Part shown: positions 1 to 64,000 of the stretch, piece after piece
How positions within the stretch are numbered: position 1 is the first letter of the stretch
Layout of the letters: each line of letters opens with the position of its first letter
Origin: Candidatus Woesearchaeota archaeon
GTDB taxonomy: Archaea > Nanobdellota > Nanobdellia > Woesearchaeales > SKGA01
Direction: 5' to 3'
DNA: 64,000 nucleotides
NCBI GenBank assembly: GCA_046546105.1
Contig: JBKGYN010000002.1
Coordinates: 10,913-74,912 of the forward strand
Program-made: the position numbers and the translations under genes
Notes under the pieces: generated by a model
Database searches by the model: none
What the model saw: the letters and a program-made list of their open reading frames with translations, nothing else
What the model was told of the DNA's origin: nothing

Positions 1-292
1 TTCTTTGCGTGCGCCAGCCGCTTTTTTAAAATATATGGAAAACAACTCGATCAATAAAATCGTCATCACACAGTCACAACATAATGGAAACTTTTATATA
101 TTCTTTTGTATCTCTCTAGTGGTATAGTATTATAGTGTGCTTAGCAGGAAACGTTCGCGTTGGCAGGGTTGCGATATCTGTCAATGGCGATGAAAACGAA
201 ACATTTATAACTACTATTTAGTGAACACATATTGTGTTTCCTTGGCTGCGTGTTATTGACACCTATATATGATATTCAAGGAGGATTTGCTT

Positions 293-1090
293 ATGGCTGG
301 AGAATTTACACGGAAATGGAATGACTTTTTCGAGACTAATGGCAAGAAGCTTCGTAACTGGGGCTTTGGACTTGTCGGTGCTGCGATCATTGGCACTTGT
401 GGTTATTTCGCATACGACCACTTCCAGGATCGTCTCGAACAAAAAGATGAGGTTGTCAATGGGTATGAGACGATCACCATACCTGCAAAAGATAGCACTA
501 TCAACGCTCTCATGGGTTCTAACGACAACCTCCGTACAGTCATAGACTCGCAGGATGTCGTTATCACGAATATGGCTTATGACCTCCTCGGACTCGGTAA
601 TGTTATCTCTATGCAAAGTGATCACATCGACTCTCTCAAGAGCTGGGGGGTTTTCAACGAGAGTGATATCTCGAGTATCTGCTTGACCGCTGGAGCGATC
701 AACGAGAAGCTCGATTCTGGTCATTACAAGTCTCAAACTGCTAAACATATGCTTGACACCGGTGATTACGAGGTCGGTACAGAACCTGTCAAGACCGTGA
801 GTGACAAGGCTTATCAGACGCTCACCTCACAACCGGGCGAGGGGCAAAAAGCCCTCGAAGACATTGCTGCGCAGGATGATGCCGCGCCTTCACGTGATGA
901 GAAAACAGGTGGTGAGCCTTCAAAGTCCTACGAGAACGCCCGTGGCAAGACTGCTCCTGCAAAGGAGAGTTTCGAGTCCATGAAACGTCTTTACAACAAC
1001 GTCGAGGATGGCAAGCACTACAGCGGTCAGGAGTTTGACGCTTTGAAAAAAGCTGGTGGCGACACTGGCGGCAATTACGATAATAATTGA
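293..1090 (+). CDS. hypothetical membrane-anchored acidic protein
   Basis: ORF 269..1090; GGAGG at about 280-284 precedes the ATG at 293; N-terminal hydrophobic segment (GFGLVGAAIIGTCGYFAY) followed by an acidic, low-complexity C-terminus; no recognisable catalytic motif. Confidence 0.55.
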   Translation: MAGEFTRKWNDFFETNGKKLRNWGFGLVGAAIIGTCGYFAYDHFQDRLEQKDEVVNGYETITIPAKDSTINALMGSNDNLRTVIDSQDVVITNMAYDLLGLGNVISMQSDHIDSLKSWGVFNESDISSICLTAGAINEKLDSGHYKSQTAKHMLDTGDYEVGTEPVKTVSDKAYQTLTSQPGEGQKALEDIAAQDDAAPSRDEKTGGEPSKSYENARGKTAPAKESFESMKRLYNNVEDGKHYSGQEFDALKKAGGDTGGNYDNN

Positions 1091-1114
1091 TTATATGTGT
1101 TATTTGGGGGATTG

Positions 1115-2272
1115 ATGATAAAAATGGTACGGAACATTGGAAAAAAGATTATGACAACAGCTGCACTCGCAGCAGCGGGAATAGGTAGCCTGTTCGCACA
1201 GGACAGTGGCTTGAACAAAGTGCTCGAGCAGCGCGGATTCTATGATGCGCTCAACAACCAGGCAAAGGTCTATGACTTACCTGCCGAGTCTGTCAAGAAC
1301 TTCGCTGACAGCTACATCGCGCAGATCGCGCAGGACCCTTCTCGTGTCACCTTCACGGATACGGTCAAGGCTCGTGGCGAACCATCGGTCGAGAGCAAAG
1401 CTGCCATGGTCAAGCGTAACAGTGATCGTGACGTCAACCTCCTGACTGAATCGACTCGTCCTGCGACGATGGAGGAAGTCAAGAATTTCCAGCTCCATGT
1501 CGATGAGAATCGTCTTGAGGACTATCTTCGCAGTAACGGTGTTGATGTCCCTCAGGATGATGCGTATATGGATGCGCTCCAGCAGGCTAACATCGCTGTC
1601 ATGGACACGACCTCTGAAACAAGTCCTTCCCAGGAAAAAGAGCGACCTGCAACTGACACTGTTGACAGTTACGTTGTCGCTCTCGGTGGGGGTCTCGCTG
1701 ACGCCAATGGCGAGCTCGCAGGTTCTGCGTCTCTGCGTGCCCGTATGCTTGATGCTGGCAAGTTCAACTTGTACGCTTCACTGACCGGGATGTTCGGCTC
1801 TTCAAGGGCAAGCGATATTTCCGAGACTGAAGAGCAGGAGATGCAGTTTCACGAACCTTCTATGTTCGAGGACACTTACATGGGTGAAAAGACTATCACT
1901 GAATACGAGGCTGATCTCACTGAAAAAATCCTCGGCGACTTTTCTCTGACTGCTGAATATGAGCTTGGCGGTGGATTCGCGGTCGGTCTTGGTCCGACGG
2001 TCATGTTCGGTCAGGAAACGTATACTAACCAACGCTCTCTGGAGACTCTCGAGACTTACGTCGGTAACGAACCCGACGAAGCCGCGATGACGCAGAACGG
2101 CTTTGAAGAGGGTTCTTGGCAGGATAGCGATTTCAAGAGTGACGATGTCAACGCGATGCTTGGTGGCAATCTCTCACTGCGATACGATCGTCTCTCCGTT
2201 GATTTCAAGGCGGCTGCTGATAAGGGTAACCTTGTCAAAGGCGTGAGTCTGCTGTATAATTTCGGCAACTAG
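1115..2272 (+). CDS. secreted hypothetical protein with N-terminal signal peptide
   Basis: ORF 1097..2272; a GGGGG run precedes the ATG at 1115; basic n-region plus hydrophobic AALAAAGIGSLFA segment typical of a signal peptide; acidic mature part. Confidence 0.55.
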   Translation: MIKMVRNIGKKIMTTAALAAAGIGSLFAQDSGLNKVLEQRGFYDALNNQAKVYDLPAESVKNFADSYIAQIAQDPSRVTFTDTVKARGEPSVESKAAMVKRNSDRDVNLLTESTRPATMEEVKNFQLHVDENRLEDYLRSNGVDVPQDDAYMDALQQANIAVMDTTSETSPSQEKERPATDTVDSYVVALGGGLADANGELAGSASLRARMLDAGKFNLYASLTGMFGSSRASDISETEEQEMQFHEPSMFEDTYMGEKTITEYEADLTEKILGDFSLTAEYELGGGFAVGLGPTVMFGQETYTNQRSLETLETYVGNEPDEAAMTQNGFEEGSWQDSDFKSDDVNAMLGGNLSLRYDRLSVDFKAAADKGNLVKGVSLLYNFGN

Positions 2273-2273
2273 A

Positions 2274-2312
2274 TGCGCGTGTCCTTTGAGCGCATAGTTT
2301 ATTTTTTTATCT
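2274..2312 (+). terminator. hairpin (atgcgc...gcgcat) followed by a T7 tract downstream of the 1115..2272 gene
   Basis: Inverted repeat immediately after the stop codon, then tttattttttt. Confidence 0.4.
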
Positions 2313-2514
2313 CTCGCTCATTGAATATATATCCGCGTGCCTTGCCCTGTGGGACGACCATCAGCCCACAGCGAAAACAATACTTCTTTTAAGAAGCGAC
2401 ACTTAGTTTCCACTAAAAAATGGTTATGATTTCGAAACATTTAAATACGTGTTTTGAATGGTAATGAAACATAATACCTTTATGTTTAAAAAAACATTGG
2501 GGAGGACTTTAAAA

Positions 2515-3810
2515 ATGGCTATGAATAAGAAACCAATAAGTGTTTTCGCTTTGGTCCTGCTACTTTTTTCCCTCGTGACCGTGGGATCCGTAGCTGCGCA
2601 GGATCAAGTCGATCTTGAGGTTGAATACTTGAGGATTGATGGCGAAATGCACGATCCCTACGATGAAACCGATCAGGTTCTTGAAGTGGATCGTGGTCAG
2701 AAACTACCTATCAAGGTGAAGCTTGAGGCGCTCTCGGATGTTGAGGATGTCCAGGTTTCAGCAAAGATCGCTGGCTATGAATACAGCCAGTATGAGCAGG
2801 ACAAGATTTTCCAGATGAGCGATACCTTCGATTTGAAGGAAGGTCGTGTGGATTACGAAGAGCTTGAGCTTGAAGTTCCTGTCAAGATCGATACTGATGA
2901 TATCAAGCTTCGTATCTATGTTGAGAACAAGAACGGTAACACGTATGTCAAAGAGTACAACCTTGACATCGTCGGTGTCGAAGAGGAAGGCGCTGTCATG
3001 ATCAAGGAAACCTCTCTCAGCCCATCCGATACTGTGATGGCTGGACGTGCACTTTCCGGTCTTGTCGTCGTGGAAAACGTCGGTCGTAAAGACCTTGATG
3101 ACGTCACTCTTATCGCAAGCGTTCCTGCTCTTGGCATCCGGGATGCAGAAACTCTTGACGAGTTTGAAGTTGATGATGTTGAAGCTTTCGAGAAGATTCT
3201 TCTCAGGTTCCCTGATGACGCGAAGCCTGATGAGTACAGGGTTGATTACACCGTCAAATTTGACGAATATGAATCCACCACTGTCTCTGACATGGTCACT
3301 GTCACTGAAAGCGATGATGATGAAGATGAAGATGAAGAAGGCAAGACCACGGTCTCTGTGCCGAGTAGCCGGGATGTCGTTCGTGGACAGACTGGTGCCG
3401 TCTATCCGGTCACGATCAGCAACAGTGGTAGCAGTGCTAAGACCTTCGATCTGTCTGTAAGTGACGTCGACAAATGGGGATCTGTCAATATCGATCCAAG
3501 CGAAACTCTCGTTGCTCAACCTGGAGAAAGCGCTACCGCTTACCTCTATGTCTCCGCTGATGAAGAAGCTGAACTCGGTGATAAGTCATTCACCTTGACA
3601 GTGTCAGGGGATGATGAGCAAAAGACTATCCCTCTTTCAGCACTTGTCACTGGCGATGATGCTTCCAGTTGGGATGGTGTGACTCGTGCGCTTGAGATCG
3701 GTCTGATCGTCCTTGTGATCATCCTGATCCTCATCGGACTCATTGTTGGTTTCAACAAGCTCCGTGGATCTCGTGATGACGAGGATGACGACGCTAAGAC
3801 CTACTACTAG
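2515..3810 (+). CDS. acidic cell-surface protein with signal peptide and C-terminal TM anchor
   Basis: ORF 2458..3810; GGAGG then ATG at 2515 (MAMNKKPISVFALVLLLFSLVTVGSVAA); very acidic (the DDDEDEDEEG run is visible); C-terminal hydrophobic anchor LIVLVIILILIGLIVGF followed by basic/acidic tail. Confidence 0.6.
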   Translation: MAMNKKPISVFALVLLLFSLVTVGSVAAQDQVDLEVEYLRIDGEMHDPYDETDQVLEVDRGQKLPIKVKLEALSDVEDVQVSAKIAGYEYSQYEQDKIFQMSDTFDLKEGRVDYEELELEVPVKIDTDDIKLRIYVENKNGNTYVKEYNLDIVGVEEEGAVMIKETSLSPSDTVMAGRALSGLVVVENVGRKDLDDVTLIASVPALGIRDAETLDEFEVDDVEAFEKILLRFPDDAKPDEYRVDYTVKFDEYESTTVSDMVTVTESDDDEDEDEEGKTTVSVPSSRDVVRGQTGAVYPVTISNSGSSAKTFDLSVSDVDKWGSVNIDPSETLVAQPGESATAYLYVSADEEAELGDKSFTLTVSGDDEQKTIPLSALVTGDDASSWDGVTRALEIGLIVLVIILILIGLIVGFNKLRGSRDDEDDDAKTYY

Positions 3811-3850
3811 GGGTCTCTTTTCTTTTTTCTTTACCTTTTTTTTCAGCTTG
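3811..3850 (+). terminator. oligo-T rich tract after the 2515..3810 gene
   Basis: tctcttttcttttttctttaccttttttttc. Confidence 0.4.
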
Positions 3851-3897
3851 CCTTAAAAAATGCTTTTTAGCATCTATGATTTATTGGGGGACGGGAC

Positions 3898-6699
3898 ATG
3901 CAACATTCAACTTTTTTCAAGACTTCGCTTCTTATTCTTGCCCTTGTATTCTCGCTTCTCGCCCTCATTCCGCACGTTCAGGCTCGGGATTCTATTGATG
4001 TGGAGAATCGAAGCGTCAATGCTGATTTTGAGATAAGTGCTTCTTTCAGGACATTGTCCTTATGCGAATGTGCGACCTCCACTCAGAACCTACAGGTCTC
4101 AAACCCTGGCTCTTATCCGATCACAGTCCATCTCGAGAGCGAGAATGGCTATGTCCGTTTCGCGCAGAGTGAAGTTCAGGTAGATCCTGGTCGTACCGAA
4201 ACGGTCATCGCCTACATCAAAGCGCCGTGTGACGCCCCTGACAAGGACACTATCCTTATCAAGGCGACATCTTCTCTTGGTAAGACCAAAGCTTTCACTC
4301 AAGATATCGAATTTTCCAACTGCCAGAACCTTCGTGCTGGTCTTGCTGAACGTGAAGTCAACGCGAGCGTCTGCCAACCATTCTCCACCTCCTTGACCGT
4401 CAAGAACACTGGTTCTTTCAGGGAGACTTACGAGATTGCTGCTGCTGATTTCTCCGACTCTATCGTCTTGAGTGAAGACCGAGTGACTCTTGATTCTGGT
4501 CAGACTAAGGATGTTTTCATCTATTATAACCTGCCTTGTGACATCTACGGGGAGCATGATGCTGACTTTATCGTCCGTGCTGTGAAGAACAATCGCAAAG
4601 CTACTTTGAAGCAGACAATCAACATCCCTCAAGACTATGCATTCTCACTTGATCTTCCATCGCAGATGCCTGTTTGCCAGGAAGATGAAAAATCGGACGC
4701 TTTCCGGTTTGCCTTTACAAACGACAATAATTTCACCGACACATACCGGATAAAGGAGGATCTTCCTTCCTTCGCTGATGATGATCTTCCTCTTGTCGGG
4801 AGATTTTTTCCTGAGACTGTCACTTTGAAGCCTGGCGAGGATTATGTGAAAAACATCTCGCTCTCCTCTCTCGATGACGTCGATGAAGGAACGTATCCGG
4901 TTTCGTTCACCGTGACTTCTCGAAACGGTGACGTGACAAAGACTGCCGCTGGTAACATCTCTGTCTCTGATTGTCATGGCGGGGCGCTGTCTTTCTCTGA
5001 CACGACCGACAAGCTCTACGCCTGCGCTCGAGATGACTTCTCGAAAGAGTTCACGATCGCTAACACGGGTTCTCAAGATAGTGATTACGAACTGCTCTTG
5101 AACGCGCCTGATTTCATGACATTACCTGCTGACAAGCTCTCTCTCGATGCTGGTGAGAACGAGTCTGAAGAGATGGGGCTTGTCATTCCTGATAACATCT
5201 CTATGGAATATCCTATTACCTTGGAGCTTTACGGTAAAGGAGGTCTGCTTGACACTGCTGGATTCACGCTCGTTGTCGATGATCGTGAAGAGTGTTACGG
5301 CGTCGGGCTTGACGATACCTCTCAGGACATGCTCTATACCAGTGATAACATCACCTTCAAGGTGACCAATGATGGTACTCGCCATGGCATCTACACTCTT
5401 GACATCCTCAACGCTTCTGGCGTTCTCGATCTCAGTGCTGGCGAGCTTGGTCTCGGCGCTACGGAGACAAAGACTCTCAATATCATTGTCGATAAGGACG
5501 AGCTGAAAAACGCTACTGCTTCTGATAGCGATCTCATCGGCACTGTTGTCGAAAAGACCTTGATGGTCACTCACGAGCAGTCCGGTCTTGTCACCTACGT
5601 CCCTGTCACTATCGAGATTGTTGATCATTCCATTTGGCACAAGGCGTGGTCATACCTCGCTTCACTGCCTGCCTGTACGCTCATATTCCTTTCCTTGGCG
5701 CTTATCTTTGTCATCTCGCTATTTATTCTTGCCCTGCGCTTGGCTTCCGCGAATCGGTTCTTCGCCGCTCGCTGGCAGGTCCTTCTCTGGGGTTTGGCCC
5801 TTGTCATCGTTGCCTTTGCAATAGTCAGTATCATCTATGGCTTTCCTGGGCAAAGCACTTTTTACACGCAATACAACCTGACCACTGACAGCCTCAATCA
5901 CGTCTTGATGGTCGAGGACAGTTCTTATACTTTCGATTATGATGAGTACTTCTTCGATCCTGACGATAACATCGAGACCTACGGTGTTCGTGATGTCAAC
6001 GAATCCATCCTTTCATTCAGCATCAACGGTTCTAACCTCACCATTACTCCTGTCGAGGATTGGTATGGTGCTACGGATATCGAGCTATTCGTCGTTGACG
6101 AGTACAACGAGAGCGCCTCAAGCGGTCCTGTCCTTGTTGAAGTCCTTCCTCGCGAGGATCACACCGTCGTGAGCTTTTTCAATGCCGGTTGTGAGTACTT
6201 CAACGTCGCGATGCTGCTTCTCGTCATCATCGTGATCTTTTTTGCCCTTTCCCTTCCGAAACGTCCTGTGAGCGCTTCCCGGAAAAAAGCTTCTGGGTCG
6301 CGGCGTATCACTGCATCGCGGACTCTCTCCAAGCGCAGGAAACGCTCTGTTAACAAGAAGTCTTCCAAGAAGACGAGTAATGCTTCCTCTTCAAAGAAAT
6401 CCTCTGGCAAGAATGCTAAGAAGAAAACATCGGGTTCGACTAAGAAGTCGTCTTCAAAGAAGACTGTGAGAAAATCTTCTGCAAAGACTTCGAAAACATC
6501 TTCGAGCAAGAAGACCGGCGCTAAGAAATCACCCTCAACAAAAGCGGCTGTTTCTGGAGCTGTTGGAAAATCGTCTTCCGAACCTGATTCAGAGAATTCT
6601 TCCGCTCAACAAGAGAGTGGCAAACAGGACTCTGCAAAGAGAACCTCTGGCGAGAGACCGGAGCAAGCGCTTGATGACGATCGCAACCAGGCTTCTTGA
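3898..6699 (+). CDS. large surface protein with CARDB/DUF11-like repeats, two TM segments and a Lys/Ser-rich basic C-terminal tail
   Basis: 933-aa ORF preceded by a GGGGGACGGG run; signal peptide; recurring N(P/T)GS / KNTGS / ANTGSQ / TNDGT motifs typical of CARDB-like beta-sandwich repeats; TM segments around aa 580-640 and 770-790; C-terminal about 130 aa almost only K/S/T/R (KKSSKKTSNASSSKKSSGKNAKKKTSGSTKKSSSKK...). Confidence 0.7.
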   Translation: MQHSTFFKTSLLILALVFSLLALIPHVQARDSIDVENRSVNADFEISASFRTLSLCECATSTQNLQVSNPGSYPITVHLESENGYVRFAQSEVQVDPGRTETVIAYIKAPCDAPDKDTILIKATSSLGKTKAFTQDIEFSNCQNLRAGLAEREVNASVCQPFSTSLTVKNTGSFRETYEIAAADFSDSIVLSEDRVTLDSGQTKDVFIYYNLPCDIYGEHDADFIVRAVKNNRKATLKQTINIPQDYAFSLDLPSQMPVCQEDEKSDAFRFAFTNDNNFTDTYRIKEDLPSFADDDLPLVGRFFPETVTLKPGEDYVKNISLSSLDDVDEGTYPVSFTVTSRNGDVTKTAAGNISVSDCHGGALSFSDTTDKLYACARDDFSKEFTIANTGSQDSDYELLLNAPDFMTLPADKLSLDAGENESEEMGLVIPDNISMEYPITLELYGKGGLLDTAGFTLVVDDREECYGVGLDDTSQDMLYTSDNITFKVTNDGTRHGIYTLDILNASGVLDLSAGELGLGATETKTLNIIVDKDELKNATASDSDLIGTVVEKTLMVTHEQSGLVTYVPVTIEIVDHSIWHKAWSYLASLPACTLIFLSLALIFVISLFILALRLASANRFFAARWQVLLWGLALVIVAFAIVSIIYGFPGQSTFYTQYNLTTDSLNHVLMVEDSSYTFDYDEYFFDPDDNIETYGVRDVNESILSFSINGSNLTITPVEDWYGATDIELFVVDEYNESASSGPVLVEVLPREDHTVVSFFNAGCEYFNVAMLLLVIIVIFFALSLPKRPVSASRKKASGSRRITASRTLSKRRKRSVNKKSSKKTSNASSSKKSSGKNAKKKTSGSTKKSSSKKTVRKSSAKTSKTSSSKKTGAKKSPSTKAAVSGAVGKSSSEPDSENSSAQQESGKQDSAKRTSGERPEQALDDDRNQAS

Positions 6700-6810
6700 G
6701 CATCATCCTCTTCTCTGGTTTTTTCATTACTCCCTTTTCTCTCCTGTTCTTTGATTTCCTCCTTTCTCAGGGCTTTATGGACTTGTTCTTATCGGTCATC
6801 ATCCTCAGGA

Positions 6811-6823
6811 TAAATTTAAATAC
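6811..6823 (+). promoter_or_regulatory. TATA-box-like element (aaatttaaata) about 25 nt upstream of the permease gene
   Basis: A/T-rich box with BRE-like purines upstream; ATG at 6848. Confidence 0.4.
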
Positions 6824-6847
6824 GAGTTGGTGAGACTTCTTTGGTTT

Positions 6848-8752
6848 ATGGCGGGCAGCAAGCTTTCTTTTCCGGTTATCCTCTTGATAACGATAAATAG
6901 TATTATGGGTACTGGGATCTTTTTCTTGCCGGCTGTCGGTGCTCGTGAAGCGGGATTGTTCGCTATCATCTCGTGGATTATCATGGGCTTTATAGCTGTT
7001 TATTTCAGCATGATCTTCGGCGAACTGGTCAGTCGCTATCCTAAAGAAGGTGGTGTCTACGAATACGCTAAAGAAGCCTTCGGCTTCTTCCCGAGCTTCC
7101 TGCTTGGTTGGATGACGCTCATCACTGCTAACATCACCATTGCCATGCTCATGGTCGGTGCTATCAAGTACGTCGGCTCTAACTTGAATAATATTTTCAT
7201 CGCTGGTCTTAGCATCTTGTTCGTCTTGATCTTCAATTTCATCGCTTTCAAGGGTTTGAGAACCGGTAAAGTGATGCTTCTGACTTTTGCCGGTTTGACC
7301 TTGACTACCGTCGGTGGTATTCTGATTCCTGGTCTTGCCGCTTTCAATCCTTCTAATTTCACTGGTTGGCTTTCTCACAGCGCCTTTTCCTCGCTTGATG
7401 CAGGTTTTGCAGGTCTGTTCAGTGGCGCTGCCATAGTTTTGGGGACTGTTTTTTTCATTGCTGAGACTTTTTTCGGTTGGGAGACGACCACCTTCCTGGC
7501 TGAACAGGTTCGTAACCCTAAGAAGATAATGCCTAAGGCCATGGTCGTAGGGACTGTTCTTATCGCTGTCATCTCTTTTCTCTTCGTCGTCGCAAGCAAG
7601 AGTATCTTGCACTGGAGCGAGCTCGCTTCTTCGATAACTCCTTTAGCCGACCTTGCAAGCACTATCTATGGTCCTTGGATTGTTCCCGTGTATAGTATCA
7701 TGGTCTATCTTGCTATCATAGGTAGTGTCGCTGGCTGGATTGTCGCCGCGCCGAACCTGCTTGTTGCCTTGTCTAAGGATCGTCTCTTCCCTCCTTCCTT
7801 TGCCCAGCCTCATCCAAAAACCGGCACTCCTTACAAAGCGATCATCTTCCAGACGATCGTGACTTCCGGTCTTATTGTCGTCGGTGCAGGTAGTTATGAG
7901 ACCCTCCTTCATCTCCTTGTTCCCATGCTCTTGATAATGTATGCGAGTGTGGTGTTGAGCTTGATTCTCATCCGGAGAAAACACCCTTCTTTTGACGGTT
8001 ACATCGCTCCTGGAGGCCGTTTCGGTCCTTCCATCCTCATAATGGTCACTCTCGGTCTGATTGCGATGTGGGTTACCAACCAGCCTGATGCAGTGCACAC
8101 GCTCCAGATAATCGCTGGTTTTGTCATCATCGGCATCCCTGTCTATCTCCTGATGAACTTCCATTACAATCCTCATGCGACTGTCTCTTTTCATAACAAG
8201 ACTGCTGAACTCTCCCGGCTTTTCGAGCGTCTCTTCCTCCCTTTGAAGATCCGTCGCCGACTCCTCGCCGGTCTGTCTGAACGTGAGCGCGTGCTCTTTC
8301 TCGGTGCTGGTTCTGGCGTTCTTATCAAGGAACTTCCTCATCCTGACGAGCACATCACCGTCCTTGAACATTCTGAAGTCCTTGCCAAACAGCTTTCGAA
8401 GCGTTTCCCTCACGTCCGTGTCATTTATGACAATCACGCAATCTCTCGGGTCCATCCTTCCATCGAGACTGCGGACGTTCTCATCAGCGTGAGTTTTCTC
8501 AGTCACATCCAGGACATCCCTTCCTATCTCAAGCACATCCACAGCGTCCTTCCTGAGAACGCCAAAGTCCGTTTCTTTGATTATGCTGATTTTTACAGGG
8601 TCATCCCTAACAGCATCCCTTCTGTTTCAAAGCTTCAGGAGATGTTTCGTGAGCACGGTTTTGCTGTGAAAGTGGAGAAGATCAAAGGCGTCTTATGGTC
8701 CTACTTGATCATTGAAGGTATCAAATCTGACTCTGCGGGTTTCTACATCTGA
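6848..8752 (+). CDS. APC-family amino-acid permease fused to a C-terminal class-I SAM methyltransferase-like domain
   Basis: ORF 6827..8752 (TTG) with probable ATG at 6848; about 12 TM helices with typical APC N-terminus (INSIMGTGIFFLPA, GELVSRYPKEGGVYEYAKEAFG); the last about 190 aa carry VLFLGAGSG (motif I), VLEHSE (post-I acidic) and ADVLISVSFLSH (motif II). Confidence 0.7.
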   Translation: MAGSKLSFPVILLITINSIMGTGIFFLPAVGAREAGLFAIISWIIMGFIAVYFSMIFGELVSRYPKEGGVYEYAKEAFGFFPSFLLGWMTLITANITIAMLMVGAIKYVGSNLNNIFIAGLSILFVLIFNFIAFKGLRTGKVMLLTFAGLTLTTVGGILIPGLAAFNPSNFTGWLSHSAFSSLDAGFAGLFSGAAIVLGTVFFIAETFFGWETTTFLAEQVRNPKKIMPKAMVVGTVLIAVISFLFVVASKSILHWSELASSITPLADLASTIYGPWIVPVYSIMVYLAIIGSVAGWIVAAPNLLVALSKDRLFPPSFAQPHPKTGTPYKAIIFQTIVTSGLIVVGAGSYETLLHLLVPMLLIMYASVVLSLILIRRKHPSFDGYIAPGGRFGPSILIMVTLGLIAMWVTNQPDAVHTLQIIAGFVIIGIPVYLLMNFHYNPHATVSFHNKTAELSRLFERLFLPLKIRRRLLAGLSERERVLFLGAGSGVLIKELPHPDEHITVLEHSEVLAKQLSKRFPHVRVIYDNHAISRVHPSIETADVLISVSFLSHIQDIPSYLKHIHSVLPENAKVRFFDYADFYRVIPNSIPSVSKLQEMFREHGFAVKVEKIKGVLWSYLIIEGIKSDSAGFYI

Positions 8753-8943
8753 TTCTGGTGGGTGGGGGTGATATCCTCATTTGCTTTTGGTGCCTGTCTT
8801 TCTCGAAACTTCTGCTGCATATTGACTGGGACGAAAAGATGCCAAATGGGGACGCTGGGATTCCACGAGCTGATTCGTCCAGCTGTACCGGGGTGCGCCT
8901 CGCTACTGCTCAGCAGCACGAATTACATCATTGATTGTGCTTA

Positions 8944-9115
8944 GAGAGGGTGCCAACACTTTTGTGTTGAGCATGTTCAAATACCAGCTACTTTTCAAGA
9001 AGAACCTGGGGACGCTGGGATTCCCTTGAACTTTGTGAGAGGGTGCCAACACTTTTGTGTTGAGCATGTTCAAATACCAGCTACTTTTCAAGAAGAACCT
9101 GGGGACGCTGGGATT
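8944..9115. repeat. tandem direct repeat (93-bp period, 79-bp perfect copies at 8944-9022 and 9037-9115), each ending with the 3'-terminal 15 nt of tRNA-Trp
   Basis: The 79-bp string gagagggtgccaacacttttgtgttgagcatgttcaaataccagctacttttcaagaagaacctggggacgctgggatt occurs twice with identical spelling; copy 2 overlaps the tRNA-Trp 3' end; a third copy of ggggacgctgggattcc lies at about 8851-8867. Confidence 0.85.
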
Positions 9116-9235
9116 TGAACCCAGATCAGCCGGTATCTTCTGAATAGATTGATAATCATCGCCTTCATAGCCATGAAGACTCATCGCTCCATCCAACTGG
9201 AGCCGGCTATTCTGCCGGATTATACTACGCCCCCG
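9101..9235 (-). tRNA. tRNA-Trp (anticodon CCA) with an approximately 61-nt intron after position 37
   Basis: Minus-strand read: acceptor GGGGGCG/CGTCCCC, T8A9, T-arm CTGGG-TTCAAAT-CCCAG, anticodon stem GCCGG/CCGGC with loop CTCCAG interrupted by an insert; the intron start TTGGATGGAGC pairs back onto GCTCCA, as expected for a bulge-helix-bulge splice site. Coordinates within 1-2 nt. Confidence 0.7.
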
Positions 9236-9401
9236 TGTGTTCAGGCAGTTGATTTGGAGCCCTATCAGCTTTATAAATATTACTCCCTTCCGTTTCCTTT
9301 TTTGTCATTCTCTCTTTCGTGCCTTCATAGAAAGACTTATAAATACTTTTTAACTGTGTCCTTTTACAACACGATTTCATTGTAATGCATTATAGAAAAG
9401 G

Positions 9402-10034
9402 GTGGTTAGTATTAATAAGCGTCAGAAAGAATTGAATGATGATATAGGATCGTATCTTGAAAGGCGTCATTCTGGTGATTCCTCTGGTTCATCTTCTTTT
9501 TTCAAGAGAGTGGAGAGTCTGATTCCTTCGCGTGCCGGTTCGGAATCGGTTCCTGATATGCATGATACAGAGGCGACGGTCTATGACAAGCCTAAGAAGA
9601 AGCGTTTCTCTTTGCTCTCGATTTTCTCTCGTGGCTCTCGTGATCCGAAAGAATATGAAGAAGGTGATGAGGAGCTTGATGAGAGTGATCGCGAAGGCCT
9701 TCAGGAACTTGAGCATGAGATTGATGATGTCGAGCAGCAGTCTGAAGAGCTTGAAGAGAAACGTTCAGGGCTTTTCAGCCGGTTATTTTCCTTTCTTAAT
9801 TTCGGCGGTCGTTCTCGTGGGGAGTATGAGGAGGACATTCCTGAAGATCAGGTCAAGGAACAGTTGAAAGCCCAGGAAGAGAAGGATTCCTTGTATAAGG
9901 AGACTCGTGAGACTCTCAAGATCCTTCACAAGTGGATTAATCGTTTGCCTCCGCAGCAGATTGAGGCCTTCAAGAGATCGCCTGACTTCCAGAAGTATAA
10001 GGAATTGCTTGACAAGTATAACCTCATCAAGTGA
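9402..10034 (+). CDS. hypothetical acidic coiled-coil protein
   Basis: ORF with GTG start; highly charged (EEGDEELDESDREGLQELEHEIDDVEQQSEELEEKRSG); no recognisable domain; start uncertain. Confidence 0.4.
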   Translation: MVSINKRQKELNDDIGSYLERRHSGDSSGSSSFFKRVESLIPSRAGSESVPDMHDTEATVYDKPKKKRFSLLSIFSRGSRDPKEYEEGDEELDESDREGLQELEHEIDDVEQQSEELEEKRSGLFSRLFSFLNFGGRSRGEYEEDIPEDQVKEQLKAQEEKDSLYKETRETLKILHKWINRLPPQQIEAFKRSPDFQKYKELLDKYNLIK

Positions 10035-10077
10035 TCCTTTTTTTCTTTCACTATTTTTTTCTCTTGTTCGTATTATT
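10035..10077. terminator. T-rich intergenic tract between convergent genes
   Basis: cctttttttctttcactatttttttctcttgttcg between the + gene ending at 10034 and the - gene ending at 10078; archaeal terminators are oligo-T tracts. Confidence 0.35.
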
Positions 10078-11286
10078 TCATTTCGAAGCCATGATTTCTA
10101 TTATGTCCAAATGTTTGAGGACATGGTCTTTTCCTACGGGTCGTTTCGTTCTCACGTCGATCGCTTTCACGAAATTCCTGCCGAAGTCGCTGTGTAGCCT
10201 GTAGGCGAAGTCCAGCGCCGTTGCATCCTTTTCCATGAGAAAACAATCTGGTAGGACATTGCCATCCTGATCCTCGAGCTTGTTCGCTCCTCCTGGGTGG
10301 ATGGCCTTGTGCTCGAGTGTCGTGAAGACGACCTCATCAAGAACGTGTTGCACGCCCGTTCCTGTCTCATAGCTGTCAAGAAGTGATGTTCTCAAGAACT
10401 TTAGCGCTTGCTTTTGCTTCTCGCTCATCTTCTCCTCGCCTTTGTCCGTAATCGAGAATCCGGTTTCACCAGGAACATAATCGATAAGATCGTTTTTTGC
10501 CGCTTCCTTGAGGGCTAGCTCTCCTTCTGCCGAGCATGGGATGATACTGTATTCGGGGAATTGCTTATGGAGTTTCTTGATATTCTTTGGCGCTGTCTTG
10601 TGATCGCACTTGTTCGCTGCGATGATCATTGGCTTGCTCTCTTTTCGCAGTACCCTTGATAGGGTTAGCAAATCCTCTTCAGTCCATTCTCGTGCGGGCT
10701 TTTTATCCAACCCTGTCATTTTCACACCGTCTTCGGCGATCTCTTCTCTCACGCCGACACCGCTCATCTGCTTGGCGATTGCCTTGTGTATTTCTCGTTT
10801 TTCCTGCTGCACGACTCTCGTGAACTTCTCCCAGCCCTTGGCAAGGATGTTCTTGAACCAGTGATCGAGCTCGAGCTCGAGAAACTCAACATCGCGTGTA
10901 GGATCGTAGCTTCCTGCTTCCACCGCCTCTCCTCGTTCATTAACGCTGCCTGATGCGTCAATGACGTGTATGAGAGCGTCTGCTTGGTTGAGATCATCGA
11001 GGAATTGGCTACCCATCCCTTCGCCCTTGTGAGCATCTGGAACCAGCCCTGCAACATCAAGCAGATCCACTGGCACGAATCGCCACTCCCTTTGCACGTA
11101 GCCCATGCGGGGATTGGCCGTCTTGCCGAATTCTTGTGCCACATCCTTTATCTTGACAAAGCCCACTGCCTTGTTAGGGTCGATGGTCGTGAACGGGTAA
11201 TTCGCGATATCCGCTTCTGAAAGGGTTGCTGCCTTGAAGAACGTGCTTTTTCCGACTGATGGTTTTCCGACGATTCCTATGATCAT
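10078..11286 (-). CDS. Obg-like ATPase of the YchF/OLA1 family (GTP-binding protein with C-terminal TGS domain)
   Basis: N-terminal P-loop GKPSVGKSTFF, G2 FTTIDPN, G3/G4 motifs; C-terminal TGS-like segment (GKDHVLKHLDIIEI). Confidence 0.8.
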   Translation of the reverse strand: MIIGIVGKPSVGKSTFFKAATLSEADIANYPFTTIDPNKAVGFVKIKDVAQEFGKTANPRMGYVQREWRFVPVDLLDVAGLVPDAHKGEGMGSQFLDDLNQADALIHVIDASGSVNERGEAVEAGSYDPTRDVEFLELELDHWFKNILAKGWEKFTRVVQQEKREIHKAIAKQMSGVGVREEIAEDGVKMTGLDKKPAREWTEEDLLTLSRVLRKESKPMIIAANKCDHKTAPKNIKKLHKQFPEYSIIPCSAEGELALKEAAKNDLIDYVPGETGFSITDKGEEKMSEKQKQALKFLRTSLLDSYETGTGVQHVLDEVVFTTLEHKAIHPGGANKLEDQDGNVLPDCFLMEKDATALDFAYRLHSDFGRNFVKAIDVRTKRPVGKDHVLKHLDIIEIMASK

Positions 11287-11421
11287 GATGCTTTCACCGT
11301 TGCCTTATCTGGTTTTTCCTGTATCCGGACGCTGCCTTGAAGATGAGGTGTTCTTCTTAAATCTTGTGTGTGCATTTTTTGTGGACAAGTTTTTTATACT
11401 CTTTTGTGTTCGTGGATTGCA

Positions 11422-12606
11422 ATGGATCCGTTTTTCACTTACAAGCCATCTCTTCTTTCAGAATTCATCGGTCAGGATGACGCTGTCGATAAGCTGGCCT
11501 CATTTTTCTCGGGCTTCTCCAAAGGTCTGGGTCTTCTCCTGTACGGTCCCCCTGGCACCGGTAAGACTAGTATGGTGTATGCCTTTGCCAAACAGGAAGG
11601 CTATGACATCCTCGAGCTGAACGCCAGTGATACTCGTAATAAGGCGGGTCTGAAGGATTTCCTTTCCAAAGCCACTGGCCAGGCAAGCTTGTTCGGTCCG
11701 AAAAAGATCGTCCTTCTTGATGAGATCGACGGTCTCTCCGGCACGAAGGATCGTGGTGCTGCTGGTGAGATCGTCAAGGCGATTAAGTCTTCTCCTTTCC
11801 CTATTGTCATGACGGGTACTAACATCTTTGACAAGAAGTTCTCTTCCTTGCGGAAAGTCTGCAAGAAAGTCGAATTCCCTTCCTTGAAATCTTCTGACAT
11901 CCGCATGATCCTTGATCAGACCTGTGAGCGTATGGATGTTGATTGTGATTCGGATGTCTTGCGCGCCATCTCCCGTAACGCGGCTGGTGATGCACGGGCC
12001 GCTCTTAACGATCTCTTCTCCTTTGTTGTTGTGAAAAAGAGCAGTGTTGACACCCTTGAGGTTCGTCGCCAGACTGAAGTGCTTGGTGACGTGCTTGTGC
12101 GTGTGTTGAAATCCACCGATCCGAACGTGGTTTTCGGCGCATTTGATAACGTCGATGAGGATCTTGATAAGATCTTCTTATGGCTTGATGAGAACATTCC
12201 TCGTGAGTATAGGAACAGCGCTGATCTTGCAAACGCTTTTGACATTCTCTCGCGTGCCGACGTCTTTTTCGGTCGCATCCGCCGTTGGCAGTATTATCGT
12301 TTCTATGTCTATTGTTATCTTTTGTTATCGGTCGGTGTCGCTCTGTCCAAGGAGAAGAAGTATCCCGGTGTTCCTTCTTACAAGCAGCCTACACGTCTTC
12401 TCAAGTACTGGCGTGCTAACATCGCGTTTGCGAAGCGTGATTCCATTGTCGAAAAGATCGCGCAGTCCTCTTTTGTCTCTAAAAACCGTGCTCGCAAGGA
12501 TTGTTTCTACTTTCTGCTTCCTGCCTTGATCCGTTCGAAAGAATTGCAGGAGGAGCTTGACTTGACTGATGATGAAGTCTCTTGGCTTGAGAAACAATCG
12601 GTTTGA
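11422..12606 (+). CDS. rfcL: replication factor C large subunit
   Basis: ORF 11368..12606, probable ATG at 11422 (MDPFFTYKP); LLLYGPPGTGKTS Walker A, ELNASDTRNK, VLLDEIDG Walker B, clamp-loader sensor motifs. Confidence 0.75.
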   Translation: MDPFFTYKPSLLSEFIGQDDAVDKLASFFSGFSKGLGLLLYGPPGTGKTSMVYAFAKQEGYDILELNASDTRNKAGLKDFLSKATGQASLFGPKKIVLLDEIDGLSGTKDRGAAGEIVKAIKSSPFPIVMTGTNIFDKKFSSLRKVCKKVEFPSLKSSDIRMILDQTCERMDVDCDSDVLRAISRNAAGDARAALNDLFSFVVVKKSSVDTLEVRRQTEVLGDVLVRVLKSTDPNVVFGAFDNVDEDLDKIFLWLDENIPREYRNSADLANAFDILSRADVFFGRIRRWQYYRFYVYCYLLLSVGVALSKEKKYPGVPSYKQPTRLLKYWRANIAFAKRDSIVEKIAQSSFVSKNRARKDCFYFLLPALIRSKELQEELDLTDDEVSWLEKQSV

Positions 12607-12684
12607 ATCTGCGGACTTGTTCTTTTCTGATAAAGAAGTAATGATAAAAAAATAAAGGAAAAACATGCAACGATCACTGCGTGA

Positions 12685-13998
12685 TCATGCGAGTTGTTCC
12701 GGCGTGTAGACTTTCGTCTTGCCGTTGGTCTTGACCTTGCTGCTCATGCCGATGAGATACTTGACATTGCTTTTCTCGCTTGTCGTGAGCAACTCCTTTG
12801 ACACGCTTCCATCGAAGATGATTGCATAGGCAGCGTTGTTGAGGCTTTTGATAGTGCTTTCCAGCTCGCTGATAGGGATCTTTCCCAACACGTTCAGGCT
12901 CTTGTCGAGGATATACGCGCCCCTCGTTCCAATGAGGTCTTCAAGCATCTTGTTGAACTTCTCTTTCTCATCATCGCTTAGCGCACCACTGTTTGTCTTT
13001 GCAGCTTGTTGCGACTGACTGTTCGGGGAGCTGCGTCCTCCTTTCTGCGTGTTATCGCTTTGTTTCCTATTGCTCTGTGATCGCTGTTGGCTTTTTCGTT
13101 GGTTGTTGCTTCCAGAAGAGCTGCTGCTTTGGCTGCTACTACTATGGTTTTTTCCCTGTACCCCTTCCTTGTCTTCAAGGTGGACTTGTTCGATACTGAC
13201 CTTTGCCCGGAGTGATTTGTGGATCTCTTTTTTCGTGAGCTCTTCCACTTCCTTGCCTGAAGGTGCCTTGGTCACGAAATCGATTTCCGTGATATTCTGC
13301 AGTTCCTTGACGATCAGGTCTCCGCCCCTATCACCATCAACGAAGACCGTGACTGTCTTTTCCTTGCACAGGTCTGCGATAGTTCGTTTCACGCCGGTAC
13401 CTCCGACTGCCACTGCGTTCTTGAACCCGTATTTGAGCAGGTTGAGTACATCTGCACGTCCTTCCACGACGATGATATCATCAGATTCGTCGATAGCCGG
13501 CCCTGCTGGTAGCTTGTCCTTCCCGTAATCCTGGATTTCTGCGACACGCACGGAATAAGCCACCTCGTCAGCGATTTCTTGCGTGTCCGGCGTTGTTGAA
13601 TCCACTAGGTTCTTGAGGAGTTGTTTGGCCCTTTCAACGACTTGTTTGCGCTTGGAAATCCTTATGTCTTCTATCTTGGTGACTTGGATTTTCGCGTTGC
13701 ACGGTCCTATACGTTGTATGATCTCAAGAGCTGCAGCGACGATTGCCGTCTCTGCCTTATCCAGAGAGCTCGGGATGATGATTTCTCCGACGGTCTTTCC
13801 GTTTTTGGTCTCCGTATTCACTTCGATCCGGCCGATACGTCCTGATTTCTGCATCTCTCGCAGTTCAAGATCCTCGCCGAGAAGCCCTTCGGTCTGTCCG
13901 AATACGGCTCCGATGACATCGGGCCTGTCCACAACACCTTCTATTGAAATATTCGAATGGATGATGTACTTCGATGATACTTGTGCAATTTTTGCCAT
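12685..13998 (-). CDS. dnaG: archaeal-type DNA primase DnaG (Toprim) with a Ser/Gln-rich low-complexity insertion
   Basis: N-terminus MAKIAQVSSKYIIHSNISIEGVVDRPDVIGAVFGQTEGLLGEDLELREMQKSGRIGRIEV matches the archaeal DnaG consensus; Toprim segment (VVVEGRADVLNLLKYGFKNAVAVGGTG... DGDRGGDLI); internal insert of about 55 aa, HSSSSQSSSSSGSNNQRKSQQRSQSNRKQSD... Confidence 0.85.
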   Translation of the reverse strand: MAKIAQVSSKYIIHSNISIEGVVDRPDVIGAVFGQTEGLLGEDLELREMQKSGRIGRIEVNTETKNGKTVGEIIIPSSLDKAETAIVAAALEIIQRIGPCNAKIQVTKIEDIRISKRKQVVERAKQLLKNLVDSTTPDTQEIADEVAYSVRVAEIQDYGKDKLPAGPAIDESDDIIVVEGRADVLNLLKYGFKNAVAVGGTGVKRTIADLCKEKTVTVFVDGDRGGDLIVKELQNITEIDFVTKAPSGKEVEELTKKEIHKSLRAKVSIEQVHLEDKEGVQGKNHSSSSQSSSSSGSNNQRKSQQRSQSNRKQSDNTQKGGRSSPNSQSQQAAKTNSGALSDDEKEKFNKMLEDLIGTRGAYILDKSLNVLGKIPISELESTIKSLNNAAYAIIFDGSVSKELLTTSEKSNVKYLIGMSSKVKTNGKTKVYTPEQLA

Positions 13999-14808
13999 TG
14001 CTTTTCAAACCTCCTTGGTAGTTTACTTCGATCTTCTTTCACTCATCGGGAGGCTGCAACGGTTTGCTGGCCGGCTTGTATCTGACAAAGAAGCAGTGTC
14101 CACAGTCTCTTCTGCGGGGGCAATCATATCTTAGCATCGGTTGATGCGTTGATTCCATGTGCGCTTTTGCGATATTGGTTATCTGTAGTCGTTGCTATAG
14201 GTGCTCTGTAGTTTCTTGTCAGTCTTATCATGCGTTGTGATTGTTGATGTGATGGATATCGTAATTGTGTGTTACGCCTCGCTTCGGTGTTCACTCTGTT
14301 TCCTGTCGATAGGAGTTGTGATGTCCTTCGCTTGCGTGCGTATCACGTTGTGATATGATTGTTGGATAGCTTCCTTTGTCATGCGCTCGTGCAATTCATG
14401 TGCAGCATTCGCAATGATGAAAGGTTTTGTCTTGCTTGTGACAAGACCTCCTTAAGGATCTTTTTGTAGGTGTCCTTGTTGGATTGTGAGTTCACATGCT
14501 CCTTTTCGATAGGAGCTGTCGTTCCCGTCTGCCTCTGTAGTGCAGAGCCGGTGGGAAAGTGAGTTGTTGCCTGGAACACTAACTCCCAGTCTCATTGCTT
14601 GACGTTAGTCGTAAGCTCCTATGAGTACTCTCGTGCCAGGCTGTCGTATCCAAGAGTGGCCGAAGATCATCGCATCGGGATCGAACCGCATGCTCTATCG
14701 GGACCCATTTGGACACGACGCAGGGTAATATCCGGTCATTTATAAACCTTCTCTCGTTCAAATATATGATAAAAAAAGAAATACTATATATTTTGTATAT
14801 GCCTTTTT

Positions 14809-16017
14809 TTACTCGGTCGCTACACTGATGTTCTCATCAAGAACAACGGTCTGGTTCTCCATAGCGCCGTTCATGGTATTATTTTCAGCGATCGCATCCT
14901 TATTCTTGTACGTGATTGTCGCATTCTCGCGTAGTTTACTCACATACTCGTCGTAGATTGCTGTAGCTCTCTCCTGGCTGAGTTGTTGCCTGATCGCCGT
15001 TCTCACAGGCGTTTGTTCTCCTTCTTGATCGCTTGTCATGTCATCCAGATCGAGATATCCCGCTTCGGACTCGTTTCTTTTCAGGATGACGTGGTATCCG
15101 AACTGTGACTTGACGACTTGCCTCTCGCCGATATCCATCTCGAAGCTCGCGTTCTCGAACGCAGGGTCCATGCGATCTCTTGAGAATGTGTATTCGCCGC
15201 AATCTTCTTTGCTGCCCAGATCCATGCTGTAGTTTCTCACTAGTGTGCAGAAGTTGCTGTTATTAGTTTCATCGAGCTGTGCGCTGATATTTTCTGCCAG
15301 AGCTTCTGCTTTTGCATCTGTTGTCTGATTGTTGACCTCGATAAGGATGTGTCTGACTGTGACTTGCTGTTCCCTGTAGAACTGGTCCCTGTTATTCTCA
15401 TAATACTCCTCGACTTCTTCATCAGTCACATTCACTTCGCTCGTGTTGAGCTGGTCGAAGAGTTTCGCGATCGTCAGTTGTTTCTGGTATGTCAAGAGGA
15501 TATCCTCGTATGAAAGCCCTTGCATCTCCAGCTGCTGCTTGAACTCTTCCATGCTTCGTCCTGCCTGGGTGAGTTGTTGATTGACAAACCCTTCGGCTTC
15601 CTGTGATGTCGTTTCAAGCCCTTTCTCTTCGGCCTTGTTCAGGAGAAGCTGCTGGTTGACTATATCTTCAAGCAGTGCATCTTTTCCAACCTGTAGTTTC
15701 ACGTTCGGCGGGAGCGTGTTCCACTGCTTGTTGAACTCTTCCTCCGTGATCGTCTCGCCATCGACCGTGGCAAGTACGGTTTCATTATCTCCTGCCATCG
15801 TATCTTCGCTTGAGAAGATATTCTGGAGTGATGGTGTGAGTGCTAGTACTGCAATGACCGCTACGATGACTGTAAGGCCGATGATAGACCATGCCTTCTT
15901 GTCAGAGACTGTTTTTTTCTTCTTCGTTCTGTATGTGTCATGCTTCTTTCCTTCATAGACCTTTTTCGCTGTCTTCGAATGTGTTTTTTTCGTTGTCATG
16001 TGTTTCATCCTCATCAT
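14809..16017 (-). CDS. membrane-anchored parvulin-type peptidyl-prolyl isomerase (SurA/PrsA-like)
   Basis: Basic N-terminal tail, one TM (IIGLTVIVAVIAVLAL), SurA-N-like region, parvulin core (VTVRHILIEV ... FGYHVILKRNE). Confidence 0.65.
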   Translation of the reverse strand: MMRMKHMTTKKTHSKTAKKVYEGKKHDTYRTKKKKTVSDKKAWSIIGLTVIVAVIAVLALTPSLQNIFSSEDTMAGDNETVLATVDGETITEEEFNKQWNTLPPNVKLQVGKDALLEDIVNQQLLLNKAEEKGLETTSQEAEGFVNQQLTQAGRSMEEFKQQLEMQGLSYEDILLTYQKQLTIAKLFDQLNTSEVNVTDEEVEEYYENNRDQFYREQQVTVRHILIEVNNQTTDAKAEALAENISAQLDETNNSNFCTLVRNYSMDLGSKEDCGEYTFSRDRMDPAFENASFEMDIGERQVVKSQFGYHVILKRNESEAGYLDLDDMTSDQEGEQTPVRTAIRQQLSQERATAIYDEYVSKLRENATITYKNKDAIAENNTMNGAMENQTVVLDENISVATE

Positions 16018-16214
16018 ATGATGATATTAAGGATCCTTCGTTGCCATAGTCCCTGCAGGAGATCTGTTGCGACTTTGCAGGGGATACTGACACTTTCACT
16101 GGGTGCTTCTTCCTTATTTAAGTTTTGTTATTTCTGGTCTTCGGTGCCCACTTGTTATTGTATTGTGTTTGCAGCACAATGTTTTTAAATACCTCTCACT
16201 GCAGACAACCTCAT

Positions 16215-18812
16215 ATGGAAGATATTGTTGTAGGGCGCAGTAAATCTGACTTGAAAAAATACGGGATGAAAGGCGCTATCTTCGTTGGTAAGCATTACAT
16301 CTCTATGGGTACCACTACAACGCTTTCTAACAATGTATATATGGACGTTGCCGGCGCTCACGTCGTTTTCATCTGCGGCAAGCGTGGCGGCGGAAAATGT
16401 CTGACTGGCGATACTCTTATCTCTCTTGCTGACGGTCGGGAAGTCCCTATTGCAGATCTTGAGCACATCGACCAGGATATTGTCGCTCTGAACGATGATT
16501 TGAAAGTGCAGCATGCTGGCAAGACTGAGTTTTTCAAACGCGAAGTCTCGAAATTACTCAACATCCGGCTACGTAGTGGCAAGGAATTGCGTTTAACGCC
16601 GGAACATCCTTTACTGACCGTTTCAGGTTGGAATGAAGCATCTGCTTTGAAAGAAGGCTCGCGTATAGCGACTCCTCGAAAATTGCCTTCATTTGGAGAA
16701 CACGACCTTCCTGAAAACGAAGTGAAAATCCTTGCTTATTTGCTTGCTGAAGGGCACTTATCCAATGGGTTTATCCTGTTCTCGAATACTGATTCGCTTA
16801 TCATGGCTGATTTCAGGAGCGCTCTTCAATCTTTTGACGCATCCTTAGATGTTAAACAGCATGGTGAAGGGTGTGTTCGGGTCATATCTTCTGGTGTGAG
16901 ACGAACAATTGTGAACTCCTCACGTAACGAAAAGGGACAATTCGGTAAAGGAGTCGTTTTCGATAAGAAATCTTCATTGCGCAAATATCTCGAGAGTGCA
17001 GGATTATATGGGTACAAGGCAGATCAACGGGTTCTTCCTGATCGTATCTTCCAGTTGCCCAAGCGCAAACTGGCATTATTCCTCAATCGTCTTTTTAGCT
17101 GTGATGGTACTATCTATCGTGATGGTAACAAGGACTCTTGGATAGTGAGCTATTCTTCAGCTTCTAAGAAGATGATCTATCAGATTCAGAATCTGTTATT
17201 GAAATTCGGTTTGCTTTCCCGCGTTCGTAAGAAGCAACAGAACGGGTTTACCAGTTATGAACTGGGTCTTCATGAAATCCATGTCCATTGGTTCCTTCAG
17301 GAAATTGGTTTTTTCGCTGATAAGAAACATCGCCAAGAACAAGCTCTTCGCAGCACTAAACAGCATAATCCTAATATTGATACGATTCCTCGAGAAATCT
17401 GGGACACGTATCGTCCGAAAAATTGGTCTGAAGTGGGTAAAGAACTCGGTTATAAGACTCCTAAATCTGCACGATCCTCGATCAGGCATTCTCCCTCTCG
17501 CCAGAAACTCGCTTGTATAGCGCGGTCAGATGGTAGTGTTGAAACAGGATTGCTTGCCGAATCCGATATCTTCTGGGATGAGATTGTTGACATCACTGAA
17601 GAGAACGGTACGTTCACCGTATATGATATCAGTGTTCCCGAGCATCATAATTTTGTTGCAAATGGCGTTATCGTCCATAACAGCTACACGATGGGTGTTA
17701 TCGCTGAAGGCTTTCACCTTCTTGAAAAGGCTATCAAGGAGAATCTTTCTGTCATCCTTCTGGACACGATGGGTATCTATTGGACGATGAAATACCCGAA
17801 CCACCAGGATAAAGAGCTTCTTGAAAAATGGGGTCTCAAGCCGCAATCGATTCCTGTCAAGATCTTCACGCCGGAGAAATACTATCACATCTACAAGAAG
17901 CAAGGCATTCCTACTGACGTTCCGTTCACGATGAATCCTGCAGACCTGGATCCTGACGATTGGTGTAATGCCTTCAGGGTCGATAAGTACAGCTCCCGAG
18001 GCATCCTCATCAACCGGACCATCCTTGATCTCAAGAAATCCGGTGAGAACTTCCAGATTCACGATATCATCAAGCGTATCAAGGAAGATCAGGATTCTGA
18101 GAAAGAGGATCGTGACGCTGTCATTTCCATGTTTCTCATGGCTGATAATTGGGGTGTCTTCTCGGAGCACGGCACGCCCCTTCACGAACTGGCTAAAGGC
18201 GGCCAGATCACCGTGCTTGACGTTTCCTGCTACGCGACCATGCCTGGTGGTTGGGATGTCAAATCGCTCATGGTAGGCCTTGTCGGTCAGCGTCTGTTCA
18301 TCGAGAGGATGGAATACCGTAAGGGCGAGGAATATGAGTCTGTCAGCAGCGCCACTAACTTCTTCAGTTCAGATGCTAAGAAAACGCAGGACATGCCTCT
18401 GGTGTGGCTTGTTATTGACGAGGCTCATGAATTCCTTCCTCGAAACGGTAAGGTCGCTTCTACCGATGCCCTTGTCACGATCATGCGCGAAGGTCGTCAG
18501 CCGGGTATTTCCCTCATTCTCGCGACCCAGCAGCCCGGTAAGATCCACACGGATGTCATGACGCAGTCTGACACTGTCCTCTCTCACCGGATCACTGCGA
18601 AGATGGATGTTGATGCTCTCGGGATGCTCATGCAGTCCTACATGCGTGAAGGCTTGACTGGTGAGCTTGACAAGCTTCCTCGTGAAAAAGGTGCTGGTGT
18701 GCTTTTCGATGATAATAATGAGAAGATGTATCCTATCAGGATTCGCCCTCGTTTCACCTGGCACGGAGGTTCGAGCCCTACAGCCGTCCCGGAGGATAAA
18801 GAAGAGCGATGA
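16215..18812 (+). CDS. HerA/FtsK-superfamily (DUF87-like) ATPase interrupted by an intein in the P-loop
   Basis: ORF 16125..18812 with probable ATG at 16215; extein Walker A GKRGGGK|S is split by the intein; Walker B VWLVIDEAHEF; LILATQQPGKIH (HerA/VirB4-type TQxP motif). Extein about 467 aa. Confidence 0.75.
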   Translation: MEDIVVGRSKSDLKKYGMKGAIFVGKHYISMGTTTTLSNNVYMDVAGAHVVFICGKRGGGKCLTGDTLISLADGREVPIADLEHIDQDIVALNDDLKVQHAGKTEFFKREVSKLLNIRLRSGKELRLTPEHPLLTVSGWNEASALKEGSRIATPRKLPSFGEHDLPENEVKILAYLLAEGHLSNGFILFSNTDSLIMADFRSALQSFDASLDVKQHGEGCVRVISSGVRRTIVNSSRNEKGQFGKGVVFDKKSSLRKYLESAGLYGYKADQRVLPDRIFQLPKRKLALFLNRLFSCDGTIYRDGNKDSWIVSYSSASKKMIYQIQNLLLKFGLLSRVRKKQQNGFTSYELGLHEIHVHWFLQEIGFFADKKHRQEQALRSTKQHNPNIDTIPREIWDTYRPKNWSEVGKELGYKTPKSARSSIRHSPSRQKLACIARSDGSVETGLLAESDIFWDEIVDITEENGTFTVYDISVPEHHNFVANGVIVHNSYTMGVIAEGFHLLEKAIKENLSVILLDTMGIYWTMKYPNHQDKELLEKWGLKPQSIPVKIFTPEKYYHIYKKQGIPTDVPFTMNPADLDPDDWCNAFRVDKYSSRGILINRTILDLKKSGENFQIHDIIKRIKEDQDSEKEDRDAVISMFLMADNWGVFSEHGTPLHELAKGGQITVLDVSCYATMPGGWDVKSLMVGLVGQRLFIERMEYRKGEEYESVSSATNFFSSDAKKTQDMPLVWLVIDEAHEFLPRNGKVASTDALVTIMREGRQPGISLILATQQPGKIHTDVMTQSDTVLSHRITAKMDVDALGMLMQSYMREGLTGELDKLPREKGAGVLFDDNNEKMYPIRIRPRFTWHGGSSPTAVPEDKEER
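16398..17681 (+). mobile_element. intein (Hint domain with LAGLIDADG homing-endonuclease domain), 428 aa
   Basis: Begins Cys (CLTGDTLISLADGREV) immediately after GGGK and ends VHN followed by Ser (+1 nucleophile); two LAGLIDADG-like motifs (LAYLLAEGHL, LNRLFSCDGTIY) in the middle. Confidence 0.75.
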
Positions 18813-18826
18813 AGTGTGATTTTTCT

Positions 18827-19264
18827 CTATTGCTCGTTTCGGAACAATTCTTTTGCAACCTCTATTGATCGTTCTCGTGTCTTCGGGTGGGCTGCCAGCA
18901 TGATCTTGAAATGAAAGCAATCTCCATGATCGACGAGTTCTGCCTCTCGTTCTTCTGCAAATCTCTTCTTATCAAGACGGATATACAGAGCTCCCTTCTC
19001 ATCGACCCTGTTTTCCTGCGTGATGACTTTCTCGCATTGCGTTTTGCCGAGAAGTTCTTTCAATCGCATCAAGGCATCCTTTAAATGCCTGCTTTTTTTC
19101 AATGTGGCTGTATAAATGCTCAAGTCGCTTCCTTGCTCTATCAGAGCTTCTTCCTGCTCGAGAGTGATCTTCTGATTCTCGTACTCTTCCGGAAGGAAGT
19201 ATTCGATGCTTTTCCGGAGCTGCTTTGCATCATCGCCTTCTTTGGCGAAGACTTTGATTGTCAT
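18827..19264 (-). CDS. hypothetical protein
   Basis: 172-aa ORF (to 19345) divergent from pan; likely real start at an internal Met (MTIKVFAKEGDD...); charged, no motif recognised by eye. Confidence 0.4.
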   Translation of the reverse strand: MTIKVFAKEGDDAKQLRKSIEYFLPEEYENQKITLEQEEALIEQGSDLSIYTATLKKSRHLKDALMRLKELLGKTQCEKVITQENRVDEKGALYIRLDKKRFAEEREAELVDHGDCFHFKIMLAAHPKTRERSIEVAKELFRNEQ

Positions 19265-19305
19265 ATAATGTATTGGTGCGCTCATGAGACATGGTAAAAA
19301 ACAGT

Positions 19306-19317
19306 CATATTTAAAAA
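19306..19317 (+). promoter_or_regulatory. TATA-box-like element (atttaaaaag) about 25-30 nt upstream of the pan start
   Basis: Short divergent intergenic region; A/T hexamer with archaeal TATA consensus-like spelling; ATG of MGANDQ about 27 nt downstream (leaderless-style). Confidence 0.4.
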
Positions 19318-19343
19318 GTCTCTTTCGTTCACCGGTTCTAATC

Positions 19344-20486
19344 ATGGGAGCTAATGATCAAGTGGATGGGGGTTCTTTTGCCATTGATAATTCATCACGT
19401 GATGTTGAGCAGGAGAATCGTCTCCTTCGGGAAACTATTTCGCAGCTCAAGCACGAGCTTGACCGCTATCGTTCTCCAGCGCTTCTTGTTGCTGAAGTCG
19501 TTGAACTGGTTGACGAGCATCATGCGATGATTGTCATGCCTAACGGTAACAAGTTCTTCGTTGACATGGCACAGCCGTTCGAGGAGGTTTCTCCCGGTGA
19601 TTCGGTGCTTGTCGAACAGAAAAACCTCACCATCGTCGATAAAGTGGAGACTAACCGTAAATTCAATGTAGAGCAGTTTGTCATTGTCGAGAAACCGAAC
19701 GTGAAATGGAAGGACGTCGGTGGTCTGGATCGTCAGGCTCGTGAAGTTCAGGAAGTGGTTGAGATGCCGCTGAAAAAGCCTGAATTGTTCAAGGAAGTCG
19801 GTATCGAGCCGCCGAAAGGTATCTTGCTTCACGGTCCGCCGGGTACTGGTAAGACACTCCTTGCCAAAGCCGTTGCGACAAGCACGAATTCGACCTTCAT
19901 CGAGGTTGTCGGTAGCGAGCTTGTCCAGAAGTTCATCGGTGAAGGTGCTAAGCTGGTCAAGGAGATTTTTGACTATGCTCGCCAGCACGCTCCGTCTGTC
20001 GTTTTCATTGACGAGCTTGACTCTCTCGCGGCTAACCGTGTAGAGCTCGGCACGAGCGGTGAGCGTGAAGTTCAGCGTACCTTCATGCAGTTCCTGGCCG
20101 AGATTGACGGTTTCACCCCTCTTTCTGACGTCAAGATCATCGGTTGTACGAACCGTAAGGACATCCTTGATCCTGCAATCCTCCGCCCTGGTCGCCTTGA
20201 TCGTCACATCGAGATTACTGCACCCTCCCAGGAGGGCGTTGAGCAGATTTTCAGGATCCACACTCGTAAGATGACTCTCGAGAAGGGATTCCGATATAAG
20301 TCTATCGCCAAGCTTCTTGAGGGTATGACTGGCGCTGAAATCAAGGCTGTCTGTACCGAAGCTGGTTATGGTGCCATCCGTGATGATCGCAAGACGGTGA
20401 AGATGGCTGACTTCAAAGAAGCAAGAGAGAAAGTCCTTTCCGATGAGAACAAGGAAGGCGATGAGTATCTGAATATGTATAGTTGA
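19344..20486 (+). CDS. pan: proteasome-activating nucleotidase PAN (AAA+ ATPase)
   Basis: N-terminal coiled coil (ENRLLRETISQLKHELDRYR), OB region, AAA core GILLHGPPGTGKTLLAKAVA, VVFIDELDS, second region of homology; start placed at in-frame ATG 60 nt into ORF 19284. Confidence 0.9.
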   Translation: MGANDQVDGGSFAIDNSSRDVEQENRLLRETISQLKHELDRYRSPALLVAEVVELVDEHHAMIVMPNGNKFFVDMAQPFEEVSPGDSVLVEQKNLTIVDKVETNRKFNVEQFVIVEKPNVKWKDVGGLDRQAREVQEVVEMPLKKPELFKEVGIEPPKGILLHGPPGTGKTLLAKAVATSTNSTFIEVVGSELVQKFIGEGAKLVKEIFDYARQHAPSVVFIDELDSLAANRVELGTSGEREVQRTFMQFLAEIDGFTPLSDVKIIGCTNRKDILDPAILRPGRLDRHIEITAPSQEGVEQIFRIHTRKMTLEKGFRYKSIAKLLEGMTGAEIKAVCTEAGYGAIRDDRKTVKMADFKEAREKVLSDENKEGDEYLNMYS

Positions 20487-20782
20487 TTCTTTCTTGGCTT
20501 TTTGCTTTCTTTTCTCAGCTTCTATGCTTTTTTTCGTGTATGCTTGATAATGAGGATTTGAAAAGCAAGAAGCCGATTGAAACTGTGTAGCGCTCAGAAG
20601 TTACATCCGTTCATCATCGGCCAGTGGCCTACAGTGGGTGTTCACTCTTTCATCGCACTATTGCACTTCAATGAATCTTTTTTGTATCAAAGACTCTAAA
20701 ACCTCTTGCTTCTCTGACGCGCACAAAAATCCGGATGCGTTATAAAACTTGTGTATCTTCTGGTTCTTTTAAATGCCATGCA

Positions 20783-21805
20783 TCAATTGTGCAGTTTGAA
20801 ATCGACACAGACCCGATACGTCCGTGGCGCGTGCTGCCCTGCCTTGACAAAATCGAGAATCTCGTACTCGCGCCCTGCTTTTTTGCAGTGCTTATCGATC
20901 TCTTCTGTCGCTTTATGGAATTCGTTCTGGTGGTAGAAGGCATACATGTGAACTATCGCTCCTTTGCGCGCCGCTTGCAGAGTCGCATCAAGGAACTCTT
21001 CAGCGGTCTTGGGCAGTGGCATGACGATCCTGTCAAAGGTCTTGTCCAGTTTTGGCACGACTTCCCTGACATCCCCGCAGTAAAGTTTTACGTTCTCGCA
21101 CTTGTTTCTCTTTATATTCTCAACTCCGTACTCGTGCCCTGTCGGGTTGATCTCCACTCCTATGATCTCCTTGGCATCCGTTTGCTTGCTGAACACGCAC
21201 GGATACGGTGCAGCTCCTGAAAACATCACCAGGATGTCTTCTCCTGCCTTTACCTGCTCGGCGATTCGCTTCCTCTCCGTTGATAACCGTGCTGAGAAAT
21301 AGACCTCTTCAACATCCACTTTCAGGGTGCAGCCATTCTCCTTGTATTCAGCAACTTTTGTCTCCTTCCCAGCCAAGTATTTCATCGCCTGCGTCCTGTA
21401 TACACCGTCGTGCTTGCTTCCTTTTGACAGCACTGTCTTGACAAGAGGGTTTGCCTTGAGAAGTGTCGTTGCAATCTCTTTTTCCTTATGTTCGAGTTCT
21501 TCAGGAATCTCTATGATTGCGATGTTGCCGACAACATCATACGCGGTTTTTGCAAGATCGAGCTCCTCTTCAGCGAGCACTTCTCCCAACGCTTCACGCA
21601 ACGGCACTGCTTTGACATTGTTCTTATGCTCGTTGAGCTCATAGTCTCGAGCCTCATAGTCTCCATCGTACTTTTGATTCACTGGGAAGATGATGTGTGT
21701 CTTGTCTCTCCGTGGCCGATAACTAGTATCAAGCATCTCCTTCTCGATGAGGTATCGCTTGGTCTTTTCAGCCTCTTGCAGCGGTACTTTGATTCCTAGT
21801 GCCAT
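20783..21805 (-). CDS. trm5: tRNA (guanine37-N1)-methyltransferase Trm5 / TYW2 family
   Basis: Met-10+ like class-I MTase: VEEVYFSARLSTERKRI, DILVMFSGAAPYPC, NIKRNKCENVKLYCGDVREVV, DRIVMPLP. Confidence 0.8.
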   Translation of the reverse strand: MALGIKVPLQEAEKTKRYLIEKEMLDTSYRPRRDKTHIIFPVNQKYDGDYEARDYELNEHKNNVKAVPLREALGEVLAEEELDLAKTAYDVVGNIAIIEIPEELEHKEKEIATTLLKANPLVKTVLSKGSKHDGVYRTQAMKYLAGKETKVAEYKENGCTLKVDVEEVYFSARLSTERKRIAEQVKAGEDILVMFSGAAPYPCVFSKQTDAKEIIGVEINPTGHEYGVENIKRNKCENVKLYCGDVREVVPKLDKTFDRIVMPLPKTAEEFLDATLQAARKGAIVHMYAFYHQNEFHKATEEIDKHCKKAGREYEILDFVKAGQHAPRTYRVCVDFKLHN

Positions 21806-21838
21806 CGCTCCCTCAAGAATTGGTCTTGTTTTAAATAC

Positions 21839-22774
21839 TTACTCGTTGAGCTGTTCCATGATCCTTGTAATCGTCGCTTCATCTTCAGCTTCTCTTACCT
21901 CGGTTTTTCTTCTGCTCGCTCCCTTGCTTCCCGAAAGCATCCAGCACGCGTGGTCTTTGAGCTGTCCGAGACTTTTCGGCACTTGGTTCCGGAAATGCTT
22001 GTAGAATGTTTTGAACACGCTCTGTCTCTTTATATGCGGTGTTGGTTCCGAGTCCAGTGCAGCTGCTATTTTCGTGAACATGCTCGGGTCATCCCTTGCA
22101 GTTCTTCCAAGCATCACGCCGTCCGCATCTCCTTGCTCCAGTAACTTCTTGGCATGTCCTGGCTTGTTGATATCCCCGTTTGCGATCACGGGTATCTCTG
22201 TGAGTTCTTTCAGCTTCTCGAAACACGCCCAGTCTGCCGCGCCCGTATATCCTTGCCGTACCGTCCGCCCATGGATAGTGATCGCGCTCACTCCCTCTTC
22301 TTGAGCCATGCGTCCAATCTCTTCAAACGTTATTCTCTTATCATCGAATCCTTTTCGGATCTTGATTGTCACCGGCTTCTCGGTGACCTCTCTCACTGCT
22401 TTGATGACACGTCTCATGAGATGCGGGTATGATAATAAATAACCACCTGCCTTGCGTCCGAGCACCTCTTTGAGCGGGCAGCCGAAATTCAGATCGATAA
22501 CATCGACGTATTCTTCCACATCCTGGGCGAGCCTTGCTGCCACTTCTGGTATTGCCGTCATGATCTGGAATGCCACGGGCGTATCAATCTCATGTAACCG
22601 TTTCATATCATAGAAATTGCGCTCGCTATCCTCGATCGCTTGCGTGACCACCATGCCTGCCTTGTAGTCGGCACAGGTCTTGAGAAACGCCTCGCAGCTA
22701 ACCCCTTCCATCGGTGCTGCGATTGTTGGATGCTTGAGAGTCACGTTCCCGATCTGTAATGTTCGGCTCATCAT
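21839..22774 (-). CDS. tRNA-dihydrouridine synthase (Dus family, TIM barrel flavoenzyme)
   Basis: AAPMEGVS, DLNFGCP, ITIHGRT, IPVIANGDI motifs. Confidence 0.8.
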   Translation of the reverse strand: MMSRTLQIGNVTLKHPTIAAPMEGVSCEAFLKTCADYKAGMVVTQAIEDSERNFYDMKRLHEIDTPVAFQIMTAIPEVAARLAQDVEEYVDVIDLNFGCPLKEVLGRKAGGYLLSYPHLMRRVIKAVREVTEKPVTIKIRKGFDDKRITFEEIGRMAQEEGVSAITIHGRTVRQGYTGAADWACFEKLKELTEIPVIANGDINKPGHAKKLLEQGDADGVMLGRTARDDPSMFTKIAAALDSEPTPHIKRQSVFKTFYKHFRNQVPKSLGQLKDHACWMLSGSKGASRRKTEVREAEDEATITRIMEQLNE

Positions 22775-24460
22775 TTATTCCTGGTAGTGATTGAGGTCTG
22801 TTTGCCCGCTTCGTTTTTTTGGCTTCGCTTGCATGGCTTTTGCGTCCTCTTCCTCTCCTTGCTGCTCTTCCACCTTCTCGCCGGCTTCTTCTTTGAGTTG
22901 CCGTGCGGTTTTCGGTCCGATTATTTCTTTGAGCTTTTCCATCTGCGCTTGCTTCACGTCCTTGACACTCGTGATACCGTGTGCGTGAAGCGTTCTCGCT
23001 CTCACTCGTCCGATGCCTTTGAACTTGAGAAGCGTGATAAGCTCGGAGCGTACCCCGTGTTTCGTTCGCAAAGCGATGTGTCGTAATATTGAAAGCAATC
23101 GTTTTTTCTTTGTCACTCGTGCCAGTTCCTCGCAGGCGTACATGAGCCACTCTCCCCGTTGGAGCTTGATCGTGATCTCTCCCGGTCTGATGCCGTACTT
23201 GTCAAGAAGCTGTTGTTCTGAAAACTCGTTGGACCAGTCGTTGAGAAAAGAGGCTGTCAGGATAGTGTCTTCATAATCGTCTTGCGAATACTCGTAGAAA
23301 TCATTCTCATCAAGCAGTATGAGTTCCTGCTCGTCCATGATGTTTTCCACCAGTTCTACAGCGCTTGTTTTCATGCGCAGCAACGGTCGCATCTCAAGAG
23401 AGCAGGAGATGAGGTGTTGCACGGCAAAGGTCTGCTCTTCATCCTCCTTGCTGCGCAGTTCTTTCTCCAGTCTCGACATCCCTTCAAGAATCAGGTGTGC
23501 GGTGAGTGGATCGAGATAGATCTCTGAAACCCTCTGCCCGAGCGGTGTTGCAACAAGCTTCTCCTCTTCATTAGCTTGTTGTTCCGCGCCATACATCTCG
23601 CTTGCCGTGACGAATATGCTGCTTGACTCTTCGCTTCCTTGCTTTTCCTGTTCTTCTTGCTCGAGAAACTCCCATTTCTTGAGGAGTTTGATCATCTTCG
23701 TGAGTGTTGCGATGAGCCGTTTCATGTTCCCGAACTGCTTTGCATAGAACGTCTCGCTGAAGAAGTCGATGAGCTCTTGTTTTGTCGTGATGATTTCTGT
23801 TGCCACGAGGCTTAAGATATAGGTTCGTAGCACTGGTTCCACTGCGAGCTTTGAATGGATGTCCTCGACAATCCCGTGGATGTAGGTTTCTGTCAATCGT
23901 TCGATCTCCTCCTGGTTTCCTGCAACCAGTATCGCTTCCCCGTATTCTTCCATTCCCGGACGCCCGGCCCTGCCTGCCATCTGCAGGTATTCGAGAACGG
24001 GAATCGGTGCCATTCCTTGTCCGCTGAATCGCTTGTGATCCCTGATTACTGCTCGAAAAGCTGGGAGATCGAGACCTGCTGCCAGTGTTGGTGTTGAGCA
24101 GATGACTCTGATGGTTCCATCCCGGAATGCTTGTTCTATAAGTGTGCGTTGTCCTGACGGTAATCCTGCGTGATGGAATGCTATCCCTTTACGAAGACAG
24201 GCTGCGAGTCTCTTGCATTGTTTTGTGGGATGCGCGAGTACGTCAAGCGCCTTATCTGCCACACCATCAAGCACTTCGCTTCGCACTTCCTGTTCTTCTT
24301 TTCTCCCTTTTGCTATTTTTTCAGCCTGGCTTTCAGCAGCTCGTTTGCTTGCGCAAAACACCAATGCTTGCTTGCCAAGCGCTATAGTATCAAGACAAAG
24401 TGCTGTTGTCTGGTCAGAAGACCCTTTACGGATAGGTTTTGCTCTCATGCGTGAAATCAA
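22775..24460 (-). CDS. Hel308/Ski2-like helicase, C-terminal portion only (RecA2, winged-helix, ratchet/HhH); N-terminal RecA1 domain absent
   Basis: Motif IV ALVFCAS, motif V STPTLAAGLDLPA, motif VI QMAGRAGRPG, then a Sec63-like ratchet and C-terminal HhH (GIGRVRARTLHAHGITSVKDV); the ORF starts at TTG and an in-frame stop lies 15 nt upstream; no Walker A/DEAH anywhere upstream. Confidence 0.7.
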   Translation of the reverse strand: MISRMRAKPIRKGSSDQTTALCLDTIALGKQALVFCASKRAAESQAEKIAKGRKEEQEVRSEVLDGVADKALDVLAHPTKQCKRLAACLRKGIAFHHAGLPSGQRTLIEQAFRDGTIRVICSTPTLAAGLDLPAFRAVIRDHKRFSGQGMAPIPVLEYLQMAGRAGRPGMEEYGEAILVAGNQEEIERLTETYIHGIVEDIHSKLAVEPVLRTYILSLVATEIITTKQELIDFFSETFYAKQFGNMKRLIATLTKMIKLLKKWEFLEQEEQEKQGSEESSSIFVTASEMYGAEQQANEEEKLVATPLGQRVSEIYLDPLTAHLILEGMSRLEKELRSKEDEEQTFAVQHLISCSLEMRPLLRMKTSAVELVENIMDEQELILLDENDFYEYSQDDYEDTILTASFLNDWSNEFSEQQLLDKYGIRPGEITIKLQRGEWLMYACEELARVTKKKRLLSILRHIALRTKHGVRSELITLLKFKGIGRVRARTLHAHGITSVKDVKQAQMEKLKEIIGPKTARQLKEEAGEKVEEQQGEEEDAKAMQAKPKKRSGQTDLNHYQE

Positions 24461-24475
24461 GAACGGGTGTTGTGT

Positions 24476-24745
24476 TTAAAGGTTTTTGCTCTCGCCATAC
24501 AAGAACATTGCCCCATCGACAAGACTTGTTGTTATGAGTATTCCCTCGATAGTCAGCCATCCTGTAAGACCTAGGCTTAATGCGACGACACTATTCACGA
24601 TAAATAGTGTTATGAGAGAAAGCGCTACATGTTCAGTCGTTGTTCCTTTTCGCTTCCGGAACCAGCGAATGCTTATTGGCGCGGGGAGAATCGCCGTGAT
24701 AATCGCTAGTATGTGTATTGCCGAAATCATATCTTCATATTCCAT
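24476..24745 (-). CDS. small hypothetical membrane protein
   Basis: 89-aa ORF with 2-3 hydrophobic helices; could be spurious. Confidence 0.3.
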   Translation of the reverse strand: MEYEDMISAIHILAIITAILPAPISIRWFRKRKGTTTEHVALSLITLFIVNSVVALSLGLTGWLTIEGILITTSLVDGAMFLYGESKNL

Positions 24746-24789
24746 TCCATCATATTTATATATCTTCTCGTGGTGTTCCTTTGATTATC

Positions 24790-26316
24790 ATGGTTCAGTT
24801 GAGGTTCTTTGATATTCTCGCTTTCGTACTTATCCTGGGAGCTTCATTTCTCATCTATTCTCCTCATGATCACTATGAAGGGCCGTTCTTGAGTCCTTTC
24901 GAGAGGGGTATTGTGAATGGCTCTCTCGGGCATCACCCTTTCCCTTTACATGTTGATGGGTGGAATCACGTGTCTCTTTCAAAAGCTGTAGTTGATAGTG
25001 ACGGTCTTTATCATTCTAACCCTCAATTAGCAGTCAACACAAAGTATCATTCTTTAGAATGGGGTTTTCATCTGCTTGTAGGTTTCCTGAGCTTGCTTTT
25101 TGGCATCTCTGTGCTTAAATTATCTGTCGTTCTCCCTTCCTTGTTCTTTCTCCTTGGGGCGTTCATGTGGTATGTTTTTATCGGACGGCAGTTGAAACGA
25201 CCTCTTGCAGCACTTGTATCGATCGCTTTTTTCGCTCTCATACCTGCCAATGCGAACCTTCTCGGTCATTGGTTTTTCATCCCCCTTACCACCTTATGGT
25301 TTTTTCTCTCCTCTTTTGCCATCATACTCCATTCCCGGATCTCGCTTACAGCCAGATTCACACTCGCAGGCATCCTCCTTCTCATCTCTTTTTCAATCTA
25401 CCCTTTCGCTACCTTGCTCATGTTGGCTTTGTTGTTTTTCATCACCTTGTGGCACTATCGGTCATGGTTTTCCATGGTCTGGTCGAAACGCAAGCTTGCA
25501 GCCATAGGTGTCGCCACGGTTGTTTTTAGTATCATTCTCGTCCTTATTGCATCGGGAGTGTTTGACATGCTTGTTTTTGAGAAAGGGTGGACAGCTGTTG
25601 AATATGATTATCCTGTTTCTTATTTCGTGCCTTGGATACTTGTCCTTATAGCTGTTTCTGGTGTGTTTCTCATGTGGGATGATGGTTTTCAGTGGTTATC
25701 GCTATTCACGGGCTTCTTTCTCGCCCATGGTCTTGTTTCCTTTCTCACTTATCATGTCTTTGGTTTCACTGTTCTCTTGCCCTTTCAGAGGATGGTATTT
25801 GTTTGGCAGTTGTTGGCAGGCCTTGCTATCGGTTTTGCGATCGAGTGTGCGCTTCGTCGTGTCGCTCGCTTATATGAACTTGACCTTCATAGACAGACCC
25901 TTTATTCTCTTTTGCTCGCCATTCTCATCCTTGGCTTGCTTGTCGCATGGCAGTTGCCTGGTTATTATGAACCGGAACCTGAACGGTTTGCGATTACCTC
26001 CTTCAATTCCGATGCGTACCTGCAGATTATAGACCGGATCCCTGCTGATGCCGGGTTGAATGTACTCTCGCACCCCTTGATTTCAACTTCGATCTATCCT
26101 CTTACCGGTAACAAAGTCGTTTCAGTATCAAGTGGGAATCTGGGCGGTCAGGACAGTGGTTTGTATGATCGGTTCTTGATGTCTGATTGTAAGACCAAAT
26201 CAGAACTGCTTGGAGAACACGGTATTGAATACATTATCACGGATAATTATTTTGATTGTCCGTATATCTCTGAAAAAGCATTCGCCAACGGCTTATTCTT
26301 GTATAAGACTGTGTGA
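24790..26316 (+). CDS. polytopic membrane protein, putative GT-C-fold glycosyltransferase
   Basis: ORF 24718..26316, probable start MVQLRFF; about 11 TM helices with a first extracytoplasmic loop containing DHYE, and a soluble C-terminal domain; adjacent to GT4 and GT2 genes. Confidence 0.45.
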   Translation: MVQLRFFDILAFVLILGASFLIYSPHDHYEGPFLSPFERGIVNGSLGHHPFPLHVDGWNHVSLSKAVVDSDGLYHSNPQLAVNTKYHSLEWGFHLLVGFLSLLFGISVLKLSVVLPSLFFLLGAFMWYVFIGRQLKRPLAALVSIAFFALIPANANLLGHWFFIPLTTLWFFLSSFAIILHSRISLTARFTLAGILLLISFSIYPFATLLMLALLFFITLWHYRSWFSMVWSKRKLAAIGVATVVFSIILVLIASGVFDMLVFEKGWTAVEYDYPVSYFVPWILVLIAVSGVFLMWDDGFQWLSLFTGFFLAHGLVSFLTYHVFGFTVLLPFQRMVFVWQLLAGLAIGFAIECALRRVARLYELDLHRQTLYSLLLAILILGLLVAWQLPGYYEPEPERFAITSFNSDAYLQIIDRIPADAGLNVLSHPLISTSIYPLTGNKVVSVSSGNLGGQDSGLYDRFLMSDCKTKSELLGEHGIEYIITDNYFDCPYISEKAFANGLFLYKTV

Positions 26317-27432
26317 CTATTTGTTTTCGGCAAGCGATTCCACTTCTTCACGTATCTTTTTGATGAAGACTCTCGTATCGAATTCTTCCGCCTTCTTCTT
26401 GCAGGCTTCACGGTATCGTCCGGGATCCTGTTCTATTATAGAAATCGCTTTTCTTATTTTTTTTGTCGTGATGTTATTGATGAGGATGCCTGTCTTCCCA
26501 TCGATCACCGTTTCCTTATACCCGCCCTCGTTCGGCGCGATCACAGGCTTTCCCGCACTCATCGCTTCTACTGCTGTCAGTCCGAAATCTTCCTCTTTTG
26601 ACGTGGTTAGAAATCCGGTGCATGTAGCGTATAATTCTCGTAGCGTCTCATTGTTCACGTGATGCATTATCGTGACGTTCGGGGGCTTTTTCGTTTCGAT
26701 CTCTTTTTTGTACTTGAGAAAATGGTGTGACTTCTCATAACCTGCCACTATGACAAGCCGTTTCTCCGGCATCTTTCTGAACGCATCCAGCTGGAGTTCG
26801 AGTCGTTTATGACGCACGAACCTATTTACTGATAACCAGAAATTCTCTTGTGGCTTGTAATAGAACGAACTCGTATCTACTGGCGGATGGATTACCCTGG
26901 CTTCCCTTCCTATGTATTTGCGTATCCGTTGTCTGACATTCTCAGAATTGCACACGATTCGAGTGATCTTTTGCGCGTACCTTCGCTGCAGCCCTCTATT
27001 AAACATCACCCATATGTCGAAAATCCATCTTGTTATCCCCGACATGTTCTGTGTTCTCGTATATCTGTAGAGATCCCATATCTCTCTTGCTGGGCTGTGC
27101 GCATACCAGAGTGTCGGTCGTGCTCGTTTCGCAGCCCCTATCGCCCAATCACCGCTTATGATGTGCACATCATACTTTTTTTTCGGTGAGTATAACCTGC
27201 TTCTCAATAGTGCAGCTTGCTGCTTGAATGGCGCGTGATATGGTATCGGTCCAAGCGGGTAGATTTTCCCTGTTGCAAACCCTTGTTTTCGTGCATTTCC
27301 GGGCTTGTAAGTGCAGGTATAGATGTCACTGTCAAGAGCTTTTGCTATCGAGTACGTGACATGTTCTGCACCGCCCATGTTATCGAGGTAGTTGTGGATG
27401 ACCGCTGTTTTCGGGACTTGTTTTGGTCTCAT
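26317..27432 (-). CDS. GT4-family glycosyltransferase (GT-B fold)
   Basis: C-terminal EX7E-type motif (EDFGLTAVEAMSAGKPVIAPNEGGYKETV...GKTGILI). Confidence 0.8.
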   Translation of the reverse strand: MRPKQVPKTAVIHNYLDNMGGAEHVTYSIAKALDSDIYTCTYKPGNARKQGFATGKIYPLGPIPYHAPFKQQAALLRSRLYSPKKKYDVHIISGDWAIGAAKRARPTLWYAHSPAREIWDLYRYTRTQNMSGITRWIFDIWVMFNRGLQRRYAQKITRIVCNSENVRQRIRKYIGREARVIHPPVDTSSFYYKPQENFWLSVNRFVRHKRLELQLDAFRKMPEKRLVIVAGYEKSHHFLKYKKEIETKKPPNVTIMHHVNNETLRELYATCTGFLTTSKEEDFGLTAVEAMSAGKPVIAPNEGGYKETVIDGKTGILINNITTKKIRKAISIIEQDPGRYREACKKKAEEFDTRVFIKKIREEVESLAENK

Positions 27433-28577
27433 CCTTCATTCTCCTCGCCGACCAGTTGGACGCTGATATAATAGAATGAATTGAAAACTATCTGCACTCC
27501 AAGGATGAGTAGTGTTAATAAGATGATGCCTGCTCGCAGCTTCTCGATCCCGCCAAAGCCTGAATTCATCCACTCTACTACTATTGTTATCCCTATGATT
27601 ATGGGTGTGAGTACAAGGGCTCCTCCTGTCAGCAATCCTTTTTCCAGCGTCAGCCTTTTCTGGAGCCATTCGATGAATGCTCCATTATCATGATACTTGT
27701 TTGCGGCAAAGACCTTTGCGAAATAGCCTGTGATCAGCATCTGAAACCCTGTGATCGTAAACAGGCTTCCGATAAAAAGCGGGTGTGTGTGAAGCGTTAA
27801 GGTGCCGATCTGCACGGGTCCTGTTGCTAGCAGTCCTATGAGCAGAATTCCAATGAGAAAGATAATCATTCCGGGTAACAGGAATATTGTTGTCGGGCTG
27901 AAAAGGAGCATGAACCTCAAGTGTCTCCATCCGTCATTGAAACTATCGAGCTTTGAAGGCGTCTCTCTCGCTTTGTATCTGATCGGGAGCTCTCCGATGT
28001 TCAGCTTACGCTTCGCGGCCTTTATCACCATTTCCGTGGCGAATTCCATTCCGGGACTTGCAAGCTCCATTCGTTCAAGCTCTTCTCGCCTGATGAGCCG
28101 CATCCCGCAATGGACATCTCGCACCTTGCTCTTGAAAAGCATTCGTGTGAGTCCTGAAAGCAGCGGGTTGCCTATATGCTTGTGCAGCCCAGGCATCACT
28201 CCTTTTTCCAGCTCATACTTGAACCTGTTTCCTATCACCATATCGAGTTTCTCTTGCTCGAGATGTTTGTAGAATCGTTTGAGCTCTTTGAAATCATACG
28301 TCCCGTCACCATCTCCCATGAACACGAACCGTCCTTTCGCTTCCCGTATCCCTTTCTTATAGGCGTTACCATACCCTTTCTTTTCTTCGAAAACGACTCT
28401 TGCCCCTGCTTCTCTTGCTTTTCTTGCAGAACCATCTGTGCTGTTATTATCGATCACGATCACTTCATAATTTGCGTCGAGTTCTTTGGCACTCTCGCTA
28501 GCCTGCTTCACGCATCGTGCAATTGTCTGTTCTTCATCCAGGCAGGGTATGAGGATGCTTACGTCCGTATCATTCAT
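27429..28577 (-). CDS. GT2-family polyprenyl-phosphate glycosyltransferase (Dpm1/GtrB/ArnC-like) with C-terminal TM helices
   Basis: VSILIPCLDEE, VIVIDNNSTDGS, FVFMGDGDGT (DxD), followed by 3-4 TM helices; 4-nt overlap with the GT4 gene. Confidence 0.8.
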   Translation of the reverse strand: MNDTDVSILIPCLDEEQTIARCVKQASESAKELDANYEVIVIDNNSTDGSARKAREAGARVVFEEKKGYGNAYKKGIREAKGRFVFMGDGDGTYDFKELKRFYKHLEQEKLDMVIGNRFKYELEKGVMPGLHKHIGNPLLSGLTRMLFKSKVRDVHCGMRLIRREELERMELASPGMEFATEMVIKAAKRKLNIGELPIRYKARETPSKLDSFNDGWRHLRFMLLFSPTTIFLLPGMIIFLIGILLIGLLATGPVQIGTLTLHTHPLFIGSLFTITGFQMLITGYFAKVFAANKYHDNGAFIEWLQKRLTLEKGLLTGGALVLTPIIIGITIVVEWMNSGFGGIEKLRAGIILLTLLILGVQIVFNSFYYISVQLVGEENEG

Positions 28578-28640
28578 GATGTGGGTAAGTTTTGTTGTTG
28601 TTTAAATATGTATTTGTCTAGAAAAATAGAAAATAAAAGT

Positions 28641-28800
28641 GAGCCCGCGGAGACTTTCATGCTGGCGCATTCGGTCGTTATCGACCTTGCTCGCCAACTA
28701 TTTGAACTCCGGACCACACGATTTCTTTCACTGACGTTCGGAACATTACCGGGCCGTCAATGTATCAGTCGTGCACTCCACCAGGCTAAGCTACGGGCTC
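28641..28800 (-). tRNA. probable tRNA (anticodon GAT, Ile) carrying two insertions: an approximately 40-nt intron in the anticodon loop and an approximately 47-nt insertion between T-loop and 3' T-stem
   Basis: Minus strand: GAGCCCG-TA-GCTT-AGCCTGGTG-GAGT-G-CACGA-CTGATA-[insert]-A-TCGTG-TGGTC-CGGAG-TTCAAAT-[insert]-CTCCG-CGGGCTC; all stems pair; the D-arm is a near copy of that of the adjacent tRNA-Asn; lies 6 nt downstream of tRNA-Asn on the same strand. Confidence 0.5.
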
Positions 28801-28806
28801 AAAATG

Positions 28807-28878
28807 CGCCTCCGGCCAGATTCGAACTGGCGACCAATCGGTTAACAGCCGATCACTCTACCACTAAGCTACGGAGGC
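28807..28878 (-). tRNA. tRNA-Asn (anticodon GTT)
   Basis: GCCTCCG-TA-GCTT-AGTGGTA-GAGT-G-ATCGG-CTGTTAA-CCGAT-TGGTC-GCCAG-TTCGAAT-CTGGC-CGGAGGC-G; canonical cloverleaf, no encoded CCA. Confidence 0.85.
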
Positions 28879-29276
28879 ATGTCGATTTCATTCCGCTACT
28901 GGAGCGTTAGCGAATCATAGCCATCGGGACAGTTTCGAAATCCTGAGGACTCGGGCGAATTTCAGATTCGAATGCGACTGACTGAAATCAGCTCCCTTAA
29001 GCTACGGATACATATTCTTCTGTTCAGGGCTTGAGCAACTTTGTTGCGAAACCTCTTCGTTGCGCCTGGACAAACGCAGCCAGACGAATCTCCTCGTAGG
29101 ACTTATTCTCTTTTTATAAATTTAACGCGCCAGCGACTTCACATTCATTTATAAAACGCCTTTATTGTTCATATTTGGCAGTGGTTATGTTTTCAGAAAA
29201 CTTTAAATAAGAGTTGTCGAGCTATAGAATTAATATAGCGATACTTTATAGTTTATGACTGTGTTGGTGTGAGGAA

Positions 29277-29540
29277 ATGACTACAGATGTTTCGAATAAG
29301 ACGGTATTGATTCTTGTCGTCCTTGCTGTTATTGTCTCTACTTTAGGGACCTTTACTGTAGTTCACACCGTTAACCAGCAGCAGGATGCTTCCGCACTCC
29401 CTGATGATGATGGTTTTGATGGTGGAACCAGTGGCGAAGTGAGGATCGGCATTCAAGAGCCTGCAGACGTGCCTGAAGCTACTGGGCAAGTCCTTCTAGA
29501 GATATATGAACCCGAAAACGATAATGGTGGTGTGAATTAA
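29277..29540 (+). CDS. small secreted/membrane protein with pilin-like N-terminus, member of local paralog family
   Basis: MTTDVSNKTVLILVVLAVIVSTLGTF has the same N-terminal pattern as ORFs 29542 and 31936; acidic C-terminus. Confidence 0.45.
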   Translation: MTTDVSNKTVLILVVLAVIVSTLGTFTVVHTVNQQQDASALPDDDGFDGGTSGEVRIGIQEPADVPEATGQVLLEIYEPENDNGGVN

Positions 29541-29541
29541 C

Positions 29542-30168
29542 ATGGCAATTTCAAACAAGACATTGAGTGTGCTGCTCATCGCAGCGATCGTGGTCTCCGT
29601 TGGTGGAACCTTTTTCAGCCTTATGATGCTTAATACTCCGACCGGACCGACCGGTTTCAATACCCAAGAAGAGGGTGAAGTTATCCTGAACGTTCCGGAA
29701 TCCTTATCCATCACCCTCGAGGACAGCAGCATTGATTTCGGCGATTGTACGCCTGATACTACTGACACCATCTATGTAGATAGTTTCCAGGGAGCGGGAG
29801 ATGTTGATAATAGCAACTGTTCGGATACGGGATCTTTCCCTGATAACATGACGCTTGTGAACAACGGTAATGTTGATGCTCTTGTCAATTTGACAACCTC
29901 TGATAACGCATCAGCTTTGTTCGGCACCACTGGTGATAATGGGTTTGCTTACAAGGTCCAGAACCAGTCTTCAAACCCTGGTTGTGCAGGGACTATGCAA
30001 CAGAACTACTTGAACTTCACCGATCCTGCTATCGGTTATGATGTCTGTTCTAACCTGACGGCTGTTTCTGGTCAGAACAGGGTTGAAATCTTCGCTGCTG
30101 CGTGGCTAAGTCCTCAGGCGGCCGGTGGTGGTGAAGCGACCTGGACATTTGACGCTTACGCGAGTTAG
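29542..30168 (+). CDS. secreted protein, paralog family A (pilin-like N-terminus)
   Basis: MAISNKTLSVLLIAAIVVSVGGTFF; shares ILNVPESLSITLEDSSIDFGDC ... VNNGNVDA ... with ORF 31936. Confidence 0.55.
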   Translation: MAISNKTLSVLLIAAIVVSVGGTFFSLMMLNTPTGPTGFNTQEEGEVILNVPESLSITLEDSSIDFGDCTPDTTDTIYVDSFQGAGDVDNSNCSDTGSFPDNMTLVNNGNVDALVNLTTSDNASALFGTTGDNGFAYKVQNQSSNPGCAGTMQQNYLNFTDPAIGYDVCSNLTAVSGQNRVEIFAAAWLSPQAAGGGEATWTFDAYAS

Positions 30169-30177
30169 GGTGGGTGA

Positions 30178-31362
30178 TTGACAGTGGGTTTCTCTGATCG
30201 CTTATCCTGCTTTTTTTTCTTGTTCCTATTCTCTCTTGTTCTCGCTTCTTCCCAGACAGGTGCTATAGGTGTTTCTCCTGCTGTCCAGACTGTTGAGTAC
30301 GTTGAGAATGAGACTGTAGCGATAGAACTTTTGGTTACTGGTCTTTCCAATGACGTAGAGCTTTCTGCAAGCGGCGCTTTATCTGACTTCATCACGTTCT
30401 CTGATGATGTTGTCGAGTATTCCGGTTCAAAGGCCACCATTGATATCAACATCACGTTTCCTCCATACGATCAGATAGACATCTTCGGGGAGCAGAAATC
30501 CTATATCCGTATTCGAGAATTGCCTGAAGGGAATTCAGGTCTTTCCGCCACCACTGCAGTGAATCCTACTGTCAAGGTCTACATTCCTAACCCTGGCTTG
30601 TATGCTGAAATCGAAGAGCTTTCTGTTCCTACTATCAATGAAGGGGAGGATACCTATTATTCTTTCAAGATCAAGAATCGCGGCACTGATAACTTCTCGG
30701 GACAAGAAGCGGTCCTCAAGGTCACTGACATGTCGGGGCAGACTGTCGATACCTTCACGATTACTGACGTAGCCGCTTCTCCTGATGGTTTTTTCGAAGC
30801 TGAAGGGGAGATTCCGTCCTCATCCTACGAACCTGGAAAATACACTGCGGAAGTGGTTTTCGATCTTGATCCTGATCGTTCTCCTTTCGTCAGTTCAACT
30901 TCTTTTTTTGTCGGTACCACCGATGTTGTGCTTGTCAATTATACTGATACGGTAACTGCTGATTCCATCAATAAGGTGGATCTCGAATTACAGAGTTTGT
31001 GGGGTTCTCCTCTTGAAGGTATAAGAGCTTCTGTGGATGGTCTTGATGGCGGCGAACAATCCTTGCCTGTCATTGATTTCGAGCCTTTCGAGAATAAAGT
31101 AGTCACTGCTTTTGTTGATGTGCCTTCTACCAATAAGACTTCGTTCAATTCCTCGCTGGTCCTCGAATTTCCAGAAGATATCGCTTCAGAACCTTCAAAG
31201 ACTGTTCCTCTGCACTTCGATGTCAAGCAGGAGGATGATACTGGTAGTATATTCTCGCTGACCACGACCACGGCTTTGGTCGGTATCATCACAGTACTTG
31301 TTATTGTGATTCTTGTTTTGTGGCTTTCATCAAGGAAGAAAGCGAAAAAACGAGGGGGCTGA
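30178..31362 (+). CDS. surface protein with CARDB-like domain and C-terminal TM anchor
   Basis: Signal peptide, KNRGTDNFSGQEAVLKV (CARDB-like), C-terminal LVGIITVLVIVILVLWL plus a basic stop-transfer segment. Confidence 0.55.
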   Translation: MTVGFSDRLSCFFFLFLFSLVLASSQTGAIGVSPAVQTVEYVENETVAIELLVTGLSNDVELSASGALSDFITFSDDVVEYSGSKATIDINITFPPYDQIDIFGEQKSYIRIRELPEGNSGLSATTAVNPTVKVYIPNPGLYAEIEELSVPTINEGEDTYYSFKIKNRGTDNFSGQEAVLKVTDMSGQTVDTFTITDVAASPDGFFEAEGEIPSSSYEPGKYTAEVVFDLDPDRSPFVSSTSFFVGTTDVVLVNYTDTVTADSINKVDLELQSLWGSPLEGIRASVDGLDGGEQSLPVIDFEPFENKVVTAFVDVPSTNKTSFNSSLVLEFPEDIASEPSKTVPLHFDVKQEDDTGSIFSLTTTTALVGIITVLVIVILVLWLSSRKKAKKRGG

Positions 31363-31402
31363 CTCCTGACGGGCGTTTTTCTGTGAAAAATATATAAATC
31401 GG

Positions 31403-31936
31403 TTGCACGCTCAGGGTAGTATGATGGTAAAAAAGACACCTTCGCGAGAAAATCGTTCTTCCCGGAAGAAGGTTTCTTCAAAAAAATCAGCGTCGGCTAC
31501 GAGAAAGTCCGGGCTTGATAATAATCGTATCATCGCTGCAGTATCCTTGCTTGTCATCCTTATCTCTCTTATCGTGATGGTATTTTTTGTCTCTGACATT
31601 CCTGGTGATCAAAAGCCCTTCTCACGTTCTACTATTGATTATGATTTCACGGTTTCTGAAGAGGTCGGTTTCGTTCTTGACGATGATATGCTTCATTTCG
31701 GAGGAGGTCCTCGCGGGGCTAAACTCAAGCGGGGTCTTGATATCAATTCTTCTCGCGATGCTCGTGTCGTCCTCTCTTGGCAGGGTCCTGGTAATATTTC
31801 TGTTGACCGGAACAATTTCTTTGTAGCTGCAAAAAATTCCTCTTCAGTGATCTTCACCCTTGAAATTCCTCCTGGCATCTCGTCTGGTAATCATTCAGGC
31901 GAGATCTACATTGATTTATATGATTCTGCTCGCTGA
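31403..31936 (+). CDS. type-II membrane protein with basic cytoplasmic N-terminus
   Basis: About 45 aa K/R/S-rich N-terminus, one TM (IIAAVSLLVILISLIVMVFFV), and an extracytoplasmic domain of about 110 aa. Confidence 0.45.
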   Translation: MHAQGSMMVKKTPSRENRSSRKKVSSKKSASATRKSGLDNNRIIAAVSLLVILISLIVMVFFVSDIPGDQKPFSRSTIDYDFTVSEEVGFVLDDDMLHFGGGPRGAKLKRGLDINSSRDARVVLSWQGPGNISVDRNNFFVAAKNSSSVIFTLEIPPGISSGNHSGEIYIDLYDSAR

Positions 31937-32574
31937 TGTGGTTGATGATGGATAGACAGAAAGATTTCATGCTGGTTGGCGCGACACTTGCTGTCTTGCT
32001 CTCTTTGTTTTCGCTCATCTATTCTTTTGCGATCATCGATTCCCCTTCCCCGACTGGTCACATCTCAAAAAATGCCTCTGGAAAGGTTGATATTTCTGTC
32101 AGGACCTTTCTTTCGATAACACTTGTCAATTCCACTATTGACTTTGGTGCTTGTGCCATCAATCGGACAAAGAATTACTCTGTCATTGATAGTGATCTTG
32201 GTCCTCACGGTCTTGATAATGATGATTGTACTGGTGGTAATTTCCCTGGCTATCTCATCGTCGAGAATAATGGTAATCTCGATGCCAACGTCTCAGTGAG
32301 CGCAAATTATACTGCTGATGAGTTTTTCAATTATTCCGGCTCGTGGTATGCTTTTAAAGCCCGTGATCATCCTGACAGACCTGGTTGTCTTAACGCTGAC
32401 CTGCAGGATTCTTATCAGAATTTTTCCACGACCGACCCTATGATGGCTTGCGACAACCTCACTTTTTCCCCTGGAAATGACGCATTTCAAGTCTCTGTAA
32501 AGGCATTCTTGTATCGGAACACGACCAGTCGCGACTCTGCATCTATCCTGTTTGAAGCACATCAGGTCGGATGA
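31936..32574 (+). CDS. secreted protein, paralog family A
   Basis: Similar to ORF 29542 along the body (SITLVNSTIDFGAC...VENNGNLDANVS...); start overlaps the stop of the preceding gene. Confidence 0.55.
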   Translation: MWLMMDRQKDFMLVGATLAVLLSLFSLIYSFAIIDSPSPTGHISKNASGKVDISVRTFLSITLVNSTIDFGACAINRTKNYSVIDSDLGPHGLDNDDCTGGNFPGYLIVENNGNLDANVSVSANYTADEFFNYSGSWYAFKARDHPDRPGCLNADLQDSYQNFSTTDPMMACDNLTFSPGNDAFQVSVKAFLYRNTTSRDSASILFEAHQVG

Positions 32575-32631
32575 TGAATCCTTTTCTCAAAAAGCTTTAT
32601 ATACTATCTCCCTTCTTATCCTTGGTTAGGG

Positions 32632-34590
32632 ATGGTGGTCCGGGCTAATTTCAGAACTCTTGTCTTATTGCTTGTTTTCCTGCTTAGTGTGCAGACTGGC
32701 TTTATAGTCTATCACGCGGTTGAAGTCATCTCGCCTGATATTCATGCCCGGGCGAGCGCGGGTATGTTCTCGCTATGTCTCAACTATCAGCCTGAATTCA
32801 ACTTCACCTGCAACACTTCTATGCGCCAGAACCATGATTATCATTGCCAGCTCAATTATTCTGACCCTGACAATGATTCTGTAACTTTTTTCTATGAGAA
32901 CCTCTCTGGATTTTTTGAAGCTGAGATCACCGATGATGGTGTCCTGACTGCAAATCCTGATCAGGAGATGGTAGGTGAGAGGGACGTGCTCATCGGTGTA
33001 GTTGATGAGAAGAATTGCTCAAACAGTGAAGCTGCTGAAAACGTGACTTTCGAGATTGAAAATGTCAACGACCCTCCTGAATACTATCGTCAGATAAGTG
33101 ATCTCGAATGGTCTCTTGACGAGACTTTCAGGGGTATCTTTCTCAAGGATTATTTCAGGGATCCCGATGGTGACCCGCTCTCCTACTCGCATTCTTTCTC
33201 ATCATCACAGTTTTCTGCCGACATCATATCCAGTTCTGAAGTTATTTTTTCCGCTGATGAGTGTGGCGAGGGTTATGTGACCTTCACTGCGTCAGATCCA
33301 TATAATGAGACTGCGCAAAGCCATATCATCAAAATCAATGTTCCTTGCGAGGAGCCTGAATCTTCATCCGGCGGTTCTGCCGGATCTACTTCCCCTGAAG
33401 AGTGCATTCCGGAATGGCGGTGCAAGGATTGGAGCGAGTGCTATCCTAACGGCACGCAAAAACGGCAATGTACAGATATCCATGGTTGTAGTGAGGATTA
33501 CAAGCGGAATTTCTGGAGGGAGTGCGAATACATTCCTCAATGTGAAAACGGTATTCAGGATCCTGACGAAGAAGGTGTTGATTGCGGTGGTCCTTGTCCT
33601 CCTTGTGAGACATGCGATGATGGTATCCTGAATAACCAAGAGGAAGAAGTCGATTGCGGCGGTCCGAACTGCCCTCCTTGTAAGAATTGTTCTGATGGTA
33701 TTCAGAACTATGGTGAGACTGGTGTTGATTGCGGTGGTCCTTGTCCTCCTTGTGAGACATGTGATGATGGTATCCAGAATCAGGGCGAGACTGGTGTTGA
33801 TTGCGGTGGTCCTTGTCCTCCTTGTCCTGATACTGAGACTCCCGCGCCTGTTGATGATCGTTCGTGGCTCACTGCAGTCCTCATCCCTATAGTGCTTGGT
33901 CTCACGGGCCTTGCTGTCATTTACCGGCTGTTCCGGAGGAGTATTCACGCTTTTGCTGCGAGGATGTGGTGGTATTTCACCAGTAAGGTGCCCAAACAGG
34001 TGCTTCTCACGGAAAATCAGAAGTCGTATTTGTTCAACGAACTTGATCGACTTCTTGGTGAGCAGCATGGCTCTTCTGACCTGGACGAATTCCAGGATGA
34101 TCTGGCTATCCTTTTCAGGAAGTTCTACTCATATCTGATTGATGAAGCCTATGATCTTGAAAATGCCAAAGAGAAGATCGTGCAGTTGAAGACGGTCAAG
34201 GAAGTGAAAAAATTCCTCGTCACGGGATACTCTGTCACGCTTGGTATTGAAAAGACCAAGAAGATGTCTCGGGAGATGCTTGATGTCCATGCTGAACTCC
34301 TGCGTGAGCTTGTGATTTCTCTAAGTAGGGTTGATCGTGAAGAGATTGCAAGAGTTCTTGATGAAAAGACTCCTGCTGAAAAACCAACGCTCTCTAACGT
34401 GCTTGGCTTCTTGTATAACAGCATTCTTGCCTTGCAGTTCAGCGAGATCGAGATCTCCAAAGAGAAATATCTTAAAGCCTTGTATCTCTATGAAGCCCTT
34501 CCTGTAAGTGATCAGGAGAACGTGTATTCGACGCTTCATCTGACATTCGGTCTTATCAGCTACGTCTCATCTTACGCTTCCAAGAAATGA
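32632..34590 (+). CDS. cell-surface protein: cadherin-like domain, four Cys-rich tandem repeats (CGGPCPPC), TM helix, cytoplasmic alpha-helical domain
   Basis: Signal peptide; VNDPPEY cadherin-like motif; 4 x about 31-aa units C-x2-C-x-DGI-x-N-x-(G/E)E-x-(G/E)VDCGGP(N)CPPC; TM LTAVLIPIVLGLTGLAVIY; about 220-aa cytoplasmic tail. Confidence 0.65.
   Translation: MVVRANFRTLVLLLVFLLSVQTGFIVYHAVEVISPDIHARASAGMFSLCLNYQPEFNFTCNTSMRQNHDYHCQLNYSDPDNDSVTFFYENLSGFFEAEITDDGVLTANPDQEMVGERDVLIGVVDEKNCSNSEAAENVTFEIENVNDPPEYYRQISDLEWSLDETFRGIFLKDYFRDPDGDPLSYSHSFSSSQFSADIISSSEVIFSADECGEGYVTFTASDPYNETAQSHIIKINVPCEEPESSSGGSAGSTSPEECIPEWRCKDWSECYPNGTQKRQCTDIHGCSEDYKRNFWRECEYIPQCENGIQDPDEEGVDCGGPCPPCETCDDGILNNQEEEVDCGGPNCPPCKNCSDGIQNYGETGVDCGGPCPPCETCDDGIQNQGETGVDCGGPCPPCPDTETPAPVDDRSWLTAVLIPIVLGLTGLAVIYRLFRRSIHAFAARMWWYFTSKVPKQVLLTENQKSYLFNELDRLLGEQHGSSDLDEFQDDLAILFRKFYSYLIDEAYDLENAKEKIVQLKTVKEVKKFLVTGYSVTLGIEKTKKMSREMLDVHAELLRELVISLSRVDREEIARVLDEKTPAEKPTLSNVLGFLYNSILALQFSEIEISKEKYLKALYLYEALPVSDQENVYSTLHLTFGLISYVSSYASKK
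33560..33840. repeat. near-identical approximately 93-bp tandem repeats (4 units) encoding the Cys-rich modules
   Basis: gttgattgcggtggtccttgtcctccttgtgagacatg(c/t)gatgatggtatcc recurs; units 3 and 4 are almost identical at the nucleotide level. Confidence 0.8.
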
Positions 34591-34733
34591 TATTTCGCTA
34601 TCTCCTCAGGATGATGTTTTTCTTCAGGTCTCTTGTTCTCTTATGCTGATGCAGACGATCTTCTTTTTGAAACTTTTTGCTCGTGTTTTTTTTCAAGACT
34701 CGGTTGTGGAATAAGAACATGTTGTTTTTATCT

Positions 34734-35957
34734 TCACTCATCCCTGAGCGTATCGGCCGGTTGTAGCTTTGCTGCTTGAAGTGCCGGGAGCGTTCCCGCT
34801 AGCATGCCCACTAGAAATGAGAATAGCATCGCGCCAAGGAATAATTCCCATGAGAAATGCGCTTGCAGGAAGGTTTTTCCAAGCGCGGCCCTGCTAATCT
34901 CTTCGACTGCCTTGGCAAGTCCTGATCCAAGTATGATGCCGATCACTCCTCCTGCTACTCCGAGAAACCCTGATTCTATGGCAAAGAGTGTGAAGATATC
35001 TGAATTTCGCGCGCCGATCGCTTTCATGATGCCGATTTCCTTGTTCCTTTCAAGGACTGACGTGTACATCGTGTTCATGATGCCCACGCCGCCGACAAAC
35101 AGGCTGATTCCTGCAATCCCTATGAGGACTGCTCTGACGACATCAAGGATGGTTTGGAAATTATCAAGCAGATCTTCAGGTGTCTCTATCTGGAATGTCG
35201 TATCCTCAATATCCTCCCCACGATACCTTGCAAGTTCTTTCTTGATATTCTCTGCCACTGCTAAAGGGTCTTCGCCGGTATTGACTTTCACGATGATCAT
35301 GTCTACCCTGTTTTTTATTCCTGTAATTTCTCTGAATGTGTCTTCGGGCATGACAAGCATCCTATCATCCACTGAACTCCCTATCGGGTTGTAGAATCCG
35401 GCCACGTGGAACTTCTCCCCGTTGATATGTACATTGCTGTTCAATTGGAGGTTCTCTCGATCATATAATCCTCTGGTGGCGTGGTGGTATCCTGCAACGA
35501 CTGTTTTTCCATCCCCCTGCTCAAGATCCCTTCCTTTCCAGATGTCTTCTGTGAACCCGTCTTGGGTGAGATCCAATGATTTGCTGTCTGTGGGGATTCC
35601 TGCAATGCTATAATATCTGACCTCGTCCCGGTAGGAGATGTGTGCGCTTGTCATGACATAGCTTGTCGTGCTATCGATGCCTGATAGTCGTTTGATAAAA
35701 TCGTAATCCTCCTTTCTAAGCTGTTCGGCTCCCGCTCCTTCTCCCATGGATCCGAAGAGAGAGCTTGGTTCTATGAAGAGCTTATCGCTTCCTATATCTT
35801 CGAATTCCTGGTATATCGCTTCTTCCATCCCTTGTCCAAGGCTGACCAGGGATATCACTGCAGCTATTCCTATAAAGATTCCTATGAGTGTCAGCCAGCT
35901 TCGTAGCTTTCGCCTTGAGAGTGATTTCAATGCAATCCTGAAATAATCCTGTATCAT
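34734..35957 (-). CDS. ABC transporter permease, FtsX/MacB-like
   Basis: N-terminal TM, large extracytoplasmic domain, C-terminal FtsX core of 3 TM (GILKAIGARNSDIF..). Confidence 0.8.
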   Translation of the reverse strand: MIQDYFRIALKSLSRRKLRSWLTLIGIFIGIAAVISLVSLGQGMEEAIYQEFEDIGSDKLFIEPSSLFGSMGEGAGAEQLRKEDYDFIKRLSGIDSTTSYVMTSAHISYRDEVRYYSIAGIPTDSKSLDLTQDGFTEDIWKGRDLEQGDGKTVVAGYHHATRGLYDRENLQLNSNVHINGEKFHVAGFYNPIGSSVDDRMLVMPEDTFREITGIKNRVDMIIVKVNTGEDPLAVAENIKKELARYRGEDIEDTTFQIETPEDLLDNFQTILDVVRAVLIGIAGISLFVGGVGIMNTMYTSVLERNKEIGIMKAIGARNSDIFTLFAIESGFLGVAGGVIGIILGSGLAKAVEEISRAALGKTFLQAHFSWELFLGAMLFSFLVGMLAGTLPALQAAKLQPADTLRDE

Positions 35958-35970
35958 CGTTTGGACCTTC

Positions 35971-37185
35971 TTATGTTCTCAGCGCCTCGACCGGATCCAT
36001 CTTTGCAGCTTGTCGTGCCGGTAGCGTTCCTGAAGCTGCTCCTAGTATGAATGCGAATAATAATGCTCCTATGAGTAATGATAGTGGAAAGCTCGCTTGA
36101 AGTATGTCTGTTCCGAGTTGCGCTTGCGCGATGGTTTCCACTGTTTTGCTGATGCCCGCTCCGAGGACAATTCCTATAACTCCTCCTGCCATTCCCAGCA
36201 TCCCTGATTCTATGAGGAAGATGCGTAGAACATCTGGGTTTCTCGCTCCTATAGCTTTCATGATGCCGATATCTCTACGTCTCTCAAGCACTGACGTATA
36301 CATAGTGTTCGCGATGTTGATGCTCCCGACAAGTAGGCTGATGGCGGCTATTCCGACAAGAAGCACTTGTACTATGTTGAGGACGCTTTGGAATGATTCA
36401 AGCGTATCTTGTGGTGTGCTGATCGTGAAATCCTCTTCGCCGGGATCGAGATTCCGATCTCGTCGCATCTCTCTTTCAGCGATTTCCTTGATCTGCAGGA
36501 GGTTATCCTCATTTCTCACGACTGCGGTTATGAGGCTGTAATCGTCTTCTGAAAGGTTGTACAGGTCGATCATCCTCTCTTCGGACATGAGAATATCATT
36601 GTCCACAAAAGGAACGCCTGTCTTTTCAAGTATGCCTGCGACCCTGAAATCTCTCTCTTTGATGGTGACTTTCTCTCCGATGTCGGGCATTCGTTCATCG
36701 AACTTGATATTCGATCCTAGTGTTACCAGATTATGGTCTTCATAGCCTGTGATACGTCCTTCTTTCGCTTCAAGCCCGAATTGCTTGATCGCCTGCTCGT
36801 ATTCTTTCCGTCCTTCAGGCATCGAAAAAGCGAATCCTTGTGTGCTCTCACCCCTTGAAGTTATGGACGTTCCTTGTATGAACCGTCCCATGGCGAGTTT
36901 CATTCCCGGTATGTCTTCAAGAAGTCTCACATCATCCTCGCCAACCCTTCCGGCGGCATTGCTTCCCGGCGGCCCGAAGTTCGATCCTGCTCCTTGTACT
37001 GTGAACGCATCCACTCCCATCATGGCGAACTGTTCTGTCACTGCATCTTCAAGTCCTTCACCGAGGCTGACCAGGGCAACTATTGCCGCTATACCTGCAA
37101 AGATCCCTATGAGTGTCAACCAGCTTCGAAGCCTTCTGTGAAGCAGGTTGTTGACCGCCATTAGTATGCTTTCTTTCAGGTTCAT
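35971..37185 (-). CDS. ABC transporter permease, FtsX/MacB-like (paralog)
   Basis: Same architecture as the 34734 gene (MKAIGARNPDVLRIFLIESGMLG). Confidence 0.8.
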   Translation of the reverse strand: MNLKESILMAVNNLLHRRLRSWLTLIGIFAGIAAIVALVSLGEGLEDAVTEQFAMMGVDAFTVQGAGSNFGPPGSNAAGRVGEDDVRLLEDIPGMKLAMGRFIQGTSITSRGESTQGFAFSMPEGRKEYEQAIKQFGLEAKEGRITGYEDHNLVTLGSNIKFDERMPDIGEKVTIKERDFRVAGILEKTGVPFVDNDILMSEERMIDLYNLSEDDYSLITAVVRNEDNLLQIKEIAEREMRRDRNLDPGEEDFTISTPQDTLESFQSVLNIVQVLLVGIAAISLLVGSINIANTMYTSVLERRRDIGIMKAIGARNPDVLRIFLIESGMLGMAGGVIGIVLGAGISKTVETIAQAQLGTDILQASFPLSLLIGALLFAFILGAASGTLPARQAAKMDPVEALRT

Positions 37186-37264
37186 AGTCAGCTCTCTCGA
37201 TCGTCTTTAGTATTGGTGTGCTCGGCTAAAAAAGAGATTATAAAAGAACAGCTTTGATTAGCTT

Positions 37265-38494
37265 CTATTCTCGTTGTTTCTTTTTCTTCCTATGTCTTCT
37301 GACACCTCTGATGACAAAGAACCCTGCCACTACGATGATGGCGATGAGTATTGGTGAGATGCTTCCGTTGTTGTCTTCCTGGTTTTTATCATACCTCATC
37401 GCTAGCTCGTAGATCTGCTCGTATTCCTTGTTGTTATCATCCATATAATTGGCCGCTAGACGAAGCTTGGCATTCTCGCGTGAAGTCTTTAGGCGGAAAT
37501 CCTGTGTTCGGTAGTCGTCAGAATCCAGATCGCCGATGTAATCCTTGTCACTTGATAGGATGGTGTATCCTTCTCCTTCAAGGAGCTCTACATCAAGGAA
37601 CTTGAGGTCGTGGATTCCCTTGTTCACGAACTTTATGGTCGCAGTTCCTTGTTCTTCTGCGTTTGCAATCGTGGTTTGGTCGAGAAATACTTTGAGCTGC
37701 GGTTTTGCCATCACTGCAACGCCTATGATATTGGTCTTTTCGTACTCTGTTCCTTCTTCATCGAAATATGTTGTGGCCACGGGGATCTTGTAGAATCCAG
37801 GTCTTGCTTCTGCATCCGTGTTCAACTGGTATGTGAGTGTTTTTAGTTCACCTGGATTGAGCTTGCTCACACGTTGCTCTTCAGAGCTGCCTACTGGAGT
37901 GAACGGAAGTTCTCCTGACTGTCCTGCTTCTGGGTTGATGAGATTGAGCTGCACTCCTATATCTCTGAGGACTACATCGGCCGTGTTTTTCACTGTCAAC
38001 TTCACCTCCCCTGGTTCTCCTGATATGAACTCCTCGGGATCGGTGTTGACATCGCTGATACTGAGGGCTGCTTGGTTGCTTTTGACTCTGATGGTTTTTG
38101 TCGTTTCCTGCCAGTTATTGTTACCTATGTCGCTTGTAAATCTTATCTTGAGATCGTTTTCGCCAACTACTGCTTCACTTGATACTTTTAACTTGAGATC
38201 GACCACATAGCTTCGCTGCCCTTTGAGGTTTCCGATAACTTCGCGCGCTTCGCTCTGGCTGATGATCGTGAATGGGAATTGATCCACCACTTCAATAGCT
38301 GCGTTCTTCGCGTCCTCGTTGCCGAGATTTTCCAGCTCCAGGGTCACCGTCACGTATTGTCCTGGTTGTGCCGGACTCGGCTCATATTTGAGCAGATCAA
38401 CTGTTAGTTGAGCTTCATCTTGTGCTTGTGCTATTGGCATCGTTGCAAGGATAAGTGCCAGAATGACTATCAGAATCATTGATTTCGTTTTCAT
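37265..38494 (-). CDS. secreted CARDB-like protein with C-terminal TM anchor (putative substrate-binding or accessory component of the ABC system)
   Basis: Signal peptide MKTKSMILIVILALILATMPIAQA, ELENLGNEDAKNAAIEV / VKNTADVV / FVNKGIHD repeats, C-terminal ILIAIIVVAGFFVI followed by RGVRRHRKKKKQRE. Confidence 0.6.
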   Translation of the reverse strand: MKTKSMILIVILALILATMPIAQAQDEAQLTVDLLKYEPSPAQPGQYVTVTLELENLGNEDAKNAAIEVVDQFPFTIISQSEAREVIGNLKGQRSYVVDLKLKVSSEAVVGENDLKIRFTSDIGNNNWQETTKTIRVKSNQAALSISDVNTDPEEFISGEPGEVKLTVKNTADVVLRDIGVQLNLINPEAGQSGELPFTPVGSSEEQRVSKLNPGELKTLTYQLNTDAEARPGFYKIPVATTYFDEEGTEYEKTNIIGVAVMAKPQLKVFLDQTTIANAEEQGTATIKFVNKGIHDLKFLDVELLEGEGYTILSSDKDYIGDLDSDDYRTQDFRLKTSRENAKLRLAANYMDDNNKEYEQIYELAMRYDKNQEDNNGSISPILIAIIVVAGFFVIRGVRRHRKKKKQRE

Positions 38495-38519
38495 ATTCGT
38501 TCACCTTGTTGTTTTTGTC

Positions 38520-39254
38520 CTATCGTGAGTTTTCGTGTTTTGTCGTGATGATTTGGCCGTCTCGCAGGTGCTCGACTCTGTCTGCAAACTGCGCCACATC
38601 CTCATCGTGTGTGACCATGATGATTGTCTTCCCTTCTTTCTCATGTAGTTTTCTCAGGAAATCCATGACGGTATCTCCTGTATTGCTATCAAGATTTCCT
38701 GTCGGCTCATCAGCTAGGATGACCTCGGGATCGACTGCCAGTGCCCGTGCGATTGCCACTCGTTGCTGCTGTCCGCCGGATAGTTCTGATGGTTTGTGGT
38801 TCATCCTGTTTCCGAGATCGACCAGCTTGAGAAGCTCTTCTGCCTTTTTTTGTCGCTTGGCTTCCGAGGTTCGTTGGAACATGAGTGGTAGCATGACATT
38901 CTCTTTCGCTGTGAGCGTGTTGATAAGATTGAATTTCTGGAATATGAACCCTACTTTTCTTCCTCTGATTTGGGCGAGTCCTGATTCTGAGTATCTGTTG
39001 ATGTTCTTTCCTTCAAGCTTGATGGTGCCTGATGTCGGTCTGTCAAGTACTCCTATCATGTTCATGGCTGTTGATTTCCCGCTTCCTGAAGGCCCCATGA
39101 CTGCAACGAACTCGCCCTTATTCACTGTCAGGTTCAACCCTCTAAGCGCGTGTACTTCCGTCTCTCCCATAAGGTATGTCTTCCACACATCCTTGATCTC
39201 GATAAGGGCGTTCTCTTTCGCTGGCGTTCTTTTCATTGAGGCTGTCACAGTCAT
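38520..39254 (-). CDS. ABC transporter ATP-binding protein (MacB/LolD-like)
   Basis: Walker A GPSGSGKST, Q-loop, signature LSGGQQQRVAIARAL, Walker B ILADEPTGNLD, H-loop. Confidence 0.85.
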   Translation of the reverse strand: MTVTASMKRTPAKENALIEIKDVWKTYLMGETEVHALRGLNLTVNKGEFVAVMGPSGSGKSTAMNMIGVLDRPTSGTIKLEGKNINRYSESGLAQIRGRKVGFIFQKFNLINTLTAKENVMLPLMFQRTSEAKRQKKAEELLKLVDLGNRMNHKPSELSGGQQQRVAIARALAVDPEVILADEPTGNLDSNTGDTVMDFLRKLHEKEGKTIIMVTHDEDVAQFADRVEHLRDGQIITTKHENSR

Positions 39255-39776
39255 TCACCGTTTCATTATTTCTTCGCGTTTTTTCTTGATGGTTCTCATC
39301 ATCTCTGAAAAGATTTCTTCCATGAGCTGTATTTGTTCATAATGGTTTTCCATCACTTTCAGATGTTCCTTGAAATGCTCTTTCCATTTCTTGTTCTTGG
39401 TCTCTTTGATGGTTTGTTTCATATCCTTGATGATGATTGGAAGTTTCTCAAGTCCCATTGTTATCTGTGTCTTATGGGCTGTTTCCATCTTTTGCTCCAG
39501 GCTTTTTATGAAATTTCTTTGCGGTTTCACATAGATTTTCTTCGAGCCGGGCTTGCGTACCCGTTCAACGACCTTGAGGTTTTCAAGATATCTTACTGTA
39601 TTGCTCACTGTGGCAAGTGAATAATCGGTTTTTTCGGCCAATTGCTCCAATGACTGCTCTTCCGGCTCCGTGAATGCTATAGAGACTATTTTAGCCCCTA
39701 CTCGTGGAGCTCCTTGTGATTTGAGTATGTTCAGCACTAGTTGTTCGTACTCTTTGATAGCTTCTGGTTGTTTCAT
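39255..39776 (-). CDS. winged-helix transcriptional regulator (MarR/TrmB-like) heading the ABC operon
   Basis: N-terminal wHTH (EQSLEQLAEKTDYSLATVSNTVRYLENLKVVERVRKPGSKKIYV); coiled-coil C-terminus; stop abuts the ATPase gene start. Confidence 0.5.
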   Translation of the reverse strand: MKQPEAIKEYEQLVLNILKSQGAPRVGAKIVSIAFTEPEEQSLEQLAEKTDYSLATVSNTVRYLENLKVVERVRKPGSKKIYVKPQRNFIKSLEQKMETAHKTQITMGLEKLPIIIKDMKQTIKETKNKKWKEHFKEHLKVMENHYEQIQLMEEIFSEMMRTIKKKREEIMKR

Positions 39777-39899
39777 TTTTCAAATTTTTAATATTTATTA
39801 AAAGTTATAAACAAAACTATTTTATAAACATTGCGGATTTTTTCTCTTGAACTTCTCTTTCGCAGTCTTTAAAAAACGAATTCGTTTCTTCTTCTTATC

Positions 39900-41561
39900 A
39901 TGGTTGAACTGTATGGGTGGCAAGAGGATGCGCTTGACTCCTTGCGCGATCACGATTATAATGGCGTTATAAAGGTTGCATCCGGTAAAGGCAAGACTAT
40001 TCTGTCATTAGCCGTTCTTGAAGAACTCTTTCGAGACTATCCTGGCACTCGAGCGCTCGTTGTCGTGCCGACCATCCATTTGATGTACCACTGGGATAAA
40101 GAGATCAAGCGCTTCCTGCCTGATGTTTCCACCAGTTATTACTACGGTGCCAAAAAAGACCTATCCGGTCAGGTAGTCCTTTCTGTCATCAACTCTGCAG
40201 CTGTGGCTGGTTTTAAGCCGGATTCATTCCGTATCAAGATCCTTGACGAGATCCACCACTACGGCGCTGAACTTCATGCCGGCATCTTCTCTGTCCAGAC
40301 CCTTCACACGATCGGTCTCAGTGCCACTCCTGAGCGAGAGGATGAAGGTGATCTCGCCATCCGCTTCGGTGCTGGTGGTATCGTCTACAGTCTTGATAAT
40401 CTTGATGAATTGAGGGAGCGCTTCTCTTTGTGTACTGTTCGCATCCCTCTCACGGGTGCTGAATATGGTCGTTACAACGATCTTCGCGGTGAGTATCGTA
40501 GGATGCTTGCCATCACTGGCATGAATCCTGGCCAGGTCGAGTATAAGGCTAGGCGCGGCAGCAAGTATGCTCTTCGCGTCCTCAAGCTCTGGAGTCAGAT
40601 GGCTTGGATCCGGCATCACGCTACTTACAAGCTTCCTGCTGTCAAGCGTCTTGTCAAGGCAGAATCTGATCAGAAGATCATTATCTTCAGCGAGTCCATC
40701 GAATTTGCAGAAAATGTGGGTCGTGTGCTTGATGCTATTGTTGTCCATAGCAAGATGGCGAAATCAGAGGTGAAAAGACGCCTTGAAGAGTTTCGGGCTA
40801 AAGACCGTGCTGTGTTGGTCGCTCCGCGCATGATTGATGAAGGGTATGATGTTCCTGACGCCACGATTGCTATCATTGCCAGCTTCAGGCGCTCTGCCCG
40901 TCAGATGATTCAGCGTGACGGTCGTATCCTCCGGACTAAAGATTACGTCCGCCGTTACACGCTCGTCATCGAAGGGGTTGAGGAGGAGAAATTCGCATCG
41001 TTATTGCAAAAGACCGCGATGGCAGAGATCGCGTTCCAAGGAACCTGGCTTCGCTTCCATGACGGCTTTGCCGAGGATAAGTCCTTTCTCGAGCAGTGCC
41101 GGGAATATATCAACCACGATTCTGCTTCTGACTATGAGGATTGGGTTCGTGGCAAGCTTGATTTCTACAAGCGTGCCCGCACTTTTGACAGCACCTTTTA
41201 CGAGCGTCACAAGACTGTCATCGACCGCCTTGTTGAAGAGCATCCCGGCCGCTGGCCTGATCTCGAGACTGACTCGTCACGCCCATCCTCTGTTGACTTC
41301 CACAGCGATCTTCCTGGGGATGAGCAGCGTGTTTTGAAAGACGAGCTTCGCAGTGTCAACGCTCGCATCGGTCTTCCTGATAACGTCTTTCGCGCTCTCA
41401 TGCGCGCTATCGAGGGCGAGACTATCGAGCTTGATGATGAGGTTCGCCAGTTCGTCCGTGACATCGCCTCGCAGACGCCTCCCTCAAAAGGCAATGAGAA
41501 TTCCTTATGGACTGACGAGCTTCACGCTCTCATCAAGCGCTTGGATGAGAATATTAATTGA
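39900..41561 (+). CDS. SF2 DEAD/DEAH-box helicase (XPB/Rad25- or type-III-Res-like) with a C-terminal extension of about 200 aa
   Basis: Q-motif WQEDA, Walker A ASGKGKT, DEIHH, SATPERED, HSKMAKSEVKRRLEEFR, motif VI QMIQRDGRILR. Confidence 0.7.
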   Translation: MVELYGWQEDALDSLRDHDYNGVIKVASGKGKTILSLAVLEELFRDYPGTRALVVVPTIHLMYHWDKEIKRFLPDVSTSYYYGAKKDLSGQVVLSVINSAAVAGFKPDSFRIKILDEIHHYGAELHAGIFSVQTLHTIGLSATPEREDEGDLAIRFGAGGIVYSLDNLDELRERFSLCTVRIPLTGAEYGRYNDLRGEYRRMLAITGMNPGQVEYKARRGSKYALRVLKLWSQMAWIRHHATYKLPAVKRLVKAESDQKIIIFSESIEFAENVGRVLDAIVVHSKMAKSEVKRRLEEFRAKDRAVLVAPRMIDEGYDVPDATIAIIASFRRSARQMIQRDGRILRTKDYVRRYTLVIEGVEEEKFASLLQKTAMAEIAFQGTWLRFHDGFAEDKSFLEQCREYINHDSASDYEDWVRGKLDFYKRARTFDSTFYERHKTVIDRLVEEHPGRWPDLETDSSRPSSVDFHSDLPGDEQRVLKDELRSVNARIGLPDNVFRALMRAIEGETIELDDEVRQFVRDIASQTPPSKGNENSLWTDELHALIKRLDENIN

Positions 41562-41581
41562 GAAAAAGAATCATCCTTTTT

Positions 41582-42307
41582 TCACCTGTCAATTGATGGT
41601 GGGAGTATGCTTCCTCTGAAAAGCAATGTGTGTAATGCAATCAGCATCATTGCATGTTCATCGCTACCTTGCTGCATCGCCGCTTCCAATCCTTTCTCAA
41701 TAGGTGTTACCTTGATATTTGCATCGTAGCCTTTCAAACTCACCGTACCTGATCTCACCTGGCATGTGTATTGCTGATTATTATATGTGAACTTGATATC
41801 TTCTGCCTTGGTCTTCATTCCCGGTCTTTGCTTTATGTTGCTTGAAACGATTTCATTTCCATTCTTATTGATCGTTATTGTCGGTCCGGTAGTCGCATCG
41901 GTAATCTTTTGTTTCATAGAAACAGTCCATGCACCTTTCAGTTCATATGAATATGTTGTCTTGTGCAAAGTTGTCTTGCATATTGCTTGCACTTCTTTAT
42001 CATTGAGATACGCATAGATTTTTTTCGGGAACCTGAGTCCTTCATGCTTGCTTATGCTGAAATTACTATAGAGTGCGAAATGGTTGTGTTGTTTTGAAAG
42101 CTCTGCTCTTAATGTTGTTCTTTTTTGTTTCTCCTGTTTTCGTGCTACCACGATCATGGCTGCAAACCCGATAACTAATAAGATGATGCTTGGTACTAGC
42201 AGCATATTGTTTCCGGAAATTCCTGTATATATCAGTGATATGACTGCTGCAATGATGCTGATGATAGTAATGACAGATCCTGTTGTTGGTTTTTGCTTCA
42301 TTCTCAT
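41582..42307 (-). CDS. hypothetical membrane-anchored protein
   Basis: N-terminal TM segments (VITIISIIAAVISLIYTGI, LLVPSIILLVIGFAAMIVV) then a soluble domain. Confidence 0.4.
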   Translation of the reverse strand: MRMKQKPTTGSVITIISIIAAVISLIYTGISGNNMLLVPSIILLVIGFAAMIVVARKQEKQKRTTLRAELSKQHNHFALYSNFSISKHEGLRFPKKIYAYLNDKEVQAICKTTLHKTTYSYELKGAWTVSMKQKITDATTGPTITINKNGNEIVSSNIKQRPGMKTKAEDIKFTYNNQQYTCQVRSGTVSLKGYDANIKVTPIEKGLEAAMQQGSDEHAMMLIALHTLLFRGSILPPSIDR

Positions 42308-42358
42308 ATCAGCTCTGGGAATTGCATTATAAAAAGTTTTCCTCCTGAAAAAAGTAAA

Positions 42359-42578
42359 CGTCTCTGGTGGGAGTTGAAGGTTTGTCGTCAGACAGGCTTG
42401 AGAAAAGCTGAGCTTTGACCCAATCGCGAAGCGAGTTCAACGGGACTCAACTTCAAAGAAGTTGAAAGAGCCTCTGGCGAGAGTTGAAGGTTTGTCGTCA
42501 GACAGGCTTGAGAAAAGCTGAGCTTTGACCCAATCGCGAAGCGAGTTCAACGGGACTCAACTTCAAAGAAGTTGAAAG
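42359..42578. repeat. tandem direct repeat, 110-bp unit x2 (3 mismatches), each unit beginning with a copy of the 3' end of tRNA-Thr
   Basis: Units at 42359-42468 and 42469-42578; the third occurrence of cctctggcgagagttgaa is the genuine tRNA-Thr 3' end at 42579. Confidence 0.8.
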
Positions 42579-42650
42579 AGCCTCTGGCGAGAGTTGAACT
42601 CGCGACCTCTACCTTACCAAGGTAGCGCTCTACCACTGAGCTACAGAGGC
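42579..42650 (-). tRNA. tRNA-Thr (anticodon GGT)
   Basis: GCCTCTG-TA-GCTC-AGTGGTA-GAGC-G-CTACC-TTGGTAA-GGTAG-AGGTC-GCGAG-TTCAACT-CTCGC-CAGAGGC-T. Confidence 0.85.
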
Positions 42651-42678
42651 AAATCTTGTTTTAAAAACTGTGGTTACT

Positions 42679-43743
42679 TTAAGAATTTTTTGTTTTCAAT
42701 TCTTTGGACTTCCCTCTCAAGCCCTCGACGAAATCGCTGAAATTCTCACTCGGGATGACAGCTCCGCATGCGTGTTCGTGACCGCCGCCTGTGCCTTCGA
42801 CTTCTTCAAGCACTCTAGACAGGATCTTGTCGACCGGCAACGCGTTGCTTCGTAGCGAGCATTTATAGCTACCATTACTCTGCCTGGCGATAAGGATGAG
42901 CTTTTCCGGCTGCTCATACAATAGCTCGTTTGACAGGTCTGTCGTGTAGGAATTCCTGTCGTCGGTGTAAGTGAATAGGAGTAGTGGATCCTCTGCATTG
43001 ACATCCACGCTCTCCTTGATTTTCTGGTATTCTGCCAGGTGTTTCTCGTAGCGTTTCATCACGAGTCGTGCTTGCGCATTCTTCTTTTCGAATAAATCAT
43101 TTGGATTGTCAATACGTGTCAATATCTTCATCGATGACAGCACGTCTGTCGTTTTGCCTTTGAGGTTGAATGAGAAAATGCGTGCCAGCTCTCCGACTTT
43201 CGTTTCAAAGAGTGCCTTAGCAGGATTATCGACATCCGCTGGCAGGTAGCCGGGATATTCTTTTCTGAAACGATCAAGTATTTCCTTTTCCGGCAGCTGC
43301 CAATCTGATACGATGCCTACTACTGTCTGCCAGAGATCTTTTCCTGAGAGCTTGTGGGCGTAATGGCTTGTTGCTATATTGCGTTCTGCATCTTCCTTTC
43401 TCGGATTGAGATAGGTCACGCCTTTACGCTTCTTGACTTCGTGATGATCGACCCACACTACCTCGGATCTGATCTTATCGATGAATTCCTGTGAGACTTC
43501 TGCCTTGTCAAGGATGACTACCAGATCAGGAAAATAATTGTTGACTTTCTCTACCATACGCTCATCAATCACTGATCCCTTGAGCGGCAGGCCTTTACCT
43601 GCGCGCACCATCCTGTAGAGTATGAGAAATGATGCGAGACCGTCAGGATCGTCGTCAAAAAGAAATATCGGCCGTGCACACTGTTCGAGTTTCTGCCTGA
43701 TGAGTTTGATATCCTGTTCTTCTGTCACTGTGGCTCCCTTCAC
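42679..43743 (-). CDS. DHH-DHHA1 phosphoesterase (archaeal RecJ-like/GAN- or nanoRNase-like)
   Basis: FDDDPDG (motif I), VWVDHHEV (DHH motif), C-terminal DHHA1 GGGHEHACG. Confidence 0.75.
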   Translation of the reverse strand: MKGATVTEEQDIKLIRQKLEQCARPIFLFDDDPDGLASFLILYRMVRAGKGLPLKGSVIDERMVEKVNNYFPDLVVILDKAEVSQEFIDKIRSEVVWVDHHEVKKRKGVTYLNPRKEDAERNIATSHYAHKLSGKDLWQTVVGIVSDWQLPEKEILDRFRKEYPGYLPADVDNPAKALFETKVGELARIFSFNLKGKTTDVLSSMKILTRIDNPNDLFEKKNAQARLVMKRYEKHLAEYQKIKESVDVNAEDPLLLFTYTDDRNSYTTDLSNELLYEQPEKLILIARQSNGSYKCSLRSNALPVDKILSRVLEEVEGTGGGHEHACGAVIPSENFSDFVEGLRGKSKELKTKNS

Positions 43744-44444
43744 TTCCCTTTACAATCATCACATCCTTTTTGCTTCTCTACATGCGTGTGTCTGATTTCG
43801 GTCTTATATGCATCGACTTTGAGAAGCGTTTCCTCGTTCTCGATATTGAGCAGGTTCTTGAGTGCTGCATTCGCTGCCAGTCCTGCCAGGAGTGTTGTGG
43901 TCGGGCTGTATATGCCTGTCTTCTTGAGCTTTCCGAGATCGAAATTTTTTTCAAGGCATTTGATACAAGGTCCTTTCTTGTGCTGTTTCTTGTCAACAAC
44001 AAGAAGGTGTCCTTTCGTGCCGGCATAATTGACCGTGATAAGAGGGGTCTTGTTTTCGAGCGCGTATCTGTTGACAAGAAGCGCTGTTTTCATGTTGTTG
44101 CTTGCGTCGATGATGACGTCCGCTCCAAGAAGAAAGAGATTGTCTTCGTGGAGTTCTTCGTGGAATGTTTTGATTTTTACATTCCTGGTGATTTCTTCAA
44201 GGCGTTTTTTTGCCTGTTTCGCTTTGAATTTACCGATATCTTCTCGTGTGTAGAGTGTTTGCCTCGGGACCTCTTCCTCATATACTCGTTCCTTGTCCAC
44301 GATCCGGAGGTTTATGTTGTTTCTGGCGAGTTGTTCTGCGACAGTCGATCCTACTCCGCCAAGGCCTACGATCGCCACAGTCTTGTTTTTCAGCTCATCT
44401 ATTTTCTCTTCATCTGCGATTCCTGCCAGTTTCATCATTTTCAT
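43740..44444 (-). CDS. E1-like ThiF/MoeB/UbaA family adenylyltransferase
   Basis: Nucleotide-binding VAIVGLGGVGS, catalytic-Cys region, C-terminal paired CxxC (CIKC ... CDDC); overlaps the DHH gene by 4 nt (ATGA). Confidence 0.75.
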   Translation of the reverse strand: MKMMKLAGIADEEKIDELKNKTVAIVGLGGVGSTVAEQLARNNINLRIVDKERVYEEEVPRQTLYTREDIGKFKAKQAKKRLEEITRNVKIKTFHEELHEDNLFLLGADVIIDASNNMKTALLVNRYALENKTPLITVNYAGTKGHLLVVDKKQHKKGPCIKCLEKNFDLGKLKKTGIYSPTTTLLAGLAANAALKNLLNIENEETLLKVDAYKTEIRHTHVEKQKGCDDCKGK

Positions 44445-44565
44445 ACAGTATCACCTTTAATGGATCTTCATTGGAAGTGCTAAGAATCCTGATTCGGAAA
44501 CGGGAAGCTTGGAAATGAGCGCTTCTATATAAATATACGGGCTTTAAAAAGAATTTTTTAAAGGG

Positions 44566-44577
44566 CATAACATTTAT
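44566..44577 (+). promoter_or_regulatory. TATA-box-like element (atttataaa) upstream of the 1283-aa surface-protein gene
   Basis: Located 20-30 nt before the first candidate start. Confidence 0.35.
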
Positions 44578-44598
44578 AAACTATGGTCTTATCAGATA

Positions 44599-47500
44599 GT
44601 GATAGCGCTATGTTCAGGTGGTTGGTGTCTTTTGAGGGTGTATTATAAAAGTATAACTGTTTTTGTGGCTGTCTTATTGACCTTGTCATTAGCGGTCGCT
44701 ATCTCCTTCTCTACACAGCCTCACACTTCTCCTGATAATGTCACTGTCGATACTTCCTTTGACTGCGAATTCACGCCTGATGCTGACGGTCTTGCTAATG
44801 TCACTTGGTATGTCAAACGCGATAGTGGCTCTTGGGAACACTGGACTGCCGATGATATCTCCGAACAGTCTGTTGATGCAGGTGAAACAACTTCTGTTTC
44901 TGCTTCAAACGCAGCGTCAAACACGTCTAAACACGAAAATTGGCTTTGTGAAGTGACCTTGTATAACGCTACAGATAGTGTCACTTCGAATTCGACCGAT
45001 AATGTGACGATTATCAACTCTTTGCCGGACATATCCTATCCTGAATCATCCGTTGTCATAGAGCATGAAGAAGACGAACCGTACTCCGAGTATGCTGAAG
45101 CGAGTGATCCTGATGGTGATGATATTGTATGGACTTACGCTTACGGATCTCACGAGCCCATTGATTCGAGTTATAGCTCTGACCCCTTTGATTTCTCTAT
45201 TGATCCTGATTCCGGTTTGATGAGTTTTGAGGTCACTAATGAATCTCAGGCGGGTAACCATACTGTTGATATTATTGCAAAAGATAATAGTGGTGATGGT
45301 CGCGTTCGTACTGTCGTCTTTGATGTCAGTCCTGTCAATGACTCTCCTGAATTCGGAACGCTTGAATTCGATTGTGAAGAATACTCGGAATGTTCAGGAA
45401 CCATTCCGGCAACAGATGAGGAAGGTGATAGTATAACTTATTACAGCAATATCTCCTCGTTCATCAACCTCTCAAGCGAGTCCGGCGAGTATTCCTTCAC
45501 CCCGACCCGTGAAGATGTTGGTATCCTGCCTGCCACGTTCAACATCACTGATGGGGGTCAGATGGTTTCGAGTACTGGTTTTTTCAACATCTCCGCTACA
45601 AACCTCGCTCCTGAGTTGTCTATTATCCGCAACTCCTCCCTTTTGCAGAACGAGACTTCTGAACCGTTCGTTTTCATTGTCAATGCGTCTGACCCTGATG
45701 CTAATGACACGCTTTCCTTTTCTGTCTCGACATCTTGCGGTCTCAATCCTTGGAATATCACAAAGACTGTTTCTCATAACGCTACCTCTGACGCTCAAGG
45801 GCTCATCAACGTCTCTTTTTTCGATCCTGCAACCTGGAATGAGCAGACTTCTTCCTCAAACGATTTTGTTGCTTGCCGTAATGTTTCACTCACTGTTTCA
45901 GATGGCTTGCTCTCTGACACGTTGAATGTCACATTCAATATCACGAACACCAATGACGCACCTGTCATCTTCAACCAGAGCCATTATGCGTCAAATGGCG
46001 AGCAGACTGATATCCACAACCTCAGCGGTGCGAAAGGATTATCTTTTGATTACCGTGTCAATGCGTCTGATCCTGATATGGCTACTTATGAGAATGATTC
46101 TCTCACATTCTCGATTTCAGGCGCTAACGCTTCATTGTTTTCCATTGATCCTTCAACCGGTATGATCAACTCTGATGAACTCAATGCCAGCGGCAACCTA
46201 TCTTTTAACGTGACAGTCACGGACCTTAACGGTCTCAACTATACTGAAACTGCCAACATATCTGTCATTGATAATAATCCTCCTGTTATCGAATCACTTG
46301 ATAACGGTTCGTGCAATGAGACTATCCCTTGTCTCAAATTTCTCAATGCCACCGACCAGGAAAATGATAATCTCACGTATCATGCTTTGAACATGTCGCA
46401 CTTCTCACCAAACGGTACGCTTACAGAACATGTTTCAGGAGTTGCTGATATTAATGATGCTTTCGGCATCCGTATCGCTTATCACAATTTCACGACCGGC
46501 CTTCCTGAAGGTGCTCTGACTTCCTACCTTCTCAACTTCACGCCTGAAGATGTTGATGTTGGTCATTATAACCTGACATTCTCATTTGAGGATGAGCTGG
46601 GCATCACTGATACGGCAGAGCTCGTATTCAATGTCACCAACCACAACGATGCCCCTCTCCTCAATACCTCCTCTCTTGAAGATGCTGTTATCGTCGAGGA
46701 CGTGCCATTCTCGCAAAATGTCACTGCGTCCGATCCTGACCTCACTTATGATCTTGATAATCTGTCTTTCAGTTTCAACTTCACGAACTCTTCTGATAAC
46801 ATATCATCATATTCTTTTTCAAAGACCAATGAATCTGCTGCACGGTTCTCGTTCCTTCCTAATAACACTCACATAGGCAATCACACAGTCAATATCACGG
46901 TCACTGACACCTATAACGTGACTGATAATCATATTTTCAACATCACGGTTCATGAAGCGACCCGTCCTCCGAATATCACGCAGGTACGCCCTTATTACGA
47001 TGCTATTCTCAACACCACCAACACTTCCTCTTATGACGATCCTGAAAATGATGGTGTGAGTGAGATCGATGCCCGTGAGAATCAGACTATGCGTTTCGAT
47101 ATCGATGCTACTGACGAGGATCCCATGACGATAACTTGGTACCATAATGGTTCAGAAGTCGCTGAAGGATCTTATTCAGGTCCGGGTTCTTATCCGTTGG
47201 ATGTCACGTTCGGTTTTTTTGATAATGGGACTCACAATATCACTGCTGTTGTTGAGGATATGTACTATTCCTCTTCCCGATATGACTGGATTGTCTCCGT
47301 CGAGGATGTGAATCGGGATCCTCTCTTTCTCAATCCGATAGAGGATTATTCCTTTGAGAACAACAAATCTCTCAGTGGCTATGCGAAAATCTTTGATTTT
47401 TTCAGGCAGCGCTCTGATGACATCGTCTTTCTCGATCCTGATGATGACTATAACTCCAACTTGAAATTGGATGATGAAGAGACGAACACGCTTTCCTTTT

Positions 47501-48450
47501 CAGCCGAAGATAACAGTAGTTGTGTCGATTATCTCTCTTTCGAGTTCGACGGTGGCGATGTCAGTATGACGCCTGAAGCGGTAGGTACATGTTATACTCG
47601 CTTCATTGCTACTGACCGCGATGGTGCCAAAGCCTATTCCAATAAGGTTCGCTTTGACATAACTGATGTTGAGGATTCTTCAAGCAGTTCCTCTACTTCA
47701 AGTTCCTCTTCTGGTTCTCAGACCGTGCAGCAGACAATCACCATTCCTCTTGAAGAGGAAGTTGATGTCCCTGAAGCTTTCGAGCTTATCATTCCTGGCA
47801 TTGCTTCTATCTATGAGAATGGTACTGTCGTCATCCCTCTTCATCTCAAGAATTCCTGGGAAGACTCGCTTGAATCTATCACGTTGAGCGCGAACGCTTC
47901 CTTTGAAGAGGATGTCGAATTCACCTTTTCACAGGATACTATTGATTCTATTCCTGAAGGCGGCAGTGTCGATGTCAATCTTACGATGTCGGATTATCGC
48001 TTTGAAGGACCGTTTGAAGTGAATGTCAGCGGTCATATCCAATCTCTTGATCACACTGACACGGCGACTATTTATGTTAACGCTCTTGAGAAAGCGCATG
48101 AGGATGTTGATGCAGTCAAGTCTCGTATCGGTTTTGCACGTGATCTCTTGAGTGAGAACTCTGAATGTCAGGAACTCAATGAGTTGCTTGATGAAGCTGA
48201 GGAGAAATCTTCTTCGGAAACGGTTAATTCTCTCGAGATGGTGAACAATGTCGTTAAAGGTTGTAAATATCTTATTAACAATGAGAAGAAACAGCCTTCT
48301 TCAGAAACCCCTAAGTCTTTTATGGGTCGGCTCGGCACGTATGGTGATGCTGCTTTTGATTTCAACAATCTCGGTACTGTGCTTGGTATCTTGTTCTTTG
48401 CAGCTTTTGTCATAGGGATTTTTACAGTTGTCACTTTGAAACGGATCTGA
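44599..48450 (+). CDS. giant (1283 aa) cell-surface protein made of cadherin-like repeats with C-terminal TM anchor
   Basis: Signal peptide; at least 8 repeats ending in x-N-D-(A/S)-P motifs (VSPVNDSPEF, ITNTNDAPVIF, VTNHNDAPLLN, VIDNNPPVIE, DVNRDPLF); many NxS/T sequons; poly-Ser linker; C-terminal LGTVLGILFFAAFVIGIFTVV; start codon uncertain (GTG 44599 or TTG/GTG about 35 nt downstream). Confidence 0.7.
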   Translation: MIALCSGGWCLLRVYYKSITVFVAVLLTLSLAVAISFSTQPHTSPDNVTVDTSFDCEFTPDADGLANVTWYVKRDSGSWEHWTADDISEQSVDAGETTSVSASNAASNTSKHENWLCEVTLYNATDSVTSNSTDNVTIINSLPDISYPESSVVIEHEEDEPYSEYAEASDPDGDDIVWTYAYGSHEPIDSSYSSDPFDFSIDPDSGLMSFEVTNESQAGNHTVDIIAKDNSGDGRVRTVVFDVSPVNDSPEFGTLEFDCEEYSECSGTIPATDEEGDSITYYSNISSFINLSSESGEYSFTPTREDVGILPATFNITDGGQMVSSTGFFNISATNLAPELSIIRNSSLLQNETSEPFVFIVNASDPDANDTLSFSVSTSCGLNPWNITKTVSHNATSDAQGLINVSFFDPATWNEQTSSSNDFVACRNVSLTVSDGLLSDTLNVTFNITNTNDAPVIFNQSHYASNGEQTDIHNLSGAKGLSFDYRVNASDPDMATYENDSLTFSISGANASLFSIDPSTGMINSDELNASGNLSFNVTVTDLNGLNYTETANISVIDNNPPVIESLDNGSCNETIPCLKFLNATDQENDNLTYHALNMSHFSPNGTLTEHVSGVADINDAFGIRIAYHNFTTGLPEGALTSYLLNFTPEDVDVGHYNLTFSFEDELGITDTAELVFNVTNHNDAPLLNTSSLEDAVIVEDVPFSQNVTASDPDLTYDLDNLSFSFNFTNSSDNISSYSFSKTNESAARFSFLPNNTHIGNHTVNITVTDTYNVTDNHIFNITVHEATRPPNITQVRPYYDAILNTTNTSSYDDPENDGVSEIDARENQTMRFDIDATDEDPMTITWYHNGSEVAEGSYSGPGSYPLDVTFGFFDNGTHNITAVVEDMYYSSSRYDWIVSVEDVNRDPLFLNPIEDYSFENNKSLSGYAKIFDFFRQRSDDIVFLDPDDDYNSNLKLDDEETNTLSFSAEDNSSCVDYLSFEFDGGDVSMTPEAVGTCYTRFIATDRDGAKAYSNKVRFDITDVEDSSSSSSTSSSSSGSQTVQQTITIPLEEEVDVPEAFELIIPGIASIYENGTVVIPLHLKNSWEDSLESITLSANASFEEDVEFTFSQDTIDSIPEGGSVDVNLTMSDYRFEGPFEVNVSGHIQSLDHTDTATIYVNALEKAHEDVDAVKSRIGFARDLLSENSECQELNELLDEAEEKSSSETVNSLEMVNNVVKGCKYLINNEKKQPSSETPKSFMGRLGTYGDAAFDFNNLGTVLGILFFAAFVIGIFTVVTLKRI

Positions 48451-48541
48451 TTATCCTGTGTTCATGAGATGTTTTCCCCTGCGTTATTTTTTTCTGTATT
48501 TCTTTGGGTTTTAGAACGAGCTGGACTGGTGTGTGTTTGCT

Positions 48542-49168
48542 TCATGATTTGAGCTTGTTGTATGCTTGCATCAGCTTATCATAGTATCGTTGCTTCTCTT
48601 CCTTGCTTAAGCTGTTGTAGTATTTCAGGGATTTATTGTATAATTCCTTCGCTCGTTTGGAGTTGTCTTCATGTTCTACTGCCTTGAGGAGCCTGAACAA
48701 CTCCTCTTTGGCCTCTATCTTGTCTGTTTCCATCTCGACCTTTCGCTTTTTGTGAAGCCCGAGCTTTGATAGGAATTTGACGAAGCTTGAAGTTTTTGCA
48801 TGGTGTTTGATAAGGAGGTCGATGATTGTCTTCAGTTCTTCAAGAAGCTCATGAAGTTCTTCTTGCGAGAACTTCTTGTTCGTATACTCCATCATCCCCA
48901 CGGTGGTGATGAAAGTCTTTAGCTTTTCATGATGCTTCTTATCGAGATATATCTTTTGTAATTCTTCAATGAGTTCTTCGTGCGTGAACTCATATTCCAG
49001 ATCGAGAAGCTCCTTGAAAAAAGTCTTGACAATACTATAGACTTCCTTCTGGTGGATATGTTGTTTTGATAAGGCGTGTTTTATCTTCGATTCTGTTTCG
49101 CCTCTGATAGCAATAAGGCTCTTTTTCTCTTCTTGCTCACCTTCTTTTTTTGTTGCCATCCTGTTCAT
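48542..49168 (-). CDS. hypothetical coiled-coil protein
   Basis: 208 aa, K/E-rich heptad-like sequence, no motif recognised. Confidence 0.4.
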   Translation of the reverse strand: MNRMATKKEGEQEEKKSLIAIRGETESKIKHALSKQHIHQKEVYSIVKTFFKELLDLEYEFTHEELIEELQKIYLDKKHHEKLKTFITTVGMMEYTNKKFSQEELHELLEELKTIIDLLIKHHAKTSSFVKFLSKLGLHKKRKVEMETDKIEAKEELFRLLKAVEHEDNSKRAKELYNKSLKYYNSLSKEEKQRYYDKLMQAYNKLKS

Positions 49169-49307
49169 TGTTAATACTTCAAGTGCTTTATAAATCTTAT
49201 CTTCTTTGAATCGCCATCAACCCCTTTTGCTGTGTGGTCCGTGTAGTTTTTCTTCTCCAGTGGTGTCATAAGCTATTTATATGTGCTGCTGCTGATATGC
49301 AGGTATT

Positions 49308-50357
49308 ATGGAAAATGGCGGTGTAGATGGGCAGACTACCCAAGTGCCGGCTGGTGAGATGCAGGATCTTGTTGACGAGCACACTCGAAAGAAAATCGAG
49401 AGTTACGCGAAACGATTCAAAGAAGCTCGCCAGGAAATCGGTAAGGTCGTGATTGGCCAGCATGACATGGTCGGTCTTCTTCTTGAGGCTTTGATCACGA
49501 ACGGCCACGTCTTGATCGAGGGAGTTCCGGGTATTGGAAAGACCCTTCTTGTGAGGACGTTATCTAAGATTATCGGTTGCTCATATTCCCGTATCCAGTT
49601 CACGCCGGACCTTCTCCCCACGGATATTGTTGGTGTAACGACTTATGAAGAAGGGAAAGGTTTTTTCACGATCAAAGGACCTGTATTCTCTAATTTCGTT
49701 CTTGGCGACGAGATCAACCGTTCTCCTCCTAAAGTACAATCTGCTCTCTTGCAGTCGATGCAGGAGCGCCAGGCAACAATCGGTAAGGAGACCTTTGATC
49801 TTCCCAGTCCTTTTTTTGTCATGGCGACCCAGAACCCTGTCGAGAATCTAGGTACGTATAAGCTTCCTGAAGCCCAGCTTGATCGTTTCATCTTCAAGCT
49901 GATGATGGAGTATCCTAATATCGATGAAGAGGAGAACATCCTTGATAATAACATGAGCCTTCAGAACTTTGATTCATTTGATGTGCATTCTATTTTCAAC
50001 CCTGATGAGATTATTGAGATCCAGGGTATTGCTAGGAAAATCCATATGGATGACAAGATCAAGCGCTATATTGTTCGTCTGATAGATGCTACCCGGTTCC
50101 CTCAAAAATACAACTTGGACCTTGCCTCGAAATACGTGAACTTCGGCGCATCACCGCGAGGAAGTATCAGCTTGTTCATCGCTTCGAAAGTGCGTGCTTT
50201 GACCAGTGGTAGGTGGTATGTCACTCATAAGGATGTCAAGGACCTCGCAGTACACGTTCTCCGTCATCGTATCCTCCTTAATTTTGAAGGTGAAGCTGAA
50301 GGTATAAATACGGCAAGTATCGTCAAGGAGATCACTGATAACGTTCCGTTGCTGTGA
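49308..50357 (+). CDS. MoxR-family AAA+ ATPase
   Basis: VIGQHDMVGLLLEALITNGHVLIEGVPGIGKT, sensor and lid regions typical of MoxR. Confidence 0.85.
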   Translation: MENGGVDGQTTQVPAGEMQDLVDEHTRKKIESYAKRFKEARQEIGKVVIGQHDMVGLLLEALITNGHVLIEGVPGIGKTLLVRTLSKIIGCSYSRIQFTPDLLPTDIVGVTTYEEGKGFFTIKGPVFSNFVLGDEINRSPPKVQSALLQSMQERQATIGKETFDLPSPFFVMATQNPVENLGTYKLPEAQLDRFIFKLMMEYPNIDEEENILDNNMSLQNFDSFDVHSIFNPDEIIEIQGIARKIHMDDKIKRYIVRLIDATRFPQKYNLDLASKYVNFGASPRGSISLFIASKVRALTSGRWYVTHKDVKDLAVHVLRHRILLNFEGEAEGINTASIVKEITDNVPLL

Positions 50358-50410
50358 GCCTGTTGGTTGTGCAGTCTTGATTTTCTGTACGTATCTGGGA
50401 ACAAGTTAAA

Positions 50411-51307
50411 ATGGCTGTCCGAAAGCTCAATATCGATTTCGACCCGCACCAGCCTAATCTTGAGATTGTCGGCCGTCGAGAGGTTCTTTCGAAGACTGTC
50501 GAGGGTAGTTGGGCTACCTCGTTCAAGGGTCAGGGTATGGAATTTACCGGATACCGTGCGTATACGTATAGCGATGATGCTTCTCTCATCGATTGGCGGG
50601 CGAGCCTTCGCGCTAAAGAGACCTTGGTTCGAGAGTTTGAGGAGTTCAAGAATTTCAAAGTGGTCTTTCTCCTTGACGTCTCTGACACTATGCTCTTCAC
50701 GACAACTGAGAAACTGAAAGCCGAATACGGCGCTGAACTCATATACACCTTATCCCAATCAGCTTCTCGTGCAGGTGATGCTATTGGTCTTGCGATGTAC
50801 AGCGATCGGCTTGTTGCCTCCGTGGAACCTTCCTTCGGTAAAGGTATTCGTTACCAGTTCCAGCGTCAGCTTGCAAACACTGAAAATTATGGTGGCAAGA
50901 AGGATTTCAAGAAGTCCTTGCTTGAGCTCAATTCGATTCTTTCCGATCAGGCTATTATCATTATCGTTTCTGATTTTCTCAGTCTTCCTGATGATTGGGA
51001 GCAGTATATGTCACTGTTGAGTATACGGCATCATCTTATGGGTGTGATGCTTAAGGATCGTCGTGATCGGGACTTGTCCGATGTTTCTGGTCAGTTCATG
51101 CTGCGCGACCCTGATCTTCCCGAGTCGAAATATGTTGATGTCAAGCATTATCAAAAAGAATATAAACATCAGGCGGAAGCTCATGAGATGTATGTTCGTA
51201 ACGTGTTCAAGAAACTTCATAGTGATTGCACTCTCATCATCAACGGTGAGTCTTACGAAAAATCCTTGACACGTTTCTTTGAACAACTTGCGCGTAAGAG
51301 TGGATGA
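50411..51307 (+). CDS. DUF58-family protein (vWA-like, MoxR partner)
   Basis: GxEFxGxR(x)Y...DD...IDW signature (QGMEFTGYRAYTYSDDASLIDWRAS). Confidence 0.75.
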   Translation: MAVRKLNIDFDPHQPNLEIVGRREVLSKTVEGSWATSFKGQGMEFTGYRAYTYSDDASLIDWRASLRAKETLVREFEEFKNFKVVFLLDVSDTMLFTTTEKLKAEYGAELIYTLSQSASRAGDAIGLAMYSDRLVASVEPSFGKGIRYQFQRQLANTENYGGKKDFKKSLLELNSILSDQAIIIIVSDFLSLPDDWEQYMSLLSIRHHLMGVMLKDRRDRDLSDVSGQFMLRDPDLPESKYVDVKHYQKEYKHQAEAHEMYVRNVFKKLHSDCTLIINGESYEKSLTRFFEQLARKSG

Positions 51308-52269
51308 CGATGTGGGGTGTGGAATTTGCAAGACCTGACTTTTTGTGGCTTCTTCTACTCATACCGCTCCTTGTCGCCTCGCATTTCTTTTTTCTCAAGC
51401 GAACCCAGACCAAAGCATTGCGCTTTGCTAATTTCCAGGCTATCAAACGGATTTCCGGACAGCGTTTTGTCACGAAAAACATCACGATCCTCGTGCTTCG
51501 ACTGCTGACATTCACAGTGCTCATCACCTCACTTTCTGGAATGACTGTCTGGTATGATGGCTTGCAGAATGATTTCGATTATGTTATCGCGATGGACACC
51601 TCCAGTTCCATGGTCAATTCAGACATCGAGCCGACCCGTCTTGGCGCTGCCAAAGAAGCTTCTATCACGATGCTTGATAACGTCGAGAGTTCTGCAGCTT
51701 TCGGTCTGGTGACATTCTCGGGAGTCACGTATGCTCGTCACCAGCTCTCTTCAAACACTCTTCCGATGCGTCTTGAAATCACTTCGCTTAACATCTCGCG
51801 CACCAGTGGTACCGATATATCGAGTGCTATCGTGACGGCCACTAACATGTTCCGCGATAATGATCGTGGTAAGGCTATTGTCTTGTTCACGGATGGTGTT
51901 GATACGGTGGGTGCATACATCGATGATAATGTTGAGCGTGCAGTCGATTACGCCCGGAAAAATAATGTCATCATCTATCCTGTGGGTATCGGCACTGAAA
52001 ATGCTCCTGTCGGTTATCTTCCTGAAAGCTTCAATCTCACGACCAGCATCGATAAGACGGGTCTTGATCAGGTGGCTAATGAGACTGGTGGTAAAGCCAT
52101 CTATCCTAAAACCTCTGATGAATTGCAGCAGTACTTTTCTGACTTCGACACTCGTTCGTCCGAATCGCGTATTCCTATAGAGTTGGAACGGTATGGTCTT
52201 ATGGCCGTCGCCATACTTCTTTTTATAGAGTGGATTCTCATCAACCTTGCCTTCAGGAGGGTCGTTTGA
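51304..52269 (+). CDS. vWA-domain membrane protein (BatA-like)
   Basis: N-terminal TM, MIDAS-like DTSSSM, C-terminal TM; overlaps the DUF58 gene by 4 nt. Confidence 0.75.
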   Translation: MTMWGVEFARPDFLWLLLLIPLLVASHFFFLKRTQTKALRFANFQAIKRISGQRFVTKNITILVLRLLTFTVLITSLSGMTVWYDGLQNDFDYVIAMDTSSSMVNSDIEPTRLGAAKEASITMLDNVESSAAFGLVTFSGVTYARHQLSSNTLPMRLEITSLNISRTSGTDISSAIVTATNMFRDNDRGKAIVLFTDGVDTVGAYIDDNVERAVDYARKNNVIIYPVGIGTENAPVGYLPESFNLTTSIDKTGLDQVANETGGKAIYPKTSDELQQYFSDFDTRSSESRIPIELERYGLMAVAILLFIEWILINLAFRRVV

Positions 52270-52715
52270 TGGTCGTGGGATTTCTTCAGGCTGTTGGTTG
52301 GTGGACTCCTGTCGTGGTCTTGTTCTCCATCGGTGTTTCCATGCTTCTCTCTCAACTGGTGAAATACATCATCGATCCATCGACCATCCGGACTCTTGGT
52401 CGTGATGGTGGCATGCCAAGCACTCACTCCGCAATCATCGGCTCTTCCTTGACCGGCATCTTCCTTGTTGATGGCATCTCGATGCTTTTTGTCTTTGCCT
52501 GTGCTGTTGGTATCATCGTGTTGCGCGACTCCTTCGGTGTACGTTTTGCTGTCGGTGAGAATGCTAAAGTGCTTGAACAGATAGCGCCTGATAAGTTTAA
52601 GGGAAGGGTGCGTGTTGATGAGGGTCATAAGCCTATCCAATTGGTGGTCGGTTTTGCTCTGGGAGTCCTTGTCGCTGTCAGTCTTGTTTTCCTTGCCGGT
52701 GCGAGTATATTTTGA
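52269..52715 (+). CDS. DUF212/divergent PAP2-family membrane protein
   Basis: GGMPSTHSA motif; 3-4 TM segments. Confidence 0.55.
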   Translation: MVVGFLQAVGWWTPVVVLFSIGVSMLLSQLVKYIIDPSTIRTLGRDGGMPSTHSAIIGSSLTGIFLVDGISMLFVFACAVGIIVLRDSFGVRFAVGENAKVLEQIAPDKFKGRVRVDEGHKPIQLVVGFALGVLVAVSLVFLAGASIF

Positions 52716-52724
52716 GGGATATTC

Positions 52725-53201
52725 GTGAAAGAATTATTTGATAAGCTTCCGCAAAAGACTGGTCCTGTCGATTACCTTATCGACACCTGTTTTTTGTTTT
52801 ATGTTCTTGAGAACCGTCTCGAAAAACGATTCGTCGAGTTCTGCAACGATTACGTTGTTGCCATATCTTCCTTTAACATTGAAGAATTTGTCCATCACCA
52901 CCATCATATGTCTCACGAGGTGAAGATCCGGATCCGTCATCTTCTCAATAACGGCTTATCGCTCTCGCGGCTTCCTGTCCCTGTCTCTCCGGGAAATCCT
53001 GAAACTGAAAAATGCTTTGTCTCATCTATTGATAATCACTTGCTTTCTATCATCCCTGATCCTTCTGACGCTGTCTTGTTTGCTGCAGCCTTGAAAGCAC
53101 ACGCAGGGGTTCTCACTCGTGACAAGCACCATCTTTTCACTACGGCTCTTGAGAATTATGCTGGTGAACTCGGTATTGTCGTGCTCAATACGTTTCCCTG
53201 A
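52725..53201 (+). CDS. PIN-domain nuclease (VapC-like), no cognate antitoxin evident
   Basis: YLIDTCFLFYVL (first acidic residue), ...VLTRDKHH (distal Asp); contains a natural HHHHH run. Confidence 0.55.
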   Translation: MKELFDKLPQKTGPVDYLIDTCFLFYVLENRLEKRFVEFCNDYVVAISSFNIEEFVHHHHHMSHEVKIRIRHLLNNGLSLSRLPVPVSPGNPETEKCFVSSIDNHLLSIIPDPSDAVLFAAALKAHAGVLTRDKHHLFTTALENYAGELGIVVLNTFP

Positions 53202-53254
53202 TTCTCTTTTGCTGCGATGATTTTATATATTATGGTTCTTTTTTTACCATTACA

Positions 53255-54385
53255 ATGATAAACATTCGTGATCCTATCTATCGTATCATCACCCTTGAAG
53301 ATGAATTCCTTCCTCTTCTCAATCATCCGTTCATGCAAAGACTTCGGGCTATAAAGCAGAACTCGATGTTATTTCACGTTTATCCTTCAGCAAAACACGA
53401 TCGTTTCTCGCACAGCTTGGGGACGTATTATCTCGCTCTCAAGCTTTCTGGAAACGGTCTTGTTGACATGACTGCAGATGAGAAACGTGCTTTCAAGCAG
53501 GCTGCTCTTCTTCATGACATAGGTCATGGTCCGTACTCTCACTCCTGGGAGAAACTCGTTGATGGTTTTGACCATGAAAAAATGTCTGTTCGCATCATCC
53601 GTGATATCTTTGGCCTTCCTGAAGCTGCAAAGATTGTTGGAGGATCTCACCGTCTTTCGCCCTTGCTTTCTTCGGTGCTCGATGTTGACAAGCTTGATTA
53701 CATGGCTCGCGATTCGTATTTTTGCGGTGTTGGCTATGGGGATACGGATGTCGATCGTATCATCGAGCACATGTTTGTTGAGGACGGTCATGTTGTCATC
53801 GACTCAAAGGTTGTATCCTCTGCAGAGCACGTGATAATGGGTCGGATAAGTCTATTCAGCTCCACGTATTACCACCACTCTGTGCGTTCGATGGATGCCT
53901 TGCTCGAAAAGATCTTTGCACGTGCCAGAACCCTTTATGCTGCGGGTGGTGACTTGTTTGTAGGTGAGCTTCTGAAAAAATGCTTTGAGAACGAGCTTGA
54001 AACTGACGATTTTCTTGCTGTCGATGATGCTCTTATCGACTATCATCTCAACAAGTGGAGATATTCTTCTGATACGATCCTGGGCGATCTGGTCACCCGC
54101 TTCCACTCTCGTAACGGCTTTAGCGCCTTGGATGCGAAGCGCTATGGTTTACAGGCTGATGATGTGCTGCCATTGCCTGATGGCTATGATGAGCAGTATT
54201 ATTTTCTTCTTGACACTATTTCCAAAAGCATCTATGAGAATGAGCTCTTAGTCAAGACTGCTGATGGTCGTAAAGTCCCTCTCTCGCATTATTCGCCTTA
54301 CGTTGCGAAGATAAATGATGTTCCTTTGCAAAAGACTTTCCTTGTTGGTCCCAAAGAAGTTTTTACAAAGCACAAACGAACTTGA
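53255..54385 (+). CDS. HD-domain dNTP triphosphohydrolase-like protein (dGTPase/SAMHD1 family)
   Basis: RFSHSLGTYYLA ... LLHDIGHGPYSH ... KLDYMARD motifs. Confidence 0.75.
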   Translation: MINIRDPIYRIITLEDEFLPLLNHPFMQRLRAIKQNSMLFHVYPSAKHDRFSHSLGTYYLALKLSGNGLVDMTADEKRAFKQAALLHDIGHGPYSHSWEKLVDGFDHEKMSVRIIRDIFGLPEAAKIVGGSHRLSPLLSSVLDVDKLDYMARDSYFCGVGYGDTDVDRIIEHMFVEDGHVVIDSKVVSSAEHVIMGRISLFSSTYYHHSVRSMDALLEKIFARARTLYAAGGDLFVGELLKKCFENELETDDFLAVDDALIDYHLNKWRYSSDTILGDLVTRFHSRNGFSALDAKRYGLQADDVLPLPDGYDEQYYFLLDTISKSIYENELLVKTADGRKVPLSHYSPYVAKINDVPLQKTFLVGPKEVFTKHKRT

Positions 54386-54408
54386 ATTCCGTGGTAGGGT
54401 TATTCTTA

Positions 54409-54884
54409 TGGTGATGAGAACCGAAGATGGGAAAATCGTGCTTTCGGGCGTGTGCATTGTCAACAAAGATGATGAAGTGTTGCTTTTGAGAAGAACGGAT
54501 CATGGTCATCTCGAAACACCTGGTGGAAAACTTGAAGAAAGCGACTGCGATGAGTTTGGCAGGAACGGTTTCACTGATGGTGATTTGCAGCGGTGTGCTG
54601 TCAGGGAGATGTTTGAAGAATTGGGTCAGGGTTTCATCGTTGAAGAATTCGAATCATTGGGCAGTCATTCGTTCACTCTCCCGGATGGAAAACCTGCTCT
54701 TGCGTACAAGTATCGTACTCGTCTTCTTTTCGGCACTCCTGATATCCGCGAGACTGATAAGTTTTCAGGTTATGAATGGGTGCCTGTAGTTTCCTTGCGG
54801 GATCGTGATGATCTTTCTCCTGACTTTGGCGGATTCATTCAACCATTGCAAGAACAGGTGCAAAAAGAAAAGAGTTCATCTTAG
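54409..54884 (+). CDS. Nudix hydrolase
   Basis: Nudix box GGKLEESD ... REMFEELG; start taken at MVMRTEDG after the HD-gene stop. Confidence 0.7.
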
Positions 54885-56011
54885 GATTCCACTGCATACC
54901 TGAGAAGTGCTGCAACGCGTCCCATGTCCCTGAGCTGGACACCTTCTCGTGTTTCCGTGCTGATTATTTCGACGCTGGTACTTACGTTTCCAGCTTCCTG
55001 CTCCAGCTCTTCTATGAGGTGTTCATCAAGATCTTCTGAAATCAGGATTGTGTCCACTGCTCCCATTGCAGTGAGTTTTTTCACATCATCGTAGCCGTAG
55101 GCCACGGTGTTTGCATCCTTTGCCAGTTTCTCGAAAAACCGTTGCATGATCTGCTTTTCCTGCACGACTTCCTCTTCTGCCAGGATATCTTCTGATTTCT
55201 CTAGCAATTCGTGAAGTCCGAACTCGCTTGTATAGGACAGGTCTTTGATGGCGAGGATCTTTCGCTTGAGTTGATCGGTAATATAATTGCCTTCTGCGAA
55301 GTTGAACTTGGTAGGTCCGGGACCGCCGATGATGATCCCTTGGATCTCTGTCTGGTTTTCAAGGAATTCTTCTTTCATGTGGTGGGCGATCCGTTTATAG
55401 AAATCGATAGCTGCTCCTTCGCGGAGCCGTTCGAATCGCTGTGCGGACTGACCTCCGGTCTTATGCTTTCCCGGAACTGAAGAGTGTAGTGTCTTGAGTG
55501 GGATGATGGTCTTCCCTTTGAGTATGGCGATACTTGCTTCTCGCTTGTCCATTGCCACAAGTCCGAAAATTATTTTATCATCGACAAGTTCTCTGAGCGG
55601 TTCAAGGACGAATTCCTTGTCGCAGCGGTATAAGTTCTGGTTTATAGGGATCGGTGGTTCGATGCTCCATACCTTGAAGTCCTTTTTTCCTTCTTGTTCT
55701 GAAGCATTTCCTGAAAACACGATAAGACCGTTTTCAGGTGTTTTCTTGAACGTTCGCAAATGTTGGATCATCTTCTCGAGACTTGCGATAACACTATCTC
55801 GTGTCTGCTTGCTCTTGATATTCGTTGCCGTGCCCTGTTCATCCTCGAGCTGGCCGATCTTGCTGTTTATATCGTACTTTGCAGGAACATAAACGCTGAT
55901 AAGTTCTGTGTTGCGTCCTTTTATCTGCTCCAGTTCTTTGATGAAATTCTTGAGGTGGAGCTTTTCTTTCGCTCCTATACGTTGCAGTTTGTCTGGTTTA
56001 TCTTCGCTCAT
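54881..56011 (-). CDS. prf1: peptide chain release factor aRF1
   Basis: NIKS motif (TATNIKSKQTR) and GGQ motif (GGQSAQRFERL). Confidence 0.85.
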   Translation of the reverse strand: MSEDKPDKLQRIGAKEKLHLKNFIKELEQIKGRNTELISVYVPAKYDINSKIGQLEDEQGTATNIKSKQTRDSVIASLEKMIQHLRTFKKTPENGLIVFSGNASEQEGKKDFKVWSIEPPIPINQNLYRCDKEFVLEPLRELVDDKIIFGLVAMDKREASIAILKGKTIIPLKTLHSSVPGKHKTGGQSAQRFERLREGAAIDFYKRIAHHMKEEFLENQTEIQGIIIGGPGPTKFNFAEGNYITDQLKRKILAIKDLSYTSEFGLHELLEKSEDILAEEEVVQEKQIMQRFFEKLAKDANTVAYGYDDVKKLTAMGAVDTILISEDLDEHLIEELEQEAGNVSTSVEIISTETREGVQLRDMGRVAALLRYAVES

Positions 56012-56119
56012 GCCTTATCAACAGAATGGTGTCTTGTTTATAAATCTTGGGACTCTTTCCGGGTATGATGGTGGATGTGGTTTCAAACCCGGCTCATGTG
56101 CCTCGGAACGTGGTCTTTC

Positions 56120-56626
56120 TCATTCTTGTTTGAGATCGAGGACTGATCGCTTGTCGGTGCTTATGAACTTGCCTGTCAGTGCATTTATCTTGCAGATGAT
56201 CATTGTGAATGATTCTGTCACTGCAGTGATGTTGTATGTCTGTCTATCGTCGATGACTTGAACGACTACGATGATTGTCTGGATACGTTCTTTTGGATGG
56301 TTCTCCTTGATGTGTTCTTTGACATTCTCTATTGCCCTTTCTGTTTCTATGAATCTTTCGGTTTCTGTGAGTTCGCTGATTGTCGCATCATCTTCTTTGA
56401 ACGCCTTTTCAAAACCTTGGAACTTGACCGGGTTGGTCGTAAACGTAGCGATATTATCTTGGCTTGGTGAGTAGAAGCCGATCTGCCATCCCTTTGTCTC
56501 ATTACCGTTCTTATCGAGTTGTGCGAAGCCATGTGCTAGATGGTGATCGCTGTGTTCTTTTGCAAACCCTTTGTATTCTTCTGATGCTGTGATTTCTTCC
56601 AGCTTCTTAGTGAATTCTTCAACCAT
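56120..56626 (-). CDS. hypothetical protein
   Basis: 168 aa, acidic, no motif recognised. Confidence 0.4.
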   Translation of the reverse strand: MVEEFTKKLEEITASEEYKGFAKEHSDHHLAHGFAQLDKNGNETKGWQIGFYSPSQDNIATFTTNPVKFQGFEKAFKEDDATISELTETERFIETERAIENVKEHIKENHPKERIQTIIVVVQVIDDRQTYNITAVTESFTMIICKINALTGKFISTDKRSVLDLKQE

Positions 56627-56632
56627 TGTATC

Positions 56633-57205
56633 TCACTCTTCCTCTCCATTATCATCATTTGTCGCAAGATCGTTCTGTTCCCCGAGAATATCGACAATGT
56701 TCTCTGCAAACGCCGTGGCCGCATGCGGACCGTTCGCTGTCACGATGTTGTTATCGACGATCACATCTTCTTTGATGTATGTGACATTATGCTCGTTGAA
56801 CATCGCTTTTGACTCTTCTGTTTCATACACGGTGGCGTGCCTGCCATCGAGCATATTGAAAGACGCAAGCACCATTGGTCCGAGGCAGATCGCTCCGATG
56901 ATTAATTTATTCTCTTTTGCCTCATAAAGGAGCGTTCCTAGTTCCTTATGTTCTATGAGGTTTGGGCTGTTCTTTCCTCCTATGATGATTATCGCTCTGG
57001 TATCATCATCGATAACTGCGTCCTTGATGGCCTTATCTGATTCCACTTCAGCGCCGAACATTCCTTTGCATGTCCCTTGTTTCGGGCTGAGTATGACTGG
57101 CTCATAAGGGGTTGGTTTGAAGACGTCGAGCGGTTCAAGCAGCTCTTCGTCTCGGAATCCTTCTTGAGCGATGACTAGATATATTTTTTCTCGCATTACT
57201 ATCAC
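56633..57205 (-). CDS. DJ-1/PfpI-family protein
   Basis: Nucleophile elbow AICLGP with flanking Rossmann-like pattern. Confidence 0.65.
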   Translation of the reverse strand: MIVMREKIYLVIAQEGFRDEELLEPLDVFKPTPYEPVILSPKQGTCKGMFGAEVESDKAIKDAVIDDDTRAIIIIGGKNSPNLIEHKELGTLLYEAKENKLIIGAICLGPMVLASFNMLDGRHATVYETEESKAMFNEHNVTYIKEDVIVDNNIVTANGPHAATAFAENIVDILGEQNDLATNDDNGEEE

Positions 57206-57218
57206 CTGTTTGGTTTTT

Positions 57219-57956
57219 TTATTGTGTGTTTTGATTTTTTTTTGAAGCTGTTCGATTCCGGCTCAGTTCTCCCAGATCGATAAGAGTTCCTTCGGGACCG
57301 GGATTATGCAGTATGGTTTCGCCGATGAGGTCGTACTCACCCTCGCATTCGTGGATGTGGCCTGAAAACACTATTAGTGGTTCGTAGGCTTCGATGAATT
57401 CCCTATAACTCTCGCTTCCTGAATGGTGGTTGTCAAACGGGATATCGAGTCTTGTTTCGGCAGGCGGCCCGTGCAGTAGCACTACGGTCTTGTGCGGTTC
57501 TTTAAGTTCTTTGCTTGATTTTTCGAAACTTGTTTCGAACTCTTCGTCGTGCTTGGAGAACCCGTCTCCCCCATAGCCTATGATTGTGAATTCGCCTGCT
57601 TTCACTTGTTGCTTGTGCACATATGTGATGTTCGTATGCTTTTTCACGGCCTGTTTCATCTCATCTTCTGTCTCGTGGTTGCCGTGTATGAGATATACTG
57701 GTGCCGGGAATTCGTCGAGTATTGTGAGCATGTAGTTGAGTTCTTCTCCAAAGATCGTGAGATCGCCTAGGCAGAACACTGTTTCGGCCTGTTCTGCTTT
57801 TCGCTTGAGGATTTCAAGCATGAACGCGTCCCCATGAGTATCTCCGAATATCAGCGCTTTCATCACGATCACTGTCTTCCCGACATCTTTTCTTGTTAGC
57901 GGTGGGGTTGTGGGTGTGCTTATCATATAAAATTGTTTTCCATGAGGTATTTTCAT
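57219..57956 (-). CDS. calcineurin-like metallophosphoesterase
   Basis: GDTHG, GDLTIFGEE, GNHE, GHIH motifs. Confidence 0.75.
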   Translation of the reverse strand: MKIPHGKQFYMISTPTTPPLTRKDVGKTVIVMKALIFGDTHGDAFMLEILKRKAEQAETVFCLGDLTIFGEELNYMLTILDEFPAPVYLIHGNHETEDEMKQAVKKHTNITYVHKQQVKAGEFTIIGYGGDGFSKHDEEFETSFEKSSKELKEPHKTVVLLHGPPAETRLDIPFDNHHSGSESYREFIEAYEPLIVFSGHIHECEGEYDLIGETILHNPGPEGTLIDLGELSRNRTASKKNQNTQ

Positions 57957-58433
57957 TTCGTTGCGTTGAGTGGTTTTCGGGTTTTTTGAAAGTTTTTAAG
58001 GTTCTCTTTTTAGATTTTGATTTGTTTTTGTCGTTTTTTAGAGTTTTTTGTTTGTAATGGAGTTTTTATGATTGTTTAAAAACTTAAAATAGTCTTTTTT
58101 AGTTTAAAGAAGATTAAATAAGTTTTATTTTGTGTTATGGATTTTTGAAGTTCTTAATTCATTGTATATAACTATTTTCTTTCGTATAGAAACGTTTATA
58201 AATACCAGTGGTTGAATTTGTTGTATAACGTTGTGTGTGAGGTGTATTACTGATAATTCCTACAAAAGAAGAGTTTCTGGATTTTCTGAAAGATAACCCT
58301 CATCAGACATACACCTCTATTTCTAAGCATTTTGACATTGAGATGGGCACGGTGCGTGATCTAGTCCGGTTTTATGGTGACGAGCTCAAGATCCGAAAGA
58401 TAGGGACTGCATTGATGGTGGACGTGAAAGAAT

Positions 58434-61400
58434 GACTTTAGAGACTAACTTGCGGAAGCTTGTCTTTCTCATTGCGCTAGCTGTGCTTCTCACGTTGAGT
58501 GTCAGCTTGGTCTCTGCTGTGATAACGAATGTTACGCTTCACGAGCCTGTGAACGGTAGTTCTCATGATCGGTCGGACTCATTCTTTAATTTCACCTCAA
58601 CCTCTGACTCGGATTCTTATTATTCGTGTAATCTATCCATTGATTCTAATTTCGTTGATGGTGACGATCTCGTTCAGAATAACACTGTCACATCATTTTC
58701 CCATACGGTTGCTGATGGTACTCACAACTGGTCTGTTTGGTGTAATGACACAGATTCTTCCCAATCCTCTCCTTTGCGGTATTTCACTGTTGATACAACC
58801 CCTCCTGATGTGGGTTTGATCGGCCCTTCGAATAACTACAACTCCTCTTCTGAGGATATCGGCTTTGAATTTAATGTCACAGATAATGTTACTGATTCTC
58901 TGGATTGCAGTGTCTATATTGATGGTACGTTAAACCGAACTTTCGACAACCTCTCTAACGGTGAACATCTCCAGTTCAGCGTTGATGATGTTGAAACAGG
59001 ATTCCATGATTGGAATGTGTCTTGTGTCGATGAACTTGATAACACTGGTTTTTCGGAAACACGAAATTTCACTGTTGACACTCAAGAACCTCAAATATCT
59101 CTGCATGAGCCTATCCCGGGTGGAAATTCCTCATCTTCCGATGTCGATTTCAATTTCACCGTCTCTGATGATCTTGCCTCTTCCCTCGATTGTGATCTTG
59201 ATATTGATGGTTCTACTGAAAGATCTGATAATTTGACGAATGGAACTTCAAATCTGTTTTCCGTGAGTGGTGTGGTTGATGGCGTCCACCGATGGAATGT
59301 CTCGTGCATTGATGATGCAGGCAATGAAGGAGTCTCTTCGCTACGGAATTTCACTGTTGACACCACGCCTCCAAATATCAGTATTACCAATGAATCTGAA
59401 GAGTATATCTCCGAGGATAATTTCGAAGTCTGTTTCGAATCCTACGATAAGTATTTTTCTCCATCTGATTGCTCTTTTATCTTGGATGGTGAGATGATCG
59501 ATGCTGTTAGCGTCAGTAATGAAGGGACTGGAAATTTTGAGGCTTCCAACCTTTCTGAAGGACAACATGATTGGGATCTCAATTGTTCTGACCAGCTTGA
59601 AAATATGTATTCGATCTCCAAAACGACTATCGTTGATTTTTCAGATCCTGATGTTTCATTAGTCTCACCTTCGCATGATGCTGTTATAACTCCGGATGAT
59701 GACTTCGAATTCAAGGTCAACGATAGTGTTCCAGAAACTTTCTGCAGTCTATACATTGATGGTTCGGTTAATAAGACTGATGATTTTGTTGCAGATGGTA
59801 GAACCACTAATTCATTTTCCGCTTCGGATCTTTCTGATGACGTACATACATGGTGGGTTTTTTGTGATGATGGTCTCGGTCATGATAGTGATTCGGACTC
59901 AAGAGATGTTTTTGTCGATAGATCGGGACCTGTTATCTCCATTGACGAACCTTCTGACGGTGAATTTATTGATCAAGACTCTACTATGATAACATTTTCC
60001 GCTGTCGATGAAAAATCTTCTTTGGATTCATGCGAGTTTTATTTTGACGGTGAATTGAATCAGACAAACACAACTGCAAATGATAGCGAAACAATATCTT
60101 TTCCAGTGACTAACATTTCTCAAGACAAACACTCTTGGCGTTTATCTTGTAATGATACGAATGGTTTTGTATCGAATACGACTCTATACGATCTTTATTA
60201 TGACACTACTCGTCCTTCAATTGAAGAGGCGACCGGTCCTTCGATTGCAGGTGTGGATGTGCCAGTCGGTTTCTCGCTGAAAGCTCATGATGAAATTTCC
60301 CCGTATCTTGATTGCACTCTCAATATTGATGGTTCTTCAAAAAAATCAAGCGAGGTGCCTGCTGACAATTCTTCTCATGAATTATCTCATCGTTTTGATG
60401 ATGGTGGGAATTATTCCTGGGCTTTCGAATGTACTGATGGTGGTGGGAACACATACACTGGTGATGAGCAAGATATCTTGATCGACGATACGCCACCTGT
60501 CATCCTGAATCGCTCTCCTGATGACGGAACTATTATCAAATCTTCTCGCGTTGATTTTTCAGTGGATCTGGAAGACGATGTTTCTGGCAGTAACGATATG
60601 AATTGTTCTTTTTATGTTGATGGAGAGCATGTCGGATCAAATGATTCTGACGGTGGTGTTGTGGAATTCTCGAAGGATTTCAGCACCGATGGTGAATATG
60701 ATTGGTCTGCAGTGTGTTATGATGATTTTGAAAATAAACAATCCTTGAATTCGCACTCGTTTGTTGTTGATGTAGGTCCTGATAATCCCGTGATTCGTTC
60801 GCTTCCTGAAGTTACATCTAATGCTTCCATCGATATAGTTGGGATGGTCGACACAATATTCGCCGATGATCCATTCGATTGGGTGCGGATAGTCGTCGAA
60901 AACAAGGATGGTGATATTCGAACGGCTAATACGACCGACAAGAGGCTTGGCAATTATGTTGGGGATGTTGATGTTCTTGGCTTGGGCAGTGACTCAAGCA
61001 GAGTGAGGATAAACAACACTCTCGAAGCGGAATCGCTGGTTGATGAAACAAGATTTGTCGCATTCAGTTTCCACAACAGGTCTGATTATCGATTCTATAA
61101 CATTACCGGAGTAACTGATATGGGTTCGTCCTTACGTATGAACATCACCCCTGCCTTGCCTTCAAATCTCTCCTCATACAGTGGCGATGGTCATATTTTT
61201 GAAAATCCTGCACCGACAGGTTGGTTCAACATTTCATCATTAGAACTTTTTTCGGGAATGAATGATTTCACAGTATTTGGTCAACGGGATGATGTGCGTG
61301 GAGATGTTTTATCATCTTCCATCTTCAAAGATGATGCTTCTCCCGAATTCAATCTCTCGAAACTCTCTTCTCTGAGTTCAAAGGGTGATTTCCTCACAGA

Positions 61401-64000
61401 CCTTTCTTCGCCGATGACATTTTCTGTTCACGATGATTATGGTATCGATATACAAACTTTACTCGTTAATATCAGTGATGCTAACTCAACAACTTCGTAT
61501 ACTATCTCTGGCGACTCCATTTACAACGAATCAATGGCGAGACATGCAGTCAACTGCACGACAAGTGTTCAACCTCTTGATTCAACAGAATGCAGCTTCC
61601 TGCCATCTCTTGCTGACGGCCAGTATAATTTGACATTCTCGGTCAATGATAGTTTCAATCATCGAGCTGTTGTCTCCTTGACTGATAATTTCACTGTTAA
61701 GACTGTTGTCGATCCAGTGCAAAATATATCTACACACGAGGATACTTCAACAACTGATGATGAAATAAATGTGACTTGGATTCCTCCTGATGATCCATAT
61801 CTTGATTATTATAATCTCACTATTTTCATAAGCCCTGGTGGCGAGGTTGTAAACTCTTTTATTGTTTCAGGTGACCGTTCATCTAAGGTCTTGAATGTTG
61901 ATGACTTAACATACGGCGAACGCCTCTTTGCTAGGATCTATGCAGTTGATGAACTTGGTAATCAAGGATCCCCGGTCAATGCTTCGGGTGAAGGCGTTGT
62001 CTTTGCCGATGACACTCCTCCTGTCAATCAATCGATCGAGATAATTGCTGACAAGGATAATGGCTTCAATTCAGACTCTGCTTTGCAACTCTCCTTCAAT
62101 TTCACTGATAACGAGTCTGGTGTCAAGTATTATGATTATGCGGTCGGTACGGCACCCTGCGTTTCCGGAATCTGTCAGTCGGGTTGGAACGACCTTGTTG
62201 ATGTCACTCGGGTATCGGGTTCTACTGATGAGGTCACGCTTACAGGTCTTGACCTTGCTGAAAACGAGAAATACTATCTATCTGTTCGTGCTCAGAGCGA
62301 CTATGATTATGCTGAACTATGGAGCAACTATCATTCCTCAACTCCTGTGACTGTTGATACTCAAGCGCCAGATGGCGGTTCCATTGATTACACTGTTGGC
62401 GAGTCAACCCTTTCTACTGTTGAAATCGATTACGATGTGGGTGGTGATGAGCATGGCCTTCGTTCTGATTCTTCATTGAAATATAAGCGGGCTCCTCTCT
62501 CTGATTCTGTTTGTGGCAGTTTCTCTTCTTGGAAGGCGACGAATAAATCAGTGGATGATGTCGGCAGCACCTCTTTCGCCCTTCCTGATAATGGTTGTTA
62601 CAAGTTCGGGCTCTTCGTCCATGACATGGCGGGCAACGAGCGTATCTATGAGCGCGGTAGTGTCAAGAATCTCAGTGTTGACACGACCCCTCCTTCTGAG
62701 GTCGTCTTTGTCACTGAATCTCATATCACGCACCAGACCTCCTTCGCCTTCGACTGGGAGGACAGTGTCGATCCTGAATCAGGTCTTGATCGCTACGAAT
62801 ATGCTCTCTCCACCGATCCATCCAGCAGCCGGACTGATGTGGTCGGCTGGACTGCCACTGAAAAATCATCTGTCACTCTTGATTTCCCTCCTGAAAACCT
62901 CACTAATGGCGAGACTTATTATTTGAGTGTCAGGGCCTATAATGGTATGAATGACAGCACGCCTGTAGAGACATCGCCAAGTATCTTGTATTTCGATACG
63001 ATAACACCAGAACCTTTGGTGCCTGTCAGTGTAGCTTCGGATACGAACGCTTCTGACGGCTGGGTTGACTCGAATCTGGCAAACGATTCTACGGTAATCA
63101 CTCTTTCTGGAGAAGCTGGGCTTGCAAATTGTGTTTGGAATCTGGGTGATGATTTCTCCTATGTTGATTCAGGATTGCCTTCCTGTCCTGAAATTTCTCC
63201 TGGTGTTTACGAATGTGAAGTTCCTGACTTGTCTGAAGGGGTATATGACTTCCATGTGGCTTGTCGGGATGATAACGGTAACGCCCAATCCTTTGACGAG
63301 AATACTGATCTGACTTTTCACAAGGAGATGCGTTCACCTATTCTGAACATCACTTTGCCGGAGGCTGAATCCACGCAGATATCCACTGTTGATGTCTCAT
63401 TCAATCTTACTGATGCTTCACTGGCAAACGTCACTGCTCATTTGGTCGATGTGGCGACCGGAGAAACCATTAACGGTTCGCAAATCAACTTCACAGGACT
63501 TTCAAGCGGTTCGTACAACTTCACGATGAATCTCACTGGTGCTGATCGTGAGACAAGACTTATGATGACGGCAATTGATGAGCATGCAAGGAGTTCTGGA
63601 AGAAATACTACCTTCCTGACAAACACGAACAAACCTTTTGTCAAACTTCGTGATGATGAGTCTCTTAATTCTTTCAATGCTACCGCTCTTTTTGTCAATG
63701 ATAATTTCACGATCAACCTTTCTGCATATTTTTTCAACAACATTTCCTATAACTTGACTAACAGTTCCGGTGAAATTGTTGCAGGTTGTGATGAGACGCT
63801 CTCTTTCGACTCGCTTCAGAACGACTCTGAAAGTCTTTCTCTCGATTGCTCTGTTGATAAGAGCTCGCTTGTCGATGACGAAGTGTACACGCTCTCTGCT
63901 TTCGCAAGCAACTCAAATCCTGCTGCTCCAGCCTACGAGTTGAATTATTCGATTATTGCCGACCTTGAGAAACCGATTCTTTCTTCAGGTTCTCTTTCTC
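58434..64000 (+). CDS. giant cell-surface protein (more than 1855 aa, 3' end beyond the window) built of approximately 100-aa repeat modules
   Basis: Uninterrupted frame from ATG 58434 to the window end (hand-translated; not in the ORF track because no stop lies in the window); signal peptide; modules recur as FxVxDxxSxxLDCxxxIDGS...NGT...DGVHxWNVSC(x)DxAGN...RNFTVDTTPP(N/Q)IS; very dense NxS/T sequons. Confidence 0.7.

Follow-up and report, generated by a model that had tools for sequence, protein, structure and literature searches.

The tRNA-Trp gene of this Woesearchaeota genome is followed by two small cassettes without cargo, 77 and 144 bp long and each closed by a copy of the tRNA's own 3' end. 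This array is more than an ordinary integrase scar, since it is conserved in relatives, differs in copy number and has a counterpart at a tRNA-Thr gene. Our best explanation, which we hold tentatively, is that recombination in the tRNA T-loop made small structured cassettes, and that exchange between the repeated tRNA ends multiplies or deletes them. Partial tRNA 3' ends are usually explained as inert traces that an integrated virus or plasmid left behind; here the DNA between them is tiny and gene-free, yet it is conserved, structured and tied to particular tRNAs (Trp and Thr). Throughout, the window is the whole stretch of 64,000 nucleotides that was analyzed, and its relevant features are collected in Table 1.

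The tRNA-Trp gene and its displaced 3' ends

The tRNA occupies positions 9100-9234 of the minus strand and scores 42 bits against an Rfam gathering score of 29. ARAGORN identifies it as tRNA-Trp(cca) with a 62-nt intron when introns are allowed and misses the gene in its default run. The last 16 nt of the tRNA, running from the T-loop to the 3' end (A58-A73), are found again at 9007-9022 and 8847-8862, and this segment, usually with a few trailer bases, is the core of the array. The 15-mer GGGGACGCTGGGATT occurs at exactly three sites (8848, 9008 and 9101), compared with a mean of 0.08 in shuffled sequence, where three copies were reached in 0 of 100 shuffles. An earlier note on this DNA had correctly placed the second and third sites and recognized the last as the real tRNA 3' end; the first, put at about 8851, starts at 8848 (the 16-mer at 8847), and the three partial copies that it counted are two displaced copies plus the real end.

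Between the two displaced copies the shared sequence is 18 nt long (GGAATCCC...), and between them and the tRNA it is 16 nt long. The perfect 79-bp repeat with a 93-bp period described in the same note is confirmed at 100% match, but it contains the real 3' end and one displaced copy rather than two displaced ones. Only 79 of the 93 bp are repeated, and the 14 nt that separate the two copies (9023-9036) are unique and equivalent in position to 14-15 nt of relatives L001 and L002.

The segments between the cores are gene-free, in agreement with the earlier description of the copies as lacking cargo. Each cassette follows a fixed order of spacer, inverted T-loop/T-stem copy, (A/G)T(G/A)CTC-hairpin-GGCACC module, second hairpin and core. 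The inverted repeat matches the reverse complement of the T-arm segment G53-C66 at 13 of 14 positions. In cassette 2 the first 63 nt (8944-9006) are identical to cassette 1 and are followed by an 81-nt expansion (8863-8943) that replaces hairpin 2.

A second array, analogous to the first, lies behind the tRNA-Thr gene of the window. Its core extends from T54 to the 3' end of the tRNA, and each unit contains an inverted T-arm piece, GTTGAACTCGC. This array lies upstream of a weakly SLATT-like ORF, and the Trp array has no such neighbor; a type III toxin-antitoxin repeat array was rejected on this account.

Table 1 Positions in the window of the two tRNA genes, their arrays and the parts of the tRNA-Trp cassettes
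Feature	Position	Strand	Basis or remark
tRNA-Trp(CCA) exon 1	9197-9234	-	Rfam tRNA, 42 bits; ARAGORN with introns
tRNA-Trp intron, canonical, 62 nt	9135-9196	-	ARAGORN with introns; coordinates from sequence
tRNA-Trp exon 2	9100-9134	-	Rfam; ends in core copy 1 (9100-9115, A58-A73), the 16 nt of the real 3' end
tRNA-Trp T-arm segment G53-C66 (GTTCAAATCCCAGC)	9107-9120	-	Read from sequence
Cassette 1, 77 bp	9023-9099	-	Covariance model match 9007-9081, 89.7 bits; consensus fold
Cassette 1 spacer	9082-9099	-	
Cassette 1 inverted repeat	9068-9081	-	
Cassette 1 hairpin 1	9044-9066	-	
Cassette 1 hairpin 2 region, including the unique 14 nt	9023-9043	-	
Core copy 2, displaced copy of tRNA positions 58-73	9007-9022	-	5' part pairs with the inverted repeat (stem A)
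Cassette 2, 144 bp	8863-9006	-	Covariance model match 8847-8988, 62.7 bits, full model with long insertion
Core copy 3, outermost displaced copy	8847-8862	-	Beyond it, unrelated flank and a convergent permease gene
Perfect 79-bp direct repeat pair	8944-9115	-	Copies 8944-9022 and 9037-9115; period 93
tRNA-Thr(GGU) and array	42359-42650	-	tRNA 42578-42650; array of two perfect 110-bp units, then a third core that is degenerate

The tRNA-Trp intron

In Haloferax and Pyrococcus the tRNA-Trp intron contains a box C/D guide that directs Cm34 and Um39 (PMC4090602), and the earlier note had suggested checking the present intron for a box C/D guide, with the remark that clean CUGA D boxes are missing. 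The GATGAG and GATGAT boxes that it listed are there, as GAUGAG at 9180-9185 and GAUGAU at 9155-9160, on either side of a covarying hairpin. The intron segment UGGAGCG (9185-9191) is antisense to the anticodon loop of tRNA-Trp and stands directly 5' of AUGA, such that the fifth nucleotide upstream pairs with C34. By sequence reading, this UGGAGCG-AUGA arrangement is invariant in nine relatives, and the two GAUGA boxes are invariant among the relatives compared. The location of the intron at 37/38, the placement of C34 relative to a D'-like AUGA and the conserved GAUGA boxes are thus like those of the Haloferax and Pyrococcus guide (PMC4090602). Unlike that guide, however, the intron has no terminal box C (RUGAUGA) and box D (CUGA) pair, its boxes being of GCGAUGA type and CAGA only; position 39 is a C and is unguided, with the covarying hairpin replacing the second guide between the boxes. 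No Rfam C/D match was obtained within the intron at E up to 1. The guide proposal is therefore upheld by the C34 antisense placement and the GAUGA boxes and fails on the terminal pair, the position-39 guide and the Rfam match; the intron has the geometry of a Cm34-type guide with an incomplete box C/D set.

Distribution and copy number in related genomes

The layout of tRNA, short segment and 3'-end copy is present at 12 of the 15 related Woesearchaeota/Nanobdellota loci examined, and a displaced core is absent from L144, L005 and L011. The units between cores are 82-162 bp long and non-coding in these 15 loci, and array size ranges from 0 to at least 4 units. Across cassette types and genomes the core duplication has a constant left edge at tRNA position 57/58 and a right edge anywhere from A73 to +12, usually 4-12 nt beyond the gene end, which gives repeats of 16-28 bp. 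Edges so placed match T-loop-class att sites in their geometry.

Units within a genome are 100% identical, whereas units of different genomes differ. The core that adjoins the tRNA is identical to that tRNA in most genomes, despite lineage-specific tRNA 3' ends, and degenerate cores are the outer ones (the third at tRNA-Thr, the third in L007 and L002, and the last in L001). Whether species or near-identical strains are compared, copy-number changes have their breakpoints exactly at the repeats. L008 and L144, which are 95-97% identical, differ by the presence or absence of a 162-bp segment with a 25-bp repeat on either side; one 93-bp unit flanked by the 79-bp repeat is missing in L161, which is 99.8-99.97% identical to the window and where assembly collapse is possible. 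Logan contigs break at both arrays and the L001 array holds a 100-N gap, such that some of the copy-number differences may reflect collapse.

The types and order of cassettes also vary between genomes, and shared modules appear in differing combinations. L007 unit 2, L167 and L164 unit 1 all contain a type C motif, and in L164 the type A module is located after the last core. The segment of tRNA and cassette has been inverted several times relative to the same flanking genes. One conserved neighbor, ORF210, encodes an acidic coiled-coil protein whose C-terminal motif is conserved; the protein lacks a Pfam match and was rejected as a candidate recombinase; a replication origin was likewise rejected, since the neighboring AAA protein is not Orc1-like by Pfam.

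Search for an integrated element

Are these cassettes the remains of an element whose genes lie nearby? The earlier note had proposed looking for an integrated element at the tRNA-Trp neighborhood of related genomes, and there is none among the 15 loci, all of which lack an integrase, a transposase or cargo between the cores. The window has 51 ORFs that reach 100 aa, and Pfam searches of 49 of them reveal no recombinase, integrase or transposase; no integrase or recombinase is found among the called genes adjoining the related loci. No match of the kind that an attP on a free or integrated element would give was obtained in IMG/VR viral contigs, phage records or plasmid records, collections in which DPANN elements may be sparse. 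For the type C motif the viral, phage and plasmid collections yielded just two matches, both by chance and in coding sequence, and a viral scan with the loose pattern GAACATGCTC-N(8-30)-GGCACC gave chance matches only (loci L024-L143 are noise). Within ~400 kb of related DNA, covariance model searches place the cassette only behind tRNA-Trp, with no copies at new sites that would indicate mobility in trans.

Conservation and fold of the cassettes

Constraint acts on the central module of the cassette, and the helices show covariation. The window and L001 agree at 95.7% of positions in the central 47 nt, compared with 95.2% for the intron and 42-47% for the spacer and tail. Genomes from the window's clade as far as L166 have the motif GGATTTGAACATGCTC unchanged, and the neighboring ORF210 protein of L166 is only 43% identical. 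The consensus fold consists of three helices with compensatory changes; the hairpins show double changes in 12 of 22 pairs, and 90.6% of cells are paired versus 74.8% in shuffles. Where T-loop position 57 is A in some genomes and G in others (TTCAAAT versus TTCGAAT), the inverted repeat is altered correspondingly. A conserved center and covarying hairpins should not be expected of passive scars, and double-stranded att arms need no hairpin complementarity. The inverted repeat is also an odd fit to such a site, since 25-41 nt separate it from its partner, a greater distance than a tyrosine-recombinase core site allows.

The main alternative hypothesis gives the cassette a function in the host, as a trailer element of tRNA-Trp and likewise of tRNA-Thr that acts as a structured RNA transcribed by read-through from the tRNA promoter or, at the DNA level, as a protein-binding or hairpin element. 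The inverted T-arm is modeled to pair with the built-in copy of the T-loop/T-stem 3' strand and leave the acceptor 3' strand as a tail, and possible roles would include 3'-end processing, termination and shielding of the tRNA T-arm from the inverted repeat. The arrays would then have originated by slippage, and their likeness would be maintained by concerted evolution. The intron-like conservation of the central module, the unchanged GGATTTGAACATGCTC motif, the three-helix fold and the covariation of the inverted repeat with position 57 all argue for this hypothesis, as do the strict linkage of the cassette to tRNA-Trp and the lack of mobile-element genes nearby. The earlier note itself had stated that a tandem arrangement conserved universally in relatives, with no element ever found there, would refute its integration reading and suggest a structural or terminator role, and this is largely the situation observed, with the layout in 12 of 15 loci and no cargo or integrase.

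However, several features argue against a host-functional trailer. No strong TTATAAA promoter of the type seen in this lineage lies within the cassettes, and in several genomes a T7-T9 tract directly follows the tRNA, upstream of the cassette. Wobble pairs give no strand signal (6 G-U versus 4 A-C cells), single units fold with an unremarkable z-score in the window (-0.7) and with one that is no more than moderate in L001 (-2.7), and no Rfam family matches the cassettes. The element is dispensable, the displaced core being missing in L144, L005 and L011; the outer cores decay, and the type and order of the cassettes differ between genomes. A trailer element is possible, though less likely than recombination in the T-loop. 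Three further readings were rejected. An independent small-RNA gene was rejected for want of a TTATAAA promoter, H/ACA or C/D boxes, an Rfam match and wobble strand bias; an intrinsic terminator was rejected as none is predicted; and for a split-tRNA 3' half with a complementary leader the window contains neither a partner 5' half nor a second leader copy.

Origin and turnover of the array

We infer that the first core duplication arose by site-specific, att-type recombination in the T-loop because such an event explains insertion with the tRNA gene kept intact. Two features of an att footprint are present: a repeat of the tRNA 3' part that starts in a loop and reaches or passes the 3' end beside an intact tRNA (in the window and 12 genomes), and a precise filled/empty polymorphism (L008/L144 and window/L161). 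The reading of the copies as an integrase scar, put forward in the earlier note, is accordingly borne out by the start in the T-loop, the overrun past the gene end and the precise presence or absence, but it is weakened by the lack of an integrase or cargo and by a segment that is conserved rather than decaying. The cassettes would descend from integrative elements, either as relics reduced to an extreme degree or as miniature, non-autonomous derivatives, and in the latter case a recombinase encoded elsewhere would need to recognize them. Once two cores were in place, unequal exchange or slippage between the cores, or between 65-94-bp repeats, would gain and lose whole units. The same exchange would homogenize the copies and prevent the displaced core from diverging from the functional 3' end of the tRNA. 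The perfect 79-bp repeat of the window would be a recent gain or, equivalently, the single unit of L161 a recent loss.

A different route to the array is improbable in our estimation, namely that it is a by-product of tRNA-gene disruption and repair. Here an insertion in the T-loop, either a former or failed bulge-helix-bulge intron or another small insertion, would be followed by partial duplication that restores an intact upstream gene, and the interrupted 3' part would become the cassette. L009 has a longer partial gene copy that would suit this route, in which the 3' end of the intron and exon 2 up to C56 are followed by the module exactly at 56/57 and then by the remaining tRNA, and the covariance model recognizes it as the same cassette. 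In L009 a genuine intron also interrupts the T-loop of tRNA-Ile(GAU), at 59/60, and intron gain with fragment scattering by element integration is the model proposed for Caldiarchaeum tRNA-Thr (PMC3293823). However, no bulge-helix-bulge, with its two 3-nt bulges on either side of a 4-bp helix, could be drawn by hand at the cassette borders in the window, L001 or L009 when compared with the tRNA-Ile intron; the T-arm fragment to the left of the module has an inverted rather than a direct orientation in most genomes; and module conservation and the several cassette types are left unexplained. A current T-loop intron or alternative 3' exon was rejected in the same three genomes, again by hand, with no bulge-helix-bulge and no UGAA-type partner 3 nt upstream of the displaced core.

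It is very improbable that the array is trivial, arising from chance slippage that duplicated the tRNA 3' flank or from misassembly of a repeat, even though short-read contigs end at the arrays, L001 has its N gap, L161 may be collapsed and L166 resembles a 1.6-copy tandem duplication with a 65-nt repeat. The layout occurs in 12 independent assemblies and at a second tRNA, the three 15-mer copies are far beyond chance, and the unique 14-nt junction, positionally homologous to those of L001 and L002, could be created by neither an artefact nor a simple duplication. The L001 and tRNA-Thr arrays consist of head-to-tail copies without unique junction sequence, in contrast to the unique 14 nt of the window, and slippage therefore explains expansion and not origin. 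Tandem duplication of the 3' flank, which the earlier note had offered as an alternative, thus accounts for the changes in copy number but not for the first duplication or the unique junction.

Two further readings were rejected. Insertion of an IS200/IS605-type hairpin element, or IS91-type insertion by GAAC/GTTC, is inconsistent with the flanking tetranucleotide (L009 versus the others) and lacks a transposase, and a retroviral-type primer-binding site on the opposite strand lacks the complement of CCA.

Mobile cassettes would be the smallest att-bounded elements known and would point to a recombinase or virus of Woesearchaeota that has escaped notice. As host elements, the cassettes would represent a new kind of tRNA-trailer structure in organisms with an unusual tRNA gene architecture that includes T-loop introns. 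The stronger claim on either side is unlikely, that is, that these are a new class of miniature, non-coding, fold-defined cassettes that target T-loops and accrete into arrays in DPANN (attC-like or hairpin-dependent, with the recombinase elsewhere), or else a conserved trailer RNA that mimics the tRNA 3' half. In practical terms, the arrays break short-read assemblies and may mislead the annotation of prophage borders and tRNA fragments in DPANN genomes.

Comparison with known systems

Integron attC sites have the order R''(RYYYAAC)...R'(GTTRRRY), recombine at G|TT and bound ORF cassettes. The arrays described here are like them in their units of ~60-140 bp, in a fold that is conserved rather than a sequence, in adjoining a fixed site and in an inverse-core/core-like pair, ATTTGAAC / GTTCAAAT, that resembles RYYYAAC / GTTRRRY. 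They differ from attC in their reversed box order and in having neither ORF cassettes nor IntI, and duplications of 16-28 bp are not a product of integron recombination; an attC identity was rejected for its unfitting box order and duplication length.

Integrating elements in archaea leave tRNA-gene fragments (PMC9897764, PMC3293823), and integrative viruses and plasmids, for example of Thermococcaceae and Sulfolobus, leave tRNA 3' fragments as attL/attR (PMC9897764, PMC8371274). As in those cases, a direct repeat of the tRNA 3' end starts in a loop, the gene is intact and filled and empty alleles are precise. In contrast to them, the bracketed DNA measures only 82-162 bp, no integrase or cargo occurs in any genome examined, and the cassettes are conserved in sequence and fold over deep divergence and form homogeneous tandem arrays.

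Elements also accrete in tandem at repeated tRNA/tmRNA 3' ends, as do the Dehalococcoides islands at the ssrA 3' end (PMC5704250, PMC3146451). The cassettes share with such accretions and with cis-mobilizable elements (CIMEs) their att-type flanks, the lack of an integrase of their own, arrays at a repeated tRNA or tmRNA 3' end and older outer sites, and their flanking repeats, absence of genes and internal constraint could belong to a CIME-like element maintained by selection for mobility. Known CIMEs, however, are kilobases long and carry genes, whereas a ~93-bp unit would be near the physical lower limit for excision as a circle, and a cognate integrase-bearing element was not found here.

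In Caldiarchaeum subterraneum, a disruption model for tRNA-Thr involves a 1.8-kb element that encodes a recombinase (PMC3293823). No recombinase accompanies the present arrays, in which the fragments are tandem 3' ends; in both systems the population is heterogeneous at the tRNA locus, fragments of the tRNA accompany an intact gene and there is a connection with non-canonical introns.

Displaced copies of the tRNA-Trp 3' end bound a folded cassette

The intron-containing tRNA-Trp proposed in the earlier note is recovered by Rfam (42 bits versus a gathering score of 29) and by ARAGORN with introns allowed, which places a 62-nt intron after position 38; a default ARAGORN run misses the gene. The perfect 79-bp repeat with a 93-bp period also held up, and the three partial 3'-end copies counted by that note, all carrying the 15-mer GGGGACGCTGGGATT, turn out to be the real 3' end and two displaced copies. 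Only 79 of 93 bp are repeated and the remaining 14 nt are unique, so this is not a fresh head-to-tail duplication. Housekeeping genes (Obg-like GTPase, AAA ATPase, DnaG) surround the locus, and the repeats clearly bound a conserved, folded, gene-free cassette.

Features discussed in the text (window coordinates unless another locus is named; cassettes described in the tRNA sense)
Feature	Position	Strand	Description
tRNA-Trp(cca)	9100-9234	-	62-nt intron
Core			AATCCCAGCGTCCCCA; tRNA positions A58-A73
Core 1	9100-9115	-	within tRNA-Trp, real 3' end
Cassette 1			after core 1: 18-nt spacer; 14-nt inverted copy of T-arm 53-66 (GCTGGTATTTGAAC, 13/14 matching); ATGCTC, hairpin, GGCACC; short second hairpin including the unique 14 nt
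Core 2	9007-9022	-	closes cassette 1
Cassette 2			first 63 nt exactly as cassette 1, then 81 nt replacing the short second hairpin
Core 3	8847-8862	-	closes cassette 2; beyond it, unrelated flank and convergent permease-methyltransferase gene
15-mer	8848, 9008, 9101		three occurrences
79-bp repeat	8944-9022; 9037-9115		period 93 bp
Unique 14 nt	9023-9036		
tRNA-Trp + cassette segment	8753-9401		
ORF210	9402-10034	+	acidic coiled-coil protein
895-aa ORF	16125-18812	+	intein with LAGLIDADG homing-endonuclease domain
tRNA-Ile(GAU)	28640-28800	-	unannotated, 5 nt downstream of tRNA-Asn
652-aa ORF	32632-34590		Big_9 match
Tandem repeat	33574-33825	+	72-75 bp, ~3.5 copies, 70-75% matching; in 652-aa ORF
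ORF	41582-42307		weak SLATT_6 match; tRNA-Thr array ends just upstream
tRNA-Thr(GGU)	42578-42650	-	
tRNA-Thr array	42359-42650	-	
L009 displaced copy	8143-8286	-	18 nt of intron 3' end, exon 2 to C56, conserved hairpin module, G57-A73
L017 tRNA-Thr(UGU)	~5130-5282	-	distant Nanobdellota

By its flanking GTPase the window belongs among DPANN archaea that carry the annotation Woesearchaeota, Nanobdellota or Nanoarchaeota. Fifteen related tRNA-Trp loci, the window included, were gathered via this GTPase and the adjacent conserved 210-aa ORF (ORF210), and in 12 of them (L001, L002, L003, L006, L007, L008, L009, L161, L164, L166, L167 and the window) tRNA-Trp is followed after 60-150 nt by a copy of its last 16 nt, the core; a displaced core is absent in L005, L011 and L144. 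Each displaced core matches the 3' end of its own genome's tRNA (AGC, AGT, AAC, AAT and CCG variants), with one mismatch in L003 and likewise in L006. The left edge of the repeat lies at position 57/58 in all cases; on the right, 4-12 nt of the T-rich trailer are usually included, for a total length of 21-28 bp. L001, from the closest species (GTPase 86% identical), carries four or more units of 94 bp with 100% identity to one another, in an array interrupted by a 100-N scaffold gap. Cores kept alike while units differ between species establish concerted evolution by repeated gain and loss. The longer displaced copy in L009 resembles a tRNA-Trp gene that is truncated at its 5' end and interrupted within the T-loop. 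ORF210 has no Pfam family, and its C-terminal motif (FKRSPDF..Y..L..Y.L.K) is invariant; in the 13 relatives whose gene order was compared, it adjoins tRNA-Trp, rearrangements notwithstanding.

A comparison of the window with L001 gives 95.7% identity for the cassette's central 47 nt, equal to the functional intron (95.2%), versus 47% for the spacer and 42% for the tail; the motif GGATTTGAACATGCTC is identical in L166, where the ORF210 protein shares just 43% identity with that of the window. For five cassettes, RNAalifold gives three predicted helices (stem A, hairpin 1 and hairpin 2), with stem A pairing the inverted repeat with AATCCC... of the next core, and compensatory changes in 9 of 22 pairs. 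The inverted repeat tracks the tRNA T-loop, ATTTGAA occurring with TTCAAAT and ATTCGAA with TTCGAAT. A covariance model built from these cassettes matched only behind tRNA-Trp in ~400 kb of related DNA, and it also recovered L003, L006/L008 and L009, which differ by eye, and the long cassette 2 of the window. Across 12 model hits, in an alignment fitted to the model and therefore biased in the structure's favour, 90.6% of cells form a standard pair (shuffles 74.8%, 0/500 reaching the observed value; slid controls 32-49%) and 12 of 22 pairs are changed on both sides (mean 6.8 in 500 shuffles; slid controls 1-6). Wobble pairs carry no strand signal (G-U in 6 cells versus A-C in 4), and the fold could therefore work at the level of either RNA or single-stranded DNA.

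Cassettes are gained, lost and rearranged

Cassette number changes through events with breakpoints in the repeats. The L161 assembly (GCA_046539405.1) is 99.8-99.97% identical to the window minus exactly one 93-bp unit, and L144 and L008, 95-97% identical, differ by a clean indel of 162 bp with a 25-bp repeat at its borders, such that in L144 the tRNA is joined directly to the sequence found after the displaced core in L008. Short-read contigs stop at arrays, and for this reason some copy-number calls, including that of L161, may be collapsed. Logan contigs of the same species from two independent runs (L162, L163, L170 and L171) end ~15-75 nt from tRNA-Trp or tRNA-Thr, indicating that both arrays break short-read assembly; in L162 the spacer of the cassette differs at a single base (GGTTTTTCTTG). 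Degenerate cores are the outer ones. A second module type, with GCCTATGACRTGWCTGGC beside the core, is common to L007 unit 2, L167 and L164 unit 1, and in L164 the usual module comes after the last core with no further core beyond. With the shared flanking genes (permease, ORF210) as reference, the whole tRNA-Trp and cassette segment is inverted in L002, L009, L011 and L167 compared with the window, L001, L164 and L166; within the clade it has switched direction more than once.

Arrays at tRNA-Thr and the tRNA-Trp intron

The tRNA-Thr(GGU) array follows the same logic: behind the tRNA lie two perfect copies of a 110-bp unit and then a degenerate third core. The core at this locus extends from T54 to the 3' end, and within every unit an inverted fragment of the T-arm, GTTGAACTCGC, can pair with the next core. 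In L017, a 22-nt copy of the segment from the T-loop to the 3' end of tRNA-Thr(UGU) lies 73 nt beyond that gene, and the short motifs TTCTTGAAG and GGTCAAAG are shared with the window's tRNA-Thr unit. Nothing comparable was found at tRNA-Asn, tRNA-Ile or eight tRNAs of other loci. The tRNA-Ile(GAU), missed by both ARAGORN and Rfam, has two introns: one at the canonical 37/38, the other within the T-loop (59/60) and bearing a good bulge-helix-bulge motif. Spliced in silico, the gene gives a 74-mer that is called as tRNA-Ile(gat).

Could the tRNA-Trp intron be a box C/D guide, as the earlier note suggested? In nine relatives an invariant UGGAG(C/A)(G/A)-AUGA is followed by a covarying hairpin and then by invariant GAUGAUUA. 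UGGAGC pairs with G31-A36, which sets C34 opposite the fifth nucleotide upstream of AUGA, the same geometry as in the known Cm34 guide of archaeal tRNA-Trp introns (PMC4090602). A canonical terminal C/D pair and a guide for position 39 are lacking, and the conserved RRAG-AU at the 3' end of the intron fits a bulge-helix-bulge splice motif rather than box D. The suggestion thus has partial support.

Origin of the cassettes

Among 49 of the 51 window ORFs that reach 100 aa, no mobile-element gene turned up, whether a tyrosine or serine recombinase, a transposase or another kind, nor was one called adjoining any related locus. Cargo is lacking in every locus examined, as first noticed in the window, and there were no matches in plasmid or phage records. 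Core-plus-module patterns had no match in viral contigs; two matches to the second-module motif were chance, in coding DNA. No bulge-helix-bulge motif was found at cassette borders, although the genome has one for the tRNA-Ile T-loop intron, no terminator-like site was predicted and no Rfam family matched. Elsewhere in the window, the 895-aa ORF scores 2e-27 for Intein_splicing and 8e-18 for LAGLIDADG_3, and the tandem repeat appears to code for a repeated, Cys-rich stretch of protein (CGGPCPPC...).

We tentatively rank first a recombination-derived cassette, a relic or miniature non-autonomous element, in which att-type recombination in the T-loop would have duplicated the first core and exchange between cores would then amplify cassettes. 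The ranking rests on the fixed T-loop left edge, the variable right edge beyond the gene, the intact tRNA, precise empty sites, older outer copies, shuffled modules and local inversions. Our confidence is not higher because the arrangement is kept in relatives while an element was never found, which is largely the outcome that the earlier note named as refuting its integrase scar, and because purifying selection and hairpin covariation are not predicted by passive scars or double-stranded att arms. The other early suggestion, tandem duplication of the 3' flank, accounts for changes in copy number but not for how the first copy arose or for the unique 14 nt.

A host-functional trailer element, acting as RNA or DNA, is a serious rival, if a less probable one. 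A by-product of T-loop disruption and repair, to which the L009 module interrupting a longer partial gene copy at 56/57 would point, seems improbable. Chance or artefact is more improbable still; the 15-mer averages 0.08 copies in shuffles, and 0 of 100 reach three.

For the recombination-derived cassette, the closest parallels are elements that integrate into tRNA genes, where att-type recombination (PMC9897764, PMC8371274, PMC3293823) and tandem accretion (PMC5704250, PMC3146451) are known, and whose T-loop edge, intact tRNA and empty sites are seen here. By form these are att-like tRNA 3'-end repeats, yet they bound conserved, structured, cargo-less mini-cassettes, which in this DPANN lineage are arrayed in varying copy number at two tRNAs.

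Follow-up and report, generated by a model that had tools for sequence, protein, structure and literature searches.

A LAGLIDADG intein in the P-loop of a short HerA-like ATPase of DPANN archaea, with relatives in Asgard ESCRT gene clusters

The window analyzed here is a stretch of 64,000 nucleotides from a Candidatus Woesearchaeota archaeon. At 16215-18812 of its forward strand it encodes an 865-residue precursor, in which an ATPase is interrupted by an intein (Table 1). The uninterrupted reading frame is slightly longer (16125-18812). Its TTG at 16125, corresponding to a 895-residue product, was considered as a start and dropped: orthologues begin with MEDIVVGR, and a TATA-like box, putatively an archaeal promoter, precedes the ATG at 16215. 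For these two reasons we place the start at this ATG (MEDIVVGRSK...), a type of N-terminus shared by the intein-less orthologue P0001 and by the orthologous, likewise intein-less locus L003. The gene located directly upstream, in divergent orientation, encodes a SurA/PpiC-type isomerase; the same arrangement is found in 44 of 81 orthologous loci, and this gene is a conserved neighbour by position alone. The intein is inserted after K61 and before S62, inside Walker A (GKRGGGK/S), with Lys at -1 and Ser at +1. When the intein is excised in silico, GKRGGGK is joined to SYTMGV and Walker A is restored. The presence of an intein in this ATPase gene, precisely at the P-loop, is confirmed far beyond chance.

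Table 1. Position of the features of the intein-bearing ATPase gene and of its upstream neighbour, in coordinates of the window
Feature	Position	Strand	Basis or remark
Membrane-anchored SurA/PpiC-type peptidyl-prolyl isomerase, divergent	14809..16017	-	Pfam Rotamase_3 3e-20, SurA_N
TATA-like element, AT-rich, TTTTTAAATA	16182..16191	+	33 nt 5' of the ATG; read from the sequence
N-extein, 61 aa: short beta-rich N-terminal region and first part of Walker A (GKRGGGK)	16215..16397	+	
Intein, 428 aa, precursor residues 62-489	16398..17681	+	Hint splicing domain split by an inserted LAGLIDADG homing endonuclease
Intein block A, CLTGDTLISLADG, Cys1 nucleophile	16398..16436	+	NCBIfam intein_Nterm 8e-13; Cys1 nearly invariant in A2
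Intein block B, KELRLTPEHPLLTV, T67-P-E-H70 (T-x-x-H)	16581..16622	+	A2: H70 invariant, T67 nearly invariant
LAGLIDADG motif 1, VKILAYLLAEGHLS, ILAYLLAEG, catalytic Glu118	16722..16763	+	A2: G119 invariant
LAGLIDADG motif 2, LALFLNRLFSCDGTI, LNRLFSCDG, catalytic Asp236	17070..17114	+	A2: D236 and G237 invariant; LAGLIDADG_3
Intein blocks F and G, DIFWDEIV...HHNFVANGVIVHN; D394, H417, penultimate His427, terminal Asn428	17565..17681	+	intein_Cterm
C-extein, 376 aa and stop	17682..18812	+	Opens with the +1 Ser completing Walker A; remaining RecA-like ATPase core
Walker B, VIDEAH, extein residues 305-310	18411..18428	+	Other family members carry a second intein between DE and the next residue
Family-signature motifs REGRQPG ... 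QQPGKIH	18486..18548	+	Invariant across the family
C-terminal family motif RPRFTWHGG	18744..18770	+	Common to Asgard ESCRT-cluster relatives (RPRxSxHAG)

The intein starts with CLTGDTLI and ends with VIVHN, followed by Ser. On the 865-residue product it is recognized by Pfam Intein_splicing (1.9e-27, residues 69-489, 96 bits for a cut-off of 35.8) and LAGLIDADG_3 (7.2e-18, residues 286-365); the precursor also matches the NCBIfam models intein_Nterm (8e-13) and intein_Cterm (8.7e-9). Residue conservation was read from an alignment of 43 intein sequences (A2), in which D394 and H417 of blocks F and G are invariant while H427 and N428 are nearly so. The features of a class-1 intein are found together: Cys1, the T-x-x-H of block B, a final His-Asn followed by Ser at +1, a Hint fold, and a placement in frame at a conserved site of the host, which orthologues keep intact. 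The endonuclease domain has the two LAGLIDADG helices, each with its terminal catalytic acidic residue (E118 and D236). The preliminary description of this DNA had proposed a LAGLIDADG intein between the GGGK and the S of the P-loop, a reading that a lack of essential block A or G residues would overturn; the residues of blocks A, B, F and G are all present. The element is confirmed, as judged from its sequence, to be a complete class-1 LAGLIDADG intein with all splicing residues kept, and splicing is predicted.

Structural comparison gives a similar picture. The AF2 model of the intein (pLDDT 93.9) has TliVMA (7qss, TM 0.73) as best Foldseek match, followed by PI-PfuI (1dq3), PI-TkoII (2cw7) and PI-SceI (1vde). 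These share its two-domain Hint and LAGLIDADG layout, but at 10-18% identity, and they reside in other hosts (V-ATPase, RNR, PolB) at other target sites. For the splicing domain, the closest inteins are those of DnaB (PDB 6frg and the Ssp DnaB mini-intein 1mi8, ~3e-19; NF005852, 240 bits over the whole intein), which also have Ser at +1. Over their full length, bacterial DnaB inteins are however no more than 27-30% identical, and they reside in a different host protein; it is this DnaB-intein similarity that explains the JGI label "replicative DNA helicase" carried by relatives. From the conserved residues, splicing would proceed by attack of Cys1 on the K61-C1 peptide bond, transfer of the N-extein onto the side chain of Ser+1, and release of the intein by cyclization of Asn428 assisted by His427. 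An O-to-N shift would then give a normal K61-S62 bond, rebuilding the Walker A sequence GKRGGGKS. Since the intein is placed inside the P-loop, the ATPase should be without nucleotide binding until splicing has occurred.

The closest orthologues have no intein at exactly this position. In the syntenic orthologues L003 (94% identical) and L002 (88%) the gene is uninterrupted and the intein is missing to the base, with flanking residues identical to those of the occupied site (in L003, TTCATCTGCGGAAAGCGTGGAGGGGGAAAG directly followed by AGCTACACTATGGGTGTCATCGCTGAAGGC); these empty sites bear out the K61/S62 position. In three other lineages, alleles with and without intein were likewise found in exteins that are 90.5-94.5% identical. 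Occupancy among close relatives is low: none of the best 120 homologues listed contains the intein, and one of 80 orthologous loci does (L014). The G+C content at third codon positions (GC3) is 0.41 in the intein compared to 0.58 in the extein and 0.49-0.58 in 15 host genes. In L014 the corresponding values are 0.18 and 0.17, and because this second intein-bearing genome displays no contrast between intein and extein, the GC3 signal is specific to this window. Intein identity stays close to 50% whether the host exteins are 52%, 35% or 24% identical, and in P0148 an intein belonging to this lineage is lodged in an unrelated P-loop protein. The nearest full-length relatives of the intein have 47-59% identity, hence there is no direct sign that this copy was transferred very recently.

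Alleles with and without intein in exteins 90-95% identical point to ongoing mobility, and the intein is apparently still mobile. The LAGLIDADG domain would cut intein-less alleles at the junction of GGCGGCGGAAAA and AGCTACACGATGG, and repair of the cut allele would copy the intein in; the observed distribution agrees with a homing cycle still in progress. The lineage does also decay: two mini-inteins at this same site have lost their endonuclease domain (P0139, 168 aa; P0142, 160 aa). This decay, together with the fact that no intein relative above 59% identity was found, would suit an intein that splices while its endonuclease is inactive, a passive passenger inherited vertically. Such an intein is difficult to reconcile with the presence of both E118 and D236 (the latter invariant in A2), with an entire endonuclease domain modelled at high confidence, with a GC3 unlike that of the host and with four lineages in which the intein is present or absent among exteins 90-95% identical; we regard purely vertical inheritance as unlikely, though a reading to be taken seriously, and retain homing as the preferred one.

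P-loop inteins are known from DnaB (site b), MCM (site a) and RFC-S (site a) (Novikova et al. 2015, PMC4760082). The present intein resembles them by its insertion into the Walker A of an oligomeric ATPase, often with a LAGLIDADG domain, and by the clustering of several insertion points in the ATPase motifs of one protein: intein sites in this ATPase family comprise two P-loop positions and one at Walker B. It differs from them by its host, a DPANN clade of HerA-like DUF87 proteins. The main text of that article does not contain the word "HerA", and in the literature searched no paper associates "intein" with "DUF87". A six-frame phmmer scan found no further intein and no HerA paralogue in the window. 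The intein is an ordinary element, one more case of homing inteins in the P-loops of oligomeric ATPases. Its value is that of a clean natural example, with occupied and empty alleles and mini-intein derivatives in the same lineage.

The host ATPase is the weightier part of the locus. It is very widespread, highly conserved and unnamed in DPANN archaea. The spliced protein has 437 residues and matches the Pfam DUF87 / HerA central domain (PF01935) at 1.1e-11, with 45.7 bits for a threshold of 23.2. It contains both a Walker A (GKRGGGKS) and a Walker B (VIDEAH), the latter followed by sensor and C-terminal motifs. The HerA/FtsK superfamily membership proposed at first sight of the sequence is thereby upheld, whereas the large C-terminal extension described with it is not: the 376 residues located after the intein are the rest of the ATPase domain. 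The whole spliced extein aligns colinearly with over 5,800 homologues that lack the intein and have 420-460 aa (435-463 aa for the best 120), most of them belonging to Woesearchaeota and further DPANN groups, and the extension was dropped on the basis of the family alignment and of these lengths. It is the N-terminus that is atypical of HerA. In the model, the ~50 residues before Walker A form a short strand, one helix and a beta-hairpin, and no Pfam match to a HAS barrel was obtained at E <= 0.1; the spliced protein is shorter than HerA because it is devoid of this barrel. Canonical HerA is weakly similar (phmmer E 6e-9 across ~90 residues around Walker B), so that even DNA as the substrate is inferred from superfamily membership. 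The match to Pfam FtsK_SpoIIIE is non-significant (E 0.048). Sequence comparisons place the host in a distinct clade of short HerA-like ATPases, widespread in DPANN archaea, whose members belong to Woesearchaeota, Nanoarchaeia and Nanohaloarchaea, some being labelled Diapherotrites or Micrarchaeota. A hexameric nucleic-acid translocase is its most likely identity.

The gene is single-copy, with a conserved chromosomal housekeeping synteny in at least 80 species-level genomes. Neither in the window nor in the ~80 orthologous loci was it found accompanied by NurA, Mre11/Rad50 or a partner from defence or conjugation, and in particular it has no Sir2 or DUF4297 neighbour there. The "solitary" ATPase of the preliminary description is therefore accurate as regards partner genes in the neighbourhood, but misleading for a near-universal and highly conserved DPANN family with housekeeping synteny. 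One may still suppose that the extein is the true HerA of the organism, acting in DNA end resection with NurA and Mre11/Rad50 encoded elsewhere in the genome. The best Foldseek matches of the AF2 extein model (pLDDT 80) are indeed archaeal HerA and HerA-NurA complexes (S. solfataricus 4d2i and T. kodakarensis 9x1l; E ~1e-11, TM ~0.53), with a common RecA-like core and Walker A and B. HerA models also give the best partial NCBIfam matches, and replication and repair proteins are favoured by inteins (PMC4760082). These partial matches amount however to 25-45 bits for cut-offs of 800-970 (NF040819, 40.1 bits versus 970; NF040937, 28.4 versus 800), and the HAS-barrel N-domain of HerA is lacking. 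Moreover, nurA, mre11 and rad50 were found neither in the scanned ORFs of the window, nor among the genes that recur next to it in 81 orthologous loci, nor in 24 further DPANN loci, and the nearest non-DPANN relatives are located in ESCRT clusters and not in repair operons. We consider a resection HerA improbable.

A regulatory role of the intein in this host is more doubtful still. Redox- or stress-conditional splicing could turn it into a post-translational switch gating the ATPase: the P-loop position guarantees an inactive precursor, and conditional splicing is documented for P-loop and ATPase inteins of DnaB and RadA (PMC8557812, PMC5790916, PMC7360933). Most orthologues nevertheless do without the intein, and its sporadic distribution is the pattern of a selfish element, which makes co-option very improbable.

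Finally, an origin of the ATPase in a mobile element or defence system (VirB4/TrbE-like, Sir2-HerA, DUF4297-HerA, MADS mad8 or Dnd/Ssp) can be practically set aside: to PADLOC HerA matches that are weak and partial (up to 62 bits), a mad8 match of 60 bits over the full profile length and partial PHROGs matches to one unknown family and one terminase family are opposed the scores of the anti-phage HerA models (NF042943, 44.6 bits versus 850; NF042944, 30.9 versus 800, for Sir2-HerA and DUF4297-HerA) and of VirB4-type models (~21 bits; VirB4_plasma, 20.8 versus 590), the housekeeping synteny without partner or conjugation genes, and a conservation of 60-94% inside the clade, typical of a core gene and not of a defence island. 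On these model scores and this gene context, the conjugation and defence identities were dropped, including the VirB4/TrbE match that the preliminary description had named among the findings that would refute it. In our reading, the host is neither the resection helicase that pairs with NurA, nor a HerA of defence systems, nor a conjugative VirB4. A 437-residue HerA-superfamily ATPase, made as a precursor with a 428-residue bifunctional intein and belonging to a clade with Asgard ESCRT-operon members, very probably accounts for the whole of the locus.

These Asgard relatives align end to end with residues 2-436 of the extein, with 31-35% identity and E values from 1e-64 to 1e-81 (214 bits in the HMMER search). 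In 10 loci the gene of the homologue (X) is arranged as Vps4<Snf7>X>Snf7 or as Snf7>Snf7>ESCRT-II>X>Vps4, and in four more Asgard loci it lies at most two genes from Snf7. The ESCRT-cluster loci come from Hel-, Loki- and Heimdallarchaeota, and proteins MHA1652267.1 (Helarchaeota), TFF89564.1 (Lokiarchaeota) and MCF2144362.1 (Heimdallarchaeota), from Ub-ESCRT clusters, share with the window protein the ATPase core and the motifs (D/E)DWC, IDEAH and RPRxSxHxG, as well as GR(K/Q)PG in the 900-residue Asgard form. Only the Asgard proteins have a ~270-residue N-terminal or a ~200-residue C-terminal extension and flanking Snf7, Vps4 and ESCRT-II genes; the examples examined contain no intein. The ESCRT association is limited to Asgard paralogues or orthologues with extra domains. 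Snf7, Vps4 and ESCRT-II are not adjacent to the gene in the window, and no ESCRT or FtsZ neighbour was found in this window or in the DPANN loci examined, so that the window protein is a relative and not a contextual member of the Asgard clade.

The place of the Asgard relatives, between two ESCRT-III genes and beside Vps4, is a hint of the job of this ATPase. It suggests that the family could be a nucleic-acid translocase coupled to membrane scission; a role in scission or in cell division is hypothesized here from the Asgard gene context only. FtsK is the model for a pump that moves DNA where a membrane neck is closing. The window protein belongs to the same superfamily as bacterial FtsK and SpoIIIE, but the likeness concerns a possible way of working and not membership, since it has no transmembrane domain, no linker and no gamma (KOPS-reading) domain. 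It is conceivable, although we hold it rather unlikely, that the short HerA-like family is the missing archaeal counterpart of FtsK. It would then be a ring translocase clearing or loading nucleic acid at the closing membrane neck, with ESCRT-III and Vps4 in Asgard archaea; the DPANN protein would be its minimal core, and the repeated intein invasions of Walker A and Walker B would place the family in the replication and segregation network for which inteins have a preference, and could gate its activity after translation in some lineages. If the ESCRT link is functional, the family would provide membrane scission, in archaea and in proto-eukaryotes, with a candidate nucleic-acid motor.

The ESCRT papers examined do not mention this ATPase gene: HerA, FtsK and P-loop do not appear in the survey of Makarova, and in the paper of Hatano "helicase" is absent and the mentions of ATPase refer to Vps4. 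In the literature searched we found no name for the HerA-like clade of Asgard ESCRT clusters. A haloarchaeal orthologue, which could connect the family to HVO_1301 of Haloferax, was sought with the halophile-like member P0146, and none was present among the 120 matches listed, the named ones being Nanohaloarchaea. Against a role in division, a published comparative analysis argues that complex ESCRT systems, where an archaeon has FtsZ machinery too, serve vesicle formation and protein sorting instead (PMC11188069). In Haloferax, the HerA-domain protein HVO_1301 is localized at midcell, and its deletion is reported to have only minor effects (bioRxiv 10.64898/2026.07.16.738847).

The window is DNA of a DPANN archaeon and carries archaeal genes for the RFC large subunit, DnaG, PAN, Hel308 and Trm5; the closest relatives of the ATPase gene carry the label Nanobdellota, Nanoarchaeota or Woesearchaeota. 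An unbroken open reading frame on the + strand (16125-18812) contains the gene. Its start codon was placed at ATG 16215 because orthologues share the N-terminus MEDIVVGRSK and a TATA-like TTTTTAAATA sits 33 nt 5' of this codon, which gives a predicted precursor of 865 aa. The Hint/intein signature is strong in this product (Pfam Intein_splicing, 1.9e-27), and LAGLIDADG_3 is detected as a further domain (7.2e-18). Excision of the intein fuses GKRGGGK to SYTMGV and restores a Walker A motif, and only then does the DUF87/HerA central-domain score (1.1e-11) exceed the curated cut-off. The preliminary description, in which the intein sits between GGGK and S of the P-loop, was exact in its coordinates and its junction.

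Catalytic positions were checked by aligning the intein with 42 relatives. Cys1 (block A) and H427-N428 (block G), followed by a +1 Ser, are all there; their loss would have spoken against the intein as first described. T67-x-x-H70 (block B) and D394 and H417 (block F) are present as well. Judged on this alignment, the intein has every position that canonical class-1 splicing requires. The two LAGLIDADG helices each terminate in an acidic residue plus a glycine (E118-G119 and D236-G237), of which G119, D236 and G237 are invariant in all aligned sequences. An AlphaFold model computed from this alignment reaches a mean pLDDT of 93.9 with no low-confidence segments, and its best PDB matches are endonuclease-bearing inteins: TliVMA (TM 0.73), PhoVMA, PI-PfuI, PI-TkoII and PI-SceI. 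By sequence, the splicing domain is nearest to DnaB inteins (Ssp DnaB mini-intein, ~3e-19; NCBIfam NF005852, 240 bits). The intein is thus very probably splicing-competent, and a capacity for homing is plausible. Following well-established intein chemistry, translation would yield a precursor that is inactive because its P-loop is interrupted; Cys1 would then undergo an N-S acyl shift, the N-extein would be passed to Ser+1, and cyclisation of Asn428 would free the intein and restore GKRGGGKS. As in other members of the LAGLIDADG family, the free intein would cut empty alleles and then be copied into them. The mature ATPase, from its superfamily membership, would form a ring and translocate nucleic acid.

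Several independent observations indicate that the element is moving now or was until recently, and the intein is probably live. It is absent to the base in the nearest syntenic orthologues, L003 and L002 (extein identity 94.1% and 88%), in which the 30 codons flanking the empty site differ from the window almost only by synonymous changes. Three more lineages contain 90%-identity clusters that mix intein-plus and intein-minus alleles, with exteins 94.5%, 92.3% and 90.5% identical. None of the best 120 of more than 5,800 extein homologues carries the intein, and among the 80 best species-level genomes a single one does (locus L014; extein 74%, intein 59% identical). The composition of the intein is foreign: its GC3 is 0.41, versus 0.58 for the extein and 0.49-0.58 in 15 other window genes. 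Same-site inteins, compared as representatives of 50%-identity clusters, which limits the reading of the figure, are ~50% identical to the window copy at extein identities of 52%, 35% and 24%; in this comparison, intein similarity appears decoupled from host similarity. The last value belongs to P0148 (976 aa), a different P-loop protein in which a 50%-identical member of the same intein lineage is placed after GDRGGGK. This case suggests that the lineage jumps between unrelated ATPases with a common P-loop sequence.

The whole precursor was searched against 1.8 billion representative proteins and the matches were inspected for insertion points, of which the ATPase family has three. The first, after GK of Walker A, is that of the window; it is occupied by the DnaB-like lineage, by mini-inteins derived from it, and by a second lineage only 28-37% identical. 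The second lies three residues upstream in the P-loop (GKRG|SGKS; P0131, P0140, P0141). The third follows DE of Walker B (VDE|C-HEFLP; P0136, P0145, P0122, P0124, P0138), where the +1 residue is Cys in place of the usual Ala. Some proteins contain two inteins and reach ~1,300 aa. This pattern matches the clustering of inteins at P-loop as well as Walker B motifs in DnaB, MCM and RFC (Novikova et al., PMC4760082), and the kind of element is therefore already known; the window intein is an ordinary, clean example of it. No paper naming this host family together with inteins was found in the literature, and its presence in this family seems previously undescribed. Many database entries for the relatives are fragmentary, the intein-bearing members often being truncated gene calls on short contigs (e.g. 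P0270, P0273, P0283, P0289). Many of these are mis-annotated as "replicative DNA helicase" by JGI, because the intein resembles DnaB inteins.

Of the more than 5,800 homologues of the 437-aa spliced protein, the best 120 measure 435-463 aa at 61-88% identity. The 376 residues past the intein, first described as a large C-terminal extension, make up most of the ATPase domain and contain Walker B (VIDEAH, extein 305-310), a REGRQPG...QQPGKIH block that is invariant, and the motif RPRFTWHGG near the C-terminus. The AF2 model of the extein (pLDDT 80, pTM 0.82) best matches archaeal HerA (4d2i) and the HerA-NurA complex (9x1l), with E ~1e-11 and TM ~0.53. Sequence similarity to any solved HerA is limited to the ~90 residues surrounding Walker B (E 6e-9), scores with the NCBIfam HerA equivalogs are 25-45 bits where the cut-offs lie at 800-970, the domain search gave no HAS-barrel match, and only ~50 residues precede Walker A. 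For these reasons we place the extein in the FtsK/HerA superfamily, outside the characterised HerA families. It is representative of a large clade that has no name, and not an unusual HerA extended by a tail; the preliminary description holds as an observation, and its interpretation only in part. The short HerA-like gene occurs twice in some Woesearchaeota/Nanoarchaeia genomes (L010 and L031 on JANQNE010000007.1; L017 and L068 in JABGUJ01), so the family is not always single-copy; the window contains neither a second ATPase copy nor a second intein.

The gene order in the window is YchF-like GTPase, RFC-L, DnaG, SurA/PpiC isomerase, ATPase, PF01877 RNA-binding protein (convergent), PAN, Trm5, Dus and Hel308. 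Of 81 orthologous loci, 44 have a PpiC-like gene directly upstream in divergent orientation, a pairing that may reflect shared regulation or only inherited synteny. The other recurrent neighbours at the 81 loci are DnaG, two small proteins without annotation, a class-I W/Y-type tRNA synthetase, PF01877, NFACT, RIO kinase, HIT and a presenilin-like peptidase. At 24 further DPANN loci a DsbA-like gene holds the upstream position and Trm5 lies downstream. No nuclease, defence effector or conjugation gene was found in the window neighbourhood or at either set of loci, and the other window ORFs scanned include no NurA, Mre11, Rad50, FtsZ or ESCRT gene. The absence of adjacent NurA, Mre11/Rad50 or defence partners noted at first was thus borne out, and conjugation neighbours, which would have pointed elsewhere, were not found at these loci.

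More distant relatives from the representative search have an N-terminal extension of ~270 aa. The genes of three of them all lie inside Asgard ubiquitin-ESCRT clusters, in the order Vps4 < Snf7 > X > Snf7 or with one gene separating X from Snf7 (X being the homologue of the window extein). Their sources are named Helarchaeota, Lokiarchaeota/Promethearchaeota and Heimdallarchaeota/Gerdarchaeota, and their sole annotation is "ATP-binding protein". A metagenome scan seeded with these proteins gave 80 loci; neighbours were clustered and cluster representatives checked against Pfam (MIT+AAA+Vps4_C, Snf7, ESCRT-II). X is flanked by a Snf7 gene on either side, and by Vps4 further upstream if the contig is long enough, in L084, L085, L087, L088 and L089; the variant X > gene > Snf7 occurs in L086, L091, L092 and L123. 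A second subfamily (~633 aa) shows the layout Snf7 > Snf7-like > ESCRT-II > X > Vps4 in L094, L095, L096 and L098; L103 shows a variant. Extein residues 2-436 align with all these relatives at 31-35% identity (E 1e-64 to 1e-81), sharing motifs beyond the generic Walker boxes. The ESCRT surveys PMC9192718 and PMC11188069 do not mention a gene of this type, and no FtsK analogue from archaea is named in a 2024 review on their cell cycle (PMC7617429). According to a 2026 preprint, the Haloferax HerA-domain protein HVO_1301 localises to midcell, with only minor effects of deletion. From the Asgard gene context, we hypothesize that the family may act with the membrane-scission machinery, either to clear DNA during division or to load vesicles with nucleic acid; the DPANN genomes give no contextual support for such a role. 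Where archaea possess FtsZ as well, one survey argues that their complex ESCRT systems have a role in sorting, not division (PMC11188069). The ESCRT linkage of the Asgard relatives is the most interesting by-product of the analysis and is open to direct testing.

Elsewhere in the window, the DHH/DHHA1 and ThiF-type genes are not linked to the ATPase gene. The tRNA match is probably an intron-containing archaeal tRNA. The long open frame near the window end lies in a region of lower GC (0.39-0.42); its product starts with a hydrophobic anchor, continues with Ser/Asp/Asn-rich repeats and is probably a giant surface protein.

Coordinates of the intein and of other features in the window
Feature	Position	Strand	Remarks
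Intein	16398-17681 (precursor aa 62-489)	+	N-end Cys of CLTGDTLI; C-end VIVHN, then Ser
SurA/PpiC-type isomerase	14809-16017	-	membrane-anchored; divergent from ATPase gene
tRNA match (Rfam)	9100-9234	-	135 nt, 42 bits; no ARAGORN call
DHH/DHHA1 (RecJ/GAN-like) phosphoesterase	42679-43743	-	followed by ThiF-type gene
ThiF-type E1-like gene	43740-44444	-	adjoins DHH/DHHA1 gene
Large Ig-like or Big_9 proteins	3898-6699; 32632-34590; 44599-48450		
Open frame	58381-63999	+	at least 1,873 codons; runs past window end

Follow-up and report, generated by a model that had tools for sequence, protein, structure and literature searches.

Results

A Hel308-like gene that begins between the two motor domains

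The locus described here lies in a 64-kb stretch of DNA (the window, by which we mean the whole stretch analysed) and comprises, on the minus strand, a helicase-like gene preceded by a small membrane protein ORF (Table 1). The helicase-like ORF, free of internal stops and frameshifts, is bounded by two TAA codons, one upstream at 24478-24476 and one at its end at 22777-22775, and its earliest possible start is the TTG at 24460, which would yield 561 aa; a start at the ATG at 24448 would yield 557 aa. The ATG is most likely the conserved start, because it is the one annotated by NCBI for an identical protein (P0001, 100% identity, a “helicase-related protein” of Ca. Woesearchaeota MAGs) and because an equivalent methionine is found in the 82%-identical protein of the related locus L087; the four codons ahead of it are probably not translated. 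The protein starts ~25 residues before motif IV, within the linker between the RecA1 and RecA2 domains. An earlier sequence-only reading had correctly recognized the TTG as the first start and the in-frame TAA upstream of it, but had located this start inside motif IV.

Hel308 (also known as Hjm) is an archaeal Ski2-like SF2 DNA helicase that serves in DNA repair, and the domains that follow the linker are those of this family. Pfam recovers Helicase_C, HTH_61, Helicase_dom4_arc and HHH_5 in the protein (E-values in Table 1) and no DEAD/ResIII domain. In phmmer searches against the PDB, residues 20-531 align to residues 228-704 of the 720-aa Hjm (2zj2, E 1e-72), with a second stretch pairing residues 299-531 with 474-704, and the Hel308 structures 2p6r and 2va8 are aligned likewise. 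Since the alignment to Hjm/Hel308 begins only at ~228 and no DEAD/ResIII match exists, the entire RecA1 domain is missing, as had been suspected from the letters: the RecA1 motifs Q, I, Ia, Ib, II and III are absent, while the winged helix, the ratchet and the helix-hairpin-helix domains are present in the Hel308 order, followed by a low-complexity Lys/Glu tail. The AlphaFold model of the protein (pLDDT 86) has the Hjm/Hel308 structures 2zj8, 2p6r and 2va8 as its top structural matches (E 1e-28 to 1e-24), and a fold search with this model placed Hjm/Hel308 at the top, over more than 500 aligned columns. Hereafter, this gene and its homologues are called C-halves.

Table 1. Features of the locus (window coordinates; residues of the helicase-like protein where given)
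Feature	Position	Strand	Remarks
Small membrane protein, 89 aa	24476..24745	-	two predicted TM segments; same frame, directly upstream of the C-half
TTTAAA hexamer	24475..24480	-	32 nt upstream of ATG 24448; overlaps the TAA stop
Four extra codons, TTG ATT TCA CGC	24449..24460	-	only if the TTG is used as start
C-half of the probably split hel308	22775..24448	-	Hel308 domains 2-5 without RecA1; 557 aa + TAA
RecA2 domain	23936..24421	-	Pfam Helicase_C, E 1.9e-13; residues 14-175 (561-aa numbering)
Motif IV, KQALVFCASKR	within RecA2, 23936..24421	-	
Motif IVa, FHHAGL	24161-24178	-	RecA2
Motif V, STPTLAAGLDLPA	24059-24097	-	RecA2
Beta-hairpin, strand-separating			residues 143-152; model strands E143-146 and E149-152
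Motif VI, QMAGRAGRPG, arginine fingers	23954..23983	-	sequence read directly
Winged helix (Hel308 domain 3)	23663..23941	-	HTH_61, E 4e-6; residues 174-266; Hjm alignment up to 473
Variable acidic insert			residues 267-298; directly N-terminal to the ratchet domain
Ratchet domain (Hel308 domain 4)	23054..23566	-	Helicase_dom4_arc, E 6.3e-23; residues ~299-469
Helix-hairpin-helix (Hel308 domain 5)	22880..23035	-	HHH_5, E 4e-10; residues 476-527

The small membrane ORF upstream

The in-frame TAA ahead of the C-half is the stop codon of the 89-aa membrane ORF, which is unrelated to helicases, as had been read from the sequence, and has no Pfam match. Its counterpart upstream of the C-half in L087 has 97 aa, and a weak counterpart in L171 (95 aa, 25% identity, E 8e-6) overlaps the start of the C-half. 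An ORF with two TM segments precedes the C-half in 11 of 98 loci, five of which belong to the source organism itself. In the window, the C-half operon stands behind this small membrane protein. The TTTAAA hexamer may, from its sequence and position, serve as a TATA-like element of the archaeal type, from which the C-half would be transcribed without a leader; both the hexamer and the 27-nt length of the spacer are common to the window and L087, and the hexamer sits also in the coding end of the small membrane ORF.

The shared frame of the two ORFs suggests a further possibility, namely that the TAA is read through or recoded, so that a membrane-anchored fusion of the 89-aa ORF and the helicase part is made. 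Only one TAA and nine sense codons separate them (a 27-nt spacer without any further stop), and L087 likewise has a 27-nt spacer that keeps the frame, which is weak evidence because L087 is so close. Nevertheless, in L171 the ORFs overlap by 4 nt (ATGA) and are in different frames, the upstream ORF is absent from most C-halves, conservation between the window and L087 covers the flanking coding sequence but not the spacer, and a suppressor tRNA was not found in the window. We therefore consider such a fusion very improbable.

The C-half is intact and its junction is real

The C-half is intact and under purifying selection. In comparison with the gene of L087, its closest relative, dN/dS is ~0.08 overall, 0.05-0.13 per domain and 0.07 for RecA2, values which are approximate because dS is near saturation (1.49) and L087 is the sole close relative. 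Across 49 C-halves (45-82% identity), the motifs FHHAGL, TPTLAxG.D.PA and QMxGRAGRP are invariant, with fixed columns F95, H96, H97, G99, T125, L126, A127, G129 and P133 in RecA2 and Q160, G163, R164, G166, R167 and P168 in motif VI; some C-halves carry an intein inside motif VI. The lack of RecA1 is equally general: PF00270 is absent from all of the 120 best homologues (44-100% identity, 490-690 aa) in a database of 5.8 billion proteins, and the C-half loci of GTDB species representatives are in 30 of 30 cases ORFs of 479-694 aa (stop to stop) with a common start point. A decaying pseudogene, left over from a 5'-truncated hel308, had been proposed earlier and would account for the missing first ~225 codons of a normal hel308, but it is extremely improbable for a gene with an intact frame, low dN/dS in all domains, invariant catalytic motifs and an architecture common to all of its nearest homologues.

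An assembly breakpoint at about 24470, joining unrelated sequences, had also been envisaged, and the abrupt start of the homology is all that would speak for it. However, the same junction recurs in four additional contigs of the source organism, each from a different sample or assembly (the NCBI MAG contigs JBKHHB010000003.1 and JBKHFU010000009.1 and the Logan contigs SRR21542053_48051 and SRR19844286_246428), which are 99.88-99.99% identical to the window over 10-21 kb and carry an identical C-half gene, and the gene order at the locus is kept in the relatives L087 and L171. The probability of a chimera is thus negligible. The zero differences in the C-half gene within this population, against ~1.5 expected, are uninformative.

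A family of stand-alone RecA1 proteins

Outside the clade there are full-length relatives of 700-750 aa, and a profile of their RecA1 domains retrieved, with few exceptions, DEAD-only proteins of 215-230 aa that stand alone (hereafter N-halves), which come from Woesearchaeota/Nanoarchaeota and in many cases lie on contigs of 50-550 kb; a second N-half profile search had the same outcome (DEAD-only proteins of ~220 aa). All 275 N-halves contain DE[IV]H and SAT, and in 80% of them the chain terminates 15-16 residues past WRPV. At the N-half loci of GTDB genomes, the ORF stops at this point in 51 of 51 cases and continues into RecA2 in none. The two families tile a single chain: on the full-length protein P0137 the N-halves cover residues ~16-222/225 and the window protein residues 225-713, and P0151 and P0154 are tiled likewise, with N-halves up to ~222 and C-halves from ~225.

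Both halves were found together in three related MAGs. On one contig (CAZGZA010000017.1, L163), the N-half (7427..8107) and the C-half (9773..11374) are separated by a 1.7-kb gap with two opposite-strand genes; the other two pairs, which rest on MAG binning, place the halves on different contigs, in JAWAAW01 on contigs 2 (N-half, L152) and 8 (C-half, L109) and in CAZHRT01 on contigs 35 (N-half, L137) and 15 (C-half, L153). The C-halves of these three pairs belong to sub-lineages only ~42-46% identical to the window's C-half, and all three verified pairs lie outside the window's own sub-lineage (the window, L087, L171, L005 and L006). In general, the halves sit in separate conserved neighbourhoods: N-halves have FtsY (39 of 51 loci) and prefoldin (34 of 51) as neighbours and C-halves have Trm5 and PAN (Dus/Trm5/PAN in the window, L005 and L171), and in 80 metagenome loci no N-half occurs within ±10 kb of the C-half.

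The search for the partner in the source organism

No Hel308-type RecA1 was found in the 64-kb window, whether by a six-frame Walker-A regular expression, by tblastn with six real RecA1 domains or by the N-half HMM run with --max in all six frames, and the sole other SF2 helicase in the window is a complete XPB/Rad25-like gene (39900..41561). The N-half neighbour genes FtsY and prefoldin are not in the window either. The N-half was likewise not found in the 10 kb adjoining the window on its left (L086), nor, by the N-half HMM, in the loci of the closest relatives (L005, L006, L087, L088, L093 and L171), the loci examined, window included, being 7-64 kb each. The N-half of the source organism is not among the 240 N-halves listed, including those from a profile of higher-GC lineages, and clustering of the N-halves gave no usable structure for a sub-family matching the C-half sub-lineage of the window. 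Two candidates were rejected: P0456 belongs to another MAG (GCA_964628525.1), and P0326 and P0016, considered as an N/C pair with matching source signatures, come from different samples. The orphan DEAD/DEAH ORF of ~200 aa, rightly named by the sequence-only reading as the thing to look for, is found in relatives, but not in the window or in the 10 kb to its left.

These results bear on the possibility that the C-half is itself an orphan, its RecA1 partner having been lost in this sub-lineage, and that it either binds DNA or serves as a scaffold with no ATPase of its own, or else relies on a RecA1-like domain supplied by another ATPase. The lack of an N-half in the window, in L086 and in the loci of the closest relatives would agree with this, as would the peculiar conserved partner of the sub-lineage, the small membrane protein just upstream. 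On the other hand, the loci span only 7-64 kb each and N-halves normally lie far from C-halves; motifs IVa, V and VI are invariant, which makes sense only beside an ATP-loaded RecA1, with RecA2 at the low dN/dS given above; and the N-half and C-half families are similar in size (4423 and 4302 matches among the scored candidates, both counts including full-length Hel308 proteins). No evidence favours a C-half working with another ATPase, which had also been suggested at the outset. We consider an orphan C-half quite unlikely and infer that the source organism carries its N-half elsewhere in the genome.

Discussion

A probable two-gene Hel308

The ORF in the window very probably encodes the C-terminal subunit of a Hel308 helicase that is split over two genes. 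Among the possibilities initially raised for it, the ~220-aa RecA1 family, the tiling ends and the three MAG pairs support a split gene whose N-terminal half lies at another site, after the pattern of Nanoarchaeum-type genomes. Judged from the comparison of sequences, the split of hel308 at the RecA1/RecA2 linker is lineage-wide and ancient in Woesearchaeota and related Nanoarchaeota/Nanobdellota.

In the mechanism that we propose, an ancestral single hel308 would have been divided within the linker that joins its two RecA-like motor domains, giving rise to an N-half gene of ~220 codons, encoding RecA1 with the Q motif, Walker A (motif I), Ia, Ib, DEIH (motif II) and SAT (motif III), and to an unlinked C-half gene of ~500-560 codons, encoding RecA2 (IV, IVa, V, the beta-hairpin and VI), the winged helix, the ratchet and the helix-hairpin-helix. 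The arginine fingers of motif VI normally contact the RecA1-bound ATP. With RecA1 and RecA2 on two proteins, the ATP site would therefore need to be assembled from both. The two proteins would associate non-covalently, with RecA1 docking on the scaffold formed by RecA2, the winged helix and the ratchet as it does in single-chain Hel308, and the ATP site would be rebuilt across the interface, the P-loop and DEIH being contributed by the N-half and the arginine fingers by the C-half. The resulting N/C heterodimer would be an ordinary 3'-to-5' DNA helicase acting at stalled forks; both the physical association of the halves and the helicase activity are what their sequences lead us to infer.

It is also conceivable that the split is exploited. 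As the ATP site would exist only where both subunits come together, a cell might switch Hel308 on or off by limiting or relocating one of the halves; alternatively, a free RecA1 might serve several partners. Control through one half would fit with the halves sitting in different operons (FtsY/prefoldin for one, tRNA-modification/proteasome genes for the other), but we regard such an exploitation as unlikely; if true, it would make of this helicase a naturally modular, trans-assembled SF2 motor.

Comparison with known systems

The C-half is colinear with residues ~228-704 of Hel308/Hjm (2P6R, 2ZJ2/2ZJ8 and 2VA8), with 31-33% identity in the structural alignment; it contains motifs IV-VI, the beta-hairpin, the ratchet and the helix-hairpin-helix, and the N- and C-halves together tile the single chain. 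To our knowledge, every characterised Hel308/Hjm protein is a single chain of ~690-750 aa, whereas here RecA1 is on its own polypeptide, encoded at an unlinked locus, and the ATPase cleft would be intermolecular. The eukaryotic Pol theta helicase-like domain/HELQ and the Brr2 cassettes, which share the Ski2-like fold, are the next-best sequence and structure matches, but they are much more distant (21-24% identity), single-chain and equipped with extra domains.

A split Hel308 joins two known things, Hel308 itself and the split genes of DPANN archaea. The split of reverse gyrase separates two functional modules, helicase and topoisomerase, unlike that of Hel308, in which the cut passes through one catalytic unit, between two lobes sharing a single ATP site. 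The DPANN split genes, which are regarded as a derived character of archaea whose genomes are reduced (PMC6349945; PMC3655853), include those of reverse gyrase (NEQ318/434), alanyl-tRNA synthetase, DNA polymerase and Dph1/2, and they resemble the present case in that two ORFs jointly cover an information-processing protein that is a single chain in other archaea. A parallel in domain content is Lhr (“large helicase-related protein”), which is split in Nanoarchaeum equitans (NEQ003/NEQ409) and in Nst1 (Nst172/239) (PMC3655853, Table 1): this is also an SF2 repair helicase, it has the same RecA1-RecA2-WH-domain 4 core, and in these DPANN archaea it takes two genes to encode it. It differs in belonging to the Lhr and not to the Hel308 family and in being found in a different order, the Nanoarchaeales. 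In addition, the two nanoarchaea have their Lhr genes split at different sites, pointing to events that were independent or recent, whereas Hel308 is cut at one conserved breakpoint in hundreds of Woesearchaeal species. No description of a split Hel308 was found in the literature searched, and Hel308 is absent from the published DPANN split-gene lists searched.

Implications

A split Hel308 would mean that purifying selection can maintain an SF2 motor throughout a very large group of archaea after its two RecA lobes have been severed from each other, and a natural two-piece Hel308 would offer a system in which to study the communication between lobes. It would also be a clade-wide, single-origin addition to the DPANN split genes and a possible phylogenetic marker for the clade. 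Surveys for full-length Hel308 would score such genomes as devoid of Hel308 or as containing fragments, and checks of completeness or “frameshifts” based on protein length would be affected likewise. The names currently in use leave the two halves unlinked, the N-half being called a “DEAD/DEAH box helicase” and the C-half a “helicase-related protein”.

Results and Discussion

The window gene encodes a Hel308 protein without RecA1

The minus-strand open reading frame under study (the C-half; see table) has Pfam matches to Helicase_C, HTH_61 (the winged helix), Helicase_dom4_arc and HHH_5, and no Pfam match to a DEAD or ResIII domain. Among PDB sequences, the 720-aa Hjm (2zj2, E 1e-72) aligns through its residues 228-704 with residues 20-531 of the C-half, and the Hel308 entries 2p6r, 9b15 and 2va8 align equally. 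An AlphaFold model (49 homologues as input, mean pLDDT 86) has Hjm and Hel308 as top fold matches (E 1e-28 to 1e-24, >500 aligned columns); the Pol theta helicase domain and Brr2 come next. Based on Pfam content, PDB alignment and fold matches, the C-half corresponds to Hel308 domains 2-5 (RecA2, winged helix, ratchet and HhH), and the absence of the whole of RecA1, first noticed in a sequence-only reading, is borne out. Both sequence and fold identify it as a Hel308 orthologue, which nevertheless falls outside the single-chain definition of Hel308 because RecA1 is absent.

The same reading had the protein start at a TTG within motif IV. A TTG (24460, giving 561 aa) is indeed the first in-frame start, but the conserved start is most likely the next one, an ATG at 24448 (557 aa), since this is the NCBI annotation and the equivalent Met starts the 82%-identical relative L087; moreover, the start lies not in motif IV but in the inter-domain linker, about 25 residues ahead of it. 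The upstream in-frame stop belongs to the unrelated small membrane protein that had been noted on the same strand. Such a protein (89-97 aa, 2-3 predicted TM segments) is found directly upstream of the C-half, and co-oriented with it, in the window's sub-lineage only, and the two genes probably form an operon. Given that the 89-aa frame and the C-half share a reading frame, read-through of the TAA is formally possible; against it, the two frames of L171 (same sub-lineage) overlap in different frames and most C-halves have no such upstream neighbour.

The gene is intact

Two further options of the sequence-only reading, an assembly breakpoint near 24470 and a pseudogene, do not hold. Three NCBI MAGs of 'Candidatus Woesearchaeota archaeon' carry an annotated protein identical to that of the window (P0001; MFP4118540.1, MFP4195518.1 and MFP4645166.1), and the same junction is seen in two contigs of NCBI MAGs and in two independent Logan assemblies; all four match the window at 99.88-99.99% identity over 10-21 kb, with an identical C-half gene. 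In L087 (82% identity) and L171 (55%) the genes follow the same order: small membrane ORF, C-half, (Dus), Trm5, PAN. Relative to L087, dN/dS is 0.08 overall and 0.05-0.13 per domain, RecA2 included, the ratio being approximate because dS (~1.5) is near saturation.

The RecA1-less form across the lineage

All 120 best matches in a 5.8-billion-protein database (490-690 aa, 44-100% identity) carry Helicase_C and domain 4 and never PF00270, and the named members are Woesearchaeota, Nanoarchaeota or Nanobdellota. Throughout this lineage, proteins lacking RecA1 are the rule. When 1.84 billion cluster representatives were searched exhaustively, three kinds of relatives emerged: C-half-only, full-length Hel308 (P0137, P0143, P0151 and others; 700-750 aa, 42-44% identity) and intein-bearing. 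In some C-halves, such as P0125, the intein lies inside motif VI (..LEYEQM|C...HN|CGRAGRPG), and both 'C-half plus intein' (~1000 aa) and 'full-length plus intein' (~1200 aa) forms occur among the representatives.

A stand-alone RecA1 family

Searching with a profile built from RecA1 domains of six full-length relatives (A2) gave almost only stand-alone proteins of 215-230 aa with a DEAD domain only (N-halves), named 'DEAD/DEAH box helicase' and originating from Woesearchaeota/Nanoarchaeota; the top named matches other than these were Aenigmarchaeota, all annotated as partial. A second profile added another ~100 proteins of the same kind. The N-halves are not products of contig ends, because many are mid-contig on contigs of 50-550 kb. 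DE[IV]H, SAT and Walker A (the last in part owing to the selection of sequences) occur in all 275 N-halves collected, and motifs Q, Ia and Ib in almost all; their lengths show a sharp peak at 220-222 aa, and in 80% the C-terminus lies 15-16 residues past a conserved WRPV. On the full-length P0137, N-halves cover ~16-222/225 and the window protein 225-713; the two families thus tile the ancestral protein with neither gap nor overlap, the cut lying in the RecA1-RecA2 linker. The earlier proposal of a split gene, with its N-terminal half encoded elsewhere, is therefore supported by this RecA1-only family and by the presence of both halves in three related genomes.

Both halves in one genome

Genomes were scanned (185,579 species representatives) using an alignment of artificial N(1-120)+C(85-215) fusions, which yielded one search pattern per half (CTPTASGKT for N, SKLAVEPVL for C) and was first checked on a viral collection. 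Relatives are encoded by at least 586 of the rows, and among the best 80 loci there are 51 N-half and 30 C-half genes, L163 alone having both. Every one of the 51 N-half ORFs (217-243 aa) stops after ...WRPVxLxxGxxxxxxxxF and none extends into RecA2, while all 30 C-half ORFs (479-694 aa stop-to-stop) lack RecA1 and start at ...(I)NLALDT..K.KQALVF. Three genomes among these loci are on both lists (see table). The arrangement in L163, the one genome in which the halves lie close together, may date from the original fission or have arisen by later rearrangement. Elsewhere the two are far from each other: in 80 metagenome loci, no N-half was found within +-10 kb of a C-half. N-halves neighbour FtsY (39/51 loci) and prefoldin (34/51), as well as ScpA-like, PRPP synthase and GalT-like genes; C-halves neighbour Trm5, PAN and an RNA-binding protein. 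The one breakpoint, the two stable locations and the broad distribution argue for one ancient fission.

The expected orphan DEAD/DEAH ORF of ~200 aa thus exists as a family in related genomes, but no N-half was found in the 64-kb window or in the 10 kb to its left, and the organism's own was not found among the 240 N-halves listed, although one profile had been biased to its amino-acid composition. The organism itself is not among the best 80 loci, L087 being the closest there. Since the window's sub-lineage holds none of the three verified pairs, we keep a small probability that its C-half is an orphan with no N-half, although we consider this very unlikely.

A typical Woesearchaeal N-half was also seen on L141 (JAFCCF010000017.1), whose contig had been assigned to a MAG of 'Candidatus Aminicenantes bacterium', and many further loci bear the label 'uncultured Methanosarcinales archaeon'; both labels likely reflect contaminated bins or wrong taxonomy in public databases.

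Coordinates of the features in the window and in related loci
Feature	Position	Strand	Remarks
C-half ORF, stop-to-stop	TAA 24478-24476 to TAA 22777-22775	-	direct reading
89-aa ORF, two predicted TM segments	24476..24745	-	no Pfam match; its stop is the upstream in-frame TAA
Small membrane ORF, L087	3985..4278		near-identical to the window's
Small membrane ORF, L171	2717..3004		25% identity, E 8e-6; overlaps helicase start (ATGA)
Both halves, CAZGZA010000017.1 (L163)	N-half 7427..8107, C-half 9773..11374	same strand	one contig
Between the halves, L163	8115..9676	- (opposite to halves)	PIN-like (PIN_9-domain) gene, Na+/H+ exchanger gene
Both halves, MAG JAWAAW01	N-half contig 2 (L152), C-half contig 8 (L109)
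Both halves, MAG CAZHRT01	N-half contig 35 (L137), C-half contig 15 (L153)
tRNA call	9100..9234	-	Rfam, 135 nt for 71-nt model, 42 bits; not called by ARAGORN
Intein-bearing ORF, 895 aa	16125..18812	+	Intein_splicing and LAGLIDADG homing endonuclease, residues ~99-519
XPB/Rad25-like SF2 helicase, 553 aa, complete	39900..41561	+	ResIII/DEAD, Helicase_C, ERCC3_RAD25_C
Surface-protein ORF	58381..64000, off right window end	+	at least 1,873 codons; N-terminal signal or TM segment

A putative two-chain helicase

In single-chain Hel308 (2P6R, 2ZJ2, 2VA8), RecA1, RecA2 and the ratchet ring the 3' tail, and the winged helix packs on RecA1; ATP is bound at the RecA1 P-loop and sensed by the arginines of RecA2 motif VI, while a RecA2 beta-hairpin splits the duplex. 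In the proposed heterodimer, motifs Q, I, Ia, Ib, II and III would come from the N-half and all the rest from the C-half, and the two would be kept together by extensive contacts of domain 1 with domains 2-4. The ATPase-coupling motifs FHHxG (IVa), TLAxG..P (V) and Q.xGRxGRP (VI, the arginine fingers) are invariant in an alignment of 49 of the 120 C-halves. That C-halves keep motif VI unchanged, and N-halves motifs I and II, suggests that a composite ATP site is still in use, and would otherwise be hard to explain.

The closest parallel is the 'large helicase-related protein' (Lhr), which is split in both Nanoarchaeum equitans and Nst1, at a different site in each (PMC3655853); further split genes of DPANN archaea include reverse gyrase, AlaRS and Dph1/2 (PMC6349945). 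In 8 million full texts, no paper was found that ties Hel308 to Woesearchaeota or describes a split Hel308, and a 2024 survey of archaeal Ski2-like helicases makes no mention of the latter.

Other features of the window

The window's sole other SF2 helicase, the XPB/Rad25-like gene, is unsplit. The C-extein of the 895-aa ORF matches a HerA/DUF87 ATPase, and its syntenic counterpart in L005 (same sub-lineage) is a 444-aa DUF87 protein with no intein. The Rfam call is probably an intron-containing archaeal tRNA. The ORF running off the right end encodes a giant surface protein, and other large Ig-like or CARDB-like secreted proteins are encoded at 2458..6699, 32632..34590 and 44599..48450.

Follow-up and report, generated by a model that had tools for sequence, protein, structure and literature searches.

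A functional gene for tRNA-Ile(GAU), divided into three exons by two short introns, is very probably encoded on the minus strand of the window, the whole 64-kb stretch of DNA analysed here from a DPANN archaeon. This reading was made from the DNA sequence. The architecture of the gene, the exact exon-intron boundaries, the bulge-helix-bulge (BHB) folds, the conservation of the exons and a compensatory change in the T-stem were observed directly. The first intron is located at the canonical anticodon-loop site 37/38 and the second within the T-loop at 59/60.

Gene layout, spliced product and host

Read on the minus strand from 28800 to 28640, the gene has the sequence GAGCCCG TA GCTT AGCCTGGTG GAGT G CACGA CTGATA (40 nt) A TCGTG, followed by TGGTC CGGAG TTCAAA (47 nt) T CTCCG CGGGCTC A. 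The following segments were distinguished.

28800..28640, minus: tRNA-Ile(GAU) gene, 161 nt, three exons and two introns
28763..28800, minus: exon 1, with the acceptor 5' strand, the D-arm, the anticodon stem 5' strand and loop positions 32-37 (CTGATA)
28723..28762, minus: intron 1, 40 nt, canonical 37/38 site, relaxed BHB
28701..28722, minus: exon 2, with position 38, the anticodon stem 3' strand, the variable loop TGGTC, the T-stem 5' strand CGGAG and T-loop positions 54-59 (TTCAAA)
28654..28700, minus: intron 2, 47 nt, T-loop 59/60, strict hBHBh'
28640..28653, minus: exon 3, with T-loop position 60, the T-stem 3' strand CTCCG, the acceptor 3' strand CGGGCTC and the discriminator A (28640)
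28806..28878, minus: tRNA-Asn(GUU), 5 nt upstream of tRNA-Ile, detected by ARAGORN and by Rfam (71.8 bits)

Seven perfect pairs form the acceptor stem (GAGCCCG/CGGGCTC), CACGA pairs with TCGTG in the anticodon stem, and the T-arm is composed of CGGAG-TTCAAAT...CTCCG, all in agreement with an earlier note on this DNA. That note had placed the element at 28641-28800 and had taken it for a tRNA(GAT) which appears once two insertions are removed. Both the position, here on the minus strand with the discriminator A next to it at 28640, and the identity were borne out: excision of the introns (28762-28723, 40 nt, and 28700-28654, 47 nt) yielded a 74-nt cloverleaf that ARAGORN called as tRNA-Ile(gat), and this product equals the intron-less orthologues apart from the D-loop and one T-stem pair. 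The note also regarded the D-arm as a copy of that of the adjacent tRNA-Asn, which is correct for the D-stem (GCTT/GAGT in both genes) but not for the D-loops, which differ. The isoacceptor is identified by the anticodon GAU within the loop CUGAUAA, a class I body with a short variable loop, and discriminator A73. The CCA end is not encoded.

In its interrupted form the gene was detected by ARAGORN neither with nor without the intron option, and a search with the Rfam model for tRNA likewise gave no match at E<=10. The uncut 161-mer folds as a cloverleaf with two prolonged arms, with a minimum free energy (MFE) of -70.3 kcal/mol (z = -5.97; none of 200 shuffled sequences was as good). An assembly artefact is excluded by the recovery of this interrupted sequence from four assemblies made independently, namely two MAGs (GCA_046539405.1 and GCA_046540075.1) and two from SRA. 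No second tRNA-Ile(GAU) was found in the 64-kb window or in the examined loci of the same MAGs. Since the only tRNA-Ile(GAU) seen is missed by both ARAGORN and Rfam, annotations of this MAG and its relatives will wrongly seem to lack an essential tRNA.

Other types of interrupted gene were considered. The presence of two BHB-type introns between exons collinear on one strand places the gene among multiple-intron tRNA genes. A split or permuted tRNA gene was rejected, the three exons being contiguous and in order within 161 nt. A self-splicing group I intron, for which more than about 200 nt and a P1-P9 core are expected, was likewise rejected, the introns being 40 and 47 nt long and the region 28400-29300 giving no Rfam intron match at E<=10. 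Search by blastn-short detected no further copies of either intron in the window or in related loci, so that there is no sign of intron transposition in the available DNA. A brute-force combination of BHB search and ARAGORN gave no hidden BHB-interrupted tRNA elsewhere in the window beyond the known intron of tRNA-Trp:

9100-9234, minus: tRNA-Trp(CCA) with a 62-nt anticodon-loop intron, Rfam 42 bits, called by ARAGORN only with the intron option

Two CGATGA motifs lie inside this tRNA-Trp intron and recall box C/C' of the C/D guide RNA carried by euryarchaeal tRNA-Trp introns.

The host is a DPANN archaeon of Candidatus Woesearchaeota/Nanobdellota, which agrees with the archaeal type of multi-intron tRNA proposed in the earlier note. 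The neighbouring GT2 glycosyltransferase gene is identical in sequence in two MAGs and two SRA assemblies, and carries the NCBI label 'Candidatus Woesearchaeota archaeon'; its counterpart in the closest GTDB species representative ('Nanobdellota archaeon') shows 73% identity. Among the genes called across the 64-kb window, no Pfam match was obtained for EndA (tRNA_int_endo) or RtcB. Two other observations concern the gene content of the window. The gene at 16125-18812 on the plus strand (about 865-895 aa) matches only intein families in Pfam (Intein_splicing and LAGLIDADG_3), and is an intein-containing gene. Genes of the Trm5/TYW2 and Dus families of tRNA modification, assigned by Pfam only, adjoin each other at 20783-22774 on the minus strand, a few kb from the tRNA cluster.

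Orthologous loci and the two splicing motifs

A metagenome scan with an exon-1 pattern ending before the third base of the anticodon gave three orthologous loci, and two more were obtained via GT2 homologues. The same pattern returned nothing from viral contigs, and another locus with a GT2 homologue (L092) carried no tRNA. The tandem order of tRNA-Asn followed by tRNA-Ile is kept in all five orthologous loci, which differ in the state of the tRNA-Ile gene as follows.

L085, L087 and L094: tRNA-Ile without intron
L086: one 40-nt intron at 37/38
L093: likewise a single intron at 37/38, 42 nt long
Window: both a 37/38 intron of 40 nt and a T-loop intron of 47 nt

The intron-less genes have the sequence GAGCCCGTAGCTTAG..GG...AGTGCACGACTGATAATCGTGTGGTCCGGGGTTCAAATCCCCGCGGGCTCA; tRNA-Ile of L085 and L087 scored 65-67 bits against RF00005, and that of L094 was called by ARAGORN. 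In the MAFFT alignment the extra DNA of the window forms two clean gaps, 40 and 47 nt long, at the predicted boundaries. The lengths of about 40 and about 47 nt given in the earlier note were therefore exact; the first insertion, however, lies not after the anticodon loop but inside it. Exon 1 is identical to that of L085, and the other four orthologues differ from it solely in the D-loop. The predicted spliced product equals L085 except for one T-stem pair, and L087 and L094 differ at one or two D-loop positions besides. This T-stem pair is A:U in the window (the A of CGGAG and the T of CTCCG) and G:C in the orthologues, both strands being changed so that pairing is retained. As the proteins flanking the tRNA locus show only 36-73% identity to those of the relatives, the unchanged exons indicate purifying selection rather than recent separation.

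Intron 2 forms the strict hBHBh' motif (two 3-nt bulges, a 4-bp helix between them, and flanking helices) with near-perfect 3-4-3 geometry. Its exon helix h is provided by the T-stem (5 bp), the central helix H (TTCA/TGAA) has Watson-Crick pairs at all four positions, and the bulges are AAU and AGU (AAT and AGT in DNA). After one A.A mismatch, the helix h' continues for 7 bp and is capped by the hairpin GGTCG-ATAA-CGACC. The fold containing the BHB (-27.5 kcal/mol) lies 0.4 kcal/mol above the MFE structure (-27.9 kcal/mol). By a strict BHB scan on both strands of the whole window, intron 2 was recovered independently at exactly 28700-28654. The window contains 49 BHBs as good as this one (about 128 kb times about 120 lengths), indicating that the BHB is unremarkable by itself; the chance that a motif of this grade coincides with the boundaries defined by the orthologues is roughly 6e-6. 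A gap of 47 nt is observed against all five orthologues, none of which carries a T-loop insertion. It follows TTCAAA(T), and the T/T repeat makes 59/60 and 60/61 equal by sequence; the BHB geometry decides for 59/60, since cleavage falls after the second of the three bulge nucleotides. Intron 2 is present only in near-identical assemblies of one lineage, and its BHB is without support from covariation.

Intron 1 lacks the strict hBHBh' motif and fits the published relaxed class, in which bulges of 1-4 nt and hBH/BHL forms are included (PMC3239211). Its exon helix h is 6 bp and its 3' bulge is AAA, as expected. The 8-bp helix h' begins at the first intron nucleotide, leaving a 5' bulge of 2 nt, and only two of the four positions of the central helix H are paired (C-G and U-A, then G.A and A.A). 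Only the register 39-78 keeps both the exon helix and the 3-nt 3' bulge. The introns of L086 (40 nt) and L093 (42 nt) occupy the same 37/38 site with the same relaxed architecture, and by inspection their sequences are visibly different. The presence of a single intron at 37/38 in these two loci fixes the splice register of intron 1. Folding of the junctions, a check suggested by the earlier note, thus gave BHB-type motifs at both, a strict one for the intron of the T-loop and a relaxed one for that of the anticodon loop; the note's statement that the introns occupy non-canonical positions applies to intron 2 (59/60) and not to intron 1, which is canonical. A strict motif at the non-canonical site together with a relaxed motif at the canonical site is a small oddity of this gene. 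A strict-specificity alpha4 endonuclease would not be expected to cut intron 1, given its weak H and 2-nt 5' bulge.

Upstream of the tRNA pair, a candidate promoter was read directly from the sequence, and related motifs were located in three orthologous loci.

29105..29127, minus: putative archaeal BRE/TATA element CGTTAAATTTATAAAAAG (CGTTAAATTTATAAA), presumed to function as promoter
L086 ~2520-2540, L093 ~709-730 and L094 ~2546-2570: BRE/TATA-like motif of the relatives

In L086, L093 and L094 the motif CGTTAA(A/G)TTTATAAA is separated from the downstream tRNA-Asn by about 27-60 nt. In the window the distance is about 235 nt, so that either the leader is long or some 190 nt were inserted in this lineage. 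tRNA-Asn(GUU) and tRNA-Ile are probably co-transcribed.

In archaeal tRNA splicing, EndA cuts within the bulges of the BHB and a ligase of the RtcB type joins the exons. For the gene described here, a precursor would be transcribed together with tRNA-Asn, probably from the BRE/TATA element at about 29105-29127. Each insertion would prolong one arm of the cloverleaf and present both of its splice sites in a bulge-helix-bulge. EndA would then cut at four bulge sites, at 37/38 (the 40-nt intron with the relaxed BHB) and at 59/60 (the 47-nt intron with the strict 3-4-3 BHB), and the host enzyme would tolerate the relaxed motif of intron 1. The three exons would be joined by an RtcB-type ligase and the ends trimmed; CCA, because none is encoded, would be added afterwards to give the 74-nt tRNA with the anticodon loop CUGAUAA.

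Traces of recombination and alternative readings

About 190 extra nt lie between the promoter element and tRNA-Asn in the window, and these contain a tRNA-Asn-like fragment.

~28949-29008, within 28881-29013, minus: tRNA-like fragment GTATCCGTAGCTTAAGGGAGC...GTCGCATTCGAATCTG, between the promoter element and tRNA-Asn

The score of its alignment to tRNA-Asn was 37, against a mean of 18.5 (sd 3.6, maximum 35) for shuffled sequences. The fragment gave no Rfam match at E<=10, its fold was insignificant (z = -0.91), and the orthologous loci have no counterpart of it. Its interpretation as a third tRNA, split or heavily interrupted, at ~29008-28949 was rejected, the brute-force search with BHB and ARAGORN giving only a chimera with the real tRNA-Asn. 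The fragment is probably a decayed tRNA duplicate or a recombination scar.

Two pilin-like genes, encoding 87 and 208 aa with the N-terminus M..SNKT followed by a hydrophobic helix, were observed near the tRNA pair, at 29277-30168 of the window, 55-946 of L085 and 1706-2594 of L087. In the window, L085, L093 and L094 they lie upstream of the tRNA pair in divergent orientation; in L087 they follow it on the same strand. The arrangement in L087 indicates that the tRNA pair or its neighbourhood was inverted in one lineage.

Downstream of tRNA-Ile, second copies of its 3' end were found in four relatives, each located some 100-120 nt beyond the tRNA.

L087 1401-1429 and 1520-1548; L094 ~2779-2795 and 2888-2904: direct repeats of the tRNA-Ile 3' end
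L093 ~1081-1094; L005 1-12 and 94-107: decayed repeats of the tRNA-Ile 3' end

The copy is exact in L087 and L094, running from T-loop A57-A59 to the discriminator at 119 and 109 nt, respectively, downstream of the first, and is decayed in L093 and L005. It spans the last 17-29 nt of the tRNA and extends into a few trailer bases. Such a direct repeat has the signature of an att-type duplication by integration into a tRNA and hints at mobile-element activity at this site; no integrase was found in the examined DNA of the repeat-bearing relatives. L005 (JBNJHD010000036.1), the closest GTDB relative, has a contig that breaks inside the tRNA and opens with the 12 nt of exon 3, TCCGCGGGCTCA. Exon 3 of the window and its downstream flank align with the second 3'-end copy of L005, not with the first.

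In addition, five relatives (L085, L087, L093, L094 and L005) carry the T-loop/T-stem once more in inverted orientation, as an 11-nt stretch (GGGATTTGAAC and variants) some 40-50 nt downstream of the tRNA-Ile gene. The conserved inverted motif GGATTTGAAC(A) is the reverse complement of the T-loop/T-stem sequence GTTCAAATCC of the tRNA, and may represent an inverted tRNA fragment or an arm of a recombination site. It was not found downstream of tRNA-Ile in the window. In L094, the region ~2833-2899, which includes the spacer and the second copy, appears by eye to form a BHB of its own, with h GGGAT/ATCCC, H TTGA/TCAA, bulges ACA and TGA, and, after one mismatch, h' GCTTG/CAAGC, in the same layout as intron 2 of the window. 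Since the counterparts in L087, L093 and L005 do not form this BHB, it may be due to chance.

These repeats raise a question of origin that is compatible with the gene being spliced. Intron 2 may be a remnant of the integration of a mobile element at the 3' part of tRNA-Ile, the downstream duplicated 3' end having become exon 3 and the 47-nt leftover spacer, with an acquired or retained strict BHB, being spliced out. The second copies, exact in two relatives and decayed in two, are consistent with this origin, as is the match of exon 3 and its flank with the second rather than the first copy of L005; the 5' boundary of the repeat adjoins the 59/60 intron site, and a comparable model has been put forward for Caldiarchaeum (PMC3293823). 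However, local alignment of intron 2 with the spacers of L094, L087, L093, L005 and L085 was no better than that of shuffled controls, and the matches picked out by eye (TTGG..AGCAA in L094 and AATGC.CCAGC in L093) were rejected on the same ground. The positional orthology with the second copy is accounted for equally well if the repeats simply recombined and the intron was gained later and independently. As intron 2 lacks significant similarity to the spacers, its descent from an integration scar is speculative, and we regard this origin as rather unlikely. If it were true, the orthologues with zero, one and two introns would form a stepwise series leading from mobile-element scars to non-canonical tRNA introns.

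The element might instead be a disabled tRNA-Ile pseudogene, in which two insertions stay unspliced while a functional copy is located elsewhere in the genome. The BHB of intron 1 is of the relaxed type, and the locus bears other signs of rearrangement, such as the tRNA-Asn-like fragment upstream, both of which would suit such a pseudogene. Against it, no change has accumulated in the exons in comparison with orthologues, although the proteins encoded next to these have diverged to 36-73% identity, and the sole T-stem difference is compensatory. Both insertions lie exactly in BHB-type folds, one of them strict, and the 37/38 intron is common to two other lineages, whose loci show no tRNA-Ile copy besides the one carrying it. 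We therefore judge a pseudogene to be very unlikely and prefer the functional, spliced gene. Excision of intron 1 in another register to give another anticodon, either tRNA-Ser(GGA) by a 35/36 intron or Phe(GAA) by a 36/37 intron, is hardly credible: several 7-nt loops are possible in this region and ARAGORN proposes a 35/36 intron and tRNA-Ser(GGA) when intron 2 alone is removed, but both registers break the exon helix and the bulges of intron 1, the variable loop of the body is 5 nt, unlike that of the class II tRNA-Ser, the anticodon loop of the intron-less orthologues is CTGATAA, and the intron of L086 is compatible only with 37/38.

Comparison with known interrupted tRNA genes

Multiple-intron tRNA genes of archaea are said to form the class of Sugahara et al. 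2007/2008. The gene of the window shares with this class more than one short BHB-flanked intron, one at the canonical 37/38 and one at a non-canonical site, and the failure of standard finders to detect it. It differs in its host, a Woesearchaeota-labelled DPANN MAG, and in carrying two introns against up to three elsewhere. Such genes, which are prominent in Thermoproteales, have been listed for Crenarchaeota, N. equitans, M. kandleri, M. thermautotrophicus, Korarchaeum and ARMAN-1/2 (PMC4033280, Table 1). The earlier note had restricted multiple introns at non-canonical positions to a few archaeal lineages; the list is longer than that and already includes DPANN (PMC4033280, PMC3239211, PMC5829648). 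We found no published description of this gene or of the tRNA set of this lineage. As doubly interrupted tRNA genes, introns at 59/60 and raised tRNA disruption in DPANN are all already published, the gene is not surprising to specialists, and nothing here overturns current understanding.

With respect to the T-loop intron, the closest likeness is found in ARMAN-2 (Candidatus Micrarchaeum), in which a 59/60 intron of pre-tRNA-Cys(GCA) is cleaved in vitro by the epsilon2 EndA and pre-tRNA-Pro(GGG) carries T-loop introns at 53/54 and 59/60 (PMC3239211). Common to both systems are the 59/60 site, a DPANN host and the use of the T-stem as exon helix of the BHB. In contrast to the ARMAN-2 Cys intron, which is 13 nt long with a relaxed hBH motif, the 59/60 intron described here measures 47 nt and has the strict hBHBh' motif, the relaxed one being found at the canonical site. 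With regard to enzymology, the gene predicts an EndA that accepts a strict BHB at a non-canonical site together with a relaxed BHB at the canonical site.

For tRNA-Thr(GGU) of Caldiarchaeum subterraneum, one-intron and two-intron alleles and a stray 5' tRNA fragment have been described and attributed to a mobile element (PMC3293823). Orthologous tRNA genes in different intron states (zero, one and two here) and nearby tRNA fragments (an Asn-like one upstream of the window's tRNA pair, and second copies of the Ile 3' end in the relatives) are the points of likeness; the fragments, repeats and inversion at the tRNA-Ile locus are signs of recombination, as in the Caldiarchaeum model (PMC3293823). 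On the other hand, the states observed here belong to diverged lineages rather than to one population, the locus contains no recombinase or element, and no sequence similarity ties the intron to the duplicated segment. The six orthologous loci, with near-identical exons, zero, one or two introns, and in several cases duplicated 3' ends, provide a small comparative set for intron gain and loss.

The survey by Kaneta et al. took in Pacearchaeota, Woesearchaeota and Nanohaloarchaea (PMC5829648). DPANN lineages with an alpha4 EndA carrying an L3 loop were associated with increased tRNA gene disruption, and unidentified disrupted tRNA genes that need manual curation were predicted explicitly for DPANN (PMC5829648). 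That survey gives proportions per genome and does not describe this gene, which belongs to the same superphylum and is of the kind predicted there. For genome annotation, it provides an instance of the problem of unidentified disrupted tRNA genes in DPANN (PMC5829648).
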